Source: Mytilus californianus (Eukaryota). From it: 64,000 nucleotides of DNA. Both the position numbers and the translations under genes were made by a program. The notes under the pieces were generated by a model. It was not told the DNA's origin. It was given only the letters and a program-made list of their open reading frames with translations, and did not search any database. Positions 1-64,000 of the stretch are shown here, one piece after another (position 1 is the stretch's first letter; every line of letters begins with the position of its first letter). The DNA lies in contig NW_026262668.1 in the NCBI RefSeq assembly GCF_021869535.1, positions 67,394,001-67,458,000 on the forward strand, written 5' to 3'.

Positions 1-1159
1 AACGCTCTGTTTTTTGTTTGTTTCCGTGTTCAAAGTGGAACTTAACTGAATTCGGCTTTACGTCTTTTCTCAAACAGGTCTCGATTAGGCTCCAAGTGAG
101 TCAGTGGAGCTTAACTAAATTCGATCTTACGCCTTTTTTCATACCGGCCTCGATTAGGCTCCTTGTGTGTCAGATATTTTTTTTAGTTTTAAAGTTAAAG
201 TTAGACCAGTTAGTTTAGCCTGGTTTATGACGATCCTGCAGATTCGTATAGCTTAACAAAAAGAGATATTCCTTTTTGTGTACGAGGAATGAAAAGGGTA
301 GACATTTGAGTACGGATGAGTATCAGTCGTTTGCTAATAATATATCAGTGATGTCCTTTAAGGCAAATTAAGATTTGTCCTTTTTAAGGCAAATCTTAAT
401 CAATACATGAACAGACGGCAAATATTTTTCACTTGACTGTTTCCATATCAAATAATCATCTTAAATTTTGTAACTCTGTATAAAGTGTGCCTTGCAAAAA
501 AAAACTCCAAAAACAAAGATATTAGACGGGAAACTGACAGACTTTCAACAATCGGTTCTTACTGTGACGTAATAACATATAAAAAATAAAAGCATTGTGA
601 CATAGTCGTCTTTCGTCCATTTGAGTCAATTAATGTAAAGGATACATTAAACAGACAATATATAAGTATATTGTAATATCATCTTTCTATATCTCTCAAA
701 CAATTATTTATGCAAGTGACCTTCAAATCGACATTCATTTTACAACTGATAAAAACTTTTTTATTGATTTAAACTGTTGATTCTATATAATTGTCCCACT
801 CTCGCAGCAAACAACAAAAGCGTATTGAGGTCGACTTTTTTCTTCAATCAAAGAAGGTGTGGCGGATACGGTATGACCGAACTATGTTATTACTTATTTC
901 TTCAGTTACAACAATGACTGGTATGGATTCTTCCAATGTACATGTATATACAACAGATAATGAAGTTTATTGAATGCTTTCTTTATACAATAAAAAGGTT
1001 GCCTAAGAAATTATAACATAGAGCTTTAAACTTGTAAATAGTTACAGTAAACACATTTATATCTTTAAAAAAAACCTGTCAGTACCATACATGCCATTTG
1101 TTTGGAAGGAATTGTAGCCCAGAAGCAGACTGACACCAGTATTCGATTAAAATACAAAT

Positions 1160-1355
1160 ATGGAAGTGGCTGGAGTTCCACTCTTTTCTTTCATATCCTT
1201 AATTTTAACAGTCGTGGCTGTTATCATCGACATCGTGGGATTTGCAACACCATATTGGTATTATAGGAAAATTGCCGCTTTAAATGATGTAGCATATAAG
1301 GCAGGACTATGGAAGATATGCACGCCAGATTGTATCAACTACGAAAACTCAAAAT
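1160..1355 (+). CDS. Exon 1 of tetraspan gene A (PMP22/EMP/MP20/claudin superfamily, 164 aa)
   Basis: ATG 1160; TM1 (FSFISLILTVVAVIIDIVGFATPYW) followed by the claudin-family GLW-x2-C-x3-C motif (AGLWKICTPDC); donor AAT|GTAAGT at 1356, phase 1. Confidence 0.9.
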
Positions 1356-2823
1356 GTAAGTATATTGCCAACAGACACAAAGAACTTCAAAAATATAGTT
1401 GGTATTTTGTTTTACTTGACTGTTTTCTTCCAATATGATTTTTTTTTAAATCCGAGAACCTCTATTATACTTCATTTTCTAAAATCAATGTTAAAACGGC
1501 GAAAGCGTTTGTAATCACAATAAAGTATGGATAATAGTGTATGTCGTATGAGTTTATGCTACGACGTAAAGCAGTAAGTTGTTCTGTCGGTTAGATGAAT
1601 TAGCATATGGTATCAATTTTCAGAACAATTATTATGTTGATTTTCAGACAATTACTAGTACACTAGTAATATATTTGTTATAACAAAAACTATTTAATAC
1701 AAGCACAGTTACGTCAAATAAATGATTGTTTGAATTTTAGTAAAGGGTAAAGCGAGTTAGTTATTCTTAGGCATTTCAGATTTGTCCTGTTATAGATAAT
1801 CATGCAGTATCTATATATACTGTGGAAGTCTATTTGTTTTATGTTCAAATTATAATGCTTTGTGAGTTAATTTATAGTGTACAAACTTTTGTGTAGAAGA
1901 TTTTGTTGTAGACACAATTAATGTATGTGTATATAATGTAAAATCCATGCTCTGTATTATGAACCAACTCCTCTAAAAAATCTTGAATCAAACACAAAAT
2001 GTGTAGAAAGAACATTCTGATATTTTGAACGTACAACGATCAAAACAAAATTGGATACGCCTTTGTATCCAATCACCTAGTATGAATATTAGTGACGAGA
2101 CAGAATTCCAGAATACTCTACTGCTAGGATAATAAGGCATTCAAAAGTGCTTAGAAAATGCATTTAGTTGTATAATAAAGTGTGCATGAATTACATAGTT
2201 GGCTATTTTTATATTAACAAAGTTGACCTTCGATATGATTGGCTTTTCTTTCAAGACCTCTTTGGGGGATATAATTTCTCTAGTATTCAAGAATTCATAC
2301 ACCCTAGGCTTTATGTTTTTTTAGTTTGAGTGTTCTTAATGAAGGTAAATACAGAAAAACCAAATTATAAAGTTGTATTTTCAATTTTTAAGTGTGCATA
2401 TGGTATATTAAAGTGTGTATATTCGAGTGTGCATACATTTAATTTATATTACTGAATATTATTTTAAATAAAGTGTGAACACATTACTTCATTGACTATT
2501 TTTATATTAAAGTGTGCATATATTACCGACACTCAAACTCAAACTCAAAGTGACATATGTTATTTTAAGAATGAACATGCAAATTACACAAAATATATAC
2601 CAGATTTAACTCATTTTTTTTTTAATTATTGGTTTTCAGTGCTCTTGGACTTCGAAATTACTTTAACCCTTCAACTATTTTGATTCGACTTCGATTGATG
2701 AATCTTGTATAGGCAACATGAGTGTCTGGCACAATAAATGATAAGCAACGTTCCTTTGATGAGTTAAAAGTTTAAACCTTAATTTTTTTTAAAGAATTTT
2801 CAAAATTCTGCACTGAATTTCAG

Positions 2824-2967
2824 CATGGCAAGAAGCAGTACAAGCAATGGAGGTTCTTGGTTTTATTTGTTTACTTGCTGCGCTTGTAGTGTTGATACTA
2901 AAGTTGTTTGTTATGAAGGACAAACAGATGCTGAAATGGGTTGTCGTAGGATCCCTAGTTGGTGCAG
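2824..2967 (+). CDS. Exon 2 of tetraspan gene A
   Basis: Acceptor TTTCAG|, 144 nt, phase 1/1, encodes (S)WQEAVQAMEVLGFICLLAALVVLILKLFVMKDKQMLKWVVVGSLVGA; donor CAG|GTAAGA; same size as and 34/48 aa identical to exon 20073-20216. Confidence 0.9.
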
Positions 2968-2979
2968 GTAAGAATAGAA

Positions 2980-3735
2980 ATTATCCCCGGCTTAGTATAT
3001 TTCTAGGATTCTGATTGGTTAACGCACGTCGTTACAAAACCCATAGCCCCTGGGTGTTGCTAACCCATATAACCGGGCGTTGCTACCCATTACGCCGGGG
3101 AATTTCACGCGCGTTTTCCGTAGTTCCATGGTTGTTCCTTGTGAAATATCGATTTTTGTAGATTAATATATCCATGATGTCTGTAATTTTAAAATATGTA
3201 ATTAACTAACGATTTTACCTTTTATGTCGATCATTTGCACTCATTTTAGTAAATGCATCACTTGGCTGACACATTGTCAATGAATGGGACTACTAACCTA
3301 GCTATGCAAATGACCCATGTTGACGTCACACCGTCTATGATGTAACTCTAACAACATTGAGCGCCAAATTCGACCCCTTCCCGTTTCCCTGTATCTGGAT
3401 TACAAACGTCTTATATCTGACTACATGTAGGGTTCTACCAAAGGTAGTACCCTACACCCCGTTAAAAATATGTCAAATTCCCAAAGTTCAATAAAAGATT
3501 TTTTAAAAATGAAAAAAACGTTGCTTTCACGTTACACTTTGTGGTCGAATTTCTCTAAAAATCGCCAGATTTGGACTAAGACCGGGGATAAATTCGTTAT
3601 CTACGTTCATATCCTTGGATATTGATATTTAAACACCCTTCAGTACCCTGTACACCCTTCGGCTTCGCCTCAGGATGTACTTGGATACTTCAGGGTGTAA
3701 AAATATCCATATCTACGGATATGAACGTAGATAAC
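2980..3735. mobile_element. CryptonV-like non-autonomous element
   Basis: AATTATCCCCGGCTTAGT (2980) inverted at about 3575-3594; 3' hairpin TTATCTACGTTCATATCC...GGATATGAACGTAGATAA around CCTTCGGCTTCGCCTC. Confidence 0.55.
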
Positions 3736-4189
3736 TTATACACTTTGTATTTTCCTCGTAAATATGAAACATAGAATTTGCATGCACAAATACTATGAAT
3801 GCAGTGTACTCGATTTCTTTGGGCCGCGATAATTCTATTCTGACGATTTGCTGTGTTTTGTAAACACAGTGTATATTTAGTGGACGCAAATCGCGAAAAA
3901 GACATCAAAACAAATGATATCTTGCTAGTTTGCTAATAAATGAACATGTCGTTTCTCTATTGGAACTGTACACGTATACCTAATAACAAAATTATTTTCA
4001 TTTACATGTGTTTAAAGTTATTGCAAATGGCTGATATTTTTGTTCGAGCATATTGTTTTTCTTAAATTGTTTAACATTTCATACCGATATAACATGTTAC
4101 TTTTATTATTCTTCCCTTAGTTTATTTATTTTGTATTTACATTGTATCATAGGTCAAATTTATTTGTTCAGTGTATGTTCACTGGTGTT

Positions 4190-5642
4190 AATATGTCCTT
4201 TGATTGAGTTAAGCTATTTCAGTTGATATTTTATAGTGTATCTTTCTATGTTGGGATGTTACAATATTGTTTCAGAAAAAGGGTGAAGGTTTGGTACCAT
4301 TAAAACGTTTAAACCCGCTGCATTTGTTTGCACCTGTCCTAAGTCAGGAATCTGATGTTCAGTAGTTGTCGTTTGTTGATGTGGTTCATAAGTGTTTCTC
4401 GTTTCTCGTTTTTGTCGAGCCTTCGACTTTTGTCGAAAAAGCGAGACATAGCGATCCTACATTCCGTCGGCGTCGTCGTCGTCGTCGTCGTCGTCGGCGG
4501 CGTCCACAAATATTCACTCTATGGTTAAAGTTTTTGAAAATTTAATAACTTTCTTAAACTATCCTGGATTTCTACCAAACTTGGACAGAGGCTTGTTTAT
4601 GATCATAAGATAGTATCCAGAAGTAAATTTTGTAAAATAAAATTCCAGTTTTTCCGTATTTTACTTATAAATGGACTTAGTTTTTCTGCCAGGAAACATT
4701 ACATTCACTCTGTGGTTAAAGTTTTTAAAATTTTAATAACTTTCTTAAACTATCCTGAATTTGTACCAAACTTGGACAGAAGCTTGTTTATGATCATAAG
4801 ATAGTATCTAGAAGTAAATTTTGTAAAAAAAAAAAAAAAAATCCGTATTTTACTTATAAATGGACTTAGTTTTTCTGCCAGGAAACATTACATTCACTCT
4901 GTGGTTAAAGTTTTAAAAATTTTGATAACTTTCTTAAACTATCCTGGATTTGTACCAAACTTGGACAGAAGCTTGTTTATGATCAAAAGCTAGTATCTAG
5001 AAGGAAATTTTGTAAAAACTTATTTCCCGTTTTCCGTATATTACTTATAAATGGACTTAGTTTTTCTTCCAGTTAACATTACATACAGTCTGCAGTTAAA
5101 GTTTTTAAAACATTTATTAGATTCATAAACCATCCTTGATTTTTACCAAACTTGGACAGAAGCTTTTTACAATCAAAACATAGTATCTAGAGGAAAATGT
5201 AAAAATTATCTTCTTTATCATTTGTTCATTCAATAAATTTATGTTTCAACTCTTTTATAAATCTATAGATTTGATTGCATACTGTATTCATTTTTTACAA
5301 GCATAACTTTTTTCATACATTTCAAACCTTTATTTCATTAACTGTAAATCTTTTATGTGCATTCCCCTATCACACTGAAGACATAGACAACAGCAAAAGT
5401 AGGCGAGACACTGGGTTCCGCGGAACCCTTACGAATTTTTATATAGATTAGACCGTTGGTTTTTCCGTTTGAATGGTTTTACACTAGTTATTTTTGGGGC
5501 CCTTTATAGCTTACTGTTTGGTGTGAGCCAAGGCTCCGTGTTGAAGACCGTACTGTGACCTATAATGGTTTACTTTTGTAAATTTTGACTTGGATGGAGA
5601 GTTGTCTCATTGGCACTCATACCATATCTTCTTATATCTATG
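4190..5642 (+). repeat. Interspersed repeat (retroelement-3'-end-like) split by the insertion at 4411-5437
   Basis: The two halves rejoin as CTCGTTTT|TATATAGATTAGACCG; ends in GAGAGTTGTCTCATTGGCACTCATACCA, a motif recurring inverted at about 55080 and 59540. Confidence 0.6.
4411..5437 (+). mobile_element. Helentron-type non-autonomous element with internal array of about 190-bp units
   Basis: 5' TGTCGAGCCT / 3' AGGCGAGACA imperfect subterminal IR, (GTC)n microsatellite, 3.5 units (starts about 4512, 4702, 4891, 5082), 3' hairpin GGGTTCCGCGGAACCC, inserted in a T run without TSD. Confidence 0.8.
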
Positions 5643-6471
5643 ACACCAAAAGACGATGTACTCAAACGTTGCATTAGTGTAATTGTTCACCACTGTTTGG
5701 GTAGTAAATGGCTATATGCAGCGAAATTGGCTTCCAATAGTTCTGATATAATGATCTGAATAATTAGAAATCATTTGTTGTTCTGATTGGTTTCAAGCGC
5801 CTCCTGTAGTAAAAAAATGGCAGGTTCTTTTTCGATAGACCTCCTGAAATCGGACTACTTTCGTAGCCTATATAAACAACAACGCGATTTTGAAAACATT
5901 ATATACAATCTACGGTTGATAAAATGAAGCGTAACCAAGTATGATAAGAATCAATCAGATTATTTTCGGAATTTATTGATGTATACACTGGACCAAATCA
6001 CTCACTAACTTTTATTGTATAAAAATTGTTTGGACTTTTATTCGTTTTGGAGTGCGTTGCTATAGGTTACACCCTATTGAACTCCAAAAATGTGTTCAAT
6101 CTGTTTATAAAAGTATGTTCAAGTATATCAAGAAATTAAATTTAAAGACAAATTTTATGAGGGAACAGTAACTGTTAAACAGTTACTGTTACATGACTTG
6201 ATTTTGTTTACCATGGACTACATTTTATCTTGTATATAACAATACATTCAAATACAATCACCATTTGTCGACTATATCTTTGAATGCATGCATTTTTTAC
6301 TGATTTACATGTACCTGTAAACGGCTGTTGACCAAGAAATCATTCCCTTTCTACGTCAAATGGCAAGGTTCACTTTAGGCCAAATATGTCCCTGAATTTC
6401 AACTTTATCATAAAATTTCACAATGGCCATAATTTGGTTCTTAAATGGATCTATTTCAAAAGCCTTACTTC

Positions 6472-7380
6472 TTTTATGGCCCCGCAACAAAGTTGTCGGG
6501 GCCATATAGTTTTACCCTTGTCCGTCATTCCGTCATTCTGTCATTCCGTCATTCAGTCATTCTGTCATTCCGTCATTCCGCAACAAACCATTATACGGAC
6601 TTTTTTTCTAAACGCCTTCAGATATTGGGCTGATTTTTGATATGTGAGTTAACCATGATGAGTTACAGATCAAGTTTAAGTTTTGTTCCGCTCTGCTAGT
6701 TTTTGCCGAGATTACGTGCTTTTGACTTTGATAAATTGTTGAAAATCACAGTTATATAGACTTTTCTTCTAAACGCCTTTAGATATTTGGCTGATTTTTG
6801 GTACGTGAGTTAACCGTGATGAGTTACAGATCAAGTTTAAGTTTCGTTCCGCTCTGCTAATTTTTGCCGAAATTACGGGCTTTGGACTTTAATAAATTGT
6901 TGAAAATCAAAGTTATACGGATTTTTTTTCTAAACACCTTCAGCTATTGGGTTGATTTTTGGTATGTGAGTTAACTATGATGTGTTACAGATCAAGTTTA
7001 AGTTTGGTTCTGCTCTGCTGATTTTTGCCGTAAATTACGGGTTTTGGACTTTGAAAATTGTTGAAAATCACAGTTATACGGACTTTTTTTTCTATACGAC
7101 TTCAGATTCTACCATGATGAGCTACAGATCAAGTTTATGTTTCGTTCCGCTATGCTGATTTTCATGTCGTCCCAACACATCTTCAGTACATCCACTACCT
7201 GTTTGCATATAGTTTGAAATTTAACTACTCATTGATCAAGGAAATTTTTCATCAAACTAGTATTGGTCTTGAGAGCTGGATACTATCCATGCATGTTTGT
7301 GTCCACATGTGTTGTTAAAATTGCAGATTTAAAAACTTTTTGAGACGGGGCCATTCGTGTCGTTCCGACACATCTAGTTT
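6472..7380 (+). mobile_element. Helentron-type non-autonomous element with 161-bp internal satellite
   Basis: Subterminal IR ATGGCCCCG (6476) / CGGGGCCAT (7346), (GTCATTCC)n-type microsatellite, units at 6591, 6752, 6913, 7074, 3' hairpin GTGTCG-TTC-CGACAC. Confidence 0.85.
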
Positions 7381-8719
7381 AAAATAAATCTCTTCATAAG
7401 AGTGCATTCTTGGCTTCAAAATCAGCACATTTTGGATATATTGTCAAAATTCGATGATTTTGTGCATTTTTTTGGATTGAACCTTAAAGCTTAAGGAAGC
7501 CCTTGGCCGCAATCTGGGATCCGAAATGTTCTATAACCAAAAATAGCCAATGATGATATTAAATCCCTAGACTCAAGATATTTCTGGATCATGGGTGGCG
7601 GCCAAAGTGAATTATGCTAAAATCTGTTAAGAATTATTGAAAACTTGACCAAAACTGACGTTACAACACAAATAAGGCGTACTTGTCATTTTTAATGTGA
7701 TGTGCCAAAATGAAGTAATTTTGTATTAATAGTAATATCACAACTATTTCTTTATAGAATCTGTAGTATTTGGGCCTGATTAAAAACAAATCAAAATCTT
7801 ACTAGGGCCAATTTTAATCCTTCGTGAACTTTCTCCTTTTATAGCTTCAGATAATAAAAAAAATAGTCGCACATATACATTTGTTTTACACACTTTAATT
7901 AACTTTTTTTTATAAAATCTAGAAAACGGTGTAAGGACAACTAATCTGCATGTGCAGAAAACTGACTTGTACAAATTCTCTCTCCATACGAAGCACTTCT
8001 CCTGCAGAAATATCTAAGAGGAAGTCTGAAACAAGTTTGCCTCTCGGATTCAGACTCAGTCATCATTTGGACAGCTAAGAAAACCGATAAATTTAAGGGA
8101 AAGATTTAATGATCTTTTTATTGAGTTCTTGTCTTATGGAATTATATAGAGGTAATCCCATAACAGTGTGCACAACCGTAATACTTATGTTTTTAATAAT
8201 ACTGAATCATTTACTTTTAACTTGTTTGTCACCGGCTATCGATTACAATGAATCTACGCTCACTCGGTCTGTCAGAGGCCTTCCAGTGGGGATTTAAATT
8301 ATCACTTTTTCACATTTCGATACATAAAATTAAACTTTCTTTCAACAAAATTTAAAAGGAATTTGTTTTATCATCACACCCAACAGTTTTACTTATAACA
8401 TTAAATGTGCAGAGCTAATATCATTAAATTATAGAAAAATACTAGTATATCAAATGTAAAATATGTCGATTTTTATTAGAAAAAAAAACTTCAAGTTTAT
8501 TGGGCTATTTCATAAAAAAATATCTTACATAGAAAAAAATATTTCCACGTTGGGAACATTTAAGAATAACCTACCGTTTTTCAATTATTAGGTTTTTTTG
8601 TGAAAAGAGCTCAGGATAATGAAAGAAAAAATGTCTTCCTATTAGACATTTGCGGAAACTATGTCTATACCTAGGGTTACACTTATACTTACGATTACAG
8701 TTGACGAAAAACAAGGGGT

Positions 8720-9820
8720 CCTCTCAAAATAAGAAAATAAACCCAATTGAGATAGATATAGTAAAATGAAATGATATTTTTTTTATCATGTAAATAAGTC
8801 TTTTCGACGACACACAAATGCAGAAACTTATGGTCACAACAGATATGAATCGCCACAAAGTCCCCATAACATTGTGTGTGTTTTTTTTTAATTCTCCGAA
8901 TGCGTGTTCCACCTCTACTCTATAGTGTGTAATATGTCTATTTAATTTTCTACACTTCCTCTGCATAATCTTGGGTTTGTCTCATGTCAGGTGTCAATAC
9001 TGGATATCTGTTCGGATATATTTTGTCGTCTAGCAAAAACAGCTCGGTCGTGAAAGGTAATTCTTGTCCTATATTTCTTATCAACATATATTGCTGATGC
9101 CAAAGAAATCCGCACTCAACATAACATTTCCTGTCTTTGTTCAATATTACAAATTAAGTGTGAATGCAGTGACAATGTCTGTGTCCTGGAAAATACTATT
9201 CTAAGACTTTTAGTTCCGTTATCGGCCACAAACTTTCCGTCGATAGCTCTACTGCAAACGGAAGTTTTGACCACCCACCTTGTAAGTTCTGCCAATCATC
9301 CAGTGAAAGGACGCCAATAGATAAGACGGTTATATGTTTCTTGAAATAGGTATACATGTATGTGGTTTTTTTTTCTTTTATAGTCGAAACACTAAGGTCA
9401 ACTATTTCAGAAATCAGATGACAAGACGGGTAACCATAACATAAAAGAAGAATTCTGTTTCCCGGGGAAAGCTTATGGTCCCGACCGGTTCTCTGTCTGA
9501 AGAGACCATTAACATCGGCTACAATTTAAAGTAACGTTTCAGGAGTTTCACATGTTAAAAGAATATCGTTTGCTTGCAAAACAAGTGATCACATTTCCCT
9601 ATTCCAAAAGTATACATCATTGCCTATAATATTTCCTGATTATAAAAGATTGGTTTGTCGTTGGTCAAGCTAGGACTACCAGTGTTAGAATCAGATGGCG
9701 AATGAGATGTATACCTTACATCTGGTGGAGTCTGCATCAGGGCAGGTAGTGCTGTCATGGTTAATCTGTGTTCTTCGCCCATAACGGGGAAAAATAAAAT
9801 AAATGCACTAAATACAATTA
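8720..9820 (-). pseudogene. PIF/Harbinger (DDE_Tnp_4-type) transposase pseudogene
   Basis: Frameshifted motifs in order: HTH-like KLSPGNRILL..YPSCHL..SVSTI; LPFAV(G)AIDG; GHRHCHCIHT; LLDDKIYPNRYP; RVEVEHAFGELK. Confidence 0.8.
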
Positions 9821-11003
9821 TCATTTATTCATTTTTCCGTATTAATAGTTCCACTCGCTTTACAAAAGCGGGCGATATATAGTAATTGGAAGTCGTACAT
9901 CTTTTATACGATTACACTTTTGTATCCGCAAATGCTCCTTAACCGACTTAAATTACGTGTGATTTTTTTTAACAATAACGTTTAAATCTTTCCAAATAAT
10001 GTAAACGGTATTTTTCTACTGTTTTTGACGTTAATGATTCATGTAGTTAATATCACGTTGGCGATTTTTTTAAAATATCAGCTTATAATCTATTCCTAAT
10101 GAAAATTTTTAATATGAAAATATCTCGTTATAAATGATGTGTGATGTGTTTGATTAAGATTCGGATCCAATCAATATTCGTGTGCATTCAAATATCTTTA
10201 AAAGCAAAGATCATTGAAGTCAAGAATGATGTTATATAGTTTCATTTAATAACATATAACTACTTTATTTCTAAAGAAATAAAAAAAAATCCTCGTTTAA
10301 AAAAATGTTTGACTTGCATTAAATCTAAAATAGGGTTCACAGACATCCGTGTACTTTAAAAGACAACTTGAGTGTTTTAAGAATATTTAAACGAAGTTCC
10401 TGACAGTCTATATTTTGAAATTCTTGATTTAATTTAAAATGTAATGCGTGTATATGTTTAATGCGGCTTAAGTTACTTTTTTTTTAAACGAGGAAACGAT
10501 GCAAAGGGGCATTTAGAACCCATAAGTCGAAGAAAAAAGACTCCACCATGGTCAAAAGAAAAACGACGAAAATACGAACAAAAGTTCACAAAAACTCCAC
10601 AAAGAAATATACATGTAGAGTTCATTTCTCCATGATAAAAAAATCAACTGATTTTGACGAATCATAGTATATGTTTTCCAATTAGAAAGGTAAAGTTTAA
10701 ATAATTAAGACTTCTGATAAATAAGGATAATTTGACAACCCACAATATAAATTGAATCAAGTTGTCGCTAATGATAGTCGAAAATTAACATTTGGTGCCT
10801 GACGGTAAAAGGCGTTTCAACCATCTTGAAATATTTCTAGGATCACTTATTACAACACGGGCCCGTATATGTAAAGACGAATATATATATCTGCTTTATA
10901 TTTTCATTGCATTGAAAGATATTTGTTGTTTTATTTTTCTTAATTGATCTCGTTAGGCCGTCATAACTGACAAGTTATCACAGCAAGCTAAGATGGTCAG
11001 TTT

Positions 11004-11029
11004 GGGGGGGGGGGGGGGGGGGGGGGGGG
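11004..11029 (+). repeat. Poly-G tract (26 nt)
   Basis: Direct count. Confidence 0.9.
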
Positions 11030-11109
11030 ACTGAGAAGAACAAAATCTAGACAAAACAAACAAAAATCATATTAAACGTAAAAACCACGAAGAGCCGCTG
11101 GTCTGACAA

Positions 11110-11236
11110 GTGTTTCAAACTGGTCCGTGTTGTCTTTCAAACTGGTCCGAGCTGTCTATAAAAGTGGTCCGAGTTGTCTTTAAATTGGCCCGAGTTGTCA
11201 TAGTCCGATTTGCCTTTGGGTCAGAGTTGTCCAGAT
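11110..11236 (+). repeat. Six copies of GGTCCGAGTTGTC with short variable spacers
   Basis: Directly visible; resembles a subterminal motif array of a DNA transposon. Confidence 0.65.
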
Positions 11237-11981
11237 TCCACCTGAAGCTGCCAAGATGCCATTTTTTATCAATATTTCTTTGAAATCCCGTTGTTCAACT
11301 ATAGAAAAACATCATAGGAGTTAGTCTTGGTTTTGAACCGACGGTTTATATTTACACTTTGAAACGACCCAAGATTTAAATGTAATTGTAATCCTAATCG
11401 TAGGTGTATGACAGTTTCCGCAAATGTCTATTTTTCGCATGGCACATCATTTGAATCGTTCAATCATTTAGAAGACTCGTACAGTCAGTTTTCTTTGGAT
11501 ATTCAAGCATATTAGACTATTCAATTGTCTCTATCTAAGTATATTTCTAAAGGTATATCTGAATAACTAAAATACTTTTCTATTTGTATAATGCTTTATG
11601 TAAAGTGGAAACTGGTACAGTTTTTTAGTAGCAAAAACAGAAATTAGAAATGAATAGATAAATTAAAAAACAAAAGAAGTAACAAATTAACAAAAAGAAA
11701 CCCTATTATTAGTCCATTTTACGGAATTTGACAATCGCTTTCCCGATTTTACTGGATTACTGAAAAGTTCATGTGACTCCCGTATTCGGAACCGGGATGC
11801 TTCACTTATTTGTCTTTTGAGTTTTTATGTCTTTGTCTATAGACGGATTTATTCAATTGTCGCCCTTTGATAAGATAACTACCGCTTGCGCGTCACGATA
11901 GCAGTCCGCCATTGCACTAGTGAAAGAAATTGTAAACAAAGCGAATCAGTGCGTAAAAATTGTTGGATTATTACCTGTATT

Positions 11982-12782
11982 ATGACTACTCAGATGAAAA
12001 GATCAATGCCCTCAGAATTAAATAACGCAACGGAGTGGATTGACGACATGAGAAAGTGGCCAAACATCATGTACGGGGACATTTTTAATTATTTGATATC
12101 GTCAAAAGCCGTGGATGGTGCAGAAATGAAAAACTTTAAAAGTCTCCAAAGCTACAACTATTTTCAGAGCGGCAATGTTGACAAAGTTTTGCATAACATT
12201 CTCTCGGATGGCAGAATGTATTTGAAAGCAGACGTTCGCGCTTCCCAGACAGTAAGTAGGGTGAACGAAGCCTATGTAATTTGCTCTATGGACGGAACCG
12301 TTGAACAAGGATGGTGTACTTGTATGGCAGGACAAGGGCTATCCTGTAGCCATGTAGGTGCAGTGCTTTGGAAGGTTGAACATGCAGTCAGGAATAACAT
12401 GACTGGTGCTAGCTGTACAGATGACAATGCCATGTGGAACAGAGGTACCAAGAGAAACATTGAGTCAAGGCCTTTGTCAAACATAGTGTTCAAAAAACCA
12501 AAGCAGGGTGAAAATTTACTAGAAGATTTCAATGTAAATGCTCCAGGTGTTCGTGACACACCAATGTATTGTTCTTCCCAAGAACTTAGAACAGCTGTAG
12601 AACAGTCTCCCATTCTCCCCTTGTCCAAACTAAAAGGAACAACAATTAATAAAAGTTTCGTCAGCAAACCAGCCGTTAAGGAGAACATTCCTAAAGACCA
12701 TGGTGAACATGACTCATTAAGTTCTTGTCAAAGGTGCTCATCCTTTTATTCTAAATATCTTGCTGTCGACTTGGCCCGTTAA
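11982..12782 (+). CDS. SWIM zinc-finger ORF of the ISL2EU-like element (C-terminally truncated, 266 aa from the first ATG)
   Basis: WPNIMYGDIFNYL, KSLQSYNYFQSG and CTCMAGQGLSCSHVGAVLW (CxC-xn-CxH SWIM) motifs; uninterrupted ORF. Confidence 0.75.
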   Translation: MTTQMKRSMPSELNNATEWIDDMRKWPNIMYGDIFNYLISSKAVDGAEMKNFKSLQSYNYFQSGNVDKVLHNILSDGRMYLKADVRASQTVSRVNEAYVICSMDGTVEQGWCTCMAGQGLSCSHVGAVLWKVEHAVRNNMTGASCTDDNAMWNRGTKRNIESRPLSNIVFKKPKQGENLLEDFNVNAPGVRDTPMYCSSQELRTAVEQSPILPLSKLKGTTINKSFVSKPAVKENIPKDHGEHDSLSSCQRCSSFYSKYLAVDLAR

Positions 12783-12923
12783 ACACGCACAGTCTTCGTG
12801 AAATTGTCCGTGTATTTCACACATTGATTCTTTCCATAAATTTAATTTTCGACGGTTATTAGAGCAACCATTGACTGCACAAGAACTTCCACCACCTTTT
12901 TTATATTTTTTCCCACTATCCAT
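12780..12923 (-). pseudogene. THAP-domain N-terminus of a truncated transposase
   Basis: MDSGKKYKKGGGSSCAVNGCSNNRRKL..W...C..H......CAC; homology breaks at the deletion junction. Confidence 0.65.
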
Positions 12924-15100
12924 TAATTAATTAAAGAAAAAACGGATAAAATAAAAATGTAAACAAAAGATCGATAATGTTGTTATTGATGCACGTGCGT
13001 TATCTTTCACTACTGTTATGGCTGACGTACCACGTGACGCCTTAATGGCAGCGCACATGTTTTTGAGGTCAGAACTTGATAAATGTGTCTATATCAATTG
13101 ACTGCTGATTTGTAAACGTCTGTCTGTGTGTTCATCCTTACATGTGGTTGTGAATTTTCTTTGTTTATATTAATAGTATAAGGGGCTATGGTTCGAGTAT
13201 TTAACCACATTTTTCACATATATAGCAACGAAGTAATTATTCGTGAATTTGAACACAGAACAAAATATTTTGTATTATAAATGTAAACACAAATGAAGAA
13301 AAGGTATAAAGATGAATTCTTTTTTCGGCAACGTATTAAAAATTGTATTGTATGTCATGCAGTTATAAACAATTCTAAACACATAGTAGTCCATCATGCA
13401 TTGCAACTCATTCGGTGGATTGGTCGGTCAATTGCCCAGAAAAAATGCATTACTAGTTAAACAAACACTGATACATGAATTGGCGGAAGCATCAGAATGC
13501 TAAATATTGCATATCCGATTCAGATCCAGTATTTTGAAAAAAAGGGATGGGGGGGGGGGGGGGGCAAACTAGACAACGTTAGGAGTAGGACAAGTAAAAA
13601 GTCTATGCATTTACCATGTATGAAGCTCCATAAGGGAGGAGAGGGCTCCCTCTACTTAAATCCGCCTCTGGAAATGTTCCGACCTGTTAACTGCAGCAGT
13701 TGAATCACAACAATCTAATTAAGAATTGTATTTACATTTTTTTTAATCTATCTATGCATTAAATAATATGTTCACAATATCTTGGTAGTAAAATCATTAA
13801 CTAAAAGCTTCATACTAAACAGATTAATTGTAATACATAGGTTGTAACACTGTTACGGGGTTTTGTTGACGTAGTAAACTACAAATTATCAGGTGTTACA
13901 GTTCATCAGCTCCCCGTTTGTTATATTAATCTGAGCATACAACGTATGCTTTATTAAACGTAGACACAAAAGAATAAAATGAGTTGCAGGTCACTGAAAA
14001 ACACCCGTGTTCTCGATAAAGTACGTAGTAGTCCATCATGCATTGCAACCCATTCAATGGATTGGTCAATTCTCTAAGTCAATAAATATTGCTTTTTATG
14101 CAACCAAACAATTATATAAGCGGGAACGTTAGTGTACCCGAACTGATTAAATGTATTTATGTTTTGGAGGGATACATACTTTTTTAAGCGGTCCTCAATC
14201 ATTCAGGAAAAAAAGTTAAAAAAAAAACTAATTAAAATCAATTTAGAATTAGGGACAAAAAGAAATACGACACTGATAAGAAAATATTGTACCTGTATGT
14301 TCATAAGAAACGAACCAATGCCCCCCCGCCCCAAATGAATTAAATTAAATTATTATAAAACGCACTCTCAGAACAAATGAGTGGTATGTGCGTAATTATG
14401 AATTCGGAATACGGTTCTGCAACCAAGCATGGGTTTTCATTAAGTAAAGTGTTTAGTAGAAAGATTCCAGTTTCCCATTCATCAAACTATAATGTATTAT
14501 TCTAGTCCGAATGCTGAGTCAGTCAGTAGAACGTTGGACCAACTAATTTGAATTCTATCTTTTCAGTTAATAAATTTATTCAACAATTAATTATATTTAG
14601 ATATTGAATTTAAAGATTCCTATTTCATAAAGTAAATGCAAATTGTATTAAGCTAGGTCCAAATACATGTAGCTTTTTACTGTCCTATATTTTGCAAGTA
14701 CGAAAAAGACCGTACGAAAATATATTTTTTTCTTTTTTTTATTTGCACTACGATTTAAATTTATCATGCATTCGTTTCTAAAAATAAAATACTTTTAGAC
14801 AAATAAAAGTTGAAAGAAACGAATAGCAAGTACAAATTTTAGAAAGCGACAATTGTAAAATCGCTTTTACGTCCGAAAAGGGTTATAGCTTACACATTCA
14901 TTACTACTTTTGAAGCTATTGAAAACTTATTTTAATGTTTAAAGAACGTGCGGTATGATAAATAATTTTGATTATCGATTGTCGGTGAAGAATGTAAAAA
15001 TATTCAATGTAAATCAATACGCCTGTAGTTCTTTTTTTAAGTTACTTGTTTTCAGGCGTTGAGAAACCTTTGGTGACCCCGTATGTTTAAATGTCCCTTT

Positions 15101-15402
15101 AAGGAATGACTGTAATATTTTTTCTGTCTATGAAGCATTAACATAAAAAATGTGGTGCACACTGAATAACCCGCGTAGCGGGTTATTTAAAAGTGTGGAC
15201 CACATTTTTTAGGTTATTTCGAATAGACAGAAAAAATATTACAGTCATTCCTTATAATTTAATTCCAAATTTCATTTTTAAGGAGTAAATCATGATAAAA
15301 CGTTGATAACGTCACGGTAACATGACAAAATTATGTCTATGAGCTGATAGATAAAACGTTTTCAGCCAATCAGAAGACGTGTTACATCCAAAATTAAATT
15401 AT
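15101..15402. mobile_element. Palindromic CryptonV-like non-autonomous element
   Basis: 153-bp near-perfect palindrome 15101-15253 (AAGGAATGACTGTAATATTTTTTCTGTCTA...TAGACAGAAAAAATATTACAGTCATTCCTT) with central AATAACCCGCGTAGCGGGTTATT. Confidence 0.6.
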
Positions 15403-15579
15403 TGTAAAAACAACGTATTAAGTAGGCGTAACAGAAAAACGGTTACCTGATCTGACCCAGTCACTTAGAGAATTGAGTGCGCCAACGAATGGTCTCGTCA
15501 ACACTGTTATGAATTTGATTATACAATGTATATCATTTGTTTATTCGTATCTATAATATCTCATTTCTTTTTATTTCAG

Positions 15580-15734
15580 CCATATTCATTCTGATAGGTG
15601 TTTGTATTTATGGCGGAGAAGCGGAAAAAGAATTTAAGGAAAACATCCACTTTGCCTTTGCATTTGTTATTATTGCAGCAATCCTGGCAATTATTGCCGC
15701 CGTTTTATTGTTCCTGGATAAGACAGCAGACTAG
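15580..15734 (+). CDS. Exon 3 (terminal) of tetraspan gene A
   Basis: Acceptor TTTTTATTTCAG|, phase 1, encodes (A)IFILIGVCIYGGEAEKEFKENIHFAFAFVIIAAILAIIAAVLLFLDKTAD*; 155 nt like exon 3 of gene B; spliced CDS 495 nt in frame; AATAAA at 15893. Confidence 0.88.
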
Positions 15735-18147
15735 TGTTATAACGAGAGTCATTTCATTTCTATAAAGAATGAATGTTCAGTTTGCTCCTAAAAGGCTTTT
15801 TTGTGTTTATATAAAAATTACTATGAACTATAAAAACCAATTATATATGAATTATATCTTTTAAAAAAGCCTTTCTGGTAATTTCTTGAGAGAATAAATG
15901 TGAAACTTGACCGATCAGAACACAGATTTGTCTTTATTGGCCTTCTTTAAAATGGAATTTCTTTAATTTTCAGTCATATTAAGGTTAAATGGAAGTCTGG
16001 GTGTTATCATTGTTGTTCGATATGCTACCCAATTAGCACTAACTAAGATGTGTTTATAATGGGTCTGCAAATCACAATTCCTTTGAAGCATAACAGGTTT
16101 TTTTTCTTCCTCGGTAATTGAAATTTTTGTTTTAAACCTGACAAATCAGAATAATTAATTGACTTTTGCACATATTTTTTTATCAATCAGAACAAAATTA
16201 TCTTTTTGAACGACCTTCCGCATGTAATCTGTGTTTTGTTTGGTGATGAAATTTCAGAGAAATGATGCATATATGATTCTCCACATTGTTCAACGGATCA
16301 AGTGTGGTATAACTGCCATGTTTCCATGTGTCCAAGTCATCATTTCTAAAAGTATATGTTTATTTTTATGAAATGAGACATTTCTCCTGTTGATTTTTGT
16401 CTACATTTGCCTAGCTTTTTAAGAAAGAGAATAATATGTCCTTTTTAAAAATGTAAAAAATCTGACAACGGGTGGCAGTACTGTACCTGACATGTACCAT
16501 TATATTGTAAAAGCATAAAACTCATTGTATTATAGGTATAATAAAGAACCAAAACATGGTTATATGAAACAATGCTATACACCAAAATCAGAGAATACGT
16601 ATTAAAATTTTAGAAAATGCACAAAGTACTGTGTCTATTGATTACAAAATTATTCCTATTTTCATTTTAACTAAGGAAAGGAATAAATACCGAATATTAT
16701 TTCAAATCACACATACAAACACGACGACGACGACACTTGTATTCTAAAGTGTGGCTGATGGTCCTGATTTGTTCAGTTCGTGAATGATATAGCTTTCGGT
16801 GATAACTATTTGGCTTAACACAGCACCAATCATCAATGTAATCGATGCTAGAGGAGTAGTGGATATATTTTTACAAGTAATCCCACATTCATATAGTGAC
16901 GATTGCAGAAAATCGAAGAACGTGATATAATAGAATATATATAAAAAAAAAGACTAAGCTGTCTTTATTTGAACAGTAATTCATATTCATTTAATAACCG
17001 AATAGGTTATCTATACTCAACTATCACCAAGGGGCGGAACCTGTAAAACCGATATTCCTTGCATTTATTCAGTCCTGCTCATATCTGCAAAAGAGAATGC
17101 AATAGTTTCTTTCTTTTTATTTGTCCTCTTGTGCTTTAAAGAGCTGTTTATCTTTTATGCTATACAAAGAACAGGCTGGGGTATGAGCCTCAAAGAGTGT
17201 TAAAAAACTCAAAATTGTAATCGACAAAAAACATTTGAATTCAAAGATTTTAATATATAAGAAATGTTATAATTATATTTTTTGTCGAAAATTTATTTTA
17301 GGTAAACAAAAATATTCAAAGAGGAAAACTATTAAATGACATTGCCATAAAAACAGTATAAGTCGGAATTCCAAAAATACTCGCAAGTAGGTCCCTACAT
17401 GTGTCCTAAACGTTCGAAATGAGAGGAAGAGGGAGAGAGTTTGTGACGTAGAACAAAGATTTCTGAAATTCGGAAAAACCGAATACAAGGAAAATTTCGA
17501 ATATTTTTTTTATGTATAACATCTGTTCATTAAAATTCATATTAAAGGTGATTTTATCTTTATGACGATAGAAGATGACCAGTTTTGGGACCAGTCAGTT
17601 TGGTCTGGAAAGAAATGGAACAAAATTATGATGAAAATATCTTAAACAAATCTATTTTGGTAAAACAACTCATAAAACCCCCAAAAAACGAACTAAAAGC
17701 TCTGTTAATAATAATCTCCTTAATAAAACCAAAAACTTATTTTATTGTTCTCGGACAAAATTTGTTTTGATTATTATCTATGAAATATTTCTTTATGTTT
17801 ATTCAAATTATTAAAAAGAGTATTTGCTATAGCTACATTTTGTTTTAAATAAAACATGCACCTATCATGGTATATGTATGTATAAATACATTAGTTTGAA
17901 AGCTGATATATAAACAGTGAAATCTAATTATCAAACAAGGATTATGATGTACATGGAGAGTAAATAACAACAGAAAATAATATTTTGTTCTAACTATAAA
18001 ACGAGCTTTTCAACATCACCAATTCTACAGTTTTTCAGACTTTTAAAGTGTCACTTCACTTTTTTTTAAGATTGGAAGATATCGAGCGGAAAATTATCAA
18101 ATTGTAATCTCGACTAAAATTGTTTTTATTTTTGGTAACGTAAAAAA

Positions 18148-18355
18148 ATGTCAACCAAGGAAATAGCTGGAATTCCTATTTTTGCTTTTGTATCGTTTAT
18201 TTTGACAATTGTGGCATTTGTTGTCGACTTGATTGGCTTTGCTGCCCCATATTGGTACTATGTAAAGATTTCAGGAACGTCTTATTATGGAGGAATATGG
18301 CTTAACTGTCAGTCATCTTCTGAAACCAACTGTAACACTTATGTCAATACAGAAA
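18148..18355 (+). CDS. Exon 1 of tetraspan gene B (paralogue of A, 168 aa)
   Basis: ATG 18148; MSTKEIAGIPIFAFVSFILTIVAFVVDLIGFAAPYW...GGIWLNC...C; donor GAAA|GTAAGT at 18356, phase 1. Confidence 0.9.
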
Positions 18356-20072
18356 GTAAGTAAAATGTTGGATTCACTGAATTGGTAATTCAAACCATTA
18401 TATTTCAATATATGTTTTTGAAGTGAATTAAAAAGATATGGGATAAACGTATCATCAACACCAAATTCTTAAAATGAAACTAAGCATGAAAAAACCACTT
18501 CGGTATAACATGAGAAAAATACTTAAAAAAAAAACAGTCGCATTAACATGAGACAAGGTAACACTACTTTTTTACTCTGGCATCCTCCATTTGATCTCAA
18601 TCAGTGAGGAAAAATAAAATATACATATAACACATCGTACAACCGACCTGTATCATTACTTCAAAACCCAACGGGGACGATCGCACTGCTGTATACTTAA
18701 AGAGCGTGTAAAAAATTCAATATGTATTTCATGTTATTTTCTCTAGATTTAAGATTATTTGAATTTACAGTTCTGCTAAATGGATAGTTGTACAATTGGA
18801 ATTGGAATTGAAACAATTGACAGCTTATTTCACTCTATTTAAGAATATATTGCAATGAAAATAAAAGCACGTACAGGTACATTTAAAGCTGTATCATAGA
18901 ATGCCCTTACTTACTGAAAACAAGCTCAAAGTGCTTAATTCTGCTGACTCAGAAACATTGTGCTCATTTTGATTACAATTTTTATATTTCAAGATATGAA
19001 AAAAGTCCTTCCAAACTCATACCAATTCAATACGATTAAACAGCATGTGTTGTATATGCTAAAACGACATCGAGCTCATAACACAAGATAGAACTAAAAC
19101 TATTATTGAATATTATATTGAACATTCGTTTGGTACAGATGCTTGTCGACAATCAGCCCTGAATGTAGTAGGTAGTGTCATACATCTAGAAGTCAGTAAA
19201 TACTAAATACCATCATTTAACTGATACTTATTTACCATCAATTTTCAGTCTATGAATTATGTATTTTGTACTAAAAACTAAACAGATTCCTGAGACTGTT
19301 GAGTTTTTTTTCTCAGTTTTTACACCCAAAAAGGTTTATGTATCTGGCATCCTAACCTAATGATCTGGTGACGGCTTTTCGTGCGAACTGTAATCGATAT
19401 CAAACCGGTATATTAACCAAAGGGACTATCTAGTTATCTATAATTCACAGACACGCTATGGTGGGCTACTTACTAGGAAATATACGAAATGTTCGGAATG
19501 TTTAAATTTTCCTTTGCAGAATGACATAAGTTAATTGAACAGAAATATTAAAAAAGAGAGTAGAAGTATCAAATATACAGAACCACGAAGATAATTGACA
19601 AGTTTGTTTCCAGGGGGATTTTCCTTGGACAAAGAACCTTAACAATATAAAATTTAAATAAAGAGACGTGGTATAATTGCCATGAGACCATTTGCACATA
19701 TTTACAACTTCTAGTCCAACCAAGTTGCTTGAATTTCCTTTCTAAGTTTCATAGTACATAATTTTCCAGTGTAATAAGTTAAAATGCATGAATGACCACA
19801 AGGGTAAGATTTCATTGCATTGTAATCAAGATGTCTAGTATGAAAATACAAGAAGCAGTCTGAGAAAAATATGACATTGTGCAACGCAAAAATATAGGTA
19901 TCGACAAGATCTAGGACCATATGAAGTCCAGAACTTATGCAGTCCAGTTGGATTGAAGTGAACAAGATCATCCACAAACTTTGATACGAGTTGTCAATAA
20001 ATATAGAGCTACTTTGTTTTATCGTCTACTTTAAATTTGTTGTAAACAACGTTGTATTTCTAAACATTACAG

Positions 20073-20216
20073 CATGGGTTGAGGCAGCTCAAGGTATGGA
20101 GGTTCTAGGGTTTTTATGTCTACTGGCAGCCCTTGTAACAGTTATTGTGAAGTTATTCGTCGTCAAAGACAAGCCTGTCTTGAAATGGGTCGTTGTGGGA
20201 TGTTTGGTTGTTGGAG
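20073..20216 (+). CDS. Exon 2 of tetraspan gene B
   Basis: Acceptor TTACAG|, 144 nt, (T)WVEAAQGMEVLGFLCLLAALVTVIVKLFVVKDKPVLKWVVVGCLVVG, donor GAG|GTAAGA. Confidence 0.9.
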
Positions 20217-20947
20217 GTAAGAAAGCAAAAATTACTGTTTAAATATTGTATAGATTATACAGTATTAAAGCATTTTGAAATATCTTAATCAGTCTATAAA
20301 ATACAAACTATAAACTACAAATTAAAGTGTTTTTTGTGTGTGTTATATTTTAGATAATGTTACGCATCAATTCAGCGGTAGTTTTAACAAAAAGTAAGAA
20401 ATATATTTCAGAAGTTTTCATATATTTACATATTTGCCCTGCCATTCCTTTAAAATTCTTCAACCTCTCATAAAAACTAAATATCGTGCCCAAGTCCATT
20501 TATTAGTACAAAAATGACCACCAGACTGAAATAAATGAAAGATTTTTGGCTTGTAATATGCTTTCACCTTCGATATGCCTAACAAGCCTTTTTTTCTTTC
20601 TTTCTTTTACAGGAATATTTGGGATTAGACATCATTTGCTCGTAAACCTCTCTTAGATATTTTTGATAGTGAATAATTTAACAAACATTGTTAAAAAAAA
20701 TGTTTGCTCTTTTTCTTTTCAGATCAGCATTCACAATCTGAATCATAACTCATTTCAGTTACTTTAATGTGATATGAAAGATAATCGACGTAAAATGGGG
20801 GAAAAACGATAACAATGTTACGTTAACGTTATTCCAAGATTTTAACAAAACATATGCACAGGTACGCATTTCATTTAACACACAGCTATATATGTACTTG
20901 AGGTAAACCATGCGACTTTCATGATGTATATGTGTAGACTATTACAG

Positions 20948-21102
20948 CTGTACTTATCCTGATTGGAGTATGTTTATTTGCTGGTAAATCAGTAGATGTG
21001 ATAACAGAAAATCTCCATTTCGCTTTTGCCTTTGCTATAATAGGAGCAATGTTGTCAATTGCAGCAGCTGTGTTGTTATGCTTGGACAAACAATCAACCT
21101 GA
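20948..21102 (+). CDS. Exon 3 (terminal) of tetraspan gene B
   Basis: Acceptor TTACAG|, (A)VLILIGVCLFAGKSVDVITENLHFAFAFAIIGAMLSIAAAVLLCLDKQST*; spliced CDS 507 nt in frame; AATAAA at 21481. Confidence 0.88.
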
Positions 21103-21724
21103 TAAATTCTATATTTTTTTCTTAATGGATTGAAATTGTACGATTAAAAAATACTATAAAACTTAATTTCATATTATAATGTTTGCCAACTAAAACACAT
21201 TTTGAAGTTAAACGCCGATTTTTATCAGAACAATTTATAATAAAAGTACATACAGAGCAGACGCATTCATCAATGAGACAGCAACCCAAGGACAAAAAAT
21301 ACCAAAAAGACACACAAAAGTTCCACATACATGTGGGATGTTTGAACAGGAATTATTCATCCGAGAGTTAAAAATCTTTTATTATAACGGCTTATTCTTG
21401 ACTAGTCCGACCTTTCACATGTCATTAGTTACGACTGTATATATTCCATTATCATTTAATTGGGTATCTGTATAAACAATAATAAACTGTTGACACAGAC
21501 ATATGTCAAATATGTTAAATATTGTATATAATTAATCATTTAATAGTCTCTCATAATTCTTGATAGAATGGCGCTTGTATATGTTTTAGTATTTAAGCTA
21601 ATGATATTTTACTGTTAGTTTTAATATACTATATGTTTTATATATGCTTTTCAATATTTTATGTTATACGCAATGTTTTATATGTATATTGGAATGTATA
21701 ATGTTATACAAGTGGTGAGACTTT

Positions 21725-22208
21725 AATAAAATATTGAATCTATGTCTCGCCTGTCGGCATAAAATTCAGAAAACGATAATCGGATGGACAGCTAATTAAT
21801 TCAAAGTCACTGGACCATGAACTAGTGGGTTGGGCTTTGAAATGGTCAACAAACTAAGATGTACGGACAGTAATGTAACTTTATAGAAAATATAATTGTC
21901 TATTGTAAGTAGTTCCTATCAAACTAACTAAAGCAGAAAACTTAACATTGAAAATTGGCAATTAATTGAAAGTCACCGTGCCATGACCTAGGGGGTAGGG
22001 CCTTGAAATAGTCAACAAACTGATATGTACTGATAGTAATGCAACTTTATATAAAATATCAATGATCTATCACAAGTAGTAAATCTGTTCCTATCGAACT
22101 AACTTTTAAAAGCAGAACACTTAACAACTGTTGACGCCGTCGTCGTCATCGTCGTCGCCGGAAAAGCAATCCCTATGTTTCGCTTTCCGCGACTTTCGTC
22201 ACAGGTCG
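21725..22208 (-). mobile_element. Helentron-type element related to 4411-5437
   Basis: Same AGGCGAGACA subterminal motif, GAC/GTC microsatellite, two internal units of about 160 bp. Confidence 0.6.
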
Positions 22209-22369
22209 CTGATTCTTTTGGAAGTGTACTGATTGATTGTTCAGTTTGGAAACATGGTTTACTATTTTTTATGATTGGGCTTTCAAATATCTTTCAGTAA
22301 CTGTCAGTTCCAAAAGATAGGTACTTGTGTCTTTTTTGTGTTTTTTTTTTGTGCTTTAGCCAATGAGCC

Positions 22370-22745
22370 CTTTCCAACTGATTTTAAAGTATTTACCCTT
22401 GCACAGGTTGGTAGTCCGTTTGGCTGTGCAGGATAAACAAATACGCAGCCACGTCCAGTCGGAATGGGGACGTTAAATCTAATGCCTCGTGTAGGGGGAT
22501 TACCATGCTGCTCTCTGTACCCTTGAAACAACTATCTGTCGGGTCTGGGGTGGCCCGATACAAAGCAAATTGTCTGCCCTATCCAACATTCCCTTCTAAT
22601 TCCCTTTTACAATTACCCGCGTCTTCATCCCGATCGACCTAATTGCAGAACCTTCATATTTATTAATTGTTTATTTGTTGCCGTGTCGTCCTCTATATTC
22701 ATAAAATATTTGACACTGGACGTTAAAGAACAAACAATCAATCCA
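22370..22745 (+). mobile_element. SINE-like element
   Basis: Shares the GGCTGTGC...CACGTCC.GTC.GAAT.GGGACGTT.AATC core with 51750-52090; tail GGACGTTAAAGAACAAACAATCAATC. Confidence 0.5.
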
Positions 22746-24485
22746 GTAACAATTAATTGCCTGAAATAACTGATATGTTTTAATAACCTTTTAAAAATAG
22801 TCAGTTTCTCTCTAATGTATTGTCAAAAATTATAGCTATAGTGTTAAGGAAAGTTCAATAGACGAAGACAGCTTATATGGAAAATGATGACGATAATGCT
22901 CACGCTGAGACCAGTTCAACTATTATACATAAAATATAATACAAAAGGTACAAGCAATTGTGAATGCTATTGCAACGTATATGTATACCCATTCCATTTT
23001 AATTTTAATAATGTTGCTTGTGAAATGCAATGCAGCAAAAACCCGTTCAAAAAAGTATTTCAGCCTATTTCGTTTCGAATTGAATCAATACATTCACAGT
23101 TGGAATATACACACTTAACTTCCCTCTTTCATACCCTATGATAATATCGCTTGACGTATTTATTTAGAAGCGTTATGGTAATAAAACATTTGAATGGTTT
23201 ATTTATTGAATATTGAGCTTAATTACCCGTTTTATCAATGTATTACTGTAGCTATAGGTAAATCAAAATATTTATTTCAGTTGATGGTGTTTACTAGGTG
23301 ATACTTTCTTTACGTTGATAGATTGATTTTTAGGCACTTTCTAAAGACGTTTGAAAACTGAATGAATTATCTATATTTTCCAATATTTATTTAATATAAA
23401 ATGGAATTAAAGTCTTTCCAAACCATTTTTAAGACCCAAATAAAAATCTGCTAGTCTATACAAAGTGTTACTATTAATTTGAAACGTTAAAACTTTTAGG
23501 ACAAATTTCCACTGAATATTTTACAACTGAGATATTGTTAAAAGGTTTTCAATATTTTGTATAATTCTACAGTATAACAGTTTGATGTGTGTACTTTGAT
23601 GTTTTAACAGCATTACGTTGTTATTTGAATAGCTCAGACCAAATAAGAACTTTCATATAAATTATAAGCAACTTTATATACTTGAAAATTAAAAAAAAAA
23701 TAGATACATAATAAACAGAAAATTAGTTTTGCACATCATGATCATGGATGGCAAATAATACAATTAAGATACTTAAAATCCTTACAAAATATTTTCTGTT
23801 AAAAATCTAAGTCTTTTATACAGTAGATGAGAAATATTTGATGTACTATTTCACTGTTATACACATACTTTTAAAGAACAATATTTTGAAGATTCCAGAA
23901 ACACTCTCACAATTTCATGGCGTATGATTTCTCAGGGAAGTCATACTTTGATAAGACAATATTTTCATTGTGAAATACTATCATGGACAGAGAATCACAG
24001 TGAAATATTGTCCAAAAGCAGTTGACAAAACTTAATGGAGAAGGACACTATTTCACAAAGAAATATTGTATGCGGACAAGATTGTATATGAAATGTTTCA
24101 AAATTTCATGGAGGACATTATTTCATGTTACACAGTTACATTTTGTACATTTATGAAATAAAGAAACACCAGGGTATGGAACAGCAGGTTCTTCAAATGT
24201 CCAACCAGTTTTATAGGTCATATGTTTTTGGTTTTTAAAGAAAAAAAATAGTGGTCAACAGAACTCAAAGTAGTGTTCCAAATTTGTATTAAATTAGCTT
24301 TGTATTATCTATTTTATGACTGAAAATAAAGTAAAGCATAAATCTATAAATATTTTATTTATATTTTTGCTACCCATAATAAAAGGAATATATACAAGTT
24401 TATTTATTATTTATTTCTTAGATCAAATGGTTCGATTTCTTTTTAGTTATAAATGTAACAGATAACGCTCGTTCTGTACTCTCAT

Positions 24486-24767
24486 TCATTCTTTAATCAT
24501 AGTATTGAATTGTTCAGCATTCCAGTTCATTCTTGTTCTAACTCCAATTATGCCGAGTTCTTGTGCATTCTTATATTGCTGATGATTCAAATATTCTACA
24601 CCGACATCTTTCCATTTTCCTGCTTTCATCAGATTCGCCGTCTTTGGACCAAGATCGCCTCTGTATATTGCACTTATGACTGCAGACTTGACATTTGCTG
24701 GTAAGGAATCATATACGCTGTCTCCAAGTCTCGTTTTGGCTCTATTCACGTGCTCGGTTATGTCATG
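24486..24767 (-). CDS. Terminal exon of phage-type (GH24/T4-like) lysozyme gene
   Basis: AG acceptor at 24769-24768, phase 0; HDITEHVNRAKTRLGDSVYDSLPANVKSAVISAIYRGDLGPKTANLMKAGKWKDVGVEYLNHQQYKNAQELGIIGVRTRMNWNAEQFNTMIKE*; resembles the GH24 C-terminal lobe (Y..LP..v..A, G.W...a.E, G...R); AATAAA on - at 24404-24399. Confidence 0.78.
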   Translation of the reverse strand, partial: HDITEHVNRAKTRLGDSVYDSLPANVKSAVISAIYRGDLGPKTANLMKAGKWKDVGVEYLNHQQYKNAQELGIIGVRTRMNWNAEQFNTMIKE

Positions 24768-25452
24768 CTTTATTATAATAAAAGAGACAAAATCATCTTA
24801 ATTATCAAATTTAATTGACTTACTTGTTTCGTAAGCTTTTTTACCTTGGGGAACATGGTCCCAAAAATAGACTTCGATGGATAAGCCTACTTAAGAGCAA
24901 TTTCAAACTGCCCTCCAATGAAATGCTATTTGTCGAAAGCAAATTTCTATCCAAGTAAGCCAATTAGTTAGGAACATCCTCCTCCGTAGGTATATTAGTT
25001 TGTCAATAAAATCAATTTCATTTAGAATTAACATTTTGAGTGAGATTATTCTGACTGGAAATATATTTAAACATTACTTGACTGACGTGTTTATAGAGAT
25101 ATAAAACATTTTCAAATGTGACTCCAGATTCAAACATAATCTAAATTGATTATCATACGCATTTTTTAATTTCATGTATTGCATTTCAAATCGGATATAC
25201 TATGTTTTATTCGTGCACGGAACTAGAAATGTCTTGTTTCCACTGAAATAGTACTCCATCCAATCGTTTTGTTTGAAATAATAATAAATTTTCTTTACAA
25301 ATGTTTTAGTTTCAAAATTATCTGCCTGTTTCTGCCGTAAAAATATAGGTTCAGGTAATCTAAATTTCTATCATTAAGTCCAAAAGCATTATCATTAGGC
25401 TACCTCATCAACAAAAAATTAGTTCAGACTGGTGACTTATGATTATACTTAC

Positions 25453-25583
25453 ATTAAATAGCTTACGAGCTTGTTCCTTTGTTATGTTTTGTTGTCCCGT
25501 CTTAACCTTGTCAAAATCAACCTCTGGGACAAGTTTTTGGAACGTTGCTTTTGCATCAGATCTGTTCAAGTTGAACCCATAAC
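25453..25583 (-). CDS. Internal exon of phage-type lysozyme gene
   Basis: TTTTAG| acceptor, |GTAAGT donor, 131 nt (phase 1 to 0); (G)YGFNLNRSDAKATFQKLVPEVDFDKVKTGQQNITKEQARKLFN; GYGFNL and IT.EQA..LF are GH24 hallmarks. Absent from the ORF track. Confidence 0.8.
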
Positions 25584-26604
25584 CTAAAATTTTAATACCA
25601 AGAAGTTAACCTAATTTGCCGTAAATTTTTTTTATTAACGTTTAAACGGAGATAATGTTACGCATATTTAGCTGTTTGCAATTTTTTGGAATTGAATTTG
25701 ATAACCCTTTTCACCTTGTTATGTTCATTATGTTTTGTCTTGCATCACTGTCGGTTTTCTGCATTGAATGGGGTTATTTTTCATCTAGTTATAATGATGA
25801 CTAGACTCAAGCTGGCAGCCACTTTTAGCAGCCAATCAAGATAGCAGCCACTTTTTTCCAGCAGCCAATTTTGATGATATGTCTAAAAACCCAAAAACTA
25901 TATCAGACTCGAACGTTCTAAAAATCTCAAAATCTAAGTTAAATGTAATTTAAGAGCGGATTTCGACAATTTCACGGCTTGTAGTGATTCTCAAAGGATT
26001 TTTTCGTTTTAAATACCAATAATGATAGCAGCCACTTTTTTTCGAAATTCTAGCTACGATATATGTATTATTTTTTAACGTCTTAATGACCACAGATGTT
26101 CAGCCTTAGAAGTGAACGTCGAACAAACCAACACAAATGACGTCAGTAACTAGAAGCACTCACTAGGTTGATTTCTAGATCCGGCATATTGGTGTCAATG
26201 TGTATAGAAATATCTAGTTTCTACATAACTAATATATGTGCAGTTAGCCGCCGGTTCGATATTCTATATCCAACTAGCTGTGAGCAGTCGGTTCAATATT
26301 CAAACTTATTTGAAAATCATAAAAAATTGAGAGTTAAGAGGAGTGAAAAAAATACGTAGGAAATCGTTTTATGACCCCTTCAAGCTGTCGTAAATTCTCG
26401 TTGTCCTCGAATATAATCCCTTATGTAAGTTGCATAATTGTCTTTATGTAAAAATATAGTTTTTATCAATAAAACAACATTAAAGATGTATTTTATATAC
26501 AATATTTCTTAAAACAATAGAAACGCTAGAAACATTAAAAAAATATCAATAGAAATATTTATGGAAAGCCCCCACCTGTCCTAAAAAATGTATAGTAAAA
26601 ACCT

Positions 26605-29600
26605 ACCAACTTTGACCCCAACAATTTCCGAATGGGCCTAACTCCCAAAAATTCATTTCAGTGTGGCCTTTCCCAAGTTATTACCTTTCATTTGAGCCAT
26701 GTCCGGCGGCGAACTTTACCGTACAGCGCTGGCGAGGCTTACCGAAAGAATGTAGGATGTATACATATTTTTTTCCTTAGCAGCAACTTTGAACCCCAAC
26801 AATTTCCGAATGGGCCTAACTCCCAAAAATTCATTTCAGTGTGGCCTTCCCCAAGTTAATACCTTTTCTTTGAGCCATGTCCGGTGGCGAACTTTACCGT
26901 ACAGCGCTGGCGAGGCTTACCGAAAGAATGTAGGGTGTATACATATTTTTTTCCTTAGCAGCAACTTTGAACCCCAACAATTTCCAAATGGGCCTAACTC
27001 CAAAAAATTCATTTCAATGTGGCCTTCCCCAAGTTATTACCTTTCATTTGAGCCATGTCCGGTGGCGAACTTTACCGTACAGCGCTGGCGAGGCTTACCG
27101 AAAGAATGTAGGGTGTATACATAATTTTTTCCTTAGCAGCAACTTTGAACCCCAACAATTTCCGATTGGGCCTAACTCCCAAAAATTCATTTCAGTGTGG
27201 CCTTCCCCAAGTTATTACCTTTCATTTGAGCCATGTCCGGTGGCGAACTTTACCGTCCAGCGCTGGCGAGGCTTACCGAAAGAATGTAGGGTGTATACAT
27301 ATTTTTTTCCTTAGCAGCAACTTTGAACCCCAACAATTTCCGAATGGGCCTAACTCCCAAAAATTTATTTCAGTGTGGCCTTCCCCCAGTTATTACCTTT
27401 CATTTGAGCCATGTCCGGCGGCGAACTTTACCGTACAGCGCTGGCGAGGCTTACCGAAAGAATGTAGGGTGTATACATATTTTTTTCCTTAGCAGCAACT
27501 TTGAACCCCAACAATTTCCAAATGGGCCTAACTCCCAAATATTCATTTCAGTGTGGCCTTCCCCAAGTTATTACCTTTCATTTGAGTCATGTCCGGTGGC
27601 GAATTTTACCGTACAGCGCTGGCGAGGCTTACCGAAAGAATGTAGGGTGTATACATAATATTTTCCTTAGCAGCAACTTTGAACCCCAACAATTTCCGAA
27701 TGGGCCTTACTCCCAAAAATGTATTTCAGTGTGGCCTTCCCCAAGTTATTACCTTTCATTTGAGCCATGTCCGGTGGCGAACTTTACCGTACAGCGCTGG
27801 CGAGGCTTACCGAAAGAATGTAGGGTGTATACATATTTTTTTCCTTAGCAGAAACTTTGAACCCAAACAATTTCCGAATGGGCCTAATTCCCAAAAATGT
27901 ATTTCAGTGTGGCCTTCCCCAAGTTATTACCTTTCATTTGAGCCATGTCCGGCGGCGAACTTTACCGTACAGCGCTGGCGAGGCTTACCGAAAGAATGTA
28001 GGGTGTATACATATTTTTTTCCTTAGCAGCAACTTTGAACCCCAACAGTTTCCGAATGGGCCTAACTCCCAAAAATTCATTTTAGTGTGGCCTTCCCCAA
28101 GTTATTACCTTTCATTTGAGCCGTGTCCGGTGGCGAATTTTACCGTACAGCGCTGGCGAGGCTTACCGAAAGAATGTAGGGTGTATACATATTTTTTTCC
28201 TTAGCAGAAACTTTGAACCCAAACAATTTCCGAATGGGCCTGACTCCCAAAAATTAATTTCAGTGTGGCCTTCCCCAAGTTATTACCTTTCATTTGAGCC
28301 ATGTCCAGTGGCAAACTTTACCGTACAGCGCTGGCGAGGCTTACCGAAAGAATGTAGGGTGTATACATATTTTTTTCCTTAGCAGCAACTTTGAATTCCA
28401 ACAATTTCCGAATGGGCCTAACTCCCAAAAATTCATTTCAGTGTGGCCTTCCCCATGTTATTACCTTTCATTTGAGCCATGTCCGGTGGCGAACTTTACC
28501 GTACAGCGCTGGCGAGGCTTACCGAAAGAACGTAGGGTGTATACATATTTTTTTCCTTAGCAGCAACTTTGAACCCCAACTATTTCCAAATGGGCCTAAC
28601 TCCCAAATATTCATTTCAGTGTGGCCTTCCCCAAGTTATGACCTTTCATTTGAGCCATGTCCGGTGGCGAACTTTACCGTACCGCGCTGGCGAGGCTTAC
28701 CGAAAGAATGTAGGGTGTATACATATTTTTTTCCTAAGCAGCAACTTTGAACCCCAACAATTTCCGAATGGGCCTAACTCCCCGAAATTTATTTCAGTGT
28801 GGCCTTCCCCAAGTTATTACCTTTCATTTGAGCCATGTCCGGTGGCGAACTTTACCGTACAGCGCTGGCGAGGCTTACCGAAAGAATGTAGGGTGTATAC
28901 ATATTTTTTTCCTTAGCAGCAACTTTGAACCCCAACAATTTCCGAATGGGCCTAACTCCCAAAAATACATTTCAGTGTGGCCTTCCCCAAGTTATTACCT
29001 TTCATTTGAGCCATGTCCGGTTGCGAACTTTACCGTACAGCGCTGGCGAGGCTTACCGAAAGAATGTAGGGTGTATACATATTTTTTTCCTTAGCAGCAA
29101 CTTTGAACCCCAACAATTTCCGAATGGGCCTAACTCCCAAAAATTAATTTCAGTGTGGCCTTCCCCAAGTTATTACCTTTCATTTGAGCAATGTCTGGCG
29201 GCGAACTTTACCGTACAGCGCTGGCGAGGCTTACCGAAAGAATGTAGGGTGTATACATATTTTTTTCCTTAGCAGCAACTTTGAACCCCAACAATTTCCG
29301 AATGGGCCTATCTCCCAAAAATTCATTTCAGTGTGGCCTTCCCCAAGTTATTACCTTTCATTTGAGCCATGTCCGGTGGCGAACTTTACCGTACAGCGCT
29401 GGCGAGGCTTACCGAAAGAATGTAGGGTGTATACATATTTGTTTCCTTAGCAGCAACTTTGAACCCCAACAATTTCCGAATTGGCCTAACTCCCAAAAAT
29501 TCATTTTAGTGTGGCCTTCCCCAAGTTATTACCTTTCATTTGAGCCATGTCCGGTGGCGAATTTTACCGTACAGCGCTGGCGAGGCTTACCGAAAGAATG

Positions 29601-30895
29601 TAGGGTGTATACATATTTTTTTCCTTAGCAGAAACTTTGAACCCAAACAATTTCCGAATGGGCCTGACTCCCAAAAATTCATTTCAGTGTGGCCTTCCCC
29701 AAGTTATTACCTTTCATTTGAGCCATGTCCAGTGGCAAACTTTACCGTACAGCGCTGGCGAGGCTTACCGAATGAATGTAGGGTGTATACATATTTTTTT
29801 CCTTAGCAGCAACTTTGAATTCCAACAATTTCCGAATGGGCCTAACTCCCAAAAATTCATTTCAGTGTGGCCTTCCCCAAGTTATTACCTTTCATTTGAG
29901 CCATGTCGGGCGGCGAACTTTACCGTACAGCGCTGGCGAGGCTTACCGAAAGAATGTAGGGTGTATACATATTTTTTTCCTTAGCAGCAACTTTGAACCC
30001 CAACAGTTTCCGAATGGGCCTAACTCCCAAAAATTCATTTCAGTGTGGCCTTCCCCAAGTTATTACCTTTCATTTGAGCCATGTCCGGTGGCGAACTTTA
30101 CCGTACAGCGCTGGCGAGGCTTACCGAAAGAACGTAGGGTGTATACATATTTTTTTCCTTAGCAGCAACTTTGAACCCCAACTATTTCCAAATGGGCCTA
30201 ACTCCCAAATATTCATTTCAGTGTGGCCTTCCCCAAGTTATGACCTTTCATTTGAGCCATGTCCGGTGGCGAACTTTACCGTACCGCGCTGGCGAGGCTT
30301 ACCGAAAGAATGTAGGGTGTATACATATTTTTTTCCTTAGCAGCAACTTTGAACCCCAACAATTTCCGAATGGGCCTAACTCCCCAAAATTTATTTCAGT
30401 GTGGCCTTCCCCAAGTTATTACCTTTCATTTGAGCCATGTCCGGTGGCGAACTTTACCGTACAGCGCTGGCGAGCCTTACCGAAAGAATGTAGGGTGTAT
30501 ACATATTTTTTTCCTTAGCAGCAACTTTGAACCCCAACAATTTCCGAATGGGCGTAACTCCCAAAAATTAATTTCAGTGTGGCCTTCCCCAAGTTATTAC
30601 CTTTCATTTGAGCCATGTCTGGCGGCGAACTTTACCGTACAGCGCTGGCGAGGCTTACCGAAAGAATGTAGGGTGTATACATATTTGTTTCCTTAGCAGC
30701 AACTTTGAACCCCAACAATTTCCGAATTGGCCTAACTCCCAAAAATTCATTTCAGTGTGGCCTTCCCCAAGTTATTACCTTTCATTTGAGCCATGTCCGG
30801 TGGCGAACTTTACCGTACAGCGCTGGCGAGGCTTACCGAAAGAATGTAGGGTGTATACGTATTTTCTTCTTCTTAAAAGTAACTGTGAACCCCAA
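26605..30895 (+). repeat. 178-bp tandem satellite array, about 24 copies (left arm)
   Basis: Repeat ORF starts recur at exact 178-bp steps from 26789 to 30705; monomers differ only by substitutions; last monomer degenerate. Confidence 0.97.
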
Positions 30896-30909
30896 GACAC
30901 AATTGAACA

Positions 30910-31146
30910 GTTATGTACGGGAAAAGTCGCAACAGGACATGTCACAATTGAAAGGTCATACATCAGAGCAAGGTGCAAGGAAATATACGTTTGGGGGTTA
31001 GAACCTTCTGGGAATTGAGGTTCAAAGTTGCTGTTTAATTATTTGTTTACGTGTCTACCGTTCATTATTTAGGAAATCCTCAAAAGGAAATAAATGATAC
31101 GAAATCAGTACAGATCAAATGAATTCTTTTTCGGGGGTTAGAACCT
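30910..31146 (-). repeat. Decayed inverted 178-bp monomers marking the foldback axis
   Basis: TGTACGGGAAAAGTCGCAACAGGACATG, TTTGGGGGTTAGAACC, GAGGTTCAAAGTTGCTG and AAATGAATTCTTTTTCGGGGTTAGAACC align in order with the right-arm monomer. Confidence 0.7.
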
Positions 31147-32816
31147 GAAACTACTGTAAAAAGGCGACCGACAGAAGAACTGTTACAAGATGTTGCTGAA
31201 CTGAAATCTGTAACGAAGCTTATCAAAACAAATCAAAAGACATTATCTGATCTTAATGAAAAGACAATCGAAATTATTGAACAACAAGAAGAAATCGACG
31301 AAGACATTAAAGAAGTTGACAGATACGAGTTAGAGATACAGATTGCTATCACGAAAATTGAGAAGTACTCCAAGAAGTACGTCTGTCAAAAATCAATCCG
31401 CATTAAACACTCAAGCACCATATTTCATATATACACTAACCCAAGCGTAAAAGAACATACAAATCCGATAAATTTCAACTCAAAACAAACGAGCGTAAGC
31501 CAATCAGACATGTCAAATCATGACAACAAATTGCCTAAACCCAACCTACCCACTTTTGGCGGAAATGTACTAGAATTGTCAACCTTATGGGATACATATT
31601 ATTCTGTCGTACATGAAAATCCTTCATTGAGTGGCGTACAAATATTGCACTATCGGAAACTGCAACTTTACGGAGAAACTATCCACTGTATATCGGGAAT
31701 GCAAATTACAAGTACAAATTATAACCAAGCAATACATACTCTACACGAGAGAATTGGCCAACAACACAAAATTGTACACGCATATACATGCAAAACTTGC
31801 TAAATTTGCCGGCACCATATCACAGAATTAAAGGACTAAAATTGTTAAGTGACACGATAGAAAGTTATAAACGTGAACTATGAGGAATTGCCGATATCAA
31901 GAATAGTACGGATGCCAATTGATACCAATAATACTGAAAAAAATTCCATGTTTGGTCAGAAAAAAACATTACTCAAGTCACGGTGATGATGATATCTCAA
32001 GATTACACAAAGCAGTAAAGAAAGAAATTTGTATACGAGAGGCCACTAATGCCAATCCTATTGAAACCGACATTATCTCAACAGCATTGTTGGTAACAGG
32101 AAATCAAACACAAGATGAAGGTCAACATGGTCTAAAGAAAGTTTCGACAATAGTACATTTCAGACTGTGTTTTCCAAATGAATTTAAAGTCACTAATATT
32201 AAGGCCCGCACAAAAATCTTCAAGGAATAAAATTAAAAGTTTCGATAATTATAAGGTTTCGGAATGTAAGTTACAATATAGCTTCCGATAAGTAAGACAC
32301 GTCATACCAGCATTTGCCGTAATAATTTACAAAATAGAAATTCCACTTCGAATGAAGATAAAACCTAATCAAACCTAACATAACCGGCGAATGGAGATTT
32401 TCTAAGTACAGAAACAAAGAGCATCGCTATTCATTCTGCTCTAACAGCACCTACCAAAGACTATCAAAATTTGCCGTAGCGCCCGAGTGATACCATGACG
32501 AAAGTGGTTTGACTAACATATCATACTTGAATAAAGGCACACAAAACTCATTTATTTCACAATAAGTGGTGAAATGGTATAGTAAGTAATCCAATTTCTG
32601 CATTTCTTCAGGAAAGAAGATTAGGTATGCAACCTGGAGAAAGCGACAATATCAGTTGAGATCGAAAGAAAAGAAGGAATTCCAATAGAATTAATAATTA
32701 TTCCAAAAACTGCCCTACCAATACATTTGAAGAAACGTGTAAATATCAACAACTTGACCTATTTACGAGGATTACAATTTTACCACCAAGTCACAAGCGA
32801 AAAAAAGTACAATATA
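31146..32816 (+). mobile_element. Degenerate BEL/Pao gag-protease fragment
   Basis: DUF1759-type motif KLPKPNLPTFGGNVLE...WD; frameshifted gag; protease-like region near 32520-32560; many stops. Confidence 0.75.
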
Positions 32817-32987
32817 TCTTGCTTTTCCTTTAATGTATCAAGAATTGTTTCTAACTCGTCCTATTCCGGTTTTTCTTCTGATTCACTCTTCTCGTCAAAT
32901 CTTCTTAAAATCATAGAAACTGCGCTTCTGTGTCCCGCTCAAATAGATTTAAGCTTTGTAGTCATCTTCTTCTGGTCACGGTACCAA
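32817..32987 (-). mobile_element. Second PBS plus gag start directly after the 3' LTR (truncated tandem copy)
   Basis: TGGTACCGTGACCAGAAGAAGATGACTACAAAG duplicates 35488-35320. Confidence 0.75.
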
Positions 32988-35664
32988 TATCGTAAAGTGG
33001 TTTTACTAAAACTGCATTTGTAATAAGAAAGACGTCTAAACTGTATGAATTTGTATTGATAACTAAAGAACAAGATAACGTCATAAGTTAACGACGTTGG
33101 ATATACAATACTGCCGCATTACGTTCACGTTTTCTTCTGCGCGTGATTTCCAACATTCTCCGGCTGATGAAAAGTGAAAATTCTTAAATTTAGAAAATAA
33201 TCAAAGTCTCTCCCTTTAAATAAATAACATGAAATTACCTTTAAAGTCAATCAGTAACTTTAAAACGTTTACCACAGTTTTTTATAGTACGGTGTCACAT
33301 TTATTTCACTTTCTTTTTTTCTGGTAAGTTTCTCCCTGTAATCCAATTCCTGATATAACGTAAGCTGTTTGAACGGAGATTTTGATATTCTCATGCCTTG
33401 TACATCATCGTAAAAGTATTTGTTTTGGTTAGTGTCTCTTGTCCACATTAAATCTGATTTGTCTGTTTCATTTACTGTCAACGGACCAGTGGTTCTTTGT
33501 TTTGTCCTTGAAGTGTCCATAATTCTAGAAATATGTTCAATGTTAATAGTATTCCTCTCTGTTTTATCCTCGGTATTGTGCGTCTCTTTTTTTTCTCCTA
33601 AATTTGTAGCACGAGAGTGTGCTTTGTTGATTGAACTGGTTCTTTTGAGTGGTCCTGAGAGCAGGTATCTTAGTTTGGACTTTACTGCTGTTTGCCCCTC
33701 GCCCCTTACGATTTCATCCTCGACCATATCCCAGAATTGGTCAGCTCTTACAAGCAGTCCAATTTCAAATGATGTATCCTCAGTTACAGCGTGTGCTAAT
33801 CTTAAGTTTTGCAAATACGGCAACTGTTTTTGCATTTTCAATATCAGCCTTAAATGGTGCGGCGATTTTCTGTACAATCAAAACATCGACTGGTATTTCT
33901 TAGCCATAGATAGTTTGTATCTTCACTGTTGCTTTTTTTAGCTGTTCAATAGAGTTGTTCTCATTATTGTCTCCAAATCTAGATAGGGTAATTGCTTCAC
34001 TTCCTGTGGTTCTTAACTCCTTTTCTCTGCTAAATGTCTTGTATACGTAATAAATGACCTTGTGCCGATTCGTCAAAAAGGATCTTTGCATCAATCGATT
34101 GTTCTTTGTAGTTTAGTGGTGCTATTGCGGTCTTCAACAAAACATTAGGGCGATCACAGTTTAAAGATGAATAAAATTGTATCAGCTTCCTCCGCGTTGT
34201 GTGTTTTTACTGTATATGTACTACTTGAACTTAAAGTTTCCTTATCATGTTCTTTGCTGCATAGGCTTGTGTGGTGACGTCTATTACATTTCTTGCAGTT
34301 TGATTTAGATTTGCAATATATTACGCGGTGTCGCCTTAAGCAATTAAAGCACAATCTATCTTCTTTCACAATTTTCATGCGGTCGATGTGGTCTGTATAT
34401 TTGGTACATTCAGACGAAAAGTGGGGTTCCTTGCAGTATGCGCAGCTTATTTGATAATATTTCTGTGGTGAATTGGCATTTGGCCAGATTTCGCGCGATT
34501 TTGAGTCTGTGTAGAAAGTACATGTAGCTGTTTCAAATGTTTCTGTACTTCTACCAGACTCTAAAATTGCTAGCTCCTTAAAAATAGATCTCCTAAGATC
34601 ACCGATAAACCAATCCGTCGAACCATGTTCACGAGTCAAGTGTTTGCGTATTTCACTGGGCATTTTGTTGAGAATGACTGGTACTAATAACGAGCCGTAC
34701 AAGTCTTGAGCTTGTTCGAGAGATTCTAGTCCACGTATGTCTGTTTCTGTCCTGTCTTAGTAACCTCTTAGATGTGTAAGCATATTCTTTGGTGTGGGTA
34801 TGTCTAGTAGTGCTTGCATGTACGATTGAATTATCTTATGCTTTTGTTCGAATCTTTCATGTATAAGTCCAATAGCTTTGTTGTAGTTTGTGTGCGTTAG
34901 AGCAAATCCGGCAATGGTGTATGACGCTTCTCCTTTTAGTAAAGAATTTAGGTAGTTGAATTTTTGAACGACGGTTAGTGTGTTGTTGTTGTGAATTGCT
35001 GAATCAAATGAATCCCAAAAAAATTGCCATTCAAGTACGTTTCCATCAAATGTAGGTAAGTTCAATTTCGGTAGTTTAGTAAAGTTGCTGATATTAACAC
35101 TTGAATTTGAACGTAAAGACGTGAAGTTGAGGCCAGTATTTTGAGAGTCATCTCTAACGTTATATGCGGGGCCAACATTTTGAATGGGTTGCAGTGTCTC
35201 ACTGTGTGGCAAAAACTTCTAGCGGCTGCATTTAAATCAGATGTTTGAACGTGAATGAATTTACGAAGAATTTTGCGTATTCTCGTCTCTAAGTTAAATT
35301 TATAATCATCTGTGTCAAGTTTGCTTTTCCTTTAATGTATCAAGAATTGTTTCCAACTCGTCCTCTTCCGGTTTTTCTTCTGATTCACTCTTCTCGTATA
35401 CTCTTCTTAAAATTATTGAAACTACGCTTCTGTGTCCCGCTCGAATAGATTTAAGCTTTGTAGTCATCTTCTTCTGGTCACAGTACCAATATCGTAAAGT
35501 GGTTTTACTAAAACTGCATTTGTAATAAGAAAGAGGTCTAAACTGTATGAATTTGTATTGATGATTGAAGTACAAGATAACGTCATAAGTTTACGACGTT
35601 GGATATACAAATTACAATAATGCCACGTTACGTTAACGTTCTCTTCTCTGCGTGATTTCCAACA
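32988..35664 (-). mobile_element. Compact BEL/Pao LTR element: LTR-PBS-gag-protease-LTR, no RT/RNase H/integrase
   Basis: Two direct repeats of about 170 bp starting TGTTGGAAATCACGC (35664 and 33155); PBS TGGTAC(T/C)GTGACCAG (tRNA-His-like) at 35488; ATG 35467; DUF1759; three Cys-His knuckles (CAYC..H..C, CFNC..H..C, CKKC..HH..C); protease ILFDES; purine tract GCCGGAGAA before the 3' LTR; ORF frameshifted. Confidence 0.85.
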
Positions 35665-35669
35665 ATATC

Positions 35670-35870
35670 ACTACTTATTGGAGCAGATTACTGGTCTTTA
35701 GTATGAGATGAAATTATTCAAGGTGACGGACCAACAGCGGAATCCAGCAGATTAACTCACTCGAGGACTGACTGCGGAACAGTTTTTCAGAACTCACTCT
35801 GGGTTAACGGACCCGAATGGCTAACGGATAAGGAAAAGGGCCGACATGAATGTAAACGCTCACAGATAGT
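35670..35870 (+). mobile_element. BEL/Pao pol fragment (RNase H/integrase linker)
   Basis: Frameshifted NPAD..TRG...W.NGPEWL motif. Confidence 0.7.
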
Positions 35871-35888
35871 ACCGTATTATCATCATTC

Positions 35889-38115
35889 GTTGGGGTTCAA
35901 AGTTGCTGCTAAGGAAAAAAATATGTATACACCCTACATTCTTTCGGTAAGCCTCGCCAGCGCTGTACGGTAAAATTCGCCACCGGACATTGCTCAAATG
36001 AAAGGTAATAACTTGGGGAAGGCCACACTGAAATGCATTTTTGGGAGTTAGACCCATTCGGAAATTGTTGGGGTTCAAAGTTGCTGCTAATGAAAGAAAT
36101 ATGTATACACCCTACATTCTTTCGGTAAGCCTCGCCAGCGCTGTACGGTAAAGTTCGCAACCGGACATGGCTCAAATGAAAGGTAATAACTTGGGGAAGG
36201 CCACACTGAAATGAATTTTTGGGAATTAGGCCCATTCGGAAATTGTTGGGGTTCAAAGTTGCTGCTAAGGAAAAAAATATGTATACATCCTACATTCTTT
36301 CGGTAAGCCTCGCCAGCGCTGTACGGTAAAGTTCGCCACCGGACATGGCTCAAATGAAAGGTAATAACTTGGGGAAGGCCACACTGAAATGAATTTTTGG
36401 GAGTTAGACCCATTCGGAAATTGTTGGGGTTCAAAGTTGCTGCTAAGGAAAAAAATATGTATACATCCTACATTCTTTCGGTAAGCCTCGCCAGCGCTGT
36501 ACGGTAAAGTTCGCCACCGGACATGGCTCAAATGAAAGGTAATAACTTGGGGAAGGCCACACTGAAATGAATTTTTGGGAGTTAGACCCATTCGGAAATT
36601 GTTGGGGTTCAAAGTTGCTGCTAAGGAAAAAAATATGTATACACCCTACATTCTTTCGGTAAGCCTCGCCAGCGCTGTACAGTAAAGTTCGCCACTGGAC
36701 ATGGCTCAAATGAAAGGTAATAACTTGGGGAAGGCCACACTGAAATGAATTTTTGGGAGTTAGGCCCATTTGGAAATTGTTGGGGTTCAAAGTTGCTGCT
36801 AAGGAATAAAATATGTATACACCCTACATTCTTTCGGTAAGCCTCGCCAGCGCTGTACGGTAAAATTCCCCACTGGACATGGCTCAAATCAAAGGAAATA
36901 ACTTGGGGAAGGCCACACTGAAATGAATTTTTGGGAGTTAGACCCATTCGGAAATTGTTGGGGTTCAAAGTTGCTGCTAAGGAAAAAAATATGTATACAC
37001 CCTACATTCTTTCGGTAAGCCTTGCCAGCGCTGTACGGTAAAGTTCGCCACCGGACATGGCTCAAATGAAAGGTAATAACTTGGGGAAGGCCACACTGAA
37101 ATGAATTTTTGGGAGTTAGGCCCATTCGGAAATTGTTGGGGTTCAAAGTTGCTGCTAAGGAAAAAAATATGTATACACCCTACATTCTTTCGGTAAGCCT
37201 CGCCAGCGCTGTACGGTAAAGTTCGCCACTGGTTATGGCTCAAATGAAAGGTAATAACTTGGGGAAGGCCACACTGAAATGAATTTTTGGGAGTTAGGCC
37301 CATTCGGAAATTGTTGGGGTTCAAAGTTGCTGCTAAGGAATAAAATATGTATACACCCTACATTCTTTCGGTAAGCCTCGCCAGCGCTGTACGGTAAAAT
37401 TCGCCACTGGACATGGCTCAAATGAAAGGTAATAACTTGGGGAAGGCCACACTGAAATGAATTTTTGGGAGTTAGACCCATTCGGAAATTGTTGGGGTTC
37501 AAAGTTGCTGCTAAGGAAAAAAATATGTATACACCCTACATTCTTTCGGTAAGCCTCGCCAGCGCTGTACGGTAAAGTTCGCCACCGGACATGGCTCAAA
37601 TGAAAGGTAATAACTTGGGGAAGGCCACACTGAAATGAATTTTTGGGAGTTAGGCCCATTCGGAAATTGTTGGGGTTCAAAGTTGCTGCTAAGGAATAAA
37701 ATATGTATACACCCTACATTCTTTCGGTAAGCCTCGCCAGCGCTGTACGGTAAAGTTCGCCACTGGACATGGCTCAAATGAAAGGTAATAACTTGGGGAA
37801 GGCCACACTGAAATGAATATTTGGGAGTTAGACCCATTCGGAAATTGTTGGGGTTCAAAGTTGCTGCTAAGGAATAAAATATGTATACACCCTACATTCT
37901 TTCGGTAAGCCTCGTCAGCGCTGTACGGTAAAGTTCGCCACCGGACATGGCTCAAATGAAAGGTAATAACTTGGGGAAGGCCACACTGAAATGAATTTTT
38001 GGGAGTTAGGCCCATTCGGAAATTGTTGGGGTTCAACGTTGCTGCTAAGGAAAAAAATATGTATACACCCTACATTCTTTCGGTAAGCCTCGCCAGCGCT
38101 GTACGGTAAAGTTCG
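35889..38115 (-). repeat. 178-bp tandem satellite array, about 12.5 copies (right arm, inverted)
   Basis: Reverse complement of the left-arm monomer; ORF starts at exact 178-bp steps from 38036 to 36078. Confidence 0.97.
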
Positions 38116-39506
38116 CCACTGGACAGGTGGGGGCTTTCCATAAATATTTCTATTGATATTTTTTAAATGTTTCTAGCGTTAAGGTTATATTTCTATTGTT
38201 TTAAGAAATATTGTATATAAAATACATCTTTAATGTTGTTTTATTGATAAAAACTATATTTTACATAAAGACAATTATGCAACTTACATAAGGGATTATA
38301 TTCGAGGACAACGAGAATTTACGACAGCTTGAAGGGGTCATAAAACGATTTCCTATGTATTTTACCACTCCTCTTAACTCTCAATTTTTTATGATTTTCA
38401 AATAAGTTTGAATATTGAACCGACTGCTCACAGCTAGTTGGATATAGAATATCGAACCGGCGGCTAACTGCACATATATTAGTTATGTAGAAACTAGATA
38501 TTTCTATACACATTGACACCAATATGCCGGATCTAGAAATCAACCTAATGAGTGCTTCTAGTTACTGACGTCATTTGTGTTGGTTTGTTCAACGTTCACT
38601 TCTAAGGCTGAACATCTGTGGTCATTTAGACGTTAGAAAATAATACATATATCGTATTGGTAGCTAGAATCATTATGGTATTTAAAACGAAAAAATCCTT
38701 TGAGAATCACTTCAAGCCGTGAAATTGTCGAATTCCGCTCTCAAATTACATTTAACTTAGATTTTGAGATTTTTAGAACGTTCGAGTCTGTTATAGTTTT
38801 TGGGTTTTTAGACATATCGTCAAAATTGGCTGCTGGAAAAAAGTGGCTGCTATCTTGATTGGCTGCTAAAAGTGGCTGCCAGCTTGAGTCTAGTATAATG
38901 ATGCCTTCATTCCAGTTTCCGAGGCAAGGACTATCAGTGGAATTCGACGAGACATCAAAAGCAAACACCCTTTGCACTGTTACGGGCTATAACATCACTC
39001 TAGTGAAACGTACTCTTTTGAGGATTATTTCGATCTTGTGTAAAAGTAAGGACTAGGTGCATGGCGCGAAAGATGTAAAAATATATTTCGTCTGAAATTT
39101 AGTCCAACAATGTTATATGTGCGGTATAAACTATTTGTCATTTCCTCAGCGGGGTTTGAACTCATTTTTCTGTGACATATCGATAATTCTTCCTGCAATG
39201 ATTCGCAAGGACGACCGTTTGAGACAGGGGGAACGATTAATATTTGCCAGTTTTATTCTCAAGCTGTTCGTTCTATTAAAGGTCGGTTTCATAAATATTT
39301 TGTATTAACTATGTATTTTTTGCGATGAGGCAAATATATTCATACATTTAATCACATATTAAACGATTTGTGTATACTTATTTCACATACAAGTGCAGGT
39401 TTTTTTTTCATTTTCTAGATACCGTACATTCTATTATATGTAGCCTGGCATCCTTTTCGCATCAGACGAGCAGTGAGTCAGGATCCAAAGCTATATTATA
39501 TATTAC

Positions 39507-39608
39507 CTATCGTTGTGTCATGAACTGAAGGGTTTTGGGGTTGTGCATCGTAAGCCTTGAGGTTAGGTTCTCCATTTGTTTCAAACTTAATGATTACGTC
39601 AGTTATAT
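39507..39608 (-). CDS. Upstream exon of phage-type lysozyme gene (catalytic Glu region)
   Basis: TTTGTAG| acceptor, |GTAATA donor, 102 nt (phase 1/1); (D)ITDVIIKFETNGEPNLKAYDAQPQNPSVHDTTI(G); splices in frame to 25583 and rebuilds TTIG-YGFNL across the intron. Confidence 0.78.
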
Positions 39609-39676
39609 CTACAAAGATAATGTATGTGTTACAAATCAAATTTAAAGTAGAAAACTTTTTATATATATATATCATG

Positions 39677-40824
39677 CACAATCATTAGACACTCTACTCT
39701 TAAGCAAGTGTTTAGTGCCGGACAGGAGAAGTCTAGAAATGACCATATTAATACTTTTCATGTATACTCTGGATTCAAGTTGACGATTAAATGTTCATTC
39801 CTCTGAAATAGAAAATGATTTGAAAATTTGCGGCAACAAAATGGCGAAGACGTTCATAGTGCAAGACTCTGGTCCATGTTTTTTAACTAATGATATTCCT
39901 AGACATGTATAGAGGTTCAAGCTTCGCTCTCACCCCATATGGAATTTACTGACCCCATATATATTGTATTAGGTCACTACCACACTATGTAACTAACAAA
40001 ACATGCATGACAAATTTCTTGTCAGTTCAAAACGTATTTGTTTGAACAACGTCATGTCAATCTAAGTGAACATTTTCCCCTTTTGGAATCTAACATATTA
40101 TTTCAGCTGTTATCCCCCAGACATTGCCATATGTTCAGATATAATCAATCTTTAAAATGCACATCTTCATTAATTTTCAGACAAGCAGCAAAGCAGATGT
40201 CGCGTGCACTGAAACGGGTATTATACGTTCATATTACTACATGTAACTATTATGATTTACAGTTGAGTCATCAAAGGTTTAATCTGCCCATAAGCCATGA
40301 ATGCAATTTGTTTTGGTACCGGCATAATTTGAATAACTCATTTTAACTCTAATTCTTTAGTCTGAATTATGTTGTTGTGCTTAAAACTATTACTTCTGGC
40401 AAAGTGGATGAGACAATATTTATTTCTGTGTTGGTTTTTTTAGGAGGGGATAGATAAAATGCTCCTGAATGATTGAATGATTTTGGCTTTTGAAACTATA
40501 TTCTTGAATGTCCTTGGTGAAGGTTCTTCCGAAAAAGAATGTGTCATGCAAACCGAAACCGGCAATGTATGTACGTTTATATATTTAACATGTTTGGTTC
40601 AAAAACTTGGTCCAGAGTCTTGCACTATGAACGTCTTCGTCATTTTGTTGCCGAAAATTTTCAAATCATTTTGTATTTCAGAGGAATGATATTTAATCGT
40701 CAATTTGAATCCAGAGTATAATTCCTTTGACAAGAATTTACATGAGGAGTATTAATATGATCATTTCTAGACTTCTCCTGTCCGGCACTAAACACTTGCT
40801 AGAGTAGAGCGTCTATTGTTAGTG
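39677..40824. mobile_element. MITE-like element with TIRs of about 210 bp, in a lysozyme intron
   Basis: 39677-39885 is the reverse complement of about 40610-40824 (e.g. GCAAGTGTTTAGTGCCGGACAGGAGAAGTCTAGAAATGA); CAC...GTG ends; no clear TSD. Confidence 0.8.
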
Positions 40825-40834
40825 CAGTATGTAT

Positions 40835-41105
40835 AAATTCACAGCCATGTCAGATCGGAATGTAGACGTTTAATTCGATGCCCCATTAAAGCTTTTAGCC
40901 ATTCACGTCAAATAACCCATGCAAAAAACTCTGAGGTCCTAGACAAAATGTCTAGCAACATATCTTCATTTTTCTGCGACAGTCCAAATTTCACACCTTT
41001 CTTCCTAGTCGACTCACCTTGCAGAATCAACCTATTATGTTATTGGTTAATTTGTTTTCCTCCACAATATGAATGAAATATTTGCAGCTGGACATTAAAC
41101 AAGCA
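40835..41105 (+). mobile_element. Degenerate SINE-like copy
   Basis: GTCAGATCGGAATGTAGACGTTTAATTCGATGCC core and CTGGACATTAAACAAGC tail. Confidence 0.4.
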
Positions 41106-42094
41106 ACAAAGAATCGATTTTTGTCGGTATTGATTCATTGCATTAAGAATGTCTACAAAGAATGCTTTCCTTACATTATTTCTTCAAAGTTATATTATAA
41201 AATCAGTAATGTTGTATGATTGCCAATGAGACAAGTTCGACAACTAACCACCAGAGACCAAATGACGTAGATGTTAGCAACTATAGGTTACCGTATAGCC
41301 TCCAACAATGAGCAAAACCCATACCACACAGCAAGCTTTAAATCGAGAAAACCAACGCTGTCTGTGATTCTTTCTTTTTTTTTTTGTAAAATGTTCCATG
41401 AGGTTGCAAAAATCCGAAGATTAATTCTGTTTATAAATGCAAGTGCATTTATGATCAAATACAATCAAAGAAAGACAAGTCAATTATTCTTGATTATGGT
41501 ATCGCCGAGTGTGGCAGATTTTTGGATCAAGTGAAAATCGAAACATCATTTCTTCTTTTTTAAAATCTTCTTATTTAACAGTGGTCCTTAAAGAACGGAA
41601 CTTTAAATGGTGCAACAGCTCATTCAAAGGGGTGGTACAGCGTTATTTTCGTGTGTTTTGTTGATCGATCAACTTATTTACAAATATCCTTTATTTGACG
41701 TTTACTCATGCACTAGAGATTCAACGTTAATTTTTCGGCCATCTTTAATCAAACAGATCATAATTAAAAGGTTGGAATGACAGAAATGCTTAAAAAATCA
41801 TCAAATTATTGGAAATAAATGACAATGTACCAGAACACTATTTTGGTGGCTTGTTAAAGAATTGTTATTGATTTTCTTGAATATGATAAAAGATTGTCAG
41901 TTAAGAACTGAGAAAGAGAAGTCACAAAACTGTTTTTAACACTAAAGACTTCTGTTTCGTGCAAAGATCGTAAAATTCATTTGTAGTTTACGTTTAAATT
42001 ACGTGCACGTACCATCCTCTTTAAAGCGGTAGGTATGCATGTGTGCTCTGTATAAGCATCCTTTTGAAGAGCACTACCATGATATATGATTTTA

Positions 42095-44052
42095 AGGAAA
42101 ATATGTATATTTCCAACTATGTACTGGCTTCCGAAGCTGCATAAAACTCCATACAAATATAGATTTATTTCGTCTTCAAGCCATTGTTCCGCTACTAAAC
42201 TATCTATTCTACTTACTAGTACACTTGGTACAATCAAAAACCTGGTAATAAATTGTTCAAATAAGGCCTTTGAAAATAGTGGAATTAATTACTTTTGGAG
42301 TGTCAAAAATTCGTTGGAAGTACTTGATAAGTTGCATGCTTATATTGGTGATTTCGAATCTGTTCAAAGTTTTGATTTTTCTACCCTATATACCACGTTG
42401 CCTCATAATCTTATTAAGAAAAAAATCACACACCTGATTAAATGGGCATTTAAAAAGTCGGAATGCGAATATATATGTTCAAACTCTTATAGGTCATTTT
42501 TTAGTAACAACAAACAAAAGAACTATGTCAATTGGACCTGCTTTGATACTATAACTGCCCTTGAGTTTTTACTAGATAACATTTTTGTTCGCTATGGAGA
42601 TTCCGTATATCGTCAGGTTATCGGAATTCCCATGGGGACTAACTGTGCACCACTTATTGCGGACCTGTTTCTGTATTGTTATAAGTTACAATTTATGACT
42701 AAAATCAGCAAAGACCCATCGAAACAACACCTGATTCAAAAATTTAATAACACTTTTAGATATTTAGATGATATATTGACTCTCAATAATGACGACTTCA
42801 GTGTGTACACTAAAGAGATTTATCCTGCCGAACTGACTTTAAATAAAGCTAATACTAACAAAGAACACTGCCCTTTCCTGGATCTTGATATCTTTATCTT
42901 TAACGGGAAGCTTAATACCAAAATTTATGATAAAAGAGATGATTTTTCATTTCCTATTGTTAATTATCCATTTTTAGATGGTGACGTTCCCTTGTCGCAA
43001 TCTTCTGGTGTTTATATATCTCAACTTGTTCGATTCGCTCGTGTATGTAACAACGTATTTGATTTCAACGAAAGAAATCTCTGTATTACTGAAAAATTAT
43101 TACACCAGGGTTTTCGATATCACAAACTAGTCAAAACATTTACTAAATTTTATCATCGGTACAGGGACATCATTCGTAAATATAAACCAACATGCAGACA
43201 TCTTATACGTTCAGGTATTTCACATCCAATATTTTATGGTAATATTCTTTACAAGGCACAAAAATGTCGGCATTCACCTCAAAAGCTTACCAAACCTTTA
43301 AACAGACTTATTCGGAAAGGATATAGTTACGATACTGTTGTCAAGTCATTAAGGATTACATATTTTGGTATTAATATTGATTCACTCATAGGGTCTTTGC
43401 ATCGGAAATAAACACATTTATTCTAAAACAAGTTGTTGGCATGATACGGGTTATGTTCTTCTCATATATTTTATGATGGTATGATACTAAACCCCTAACG
43501 GGAGGGATTGTACTTGATTTTCATATGATGAAGACATAATCTTTTAATCAGTTTAATTGAGGTCTGGAGCTGGCATGTCAGTAACTGCTAGTAGTCCTTT
43601 GTTCATTTATGTATCATTGTCATTTTGCTTAGTTTCTTTTGTTACCTATTCTGACATCGGACTCGGACTTCTTTTAAACTGAGTTTTACTGTGCGTATTG
43701 CTATGTGCTTCTGTATTCTACATTGGCTAGAGGTATAGGGAGAGGGTTGAGATCTCACAAAACATGTTTAACCCCGACGCATTTTTGCGCCTGTCCCAAG
43801 TCAGGAGCCTCTGGCCTTTGTTAGTCTAGTATATTTTTTAATTTTAGTTCATTAATATGTTTTGGAGTTTAGTGTGACGTCCATTTTCACTGAACTAACA
43901 CACAATTTTATTTAGGGGCCAGCTGAGGACCACCTCCGGGTGCGGGATTTTCTCGCTGCATTGAAGACCCATTGGTGGCCTTCGGCTGTTGTCTGCTCTT
44001 TGGTCGGGTTGTTGTCTATTTGACATATTCCCCATTTCCATTCTCAATTTTA
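42095..44052 (+). mobile_element. 5'-truncated Penelope-like retroelement (RT ORF plus 3' UTR)
   Basis: Open RT frame followed by a repeat 3' end of about 640 bp finishing CCCCATTTCCATTCTCAATTTTATT; boundaries approximate. Confidence 0.8.
42119..43411 (+). CDS. Penelope-like reverse transcriptase (uninterrupted, no C-terminal GIY-YIG)
   Basis: YWLPKLHK, RFISSS, DFSTLYTTLPH, GIPMGTNCAPLIADLFLY, FRYLDD, CPFLDL, IYDKRDDF motifs. Confidence 0.88.
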   Translation: MYWLPKLHKTPYKYRFISSSSHCSATKLSILLTSTLGTIKNLVINCSNKAFENSGINYFWSVKNSLEVLDKLHAYIGDFESVQSFDFSTLYTTLPHNLIKKKITHLIKWAFKKSECEYICSNSYRSFFSNNKQKNYVNWTCFDTITALEFLLDNIFVRYGDSVYRQVIGIPMGTNCAPLIADLFLYCYKLQFMTKISKDPSKQHLIQKFNNTFRYLDDILTLNNDDFSVYTKEIYPAELTLNKANTNKEHCPFLDLDIFIFNGKLNTKIYDKRDDFSFPIVNYPFLDGDVPLSQSSGVYISQLVRFARVCNNVFDFNERNLCITEKLLHQGFRYHKLVKTFTKFYHRYRDIIRKYKPTCRHLIRSGISHPIFYGNILYKAQKCRHSPQKLTKPLNRLIRKGYSYDTVVKSLRITYFGINIDSLIGSLHRK

Positions 44053-45736
44053 TTAGTAGACTGTTTACACACAGATTAATTTGATAATTTACCTACCCAA
44101 TTCCCAAACCTGGTTGTGACGGGTCATGTACTACAAGAAAGTCAATGTTCCCTAATTACCAATAAAGACAATGAAATAAAACACCGAACACTCACTCGCT
44201 GATCCTCAAAATATAAAAAAAAAATGTGAAGTATAATAAATAAATTATATACATGGTTGCACAAATGTTGCAAAAATGCCATAGCAATAAACGGGAAACC
44301 AATAAGGACAAAATTGGAATCTTAACAGACACCGCTAAATGCCGAAATGGACATTTTTTTTGGCGTAAACGGATTTCTCTCAAAATTTCCCCCCAAAAAT
44401 GACAATTTAAAGATTTTTACGTGTGAGTGAAACAAACATGGGGAGAAATTGGCTCTATCCCTTAAACAAGAAAATATGCTATTATCAAAAGGTTATCATA
44501 TAATGAATTTAAAACTTGAACAAGAAAACAAAAGGACCCGAGGAGTCTGCTAGCAAAACTATGCAATATGGAAATCATTAGCAACAGTGGCAGTTATGTA
44601 TCTTGCACATACTATCCAAAATTGAGACCAGGTTGATTATTGTTAAGTTAGCCCTCCATATTTGAATTGGGTCAAATCAACTGATAATTGTAAGAAATGT
44701 TTCGTCGATGTGTTAGCAGAAACTTTATCTGGTGCAACACTAAACTATTGGTAAGTTTAATATAAATATAAACGTTTATTCGCTCATATCAAAATCAATA
44801 ACACGGGACTCACCCAATGACAAATGTGTTTAAAAGATTACCAGTGAATGCTGTGAACAATACGGCTTAATTAATATCTGCATGATCTTTATTTAAATTA
44901 CATATGCATGAATTCGCTTTTTGTAATTTTTTTTTTTTGCAGCAAACAATCTTGCATCTGATCAATCGTGATATCAATGTCAGTAAAGTGAACATCTGTT
45001 CATGCAAGCGTTTTAAGTTTCTGTTGTCGTTTATGGTACGCCGTTCGCGTCAAAAGAAAGTATGCATAAGCAATAGGCGCACAAGGTAGTTTGAAATATG
45101 AACAACAACGACAAGAATATGTTATTGTTTGCCAACATATAGTTTATATCACACTATTCAAATGTATGATAACAAGTATATGTCGCCGAGAGTGTTTTCA
45201 ATTTTCAGTTAGAACAAAACTTTCTTATTTCAAGATTATAAAGGAAAACCAAAGAGTTTTCAAATATGTGAGCTGAACAAAATAACACGATAGAATTTTA
45301 AAATACATGTAGTCAAATTTTGAGAAGATAATTTTCAATAAATGCTTCAGAAAAATAAAAATAAAAGTGATGGTCACCAAGGTATGTTTTCTTGCTACAC
45401 AATCCTTGATAACAAAAGTTATATATTCACTGACATTACAATTCATTATAGATTTTAAAAATCATGAGTTGCACATACCTTCCCCTTATATATCCATCCC
45501 TTTTATCAAATAAAAAGTCTCTCTCTATTTGTTAATACATTTAGTCACCCAACTACCTTAAATGTACACAACTACATGCATCTATTTTGCACTGTTTTGT
45601 TTTACTTCTTTTATTTTAATCGAAAACATACAATGACATTCAGCAGATTCGATTTCAAATACAGATGTATTTGAAGATACGCAGCTAGTTTGCATAACTA
45701 GATTTAGAAACAAAAGTACAGAAGTTTAAAATGTCT

Positions 45737-45888
45737 CAGGGTGGATTCAGGTGGCGTAGATTGAAAATTTTTCATTTTGTTAAAATATAATCGTCTAGAA
45801 AATGTTTTGCCTCGCTACGTTCAACAGTATTTATTCCCATATAAAGAATTACGCCCGGCCTCTTTTAAAAATCCTGGATCCGCCCCTG
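45737..45888. mobile_element. Short hAT-like MITE remnant
   Basis: CAGGGTGGATTCAGG / CCTGGATCCGCCCCTG imperfect TIRs; no TSD. Confidence 0.5.
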
Positions 45889-46344
45889 TGTCCGCTGAGA
45901 CTTTTGAAGTATATATTTTTTTTAATTTTGAATGCTTCATCGTGACATCAATTTATCTTCAGGCATCCGTGATTAACAGAGGCATATACACCATAAACAA
46001 GGTTACACCAGACTACGCAGAAATAACAACAAAAGGTATACCTTACGGCTTCGATAACAGAACAGGTTGGTTTTAACGGTCAACACTAAGTCAAAAGCAA
46101 TATATATATATTGGTTTTAAAAAAGACGCAAAACAGGAAAAGACTTGAAAAAAGAAGAAAGTTCAACTGTTAACAGGCGCGTAGCTGCCTTTACGCAAAA
46201 AATCATTTGCTTGCACATTTTTTTCACAAAAAAAATAAATTCTGAAATTGAATTACGGATAGTCTTTAGTCTTTACAGATTATCGTGTCGGGCGGTGTTT
46301 AAAGCCCAAATCTCTGATGTCGTCTGTAACAGTGACTAATAAGG

Positions 46345-46510
46345 AACTATATATCCTTCAATATTCGCAATCTTCTCAATTCTAGTTACAATGCCAGTAA
46401 CTACATCAACTACTGAACGGTCATTTAGTGCATTAAGGCGACCGAAAACTTATCTCCGTTCAACCATGGTACAGGACAGACTATCTTCGTTGGCGCTCAT
46501 ACCTGTTTCA
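46345..46510 (+). pseudogene. hAT transposase C-terminal dimerisation domain remnant
   Basis: ILSILVTMPVTTSTTERSFSALRRPKTYLRSTMVQDRLSSLAL; a possible element end TCCAGCTACGCCCCTG lies at 47505-47520. Confidence 0.8.
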
Positions 46511-49158
46511 CCGAGAGAGTTCTGCGATCATTTGCCTTGGCAAAAAATAGATATATGGACTTTCGATATTAACTATACTTTAAGTCTTACATGCAGTATT
46601 AACATTTAATAATACAGGCTCAATACAATCACCTTGAAAACATCTTAGATTTATATCCCTTACTTATAAGTCAAGACTTAAAAGTGGCCGTTAGATTTCG
46701 TATTCCCATTGTCCGTTCGTCCAAAAGACTATTGATTCACCTGGGGTATCTGTGTCCCAAATGACCTTCTACCGTTGTCGTAGAAACCTCTCCTTTGATT
46801 TGAGAATGACCTTCGTGAGACACACTACGGGTGTCTTGCAAGAAGCAGGAACTGCTTACCCTTTTGGAGCACCGGAGGTCGCAACATTGTTTTCTGGGTC
46901 CGTGTTTTTCATCTGTATTTAGTTTTCAATGTTGAATGATTTTGTTTCTCCTTTTGTGTCTTATCTGTTCCCGGGTTTGTCAATTGTCCATTGATTAACG
47001 CTTCGGTTGTCGACTCTTCCTGATCTTCCCGTTTTATCAAATTTATTTTATATTTGAAAATAACCATGTTAATAATATAAGCAGCAAATTACGGAACTCA
47101 CTAGACTTTTACTATCGTTTCATGAAAATATGGTATAGTAAGAAACAGATAGGGTATTTTTCATGTTCAAAGCAGTCACTGTAATTACTCATATGCCCGG
47201 AGCTTCATGGGGATTCGCTTCCCTGGACCACCGTCTACGGTGCTGCCCTGGATCCCCGACTAGGGTGCTACCCTGGACCAGCTGGGGACTTTGAGCGGTC
47301 CATAGCCTCCTCCCTTGCCGAATCACTATAAAGTCCACAAGTATTCACAAAATAGGAGTTTGGGCGTGAATGTGATGTGAATTTCATAAGCATGGCATAC
47401 CGGGAAAATGCACGAAAAAAGTTATCATTTTCTGCATAAAATGGTCCAAATAAAATTTTCGCCTCGCTTCGCTCGGCGATAGTTATAATTGCACTTTATG
47501 TAAGTCCAGCTACGCCCCTGGTTAACAGCATAAACGTCATTATTCTGCAATACAGAATAACTAATAGAGTTTTCAGATAGATTTGCCGACGGAAGCACGC
47601 ATGCATGTTGCTGGAATAACGTTCATTTTGTGAATTCGAGACCAAAACTTGGGAGGCCCCCTTTCGTAAAATTTAAACATTCAAAGTGATATAAACATAA
47701 AACTATAACCGTGTAAGATAGCACTTTGCTTCTGAGAATGCAACCGTGGTTCAACTATCGACAGGATATCACTGTAAAAAAATGTATGTTAGTATGTTAT
47801 TTTTCTTACTGACAAAACCATTGTAGATTTTTTTGAACATATTATTATATCGCAACTATTCTCATTATTTGTATGCCTATGATTTTTTTCTAAGGGGTTA
47901 TAAACATGTAAACGATTTAACACTGAATCCATTCTTTGGAGTCAGATCATACTACAGACTTTTTACATTTAGTGTAGTTTGTTGTGAAGTCATATACAAA
48001 TATGTCTGTAACATCGAATTTAGTACTTACCAATTGTTTAAGAGATGAATAAATTATTTACTTGAATTTGATGGAAAAGAATCAATTCTTGAAACAAATA
48101 CATGCACACTCTAAAAATAAAACCCACAGTAAATGAACAACACGTTTACTGACTGCTGTTCTTCTGAGACTTCATTAAGGATACTCTAACACGGAGCAAA
48201 ATCTCATACGTAACTACATGTATAAGTTCAAGGCGGCTTTTAGTATCGGTTTGAGCGGATTGGTTTTGCAAGAATTCGGAAAGTAAGAACTGCACATTAA
48301 AGTGCACATATATTGGATAATATCAACAAATTTCAAACTGCTTGGAAAATCCGAACTCTGCATTGAAGCGTGCATGTGTGGGGTAATGTATCAACAAATT
48401 ACAAACTGGCAGAGAAATATAATAACAAATACTATCATAATTTTCTCGACTATCGCAATGTAAAATACAGAAACAAGATAATTTATTTATTTAGACTACC
48501 CGGTGGCACATCGTAATTTTTTAGATAACCTGGCAGGAATTAATGTAGGAACATGGGAAATAATTCGAATAAACTGCATAATAATTTTGATAGATATATT
48601 CAAGCCAAGAAGGACACATGCATTGTTATACATAAGATACGTTATCGCTAAATGTGAGCATATACCTACAACAAGTGTAAACTCCATACAGACTACACAT
48701 GGCACGCCATACAAACTGTCTCGATGCAAAGGAAACGAAGGGATGTTGTCTATTAATTTCTGACACCAATCCCTAAACGCACTAGACAAAACCCAAAGCA
48801 GGACCAACTATTTTATTGCTGCTTTTCATTGCACAGCTACCCTTAGCACGCAGCAAAATTACATACCATAACGAACAAGTATAAATTATCACATTAAATC
48901 TTAAGTTATATCATTTAATTATAATTTCTAAAATAGTAAAAGAAAGGTGGATGCTACCAAAGGGATATTCAATCTCATATAAGTCGAAGACAAACTGACA
49001 AAGTCAGGACGAAAAACGACATAAAAAACAAACAGCAGTCTAGAAAACACAGCATAGAAAACTAACAAGTCTCATTTCGTTTCATTCCTTTCAGCGGATT
49101 TTAATTTATTTTGTATCTTATCGTTTATTCTTCATCTTTCTATTTCTATTTTATCAAG

Positions 49159-49928
49159 GAAAATGGGGCATATGGAATTTGTCATTATTTTTAGACGGAG
49201 CAGAATTTAAAGCCCGACAATCAGAAGTATTTATGAATACTCCTATAACTGACATGTATAAATCATCGACGTTCATCATGCTAAAGATGATTCTTAATTA
49301 TATTAACCCAAAGGTATACCAGTTCGACTTCCTTGATCCAATAAATCTGACAATTACAAAAGAACTGTGCAAACCAGGTACCAGTACACACAGCACAGTT
49401 ACAAAACTTATAAACACTGATACGGGAGAACTTATGGTAGAAAGGCTGGCAAAACTTTGTAGGGTTGACAATGAAACACATCGACCAGTGAAATGGTCTC
49501 CGCAATTTCACCAAATGTTTTCACATTTGAAAGATCGAGAAATGCCCGAAGTATTGAAGAAAACTAGTGCTCCAATTCCAAAACCACCGCTTGATTGTTT
49601 CAAATGGAATTTAAAGTCCCGATATAGTGATATGGATGTAAAAATGCATGCTAACCAATCAATGTACATCAAATCTTGTATAGACTGTGCTACTGACGCC
49701 TCCTTGAATGGTCAACTCGATCAATTTAACGGCGATATTATTTGGTATCCAGTGAAATATCTGAGTATAAATTATATAGCAGAAACTTTTGTCAATGATG
49801 AACTAACTGTCAACATGTGGCAAAATGACAAAGACGTTTCAGTATTATACTTTTCAGTCTGCAGTGATGCTTTAAAAAAGATAGTAACATTTATTGAGAT
49901 GAAATTTGATTTGGACAAAATAAAATAA
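49159..49928 (+). CDS. Uncharacterised ORF, probable terminal exon (about 256 codons)
   Basis: 770 nt without a stop in AT-rich DNA, preceded by a pyrimidine tract and AAG acceptor at 49157-58; protein-like composition; family not recognised. Confidence 0.5.
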
Positions 49929-51749
49929 TCCCAGCTTGATAACTTAACTAATTCTTATATTTTCGTCTTCATGCAAATTTAATTTATTTTAATTGCATGT
50001 GAATCTTCTGATTTACTTCTGATTTGCTTAAAAATAAATTATCACTGAAGAAAAGCATATTTTCGTGAAACCCCATGTACATGTATACATAATCAGGACC
50101 TTCTGCACAATATAATTCAATTATAAAACTTAATTCTAAACTTTCTTCGACAGTGTCAGTTGCACTTGAGCCAAAAATAAAATGTTATGACCAGTCTGAA
50201 TTTTACTGAATGAGTCTTACTTGAGTCACATTGACTGTTCTTTGCCAATTCCAATGAAAAGTACGTGCTTTGTCAAGTAAAGTTTATTGTAAAATACTGC
50301 CTGAATAATGGTTAAGCTGGTAAGAGGACAGCTGTATACCAATAGTAAAGACAGATAACATTGCAGCTATGATTAGATACTGCATTTTTGTGAACCGATT
50401 ATCCATTTAACCTGGTTTTCTCTTCTAGTGAAGCTGTCTACTCTTGGTTATAAATTAAATCACCACACGCCCATCGGGTGTCAATTGTGGTTTTGTGGCT
50501 GTAAAGTTTGAACAATATGAACTCTGACTTGCACGTTTTAAATTTTCTATTGAGGTCATTTTTTCCCCTCGAAATTGAAAAGAGGTTTACATGAGTAAAA
50601 AAAGAGGGAATACTTCAAATCTTAGTATATTGGATCATCTCAATGGAGTGATTCCTTGACAGGTTTTTATCTATTATCGGACCACTCTGCGGACAGCCTC
50701 TTATGAAGGTCTGATGGTGTACCTAAACCAGAGTCTGGAAAAAGAGTTTTAGTGCAACATCTATATGTAAATGATCCGGCTATGACAAATAAGCAGTTGT
50801 GCCAAGAGCGCATGAAACCATCTTATGTGCATATTGAAATTGAAAAATAAAATGGGATATTTAGAAAGCATTTAATCAGAAACAAATTAAAGGCTTTTAG
50901 TAAAAACATGCATGAGGATACTCTTAGGCATATAGGAGTATTGTGTCAATTATGACTGTTTAAAGTCCTATAACTCTGGTATGACAAACCAGAAATTTTT
51001 CAAAATTCACTAATCCCAATAACAGTGTTAAGTTTGTAGTAATTTGATCCAAGCATACTATAGCTAGTGCATATCATTTAAAAAATCATTTTATTTATCT
51101 GACACTCAAAGTTCCATAACTCTGGAATGACGGAATTCTTTTGTAAATCTAACGATGTGTTATAAATGTTCACCAATTCAATTTTATATAAAGTTGTCAA
51201 TAAATCAATCCAAACAAACTCAAGTTATGGTACAACAGGTGAAAAAATTACTTAAATCTGACAACTCAAGGCCAGAAAATTAAATAAATCGAAAGGGGAG
51301 CTTCTTTTTATCAATAGGAACAATAGCGTACAGTTCTGAGGAAACTGGATTTGGTGCGCGATTTGTGAAAAACTGTCTTTATTCAAACTTTTAAAGTATC
51401 GTAACTCTTGAATGAAAAAGGAAAAGCATTTTCAAAATCTTCCGTCAATCCTAATGTTGTAAAAAAATAACATGAGAATTGGTTAATGCAATTTTGAGTT
51501 TTCATACGTAAGTTGACGAACGGATGGTATATCATAATACATCCCGTCTTCGACAGCGTATACAAATCGGGGAGTAAATACCACATGTATGTATTACCAG
51601 TTGCAATTCACGTTTTTATTCCCCAAATTTTAGCATTGTTTTAACTGAATAGCTTAAGCCAACTCAATAAGGATTTAGCTTCCTGCGTCAATATGTGGCC
51701 CAAGGGTGACTTTGGAATGGAAATATGGTCAATTTGGTCTTCTTCCGAT

Positions 51750-52090
51750 CGGTAGTAGAACCCTAGCCAAAAGTGGTGCGTTCGTATGGCTGTGCGAGAT
51801 GTACAAGTACACAGACACGTCCGGTCAGAATGTGGACGTTTAATCCGATGCCTTATGTAAAGAGAATGCCACGTTCTCTGCACGGTAAGGACCCTTGCAA
51901 CAACTATTTGAGGGGTCCGGATGTGGCCTGTTGCAAGGTCAAATTTCTGTCCCTATCCAATATACCCTCATTTTCCAGTGGCAGTCCAATTTCCCCGACA
52001 TTCATCCCGGACGGCCTCTATTACAAGACCCACTTATTGTATTTATTGTAAGCAACCAACAAACAATCAATCAATCAATCAATCAATCAC
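51750..52090 (+). mobile_element. SINE-like element with (CAAT)n tail
   Basis: GC-rich body related to 22370-22745, ending CAAACAATCAATCAATCAATCAATCAATC. Confidence 0.6.
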
Positions 52091-53989
52091 TATATGTCTG
52101 TACTTAAGACTTGTAACTGTACTAAATCTAATGTTGTAACTCAGTTGGATAAAGTCGTAGTCAAATGATTTTGGTCATTCTGTTCAGTACCTATAGTTTT
52201 TAAGCTTTTACTGGTTTTGTGCATTTGGCTTCTTAACCTTTGATCATTGGTAAACCCGATGAAGGGTATTCCAAAAACACGCTATATGCACTGAAATCGG
52301 TTTCGTATGATTGTATATTTAAATACACACCATTACAGTAGTTCCCGTAAACCTTTAACGCCATAAGAGAACATGTCTGACAGCAATGCAGCAGTGATTG
52401 TTGTATGGCGTCACTAGTTCAAGTGTCGCAAATTTCGAGTCAAGTGTCGCAGATTCCGAATTAGCGATAAGATCTATTGACTTTGGGTCAAATGAAAAAT
52501 ACAATAATAATAATTATAAATTCGGTGCGTCCGAACATGTAACTGATTGAATATGTAACGATCTCTATGACCAAGGGAACTTTAAAAGAATATCAGAATT
52601 CGCGTAAGATCCATACTAGTGAATAAAACTATTTTAATATTTATTCAAGTATATGATTTAGGCGTAACATCACAACATAAGAACGAACTATCAAAATCAT
52701 TTGGAAAAGGATTGACCCATCAGCTCAAAACTAATCACACAAAATAGCTTAACAAAAAGACAAAAAAAGACATTAAAGGCCAATGCAAAATGATAGTCGA
52801 CTTTATCATTGCAAAAAAAGTCTAGATTAAGCAACAGAACCCATCCAAAAACTGGGGTTGAGCTCAGATGCTCCGAAAGGGTAAAGAACTTTTTTAGGAG
52901 GGTGATATCACACGACAGTATAATTAAAAACAATAACTCTAATTGGGCTGTCATTTAAAATTACAGATTCTTTTCACATCAATGTTATATAGATAATGAG
53001 ATAATGTAACTATGTACTAATACTATAGATGTTTAAGACTTCTTACCGTTTGGATTTGGTATATTAGCTTTTGCAGCTGCTATATAGTGTGGGTTGCTTT
53101 GACCTATAGGAAAGTCACAAACTGAATAAACATAAACAGTAGACAAACATACAACAAATTAACAAAACAAAAAAAACACTTAAAAGTTTCTTGCAAACTA
53201 AGAATCAATGTACTGATAAAACAAACAAAAAATTAAAAATATACTTCTACATGTAAAGTTTTTTAAAAGGATCAAATTTACTTGTCCATCAATACGATTA
53301 CTATCTTTTCTGAAAATGACAGAAAAAGATTAAAGTTGTGAATGCAAAGAAACTTTCTTTAGCCATTGACAAATGCGAAAGCATTTTATAGGACTTGCAC
53401 AAACGGAAATATTTGGGGACCCAAGTATATCTCATGACTAACGTTTTATATAAGGAAAGTTACCTTTTTTGACGTTTCGATAGCATCTGTCATCGGTTAA
53501 AATTGTTTCTTTGTTTACTGAAGGTTGGTAAAATTAAACAGTTTTCGCCATACACATTTTAAATATTTGCTTCAACAAAGCTTTACAGGTATTTTATTTT
53601 GCTTACGTAACATGGGATATAACTGGTACATATATAAAGATATGGATTATATTGAACTTACTAGCTGACATTTCAGTGACTAATGAGGAATATCTGAAAA
53701 TAAAATTGTATAAAAGCATGTACAATGTATAATGGTATGCTAATGTAGCAAAAAAAGTATATTTATAAAATTTATATTCATGTATTCTTAATTGAGTCTG
53801 GTTACGTACCGTATTAATATTGAGCGTAACTACAAATTCAGTGTATAGTCAAGCTAAAATACACTCCGTGGAGTAGTTTCCATTGAGGCAGTGAAGCAAC
53901 TGCCTCAACAATTTTTTTATTATTAAAATAAATGTAGAAGTATTATTTATATAAACAGAAATAAAATGTATACCTTATTATATAATGAA

Positions 53990-54480
53990 GATGATTCCAA
54001 CATTTGACTTTTCTACCCTTTACCCATGTATTCATCATTATTAAGACTTAATTATTCCAACTTTGAATTTTGTATCATGAATGAATGATCGAGGTAGATA
54101 CAGTAACACATTTTTTGTTTTAAAAGCGGACAAATGATATGTTATAAAAAAAAACTGGTTCAAACAAAAGGTCAGAGCTGAATGTGAAATTGACATGATG
54201 CTTGATTTAGTTTTTCATTTACAACATATTTGTTACGTTTGGTGGACATGGTTTTCCACTGACACTGGACATTCTCGTGGGAACCAACTGTGTTCCTTTT
54301 CTGTGATGTATCTATATCCATATAAAGACAACTTAATAGTTCATCCAATTATAGTAAATATATATCCATGGATCTTGGCAATCCTTCCCTAACGTATAAA
54401 ATTACAGGACATATCAGTTGATATTTTGAACTTTTATATATCCGAATCTGTTCAAAATCATTTGTGAGGTGATCATGATT
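53990..54480 (+). pseudogene. Old Penelope-like RT remnant
   Basis: Decayed TFDFSTLY and NIFVTFGG...GTNC.P motifs. Confidence 0.6.
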
Positions 54481-56293
54481 ATTTCAGTTATTTTTTGTTT
54501 GTTTTGATCAGGACGTGTCTTGGTTTAGTTATCGATAATTGAAATTTTAACCAGCAGTTTCATTCAAATCTGCTTATTTAATGGGCATGGGAAAGTACTA
54601 TTACTTCATGAATAAAAATATTCCCAAATCTAATTTGTTCATAGACAAAAACTCGGTGCCAGTGTGTAGTTGCTTATGAGCGCCCCTCAAAAAAAGACAA
54701 CACCTGGGGAGTGTCAGCGCTTGCAAATGAGTTTAACCCCGCCATATTCTGTATGTGCCCGCGTTTCAATTGTTGTCCTTGGTTGCTGCCTGCTATATTT
54801 GGTTTTTGTTTATAGTTTTTAGTATTAATCAGGTTTTCTCGTTTGAATTATTTTGCATTTTGTCATGTCGGAACCTGTTAAATCTTACTGTACGGTAAGT
54901 TAAGTGTTCCTCAACTTTCTTTTTCCAAACTGCGACACACAAAAAAGTTACTACCCCTAAAAATTCCCCCCCCCCAAAAAAAACATAATAAAAAACAGAG
55001 AGGTATCGGAGACTATTCTTGGGGTATTTAAGACATTTTATAGTTCCCTCTTTTATTGTATATTATAAAAAAAGATGTGGTATGAGTGCCAATGAGACAA
55101 CTCTCCATCCAAGTAACTTGACAAAGTGGAGATTTACAGTACGTGTAATTCTGTATTTCTAGACCAATAACTATCATAATTCTGACTTGTAATAGACATT
55201 TTCCAGACAAAATATTGTGGTAAAAAACTTAACAATTCAGTCCATCCAACTGGCTGTGCTTTAGCCTTTTGATTTTTATATATTTGTAAAAATGTAGTGT
55301 TCAAATAGTAGTTTTGTAAGTACATACCATAGACGTCTTCGCTGTGTTTTTACACTAGATTTTAAGGTTCATATGTAGGAAGTTTAATTTAGAATTTCCG
55401 TTTAATAAAGTGTTTTCGTAAAATCTATTTATATAGATCACCTTTAAACTATTTCTACTTGGTTATTGGTCATAGTCATACTGCATATTTTAAAAAACCA
55501 GGATGCATATCAAAATGAATAGTTTATATGGATACATGTATATATATTAAAGTGTTTTTCAAACGCCCGAATGGTTTTTTTATTATTAGGATAATGATAT
55601 CATTTCTTCCACATAGGAACTCCATGTTTTGTTCAACACATTTTAAATATAATATTAACATATTTCAGTTTATGTATAAAAAAGGAAGATGTTGGGTAAA
55701 CGTAAAATTGATAGTTTAATACCCACAACCAAATTAACCCTAAAACATGTCAAGGCCAACATGCTGATCTCGATGATAGTCCCTCGTCTTTATCATATGT
55801 TTATATACGCATATCAACTAAAAATATAAATTTCTGAGATACATTTGAAAATTGGCCTATTGGATTATAAAGTTGATCTACCGAACAAATTTTATAGAGA
55901 AATTGATCTGATATTAAAAGCAGCAGATTTTAATCAAATTTGATATTACATAGAGCGAAATAACGATTTCTGGCGCATCGCTGTATATTTTTTTATATAG
56001 ATATTCTAGAAATGTGATAGGTAAATCAACAAGCTACTAGGTAGTAAACTGTATCAGAAGAAAATTGCTGATCACCGTGAACCTATAGTCTATATCAAAT
56101 TTTTACTGTTTTTTTTATTCTTCTGTTAAGGGGAAGGATTTATAACCCACTGAAATAACGAGTATTCTGTCAAGGACTCTGTCTTTAATCATTTCTAATC
56201 ATCTTTGATAAAATTGCATGTATTTAGGCATATCGGAAAAAGGAGCATATTTTTGCTGATGTTAAGCGAAAATTTTTGATATCTAATTGCTAA

Positions 56294-57994
56294 GGCCACA
56301 CCAATTTGATTTGTAGTTCTTCGGACAAAAGCTCCAAAAAATATGGGGCGGGCGAGCGAAATTTTTTTAATTGTATTTTTTTCTTGAAAATGAGTTTTTA
56401 TGAGGCGGGTGCTCTGCAGGTGAAGCGAGCGGTATTTTTTTTTTAAGTTGTGCGATTTAGAATTTATGTACATGCTAAAACTGGGTTACTTCATAGAAAA
56501 AGGAGAAGAAACATGCTCTAATGCATATAATTTGATGAATTGGTGCATGAACCATACCCAACTTTCTTGTCTCGCTGTGGTTTAGTTAATTTCTATTATT
56601 TTCGTCAAATAAGCTTTGTCTGCGTGAATTTGCATTAAAATTCATGCATGTGTATATATTAAGGAAGCATAGCAGATGCAGTTTAACAAGAGGAATTATG
56701 TTAGTTAGTAAATGACATATGTTGAATAAATTTAAATATGTGTATGTATCTAAAAAAATGCCCCTGGAAAATATTTAATATTTTTGATATATAGTTGTTT
56801 TCATTATATCAATATATGGTAATGATTGTTTATTGGCTGCTTGATGTCCACTTGGAACTATTTATCCATACCTACTAATGATCAACATAATGAGTGAGGT
56901 GAATATTTCAACAACATTATGAGTAAGATAGTTATATTGTTATGCATGTAAATCTCAATGTATTAAAATATTCCCTTAAAATACATATACCTGTCACCAC
57001 ATTCACATACATTATTCTGACAGCAAAATACTCTTTTATTTTGCTCCTAAAGGCTGCAATGCATTTTAAACTCTTTAGCTTGACTAGAAGTGGTTGAACC
57101 AATTACACATCCCTAATTATTATGAGCATTTTTCCCTTACAAAAGAGTTCTGCTTGCATACCAATAGACTAACAAGGACATATGGCCATGGGGTTTCATC
57201 AAAATAAGATAAATCTGTGATTTTTTCTAAAATTCATGGAAATTCAATATTATTTTCATCAAAGATAGATAGATCTATAAAATAACAAGCATTGTAGATA
57301 AATTTGTACATAATAGCAGCCGGTGTTTCAAAATTCCACGTAGCAAATCTGAACAACATAGAGTCAATATAAACAGTCATTCTTTGTAAGAACAATGTTT
57401 TATTGGAATAGACTACCAAACAATCTCGTGTGTGCCAAGACAATTGATAGCTGTAAAACTTCGGTTGCTCTCACATCGTGGGACTAATTTTCCATCGCCT
57501 TTTTTCCGTTGCCATTGATGCCATATCATGGCCTTGCAACGTACTTATTCAGATTCAGGTCTATGTCTGTTGAAACAATGATTGGGGATGACGATGGTTC
57601 TAATGAACATTGATATAATCGTGCATGGTCATCTAAAGACAGATTTTTAATATTTGTCTCCTAGAACAGGTCTTCATAGATAAAACGAGATGCATTTCGG
57701 ATAACTGTGTGTTCAGTAACTACCTCTCCACGGCAATGAGCTGACACAGCTGCATGTTGGCATCCCGATTTTTGACCTTTTATTTGCAATTTGATTTATC
57801 ACACGTGCGTTTGAATCGATCGGAGCAATAAAAACGTCTATGTGAAAAAAAAAATTCAAAGAGAAACTAAATTTGGAGCGGCATGCGGCCCACAAATTTG
57901 CGGAAGCGGTAATTATTTTTTTTTATTGAAAAGTCAATTTCTCCAAAACTGGAGCGGGAAAATCCAAAGAACTATATATCAAATTGGTGTGGCC
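56294..57994. mobile_element. 1.7-kb non-autonomous PIF/Harbinger-type element
   Basis: TIR GGCCACACCAATTTGAT.T.TAGTTCTT.GGA at both ends; TAA target duplication at 56291-93 and 57995-97. Confidence 0.8.
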
Positions 57995-58587
57995 TAATGT
58001 TGCCAAAATACCCCTAAAATATTAAAAATTAGGTAAAAATTCAAAGGCTATACATTTTTCTTCTTAGTACCGTCGATTTGAATATTCTGTACACGGTTCA
58101 CATAAAACACATAACAGCAATGATAAAATCTTAATTTCAGCATTTTTATAGTCTATTTTCATAAAATTTTGTTTCGCTTATGCAACTGTTTTCATATATT
58201 CGTGACAAAAAACACATAAATTGGACACAGATATCAAATCATTAGCTTTAAGTCTGTAATAGGTCTAAATCGAACTTTATTAATGAAACACTTCGTTTTA
58301 AACACAGCCAAACAGTCAAAATGTGCTAGTCGATGCCCCCAAGTCTGTAACAAGTAACGTTTTCTGCAAATGGGGGTACCTGTAAAGAAAGTCATTTTAA
58401 ATGATGAACAATTGTATCTTTAATCCAAAAATTTGAACATAAGCAGTAGGGGTATATAGTAATCGACTAATGCAAAGGTTGTCCTATTTTATTTCAGTAT
58501 ATGTCAGTATAGGTTAAAAGGAAGTAATTAAAGATGAATGGCGCCACCTAGTTTTTACAAGAGTATTGGGATATTTTAAATAAGCGG

Positions 58588-58802
58588 TGTGGCACCGTTA
58601 AAGTCCAAAATTCATCTAAAGTCCACAACACCGCTAAAGTCCACAATAAATTTCCGTTAAAGTCCATAACGCCGCTAAAGTCCACAAACTTTCCGCTAAA
58701 GTCCACAAAATGACCTCCACTAAAGTCCACAAGAAAACGCCGTTAAAGTCCACAATAACAAGTTCCGCTAAAGTCCACAAAAAAACACCGTTAAAGTCCA
58801 CA
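58588..58802 (+). repeat. Ten copies of CCG(C/T)TAAAGTCCACA-like motif with short variable spacers
   Basis: TAAAGTCCA counted 10 times; array starts TGTGGCACCG. Confidence 0.85.
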
Positions 58803-61124
58803 CATTATTTTTTATTATAAAAAAATCAATTCCCCCCTTTTTTTTTATCCCGTTAGTACAATAAAAAGCATGGCCTTTTGTTCTTGGTAGTTATTTCTTT
58901 TATCAGTTTGATAAATGAAAAAAGTAAAGTTTCTGTAGAAGATTTTGTTCCATTAATTTGATCTTTGTATTCTGATGATCCAATCAGTGACTCAAACAGG
59001 CCAATTTGGACATCCTTTCTAAAAAGTTATCTAGTCATAGTAAATTCGTTAGTTATTACAAAATTACTGCATTCTTCAAGTACAGTAACTGGTTTTTTTT
59101 CCTTCTTATTCTTTGTATATAATCACTTTTGGACGTATCTAATATACATAGCAAACGTAAAGGGACATGTTATTGATAAATTGATTTTTTTTTTGCTGTT
59201 TAAAAACATGAGCACGTACCAGAAATTCTAAATATGAATCGATTTTGCTAGATTTAATTAAATTGTTAATAAACATAAGCACATGGACATGGGCCCCTCC
59301 AGCTATTTTTTCAACTTTTATATAGATTACCGATATAAAAGTAGAAAACATAGCTGGATAGTAAAACAGCACAAATAAGTAAAAATATCAGTATAGATGA
59401 CCAGGAATAGGTAGATAAACGTTATTTATGTATAAGGCTTGGAATCAGAACTTTGGCAAAATATTGCCGCGTAAAATAGGGAGACGACAGGATACATCAT
59501 CACGACTCCATGTAACTGCATGTGTAAATAAGAATACGTGGTATGAGTGCCAATGAGACTACTCTCTATCAAATATTTTGTATAAGTTATTGCTATCGGA
59601 TTAACGTATTTAAAAACCTACATTACATACATAATTATCATAACAAGACTGGACACACTAAAATGTCTTCCCTGTTTTAGAGTTTATAATTGAATTTATT
59701 TGAAAGTGAAAAAAAGTTTTTACAACAAGCATTACATTAAATTTACAATTCAATGATCGATGAAAATGATGTCAAGGTGAGATAATTTTTTTTAGACAGA
59801 CATGGAGGCCGTATAAATTCATCCCATGATATACCAAATTAATCCTTTCCCTTTCACACCGGTACAGCTTACCGGTGAAGCCAATTTTAAGATATTTTTT
59901 GTGCATTTAGTTTTGTTCCATCGCTGACGTACAGATGTGGATAAGGGCTCAAATTAATGGAAAAATGACAGACTAAGGAGTGGATTCCTCCTATATTTGC
60001 GTAAAAATCATGCATTTGGCAACAAAAACATATCATCTGAACACATAATTTCTAAAAGAAAACTAACTGGGTGAGGATCTTCATATGTTTTTTTTTTTTT
60101 TTTTTTACGTCTTGAGTAGTAGACTTAAGTACTTAAATTTCAATATATTCCTAACGATGCCAGTGGTGCAGCGGTATGTTGAATAACCCATGGCGGAAAG
60201 ATCGCGTGTTCACTGCCGGAGGTGGAAAAACATAACTTATTATTTATTGACGTACAGATGTACAATTATCTTCAAAATTAAATTTCTGAAATATTTTACC
60301 AAACTTTCAATTTCAAAAAGAAAACCAACGAAATATTAATGTTTGTTTTTAAAAGAATGTGTGTGCCAAATTGCCCCCCACCCCTATTTTCCCCCATTTG
60401 CCCCATCGGGTTCGGTCCAGGGTGCGCAACAAGTTATCATAGGTAATTCAATGAATTTTCCCTTGTAAAAACAAAATTTTGGTTACTGCTTGATTGAAAA
60501 CGATTTAGACAAAAAACTAGTGTCCGAGTTTGAAATTGGACGAAAAGAATGTCTGAAATCAGTTATTTTGAATGTTACGGACATCGAGATTTCAAGGCAT
60601 GTAACATGTATTTCCTCTTTTAATACCAATATAATAACTTGTCTGTCTTTAACAGACTTGAGGCATTCATGTTTGTGTTCCCACCAAAACCTTACCCTAT
60701 TAGCGCAACAATATGCCTCTACACGACTTTTGGCCCAAGGATTTCGTATTTTTCCACATTTTCTCCAAACGTCACGTGCCTTTGGAAACATACCTCGTGA
60801 CTCAAGAATGACGAATTATCTTCAAAATTAAATTTCTGAAATATTTGACCAATTATCTTTCATATGAGCCCAACATGGCATGTACATGACCATTGGCGCG
60901 AATGCAGTATTCATTTGAACTTTGATAGTGTCTTTTCGATAAGTAAAGGTCTAAAATGCCTGAAAGGGAAAGGGTTAAGTTAACTTATCGCTCAAAGTAT
61001 CTCGGAGGCAAACATCATCAAGAAATACAAACTTTGACTAATGCACCATTAAATTATGATACAGACCAGACAGACAGTCATGTACACCTTACCTTAGAGG
61101 ATTGCTGCTCACAAGGAAGCTATT

Positions 61125-61560
61125 AAACCAAGAGTTCCAAATGGTGAAGTTGAAATCATCCCTTCGTAAATTTTACGGACGCCATCACGAGTTGGTTGAC
61201 CGTTATGGAATAACCGTTTCACAAATGATATCGGATATGTTCCTTATGTCGTAACTACAATACCATTCCCTTTTCACGAATGTGACCTACCGAATTAGAC
61301 TATTTACCGGATTTGTAATAACATAAGCAACACGACGGGTGCCACATGTGGAGCAGGATCTGCTTACCCTTCCGGAGCACCTGAGATCACCCCCAGTTTT
61401 TGGTGGGGTTCGTGTTGCTTAGTCTTTAGTATTCTATGTTGTGTCATCTGTACTATTATTTGTCTGTTTGTATTTTTATTTTTGGCCATGGCGTTGTCAG
61501 TTTGTTTTCGATCTATGAGTTTGACTGTCCCTCTGGTATCTTTCGTCCCTCTTTTACAAC
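61125..61560 (+). mobile_element. 5'-truncated Penelope-like 3' end
   Basis: Encodes an RT C-terminus (KLKSSLRKFYGRHHELVDRYGITVSQMISDMF) then GAGCAGGATCTGCTTACCCTTCCGGAGCACC; related decayed copies at about 46830-46900 and 52830-52890 (-). Confidence 0.7.
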
Positions 61561-61799
61561 CATTCAATACACAAGATGTATACATGACTTTAATATTAAT
61601 TTACCTATAATATCTGAGAAACTGTCAAAACTATATATTAAGCATTTCAGTTTAATTCTATCAGTCTTCTCACAAGTAAACAGCTGGCTTGACGGTCTTT
61701 GTAGTAAAGTTCCTAAATATTCTAAAAACTTATATTCCAACATTATATGTTCTTCCAATAACTTCAATTTCAGTGAGCATTTTAACTCAATTTCATACT

Positions 61800-62803
61800 A
61801 ATACAGGAGATTAACTGATAACGTTACAATGAAGCGTGACTTTTGTATTTAGTTAAAGCTTTATTTATTTATTGATTCTAGATAAATTTGACAAATTTCT
61901 TAAAATTTGGCAGACCGCACGAGTACGGTCCGACCGTTATACTTATTTTGAATAAGTACGTGTAAGGTCTGGACCATATACGCGTATGGTCCAAATGCGC
62001 ATTATGGTCTGGAATATCCGTACATAGAAAGTGATTAAAATTTGATATAATTAGTAGGTAAACTATTAAGAAAATGTAAAATAACCTTTTACAATATAAA
62101 GTTACAGTTGTATGTTGATTTTTACAAAAACAGGAAGCAGACAAGAGCAGTCACTTTGATTTGTTTAGACAAACTTGAGATCAGAGTAAAAAATTTGTTT
62201 TAGTGTTGTCAATTGAAAATGTTTGCTTACCAGGATATTTGGATCATCGTTCGACCTATTAACTGATTAACCTGAAGTAAAGTGGGTGTTCAAAGGTCTT
62301 GTTTAAAGTACTCTGCAAATTTATGGTATTAGAGTCTGATAATTTTCTCATCTAAATCTGAAACCTAGTTTATGCAAGTTCAGCCAATTTTATTAAGGAG
62401 TGTTTTGATCAAAAATTTGCATCTTCAAATTGTTTTACATTGACCTACAACGTATATGTTCCAGACCATACGAGTATTTGGACCGTACATGTACGGTCTG
62501 GACCGTATGCATACTTTTTCAAAATACGCATACGGTCGGACTGTATGCGTACGGTCTGTCTAATTTTAAGAAGTTGGTCAAGTGCATCAGATTGAATATT
62601 GCTCCCTGAATTAAAGTTATCCGAAGAAAACATAATTTAGGAAGAAATGCTTTTAGAATATTTATGAATTTTACTAGAAAAACCGTCGAACCAGCTGTTT
62701 TCTTGTTCATCTAACTGTAATACTATTAATTTGTAAAACTCAATAAAAGTTTTAACTATTCAAAAAAAGTCACGTTCATTTAATATGTTAATCTCCTGTA
62801 TTT
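61800..62803. mobile_element. About 1-kb foldback element with palindrome-rich arms
   Basis: AATACAGGAGATTAA...GTGACTTTT inverted at 62760-62803; 61885-62015 inverted at 62455-62582; internal hairpins GGACCATATACGCGTATGGTCC and GACCGTACATGTACGGTC. Confidence 0.7.
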
Positions 62804-62811
62804 CGCATGTC

Positions 62812-63899
62812 CACGGGTGTCATTCGGTTTATCGAGAAAAAAGATCGTGAAAGAATACCTAACGGTGGTTAAGTATTACGACTGGATCGTGGAAGCTCTA
62901 GTATAGGATCGTGAATTCAATCTTATCGAGAAGACGTATGCAAGTTCAGTTAATAATCTAATATAATGAATTATACGGACAAATTATAAGAAAATAAAAC
63001 TGTCTGTCAAAATGGTTCAACATAATCATCAGTATCTGAGAAAAAAAGTAAACCGTTGTTACAAAACTATAAAAGGCAGATTGCTCCTCGACATTTCAAT
63101 GACATTAAATATGTAAACAAACAAGATTTTTGTTATAATTCGAATGACTAAACAATTTTTCTTTGAAAAATGTCATTCCATTTTAATGATTCAAATGGTT
63201 CTGATTTTTGGTAAAATTTCTGAAGATTACAAGTAAACAACTATTATAGGTAATAAGCGCAAATTTCTTGTCAGTTTTGTTCAGGTTTATCAAAGTTAAA
63301 AGCGCAAATGTCCTTTAGTGTTACAGGTAAAAACAAACACAAACGTCCTGCGTCTATCTGGTCATGCATTGTCTGTCACGATCGCGATAATGCGTTGCCC
63401 AGTCTTTCACGATCAATTCTTATAAAAAAAACCCTACAAAATCCAGTGTTTTAAAAAAACCAAAATGAACGGTTTCAAGGAAAAAAATCTTTTATTTTAT
63501 TGTATTATCGGTCACACCAAAGATTCAGTTTCAAATATATCATTATATATTGGAATGTAGTCATTATAGGTGCAAAATGTGTTCTTTTTTTTAATATATC
63601 CCATAGACTTGTGATGCACCTTTTGTGTTTTCTCCTAAACTACTGCATATTTTATTTATCTTACTGCACAGTATTATTGAGAAAGTTGAATCATTTTGAC
63701 AGATTTTTAAAAAAATCGAATTTGTTCCGCGTTTTGAAAAAACAACAGATTTTTCAAAGATTTTGATGTAAAATTTCAATTACTTAGTAATTACCTTCAC
63801 GATCCGATACCTGATCTTTCACGATTCTATCGCAATGCGTGACCACCTTTAGATATTCTTTCACGATCATTTCTCTCGATAAACCGAAAGACACTCGTG
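62812..63899. mobile_element. Transib-like non-autonomous element (1088 bp)
   Basis: TIRs of about 60 bp, CACGGGTGTCATTCGGTTTATCGAG / CTCGATAAACCGAAAGACACTCGTG; 5-bp TSD ATGTC at 62807-11 and 63900-04. Confidence 0.8.
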
Positions 63900-64000
63900 A
63901 TGTCAGTACTACATGAAATTTAATAATGCTCGCTGAAATTTAATTTATTGTGAGTAAACATAATGTGGAAAGAAAAGTTTTTTGAATATTTAGGAACTTT

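What the first reader, a model, noticed from the sequence alone, without database searches (positions are those of the whole stretch)
24486..39608. Hidden intron-containing phage-type (GH24/T4-like) lysozyme gene spanning 15 kb
Seen: three minus-strand exons with GT-AG ends and matching phases give about 171 aa: DITDVIIKFE-TNGEPNLKAYD-AQPQNPSVHDTTIG|YGFNL...ITKEQARKLFN|HD...YRG...GKW...EYLN...GVRTRM. The TTIG-YGFNL motif only appears once a 13.9-kb intron is removed. Known: E...Y.D...TIGYG is the GH24 active-site signature, typical of phages and bacteria, and phage-type lysozymes have been reported in some bivalves as probable horizontal acquisitions. Inferred: a domesticated, intronised antibacterial muramidase.
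Basis: partly seen in the sequence, partly recalled or inferred. Interest (0 to 1): 0.85.

Follow-up and report, generated by a model that had tools for sequence, protein, structure and literature searches.

The report
Mussel phage-type (GH24) lysozyme gene
This is a real, expressed and conserved mussel gene for a phage T4-like lysozyme, split by very long introns. It is a new mussel member of the known "bivalve co-opted phage lysozyme" family, and its relatives suggest that family is older and wider in animals than published.

Summary
The three minus-strand exons exist exactly as described, but they are the last three of five coding exons. The CDS runs from 53671 to 24486 (29.2 kb) and encodes 193 aa. 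That protein is identical to RefSeq XP_052091350.1, "uncharacterized protein LOC127728146" of Mytilus californianus, so the gene is annotated but unnamed, not hidden.

RNA-seq shows both claimed junctions: 25453/24767 as a direct joint, and 39507/25583 through 23 reads that continue into exon C.

The protein just passes Pfam PF00959 (22.7 bits against a cut-off of 22.3). A profile of the family hits T4 lysozyme at E 5.5e-18. The AlphaFold model (pLDDT 94.9) superposes on T4 lysozyme at Z 14. Counterparts of the catalytic Glu and Thr lie in the exon upstream of the 13.9-kb intron. dN/dS against the M. trossulus orthologue is 0.11.

This is a new member of the known bivalve phage-lysozyme (BCPL) family, in a subclass where it was thought absent. 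Unlike most relatives it has no signal peptide. Muramidase activity is inferred, not tested.

Beyond the finding: two intron positions are shared with a clam, a chiton and an annelid, and the animal sequences form one clade. This points to one transfer older than published.

The scan had already noted the 13-kb satellite-armed insertion in the intron (s1-337777).

The parts
53662..53671 (-). Coding part of exon A: ATG (53671-53669) plus 7 nt, followed by the donor GTAAGT. The 5' limit of the exon was not determined. A possible acceptor 'ttttcag' ends near 53695.
   Evidence: Joining it to exons B-E gives a protein identical to P0172 / XP_052091350.1.
53047..53103 (-). Exon B (57 nt), an N-terminal linker of sequence QSNPHYIAAAKANIPNPN. 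It ends in phase 1 (g|gtaaga). It is homologous to the NPNYIPYKEK linker of the Mytilus paralogues.
   Evidence: tblastn of the M. trossulus orthologue, sequence, alignment A2.
39609..53046 (-). Intron B-C, 13.4 kb. It holds a + strand nested gene (about 44697-49928), a 441-aa retroelement-like ORF (42086-43411) and a MITE-like inverted repeat (about 39700-39900 / 40660-40860).
39507..39608 (-). Exon C (102 nt, in-frame length). It encodes the catalytic lobe: E32 (counterpart of T4L E11), D43 and D53 (candidate counterparts of D20) and T55 (counterpart of T26). It ends in phase 1 inside the G57 codon.
   Evidence: 23 RNA reads continue from exon D into 39510-39539.
25584..39506 (-). Intron C-D, 13.9 kb. 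It is inflated by inverted 178-bp satellite arrays (26607-30895 and 35889-38125) around a core that holds a BEL/Pao gag-like ORF (34757-35212). The same intron is 1.6 kb in M. trossulus.
25453..25583 (-). Exon D (131 nt), running from YGFNLNR to KLFN. It ends in phase 0.
   Evidence: RNA depth is about 26x in X23 and the joint to exon E is seen.
24768..25452 (-). Intron D-E, 685 nt, GT..AG.
   Evidence: The joint 24767/25453 is seen in 16 reads (13 starts) of X23, 9 reads of X24, and contigs of X10 and X12.
24486..24767 (-). Exon E coding part (93 codons plus TGA), the C-terminal helical lobe with the subfamily signature YRGDLGPKT...EYLNH.
24385..24485 (-). 3' UTR (approximate), with overlapping AATAAA signals at 24399-24415.
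   Evidence: Sequence. RNA depth falls from about 26x to about 1x between bins 24442-24498 and 24328-24384.

Best explanation
The window carries LOC127728146 of Mytilus californianus. It is a five-coding-exon, 29.2-kb, minus-strand gene for a 193-aa T4-type (GH24) lysozyme. Shown: the exon structure, transcription and splicing, the GH24 sequence and fold, purifying selection, and orthologues in four Mytilus species. Inferred: the protein hydrolyses the MurNAc-GlcNAc bond of bacterial peptidoglycan in the way T4 lysozyme does. In that scheme E32 is the acid, T55 and a nearby Asp (D53 or D43) position the water, and all of these residues sit in exon C. The gene descends from a phage or bacterial lysozyme taken up by an animal ancestor. 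It later gained spliceosomal introns, one of which in this species was inflated to 13.9 kb by a satellite-armed insertion. Because this orthologue has no signal peptide, it probably acts inside cells or is released non-classically. Whether it serves defence or digestion of bacteria is open.
For: The splice of five exons is identical to RefSeq XP_052091350.1, and the CDS range of 29,186 bp matches the NCBI gene call. In RNA, the joint 24767/25453 appears in four runs. 23 reads of X23 run from exon D into a 30-mer that is unique to 39510-39539. First mates lie only on the + strand, exon depth is 25-35x and intron depth is about 0. For family: PF00959 scores 22.7 bits against a cut-off of 22.3. 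phmmer's best solved-structure hits are T4 lysozyme, E 7e-5, with T55 on T26. A 106-sequence profile hits T4L at E 5.5e-18 over residues 3-145. The AF2 model has pLDDT 94.9 and pTM 0.89. All top Foldseek hits are T4L or T4L fusion constructs, with TM up to 0.69. VIA-align gives Z 14, rmsd 3.0 A over 146 residues. For constraint: dN/dS is 0.11 against M. trossulus (dS 0.37), and intron identity is 71%. All four variants seen in X23 RNA are synonymous. E, the D at T-2, and T-I are invariant in 13 animal homologues. For origin: exon E matches marine Vibrio and Alteromonas phage lysozyme domains, and close environmental relatives lie on a phage-like contig and a bacterial contig. Homologous bivalve enzymes are bacteriolytic in vitro (PMC5303276).
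Against: No enzyme assay exists for this protein. The Pfam score is only 0.4 bits above threshold. The loop between the conserved Tyr and T-I-G is 5 residues longer than in T4L, so the Asp20 counterpart is uncertain. D43 is Asn in the Mytilus paralogues. There is no N-terminal hydrophobic segment (max KD(9) 0.99, against 2.4-3.5 in relatives), which is unexpected for an extracellular antibacterial enzyme. Exons A and B rest on identity to the RefSeq model and on the orthologues. I laid no RNA reads there.
Confidence: 0.85

Rival explanations
1. The gene keeps the T4-lysozyme fold but is no longer a muramidase. It would instead be, for example, a peptidoglycan-binding or sensor protein, or have some other intracellular role.
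For: There is no signal peptide. The loop before T-I-G is lengthened and the Asp20 counterpart is ambiguous. RefSeq isoforms X2 in M. edulis and M. galloprovincialis skip the catalytic exon in frame.
Against: The catalytic Glu, the Asp at T-2 and the Thr are invariant across 13 animal homologues. dN/dS is 0.11. A freshwater-mussel homologue is bacteriolytic (PMC5303276). Every loose-end read group reported at exon D's upstream edge continues into exon C.
Confidence: 0.1
2. It is a transcribed pseudogene or a decaying relic of a transferred gene.
For: The introns are very long and loaded with transposons. RefSeq gives it no functional name.
Against: The 193-codon frame is intact and 92% identical to orthologues in three other Mytilus species. 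dN/dS is 0.11. Splicing is clean and expression is solid.
Confidence: 0.02
3. It is phage or bacterial contamination, or a chance open frame assembled from unrelated pieces.
For: The best non-animal matches are marine phage and bacterial lysozymes.
Against: It has spliceosomal introns with GT-AG ends, confirmed in stranded RNA-seq. Mollusc repeats and a nested animal gene lie in its introns. The same locus, with the same nested gene, exists in M. trossulus.
Confidence: 0.01

Closest known systems
[quoted passage not shown] HcLyso1/2 of Hyriopsis cumingii and RpLyso1/2 of Ruditapes philippinarum (Ren et al. 2017, PMC5303276)
   Same: Both are GH24 phage-type lysozymes encoded in bivalve nuclear genomes, intron-bearing, duplicated, sometimes fused to other N-terminal modules, and expressed. 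The window's protein is 66% identical to the Mercenaria (venerid clam) copies over 155 aa and shares all three intron positions with one of them.
   Different: This one is in Pteriomorphia (Mytilus), the subclass in which that paper found none (it checked only C. gigas). It has no signal peptide. One intron is inflated to 13.9 kb.
Phage T4 lysozyme (gene e product, GH24, Pfam PF00959)
   Same: Same two-lobed fold (Z 14, 146 residues, 26% identity). Same Glu ... Tyr ... Thr-Ile-Gly-x-Gly active-site motif and the ITK(D/E)(E/Q)A.KLFN helix.
   Different: The loop before T-I-G is 5 residues longer and there is a 3-residue Mytilus insert after the Glu. It carries a 23-aa N-terminal extension and a distinct C-lobe signature, YRGDLGPKT...EYLNH, typical of a marine phage and bacterial subfamily. 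It is eukaryotic and spliced.
Marine phage and bacterial members of the same GH24 subfamily, e.g. Alteromonas phage vB_AspP-H4/4 gp39 putative endolysin (MF278336.1) and lysozyme domains of Vibrio N4-like phage virion proteins
   Same: They share the YRGDL...LNH...Y C-lobe signature. Identity over exon E is 34-38%.
   Different: These are single-ORF prokaryotic or viral genes, often with an N-terminal membrane anchor or fused to virion proteins. The animal sequences form their own clade.

Membership tests
GH24 / Pfam PF00959 Phage_lysozyme (T4-type) | Sequence score at or above Pfam's gathering threshold | tested here: met
   P0172 scores 22.7 bits against a cut-off of 22.3, E 1.3e-4. This is marginal. 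Single exons give nothing. Mercenaria homologues score 24.7-25 bits and a phage relative 39 bits.
GH24 / Pfam PF00959 Phage_lysozyme (T4-type) | Homology to T4 lysozyme detectable by profile | tested here: met
   Profile of alignment A1 against solved structures: T4L at E 5.5e-18, covering T4L 3-145. The single sequence gives E 7e-5.
GH24 / Pfam PF00959 Phage_lysozyme (T4-type) | T4-lysozyme fold | tested here: met
   AF2 pLDDT 94.9, pTM 0.89. Foldseek top hits are all T4L or T4L fusions, prob 1.0, TM 0.57-0.69. VIA-align Z 14.0, rmsd 3.0, 146 residues.
GH24 / Pfam PF00959 Phage_lysozyme (T4-type) | Catalytic Glu (T4L E11) and Thr (T4L T26) | tested here: met
   T55 aligns with T26. The family profile's Glu aligns with T4L E11, and that Glu (E32 here) is invariant in 13 animal homologues.
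GH24 / Pfam PF00959 Phage_lysozyme (T4-type) | Second carboxylate (T4L D20) | tested here: inconclusive
   There are two candidates. D43 sits at Tyr+1 and is Asn in the Mytilus paralogues. D53 sits two residues before the Thr and is invariant.
GH24 / Pfam PF00959 Phage_lysozyme (T4-type) | Muramidase activity on peptidoglycan | not testable with these tools
   Needs a recombinant enzyme assay.
BCPL genes (Ren et al. 2017) | GH24 gene resident in a bivalve nuclear genome, with introns, and transcribed | tested here: met
BCPL genes (Ren et al. 2017) | Groups with other bivalve GH24 sequences, apart from phage and bacterial ones | tested here: met
   All 22 animal rows lie on one side of a branch, support 96/90. 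Intron positions are shared with Mercenaria. Caveat: Ren's own sequences were not in the tree, and the root is not known.
BCPL genes (Ren et al. 2017) | Bacteriolytic activity and response to bacterial challenge | not tested
   Shown only for HcLyso1/2 in the paper.
Pesticin C-terminal muramidase (PF16754) | Match to PF16754 | tested here: not met
   This was a language-model lead for exon E. There is no PF16754 hit for P0172 even at E up to 10.

The most novel reading that the evidence does not exclude
The animal GH24 lysozymes are not a bivalve-specific acquisition made after Pteriomorphia split off, as published. They would descend from one transfer into an ancestor at least as old as the mollusc-annelid split, which then gained two introns that are still in place. 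The evidence is twofold. The phase-1 intron in the T-I-G codon and the phase-0 intron after L-F-x are shared by Mytilus, Mercenaria, the chiton Liolophura and the annelid Owenia. All sampled animal sequences, including an intron-less sponge copy, form one clade. Within this family, the Mytilus orthologue in the window would be a leaderless, possibly intracellular, derivative.
Probability: 0.55. Interest if true: 0.6.

Novelty: new member of a known kind. Interest (0 to 1): 0.45.

Why it matters
Phage-derived lysozymes in bivalves are a textbook-style case of an animal co-opting a weapon against bacteria. The published account restricts them to two bivalve subclasses and dates the transfer after mussels and oysters branched off. 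A conserved, expressed Mytilus gene contradicts that dating. So do the homologues with the same intron positions in a clam, a chiton and an annelid, which suggest a much older, repeatedly lost gene. Practically, the unnamed RefSeq loci in four Mytilus species can now be named as GH24 lysozymes. The leaderless form is a testable candidate for an unusual intracellular lysozyme in an aquaculture and sentinel species.

Tried and rejected
1. Single exons against Pfam and solved structures gave nothing. The family signal needs the spliced protein.
2. The Pesticin-like lead from the protein atlas was not borne out by Pfam.
3. A second copy in the window was sought by tblastn and not found.
4. An exact-protein look-up for transcript contigs found only the genome record.
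5. A profile search with full-length mollusc proteins was swamped by low-complexity N-termini and added only a few further chiton and Mytilus entries.
6. PHROGs matched only an unknown-function family with a 2087-position profile.
7. One literature search with too-loose terms returned nothing relevant. Targeted searches found only Ren et al. 2017 for animal GH24.
8. Contamination, chance ORF and pseudogene readings were rejected on the splicing, synteny and dN/dS evidence.
Full report
**Observation**

On the minus strand, 39608-39507, 25583-25453 and 24767-24486 are open in one continuous frame once joined. Their borders are GT...AG. An AG acceptor precedes 39608, and a Gly codon is split g|gt across the long intron. 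tblastn of that peptide against the window finds no second copy. The window has no N.

**The gene is larger than described**

An exhaustive HMMER search with exon E returned 325 relatives. The best were 200-310-aa proteins in which the T-I-G-x-G-F-N-L stretch is contiguous.

A word-based search and cluster look-ups named these as uncharacterized proteins of Mercenaria mercenaria and of four Mytilus species. Using the M. trossulus orthologue as a guide, I found two further coding exons in the window:
- exon B at 53103-53047;
- exon A, with ATG at 53671-53669 and a GTAAGT donor after 53662.

Joining all five pieces gives 582 nt and 193 aa. The product is identical, residue for residue, to P0172 = XP_052091350.1, [quoted passage not shown]. 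NCBI's gene range of 29,186 bp equals 24486-53671.

So the window is M. californianus.

**Transcription and splicing**

I laid reads on 24100-25780.
- A raw RNA-seq run labelled with the window's species (X23) gives 25-35x depth on exons D and E and about 0 in the intron.
- First mates lie only on the + strand, which in most stranded libraries means a minus-strand RNA.
- The joint 24767/25453 is carried by 16 reads with 13 starts in X23, by 9 reads of a second species' run (X24), and by transcript contigs of two further RNA runs.
- At exon D's upstream edge, 23 X23 reads continue into a 30-letter consensus whose only match in the window is 39510-39539, the end of exon C.

No alternative continuation was reported, so exon C is not detectably skipped in this sample. 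Exons A and B were not covered by my single read-laying run. They rest on identity to the RefSeq model and on the orthologues.

**What the protein is**

- P0172 scores 22.7 bits on PF00959 Phage_lysozyme, just above the 22.3-bit threshold.
- Its best matches among solved structures are T4 lysozymes (E 7e-5), with T55 on T26.
- A profile of 106 relatives hits T4 lysozyme at E 5.5e-18 over residues 3-145, including the E11 ... Y18 ... T26-I-G-I-G-H motif.
- An AlphaFold2 model built with that alignment has mean pLDDT 94.9 and pTM 0.89.
- All top Foldseek matches are T4 lysozyme or T4L fusion constructs.
- VIA-align gives Z 14.0, rmsd 3.0 A, 146 residues and 26% identity, spanning model residues 20-190 and T4L 1-156.

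In 13 animal homologues the Glu (E32 here), an Asp two residues before the Thr (D53), and T-I are invariant. The Asp20 counterpart is ambiguous because the loop is 5 residues longer than in T4L. D43 is Asn in the paralogues. All these residues are encoded by exon C.

The atlas lead to Pesticin-type muramidases was not confirmed.

**Is it functional?**

- Against the M. trossulus orthologue (locus L005; the CDS I rebuilt translates to P0155), dS is 0.37, dN is 0.039 and dN/dS is 0.11. Intron D-E is only about 71% identical.
- The four variants seen in X23 RNA are all synonymous.
- M. galloprovincialis, M. edulis and M. trossulus proteins are 92% identical to the window's.

**An unusual trait**

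The N-terminus (MSASQSNPHYIAAAKANIPNPN) has no hydrophobic core. Its maximum 9-residue Kyte-Doolittle mean in the first 60 residues is 0.99, and that value falls in the first lysozyme helix.

The M. trossulus paralogue P0182, four Mercenaria copies, the chiton, the annelid and the sponge score 2.4-3.5 and look like signal peptides. The paralogues also carry Ser/Arg/Trp-rich and Pro-Lys repeat linkers, which misled RefSeq into names such as "titin-like" or "SRRM1-like".

RefSeq isoforms X2 of M. edulis and M. galloprovincialis skip exon C in frame and would lack the active site.

**Origin and relatives**

Exon E alone matches lysozyme domains of marine Vibrio and Alteromonas phages at 33-38% identity. 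Close environmental relatives sit on a phage-like contig (many small co-oriented ORFs and a Mom domain) and on a bacterial chromosomal contig (AsnC-type regulator, DJ-1/PfpI, class I tRNA synthetase).

Ren et al. 2017 (PMC5303276) described GH24 "BCPL" genes in Heterodonta and Palaeoheterodonta. Their genes are intron-bearing, duplicated, sometimes fused, and bacteriolytic for HcLyso1. They found none in Crassostrea gigas and so dated the transfer after Pteriomorphia diverged. The searchable literature holds no report of GH24 in Mytilus or outside bivalves.

In contrast, I found the following.
- Mytilus is a pteriomorph and has at least two paralogue groups.
- Cluster names reveal homologues in the chiton Liolophura sinensis, the annelid Owenia fusiformis and the sponge Corticium candelabrum.
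- Mapping proteins onto their loci shows two introns in identical positions and phases in Mytilus, Mercenaria, Liolophura and Owenia. One is the phase-1 intron in the third codon of T-I-G (T-I-C in the chiton, T-V-G in Owenia). The other is the phase-0 intron after L-F-(N/R/K).
- The sponge domain is a single exon behind spliced upstream exons, between ordinary animal genes.
- In a careful IQ-TREE analysis of 43 rows, all 22 animal sequences lie on one side of a branch, with support 96/90. The 107-row quick tree agrees, with weaker support.

Caveats:
- the root is unknown;
- the non-animal rows are 50%-identity representatives chosen by similarity to exon E;
- some unnamed rows could themselves be animal;
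- the sponge branch is long;
- Ren's own sequences were not in the tree.

**Verdict**

The gene is a real, expressed, selectively constrained GH24 T4-type lysozyme of phage or bacterial ancestry, a new Mytilus member of a known kind. Muramidase activity and any immune or digestive role are inferred, not shown.

The extras worth following are the missing signal peptide, and the shared intron positions that point to a single transfer older than the mollusc-annelid split.

The 13.9-kb intron owes its size to a satellite-armed insertion already noted by the scan (s1-337777). I confirmed the two inverted 178-bp arrays. The orthologous M. trossulus intron is only 1.6 kb.

Noticed in passing
window 26607-30895 (+) and 35889-38125 (inverted), core 31000-35900: Two inverted arrays of a 178-bp satellite (24 and 12.6 copies, 95-97% matches) flank a core that holds a BEL/Pao gag-like ORF (DUF1759, E 2e-28, 34757-35212 minus). 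Together they make up most of intron C-D. The orthologous M. trossulus intron is only 1.6 kb, so the insertion is probably lineage-specific. Already noted by the scan as s1-337777.
   Followed up: partly
window about 44697-49928 (+), last exon ORF 49179-49928: A 308-aa gene is nested on the opposite strand inside intron B-C of the lysozyme gene. By language-model features it is thioesterase-like (4HBT_2 / Acyl-ACP_TE_C, mollusc-rich clusters, score 0.95), with a weak Pfam hit (18.3 bits, below cut-off). A 310-aa gene sits in the same intron in M. trossulus, so the nesting is conserved.
   Followed up: partly
window 42086-43411 (+): A 441-aa ATG-started ORF has no Pfam hit. Its atlas neighbours are animal retroelement proteins (HTH_animal / RVT_1-associated clusters, score 0.95-0.98). 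It is probably a retrotransposon fragment in intron B-C.
   Followed up: partly
window about 39700-39900 and 40660-40860: About 60-100 bp inverted copies (motif ...AGCAAGTGTTTAGTGCCGGACAGGAGAAGTCTAGAAATGA...) about 0.8 kb apart, just upstream of exon C. This is a MITE- or foldback-like insertion, seen by eye only.
   Followed up: no
P0173 and P0175 (RefSeq isoforms X2 of M. edulis and M. galloprovincialis): These 159-aa isoforms skip the 102-nt exon C in frame and so lack the catalytic Glu, Asp and Thr. No sign of this form appeared in the M. californianus RNA run laid here.
   Followed up: partly
L004 (Liolophura sinensis), L006 (Owenia fusiformis), L007 (Corticium candelabrum), P0046 (Mercenaria): GH24 homologues outside bivalves. 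The chiton copies are tandem, and each has a signal peptide and a Cys-rich N-terminal module. The annelid copy has a Cys-rich C-terminal module, and a Mercenaria paralogue has a Cys-rich N-terminal module. The sponge copy has an intron-less lysozyme domain. This looks like repeated module shuffling around one catalytic domain.
   Followed up: partly
P0152, P0153, P0157 (RefSeq names): Several paralogues are named 'titin-like', 'nucleolar protein dao-5-like' or 'serine/arginine repetitive matrix protein 1-like' because of their low-complexity linkers. These names hide the lysozyme domain.
   Followed up: no

What the first reader, a model, noticed from the sequence alone, without database searches (positions are those of the whole stretch)
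25791..38903. 13.1-kb satellite-armed Foldback element inserted in the lysozyme intron
Seen: exact terminal inverted repeats, a perfect 9-bp TSD, and arms of about 800 bp unique sequence plus kilobases of 178-bp repeats. The tips carry repeated GCAGCCA(C/A) motifs that may be transposase sites. Removing the element and one TSD copy shrinks the intron from 13,923 to about 820 bp. Known: 9-bp TSDs with long repeat-containing TIRs fit Foldback/MULE elements. Inferred: a mobile unit that spreads and amplifies a satellite and can transport retroelement cargo. The intact TSD suggests a fairly recent, possibly polymorphic insertion that could affect lysozyme splicing through a multi-kb RNA duplex.
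Basis: partly seen in the sequence, partly recalled or inferred. Interest (0 to 1): 0.85.

Follow-up and report, generated by a model that had tools for sequence, protein, structure and literature searches.

The report
Satellite-armed foldback transposon in mussel
A 13.1-kb hairpin-shaped jumping gene, whose arms are arrays of a 178-bp repeat, sits in an intron of a lysozyme-like mussel gene; it belongs to a family of roughly 200 copies (62 bp to 158 kb) that carries its own satellite DNA, a known kind of element that I found no paper describing in mussels.

Summary
Window 25800-38894 is one element flanked by a perfect 9-bp duplication, ATAATGATG. Its ends are exact inverted repeats for 75 bp. 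Each arm has about 800 bp of unique sequence followed by 178-bp repeats (24 copies on the left, 12.6 on the right).

The genome is Mytilus californianus (scaffold lengths match the published assembly). The terminal 21-mer occurs 446 times there and 0 times in the control. Of 39 neighbouring inverted tip pairs, 30 have perfect 9-bp duplications, and so does this one. Sizes run from 62 bp to 158 kb. The 158-kb copy is almost all satellite.

The "retroelement cargo" is not private to this copy. The same BEL/Pao-derived middle, with the same junction, is present in at least 19 other copies.

Short-read contigs from two other individuals run straight past the insertion point into unrelated sequence. 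The insertion is therefore probably polymorphic.

No transposase gene with these ends was found, so assignment to the Mutator superfamily rests on duplication length and architecture only. Any effect on splicing is untested.

This is a new family of a known kind (Drosophila FB, Tetris, Rehavkus-like). Other notes of this scan flagged what may be the same or a similar foldback on other DNA of this genome.

The parts
25791..25799 (.). Left copy of the 9-bp target-site duplication ATAATGATG
   Evidence: identical to 38895-38903
25800..26606 (+). Left terminal inverted repeat, unique domain (807 bp). The outer 242 bp are shared by all subfamilies, and the outer 75 bp are an exact inverted copy of the right end
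25815..25868 (+). Cluster of four GCAGCCA(C/A) motifs in one orientation (a fifth lies at 26028-26035); candidate transposase-binding sites. The outer 75 bp are 96.7% conserved across 34 distinct tips, against 88% for positions 76-245
26607..30895 (+). Left 178-bp satellite array, 24 copies, about 96% alike
30896..31050 (-). Symmetry axis followed by about one decayed monomer in the reverse orientation (about 70% to the satellite)
31051..35888 (.). Middle domain made of BEL/Pao-type retroelement debris. It holds a plus-strand fragment with a DUF1759 gag piece (31510-31803), interrupted by a minus-strand deletion derivative. That derivative has roughly 350-bp direct repeats read by eye (about 32810-33160 and 35310-35660; the repeated part seen by BLAST is about 215 bp, 32948-33155 vs 35450-35664), a gag (34154-35212, DUF1759, frameshifted here) and a following ORF of unknown family (33269-33877). 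No transposase
35889..38125 (-). Right 178-bp satellite array, 12.6 copies, about 97% alike, inverted relative to the left array
38126..38894 (-). Right terminal inverted repeat, unique domain (769 bp; lacks 30 bp plus part of the first monomer present on the left)
38895..38903 (.). Right copy of the 9-bp target-site duplication ATAATGATG
25584..39506 (-). Host intron (GT...AG, 13,923 bp) that contains the element. The element ends 216 nt from the acceptor and 603 nt from the donor. Flanking exons are 39608-39507 and 25583-25453; the last exon is 24767-24486
   Evidence: reading frame is continuous across the junctions

Best explanation
It is a non-autonomous foldback-type cut-and-paste DNA transposon of Mytilus californianus. 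A transposase made elsewhere in the genome recognises the near-invariant outer part of the ends; this step is inferred. The outer 75-80 bp carry four GCAGCCA(C/A) motifs, and 242 bp are shared by all subfamilies. The transposase excises the whole hairpin-shaped unit and reinserts it with a 9-bp staggered cut, which is shown by the TSDs. The type of enzyme is unidentified; a Mutator-like (MULE/Rehavkus-like) enzyme is the most likely. Everything between the ends travels along: the 178-bp satellite arrays of both arms and a middle domain of dead BEL/Pao retroelement pieces. After insertion the arrays grow and shrink independently in the two arms by unequal exchange or replication slippage; this is inferred from asymmetric arms, block duplications and copies from 62 bp to 158 kb. 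The copy in this window landed in an intron of a lysozyme-like gene and is probably still segregating in the population.
For: Anatomy: the TSD, an exact 75-bp inverted tip and inverted 178-bp arrays.

Family: the tip 30-mer with up to 1 mismatch occurs 97+90 times. The 21-mer with up to 2 mismatches occurs 231+215 times. The reversed-pattern control gives 0 in both cases.

Transposition signature: 30 of 39 adjacent +/- tip pairs have a perfect 9-bp TSD, all with different sequences apart from one insertion present in three duplicated loci. One more pair differs at one base. Three have the TSD displaced by 7-9 extra bases. A 1.38-kb copy and a 62-bp copy also have 9-bp TSDs. The chance of a 9-mer match is about 4e-6 per pair.

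Movement as a unit: the junction-proximal 441 bp of the middle domain recur at 94-96% in at least 19 other copies, and the match always ends at the same satellite junction. Copy L079 shares 4.3 kb of the middle at 97.9% but has a different TSD. Two copies share the same combination of a clade-A left arm and a clade-B right arm.

Satellite confined to the elements: 2,276 hits of a monomer 30-mer, and all 100 listed lie inside four TSD-bounded elements. In the 158-kb copy 19 of 20 evenly spaced samples are satellite. Orientation switches across a middle-domain sample.

Constraint on the ends: the outer 75 bp are 96.7% conserved against 88% further in.

No coding capacity for a transposase: ORFs of the middle hit only DUF1759.

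Polymorphism: contigs of runs X2 (4,089 nt) and X4 (2,112 nt) align up to 25799 and then continue 754 and 831 nt with sequence unlike the arm. The contig of X1 ends exactly at 25799.

Architecture and TSD length match published foldback elements: Tetris has 8-10 bp TSDs, a terminal domain, tandem repeats and a non-coding middle (PMC4079207). Rehavkus has 9-bp TSDs, long TIRs and subterminal tandem repeats that can expand to 80-kb arrays (PMC6446971; bioRxiv 10.1101/2024.12.02.626372).
Against: No autonomous copy or transposase with these ends was found. None of 150 scored MULE-domain hits, 64 OTU hits or 48 IS1595/Merlin-type hits lies inside the listed elements. Of 20 further elements sampled, 18 were classed as subfamily 1 or 2 or diverged subfamily-1-like arms, and two tips continued into unrelated sequence. 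The superfamily, and present-day activity, are therefore inferred.

The letters of the overhanging parts of the X2 and X4 contigs were not shown. 'Empty allele' is the simplest reading but was not seen base by base.

Nine of 39 pairs lack a clean TSD.

The closest relative of this copy's arms is 2.2% away, so the copy lineage is not young.
Confidence: 0.85

Rival explanations
1. It is the same kind of non-autonomous foldback element, but it is mobilised by a transposase of another superfamily that also makes 8-9-bp duplications (for example Merlin/IS1595-like), not by a Mutator-like enzyme.
For: No transposase is linked to the ends. IS1595/Merlin-type DDE genes exist in this genome, with 48 hits. 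[quoted passage not shown]
Against: TSDs are strictly 9 bp in 33 cases. Long TIRs with subterminal tandem repeats and 9-bp TSDs are the published hallmark of MULE-related Rehavkus and foldback elements. MULE-domain genes are far more numerous here: 465 candidates against 65. None of the Merlin-type hits lies in or next to a listed element.
Confidence: 0.1
2. It is a local inverted duplication or an assembly artefact around a retroelement, not a transposon insertion.
For: Long palindromes of near-identical repeats are hard to assemble. HiFi reads averaged 13.4 kb (PMC9710001), about the size of this element. Array lengths could therefore be mis-estimated.
Against: The same ends bound at least 33 other TSD-flanked units on many scaffolds. 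The flank/tip junction is sharp in independent short-read contigs. The middle domain and its junctions recur in at least 19 copies.
Confidence: 0.03
3. The satellite is carried by a Helitron/Helentron-type rolling-circle element, the usual satellite carrier in bivalves, and the inverted ends are incidental.
For: In oysters, dispersed satellite-like arrays are carried by Helentron non-autonomous elements (PMC7492417).
Against: Rolling-circle elements make no TSD and have no terminal inverted repeats. Here both are present and reproducible.
Confidence: 0.01

Closest known systems
Tetris, foldback transposon of Drosophila virilis (Dias et al. 2014, PMC4079207)
   Same: It has a terminal unique domain, then tandem repeats (about 220 bp) inside long TIRs, then a variable non-coding middle domain. 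TSDs are 8-10 bp. The repeats also build satellite arrays. A MITE (DAIBAM) shares only the ends. No autonomous copy is known.
   Different: Only three structurally complete Tetris copies were found in the fly. Here there are dozens of TSD-bounded copies, arrays up to at least 120 kb that are still inside the TSDs, and a middle domain conserved across subfamilies. The host phylum differs. Sequence relatedness was not tested.
Rehavkus (MULE-related) elements and their satellites in Tribolium (bioRxiv 10.1101/2024.12.02.626372; Dupeyron et al. 2019, PMC6446971)
   Same: [quoted passage not shown] The repeats expand from a few copies to tens of kb (80.5-kb array; inverted termini over 11 kb).
   Different: Rehavkus is defined by a transposase with a PHD finger, and none is linked to this family. 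As of 2019 it was reported from arthropods and annelids only. The Tribolium 80-kb array is described as a free array; here the giant array is still bounded by tips and a TSD.
Drosophila melanogaster Foldback (FB) elements
   Same: From general knowledge (not tested here): long inverted arms built of tandem repeats, arms of unequal length, 9-bp TSDs, and most copies lacking any coding sequence.
   Different: FB repeats are short (10-31 bp units) and the copies are a few kb. Here the unit is 178 bp and copies reach 158 kb. No FB sequence was on hand for comparison.
Galileo (P superfamily foldback-like element of Drosophila buzzatii)
   Same: Long TIRs with internal tandem repeats that carry extra transposase-binding sites (as cited in PMC4079207). 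This is the model for the role proposed here for the repeated GCAGCCA(C/A) motifs.
   Different: From general knowledge, Galileo makes 7-bp TSDs and encodes a THAP-domain P-like transposase. Here the TSD is 9 bp and no transposase is known.
Satellite-carrying mobile elements of bivalves (Helentron-borne Cg170-like repeats in oysters, PMC7492417; DTC84 MITE of Donax, PMC3879986)
   Same: A bivalve satellite that is dispersed because it sits inside a mobile element.
   Different: Those carriers are rolling-circle elements or small MITEs with short central arrays. This is a TIR/TSD foldback with inverted arrays in both arms. Full-text searches for 'Mytilus' plus 'foldback' returned no paper describing such an element.

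Membership tests
Foldback-type DNA transposons (structural class: FB, Tetris, Rehavkus-like) | Long terminal inverted repeats that contain tandem repeats and make up most of the element | tested here: met
   Arms of 807/769 bp unique sequence plus 24 and 12.6 copies of a 178-bp unit. Other copies are pure hairpins without a loop (L032, L035).
Foldback-type DNA transposons (structural class: FB, Tetris, Rehavkus-like) | Target-site duplication of fixed length (8-10 bp, typically 9) at independent insertions | tested here: met
   Perfect 9-bp TSDs in this copy, in 30 of 39 other pairs, and in two miniature copies.
Foldback-type DNA transposons (structural class: FB, Tetris, Rehavkus-like) | Multiple dispersed copies sharing the ends but varying in arm length and middle | tested here: met
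   446 tips. Sizes run from 62 bp to 158 kb. Two subfamilies share only the outer 242 bp.
Mutator-like elements (MULE superfamily, including Rehavkus) | Mobilised by a DDE transposase with the MULE domain, encoded by an autonomous copy with the same ends | tested here: inconclusive
   MULE-domain genes are abundant (465 candidates, 150 scored), but none lies in the listed elements. The one MULE examined (L080) has unrelated ends. The census of tips was incomplete because only 100 places are listed per search.
Mutator-like elements (MULE superfamily, including Rehavkus) | 9-bp (8-11 bp) TSD | tested here: met
   ranges per Table 1 of PMC6446971.
Rehavkus | Transposase with a PHD finger | tested here: inconclusive
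   No transposase was found for this family. L080's 1,698-aa protein has NADAR, GDSL, MULE and Ulp1-like matches but no PHD match, and it belongs to another family.
Merlin superfamily | IS1595-like DDE transposase between the ends; 8-9-bp TSD | tested here: inconclusive
   The TSD length is compatible. 48 IS1595-type hits exist in the genome, none inside listed elements.
Helitron/Helentron satellite carriers of bivalves | No TSD, no TIR, rolling-circle end motifs | tested here: not met
   A TSD and TIRs are present.
Hammerhead-ribozyme retrozyme tandem repeats (known from Mytilus) | Type I hammerhead ribozyme in each repeat | tested here: not met
   There is no Rfam match at E up to 1 anywhere in 25000-39800.

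The most novel reading that the evidence does not exclude
The family is the birthplace and, so far as sampled, the only home of the 178-bp satellite and its sister variant. Arrays of more than 100 kb (about 850 monomers in a 158-kb copy) remain bounded by intact tips and a perfect 9-bp TSD. On this reading, either very large hairpins are themselves cut and pasted, which would put them among the largest cut-and-paste elements in animals, or a transposon insertion can seed a satellite block of chromosomal scale in place. Because the family has segregating insertions in a wild mussel, both routes could be followed directly.
Probability: 0.3. Interest if true: 0.6.

Novelty: new member of a known kind. 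Interest (0 to 1): 0.4.

Why it matters
How satellite DNA arises and spreads is usually inferred after the fact. In this family every stage is present in one genome:
- a 62-bp remnant;
- 1.4-kb MITE-like copies with one or two proto-monomers;
- 2-20-kb hairpins;
- a 158-kb block.

All of them are still bounded by the same ends and by 9-bp duplications. This gives a countable system for array growth inside a transposon. It also adds a carrier type to the Helentrons and small MITEs reported in the bivalve papers retrieved here.

For the host gene, the practical point is this: a perfect multi-kb inverted repeat lies 216 nt from a splice acceptor and appears to be absent in some individuals. That makes a natural test of what such a hairpin does to expression. 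None of this changes the picture of how such elements work.

Tried and rejected
- **Rfam on the whole element:** no match, so the repeat is not a ribozyme-bearing retrozyme.
- **Origin of the satellite from the arm's unique domain** (as proposed for Tetris): only chance-level 8-10-nt matches.
- **Target-site motif:** none beyond AT-richness similar to the genome.
- **Higher-order repeat in this copy:** none clear, only a weak lag-8/9 signal.
- **Hunt for an autonomous partner:**
  - The intronless 1,698-aa MULE 19 kb from one copy (L080) has unrelated ends and no clean TSD.
  - Of 20 further elements classed by their inner arm, 15 were subfamily 2, 2 were diverged subfamily-1-like, 1 ran directly into the subfamily-2 satellite, and 2 tips ran into ordinary AT-rich DNA without ORFs.
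- **Second (haplotig) copy of the locus with an empty site:** none in the primary assembly.
- **Copy number from read depth:** not used, because the tool warns that summed contig depth is not a copy number.
- **7-9 extra bases between tip and TSD in three copies:** they might be donor-flank carry-over. One 7-mer resembles another copy's TSD but is one base out of register, and the arms are not close relatives, so I treat it as unexplained.
- **Lysozyme identity of the host gene:** no Pfam or PDB hit for single exons; PHROGs gives only a family of unknown function for the last exon.
Full report
**1. What is in the window**

Reading both ends gives ...ATAATGATG|ACTAGACTCAAGCTGGCAGCC... on the left. 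The right end is its exact reverse complement, followed again by ATAATGATG.
- The element proper is 25800-38894, and the 9-bp duplications are 25791-25799 and 38895-38903.
- The two ends are perfectly complementary for 75 bp.
- The whole unique arm domain (807 bp left, 769 bp right) is 97.8% identical in aligned columns, with three larger indels.

Inside each arm lies an array of a 178-bp unit: 24.1 copies at 26607-30895 and 12.6 copies at 35889-38125, in opposite orientation.
- All 34 in-register monomers are exactly 178 bp.
- Mean identity is 95.9% within the left arm, 97.1% within the right arm and 96.2% between arms.

The left array ends at an axis near 30900 and is followed by about one decayed monomer in the reverse orientation. 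Next come 4.8 kb of non-satellite sequence, and then the right array.

GCAGCCA(C/A) occurs five times per arm in one orientation, at arm positions 16, 29, 45, 62 and 229. Only one further copy occurs in the remaining 64 kb.

**2. Which genome**

G000 has 1,651,950,171 bases in 175 contigs. Three of its contig lengths equal figures published for the Mytilus californianus reference xbMytCali1: the largest scaffold (142,435,203), the N50 (117,871,512) and the NG50 (120,330,192) (against PMC9710001). That assembly is HiFi plus Omni-C, with a mean read of 13.4 kb and heterozygosity of 2.73%.

**3. Is it a transposon family?**

Tip counts in the genome:

| Pattern | Forward | Reverse | Reversed-pattern control |
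|---|---|---|---|
| terminal 30-mer, up to 1 mismatch | 97 | 90 | 0 |
| terminal 21-mer, up to 2 mismatches | 231 | 215 | 0 |

I fetched the flanks of every adjacent +/- pair among the listed places.
- 30 of 39 pairs have a perfect 9-bp duplication.
- One more differs at a single base.
- Three have the duplication displaced by 7-9 extra bases on one side.
- Three of the perfect cases (C109:1154772, C24:21711081, C24:25997784) are one insertion inside a duplicated segment.
- With this window's copy, the 31 perfect TSD-bounded units of this table span 2.0 to 158.2 kb, with a median of 21.8 kb.
- A 1.38-kb MITE-like copy (TSD ACATTGATC) and a 62-bp remnant made of two abutting tips (TSD GGTTCATGA) add two more.

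**4. Subfamilies and what travels with the ends**

The 801-bp arm of this copy has about 40 near-full-length matches at 89-96%. A second subfamily shares only the outer 242 bp. It then has its own roughly 540-bp arm segment and its own 178/179-bp repeat, which is about 83% similar. Of 20 further elements classed by their inner arm, 15 belong to subfamily 2, including all the giants sampled. Across 34 distinct tips the outer 75 bp are 96.7% conserved, against 88% for positions 76-245. That fits a recognition function for the motif-bearing tip.

The middle region is not a private acquisition.
- Its last 441 bp recur at 94-96% inside at least 19 other elements, and the match always stops at the same junction with the satellite.
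- Copy L079, which has a different TSD (ATTCGTTAA), shares 4.3 kb of the middle at 97.9%.
- A subfamily-2 copy has a homologous middle at 77-85%.

The middle is retroelement debris.
- Two ORFs match DUF1759, the gag-type domain of BEL/Pao elements: E = 2e-16 on the plus strand and 2e-28 on the minus strand.
- The minus-strand gag is intact in L079 (352 aa) but frameshifted here.
- It is flanked by direct repeats, about 215 bp by BLAST at 90% and roughly 350 bp by eye.
- No ORF resembles a transposase.

The element is therefore non-autonomous, and the retroelement fragment has been carried through many transpositions.

**5. The satellite lives in the elements**

A 30-mer of the monomer (up to 3 mismatches) occurs 1,234+1,042 times, with 0 in the control. 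All 100 listed places fall inside four TSD-bounded elements. In one of them the exact hits follow an 890-bp (five-monomer) rhythm.

I sampled the 158-kb copy (C165:80709214-80867371, TSD ACATATTTT) every 8 kb.
- 19 of 20 samples are the subfamily-2 satellite.
- Samples up to 18.8 kb are in plus orientation.
- A middle-domain sample lies at 26.8 kb.
- Samples from 34.8 to 154.8 kb are in minus orientation.

So this is one foldback whose right arm alone holds at least 120 kb of satellite.

**6. Age and polymorphism**

Mean pairwise distance among 31 subfamily-1 arms is 2.5%. The two arms of this copy are sisters at 2.25%, and their nearest other relative is at 2.2%. Most copies keep a perfect TSD at that divergence, so an intact TSD says little about age.

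The read evidence is more telling.
- In run X1, probably the source individual, the flank contig ends exactly at 25799.
- In runs X2 and X4 (other samples, another study), contigs of 4,089 and 2,112 nt align up to 25799. They then continue for 754 and 831 nt with sequence that does not match the arm.
- The orientation of record coordinates was checked against the bubble overlap between X4 records 25 and 26.

The simplest reading is an empty site in those animals. The overhang letters were not shown, and both read tools are capped at one call, so this is probable (about 0.8) rather than proven. No second copy of the locus exists in the primary assembly.

**7. Host gene**

On the minus strand the exons 39608-39507, 25583-25453 and 24767-24486 join in frame through GT-AG introns.
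- The intron that holds the element is 13,923 bp, and 810 bp without it.
- The element ends 216 nt from the acceptor.

The lysozyme assignment is only partly supported. The language-model neighbours of the last exon are pesticin-type muramidase and Phage_lysozyme clusters at 0.90-0.92. Single exons give no Pfam or PDB hit, and PHROGs gives only an unnamed family. Any effect of a multi-kb RNA hairpin on splicing is untested.

**8. Mechanism and classification**

- *Shown:* terminal inverted repeats; fixed 9-bp duplications at about 31 independent sites; movement of the arms, arrays and middle as one unit; no transposase inside.
- *Inferred:* mobilisation in trans by a DDE transposase that binds the repeated tip motifs, and array growth after insertion by unequal exchange.

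The superfamily is not established.
- A 9-bp TSD together with long TIRs bearing subterminal tandem repeats is the published signature of MULE-related Rehavkus and of foldback elements such as Tetris.
- MULE-domain genes are plentiful here.
- However, none of the MULE, OTU or Merlin-type hits lies inside a listed element, and the one MULE I inspected has different ends.

I therefore file the element as a foldback-type element that works like Tetris/Rehavkus, not as a proven MULE.

**9. Novelty**

The kind is known. Satellites nested in foldback arms and expanding to tens of kb are described in Drosophila virilis and Tribolium. Full-text searches found no description in Mytilus. The bivalve satellite carriers in the retrieved papers are Helentrons and small MITEs. 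Other first-stage notes of this scan flagged foldbacks with 178-bp arrays elsewhere in this genome, possibly the same family.

Verdict: a real, well-supported new family of a known kind, of moderate interest.

Noticed in passing
G000:C165:80709214-80867371 (loci L077, L078, L103, L110-L129): A 158-kb member of the same family with a perfect 9-bp TSD (ACATATTTT). 19 of 20 samples taken every 8 kb are the subfamily-2 178-bp satellite. The right arm alone is at least 120 kb.
   Followed up: partly
L080 + L089 (G000:C24:20821282-20830449): A 9.17-kb autonomous-looking Mutator-like element of another family. It has roughly 1.05-kb TIRs (91.8%) starting GGCGCCTGCAAAC, with 11-bp AATGTCCTGAC repeats and about 177-bp subterminal tandem repeats. 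Its single 1,698-aa intronless ORF matches GDSL lipase, NADAR, MULE and Ulp1-like protease domains. No clean TSD was seen at this copy.
   Followed up: partly
L082 (G000:C95:737635-737696) and L081 (G000:C110:62323131-62324512): A 62-bp palindrome made of two abutting tips with its own 9-bp TSD, probably a collapsed hairpin. A 1.38-kb MITE-like relative carries only one or two diverged monomers.
   Followed up: partly
L027/L017, L019/L022, and C13:62897799-62926135: In three copies the TSD is separated from one tip by 7-9 extra bases. Two of these copies also share an unusual pairing of a clade-A left arm with a clade-B right arm. The origin of the filler (donor flank carried along?) is unexplained.
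   Followed up: partly
window 24486-39608, minus strand: The host gene looks like a phage-type (T4-like) lysozyme with spliceosomal introns. The published survey of such genes in bivalves names Heterodonta and Palaeoheterodonta (PMC5303276 abstract), while Mytilus is a pteriomorph. The identity is only lead-level here, and another report covers this gene.
   Followed up: partly
window 42086-43411, plus strand: An intact 441-aa ORF with a reverse-transcriptase-like look (motif ...FRYLDDIL...) just downstream of the locus; not examined.
   Followed up: no
window 39663-39890 and 40594-40838; window 39073-39178: A local inverted duplicate (83%) lies upstream of the gene. A roughly 100-bp dispersed repeat with dozens of 71-77% copies genome-wide (SINE-like) lies in the right flank.
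   Followed up: no
G000:C2:14216110-14233939: In a 31.7-kb sister copy, the exact hits of a monomer 30-mer follow a five-monomer (890-bp) rhythm. This suggests a higher-order repeat that is absent from the window copy.
   Followed up: no
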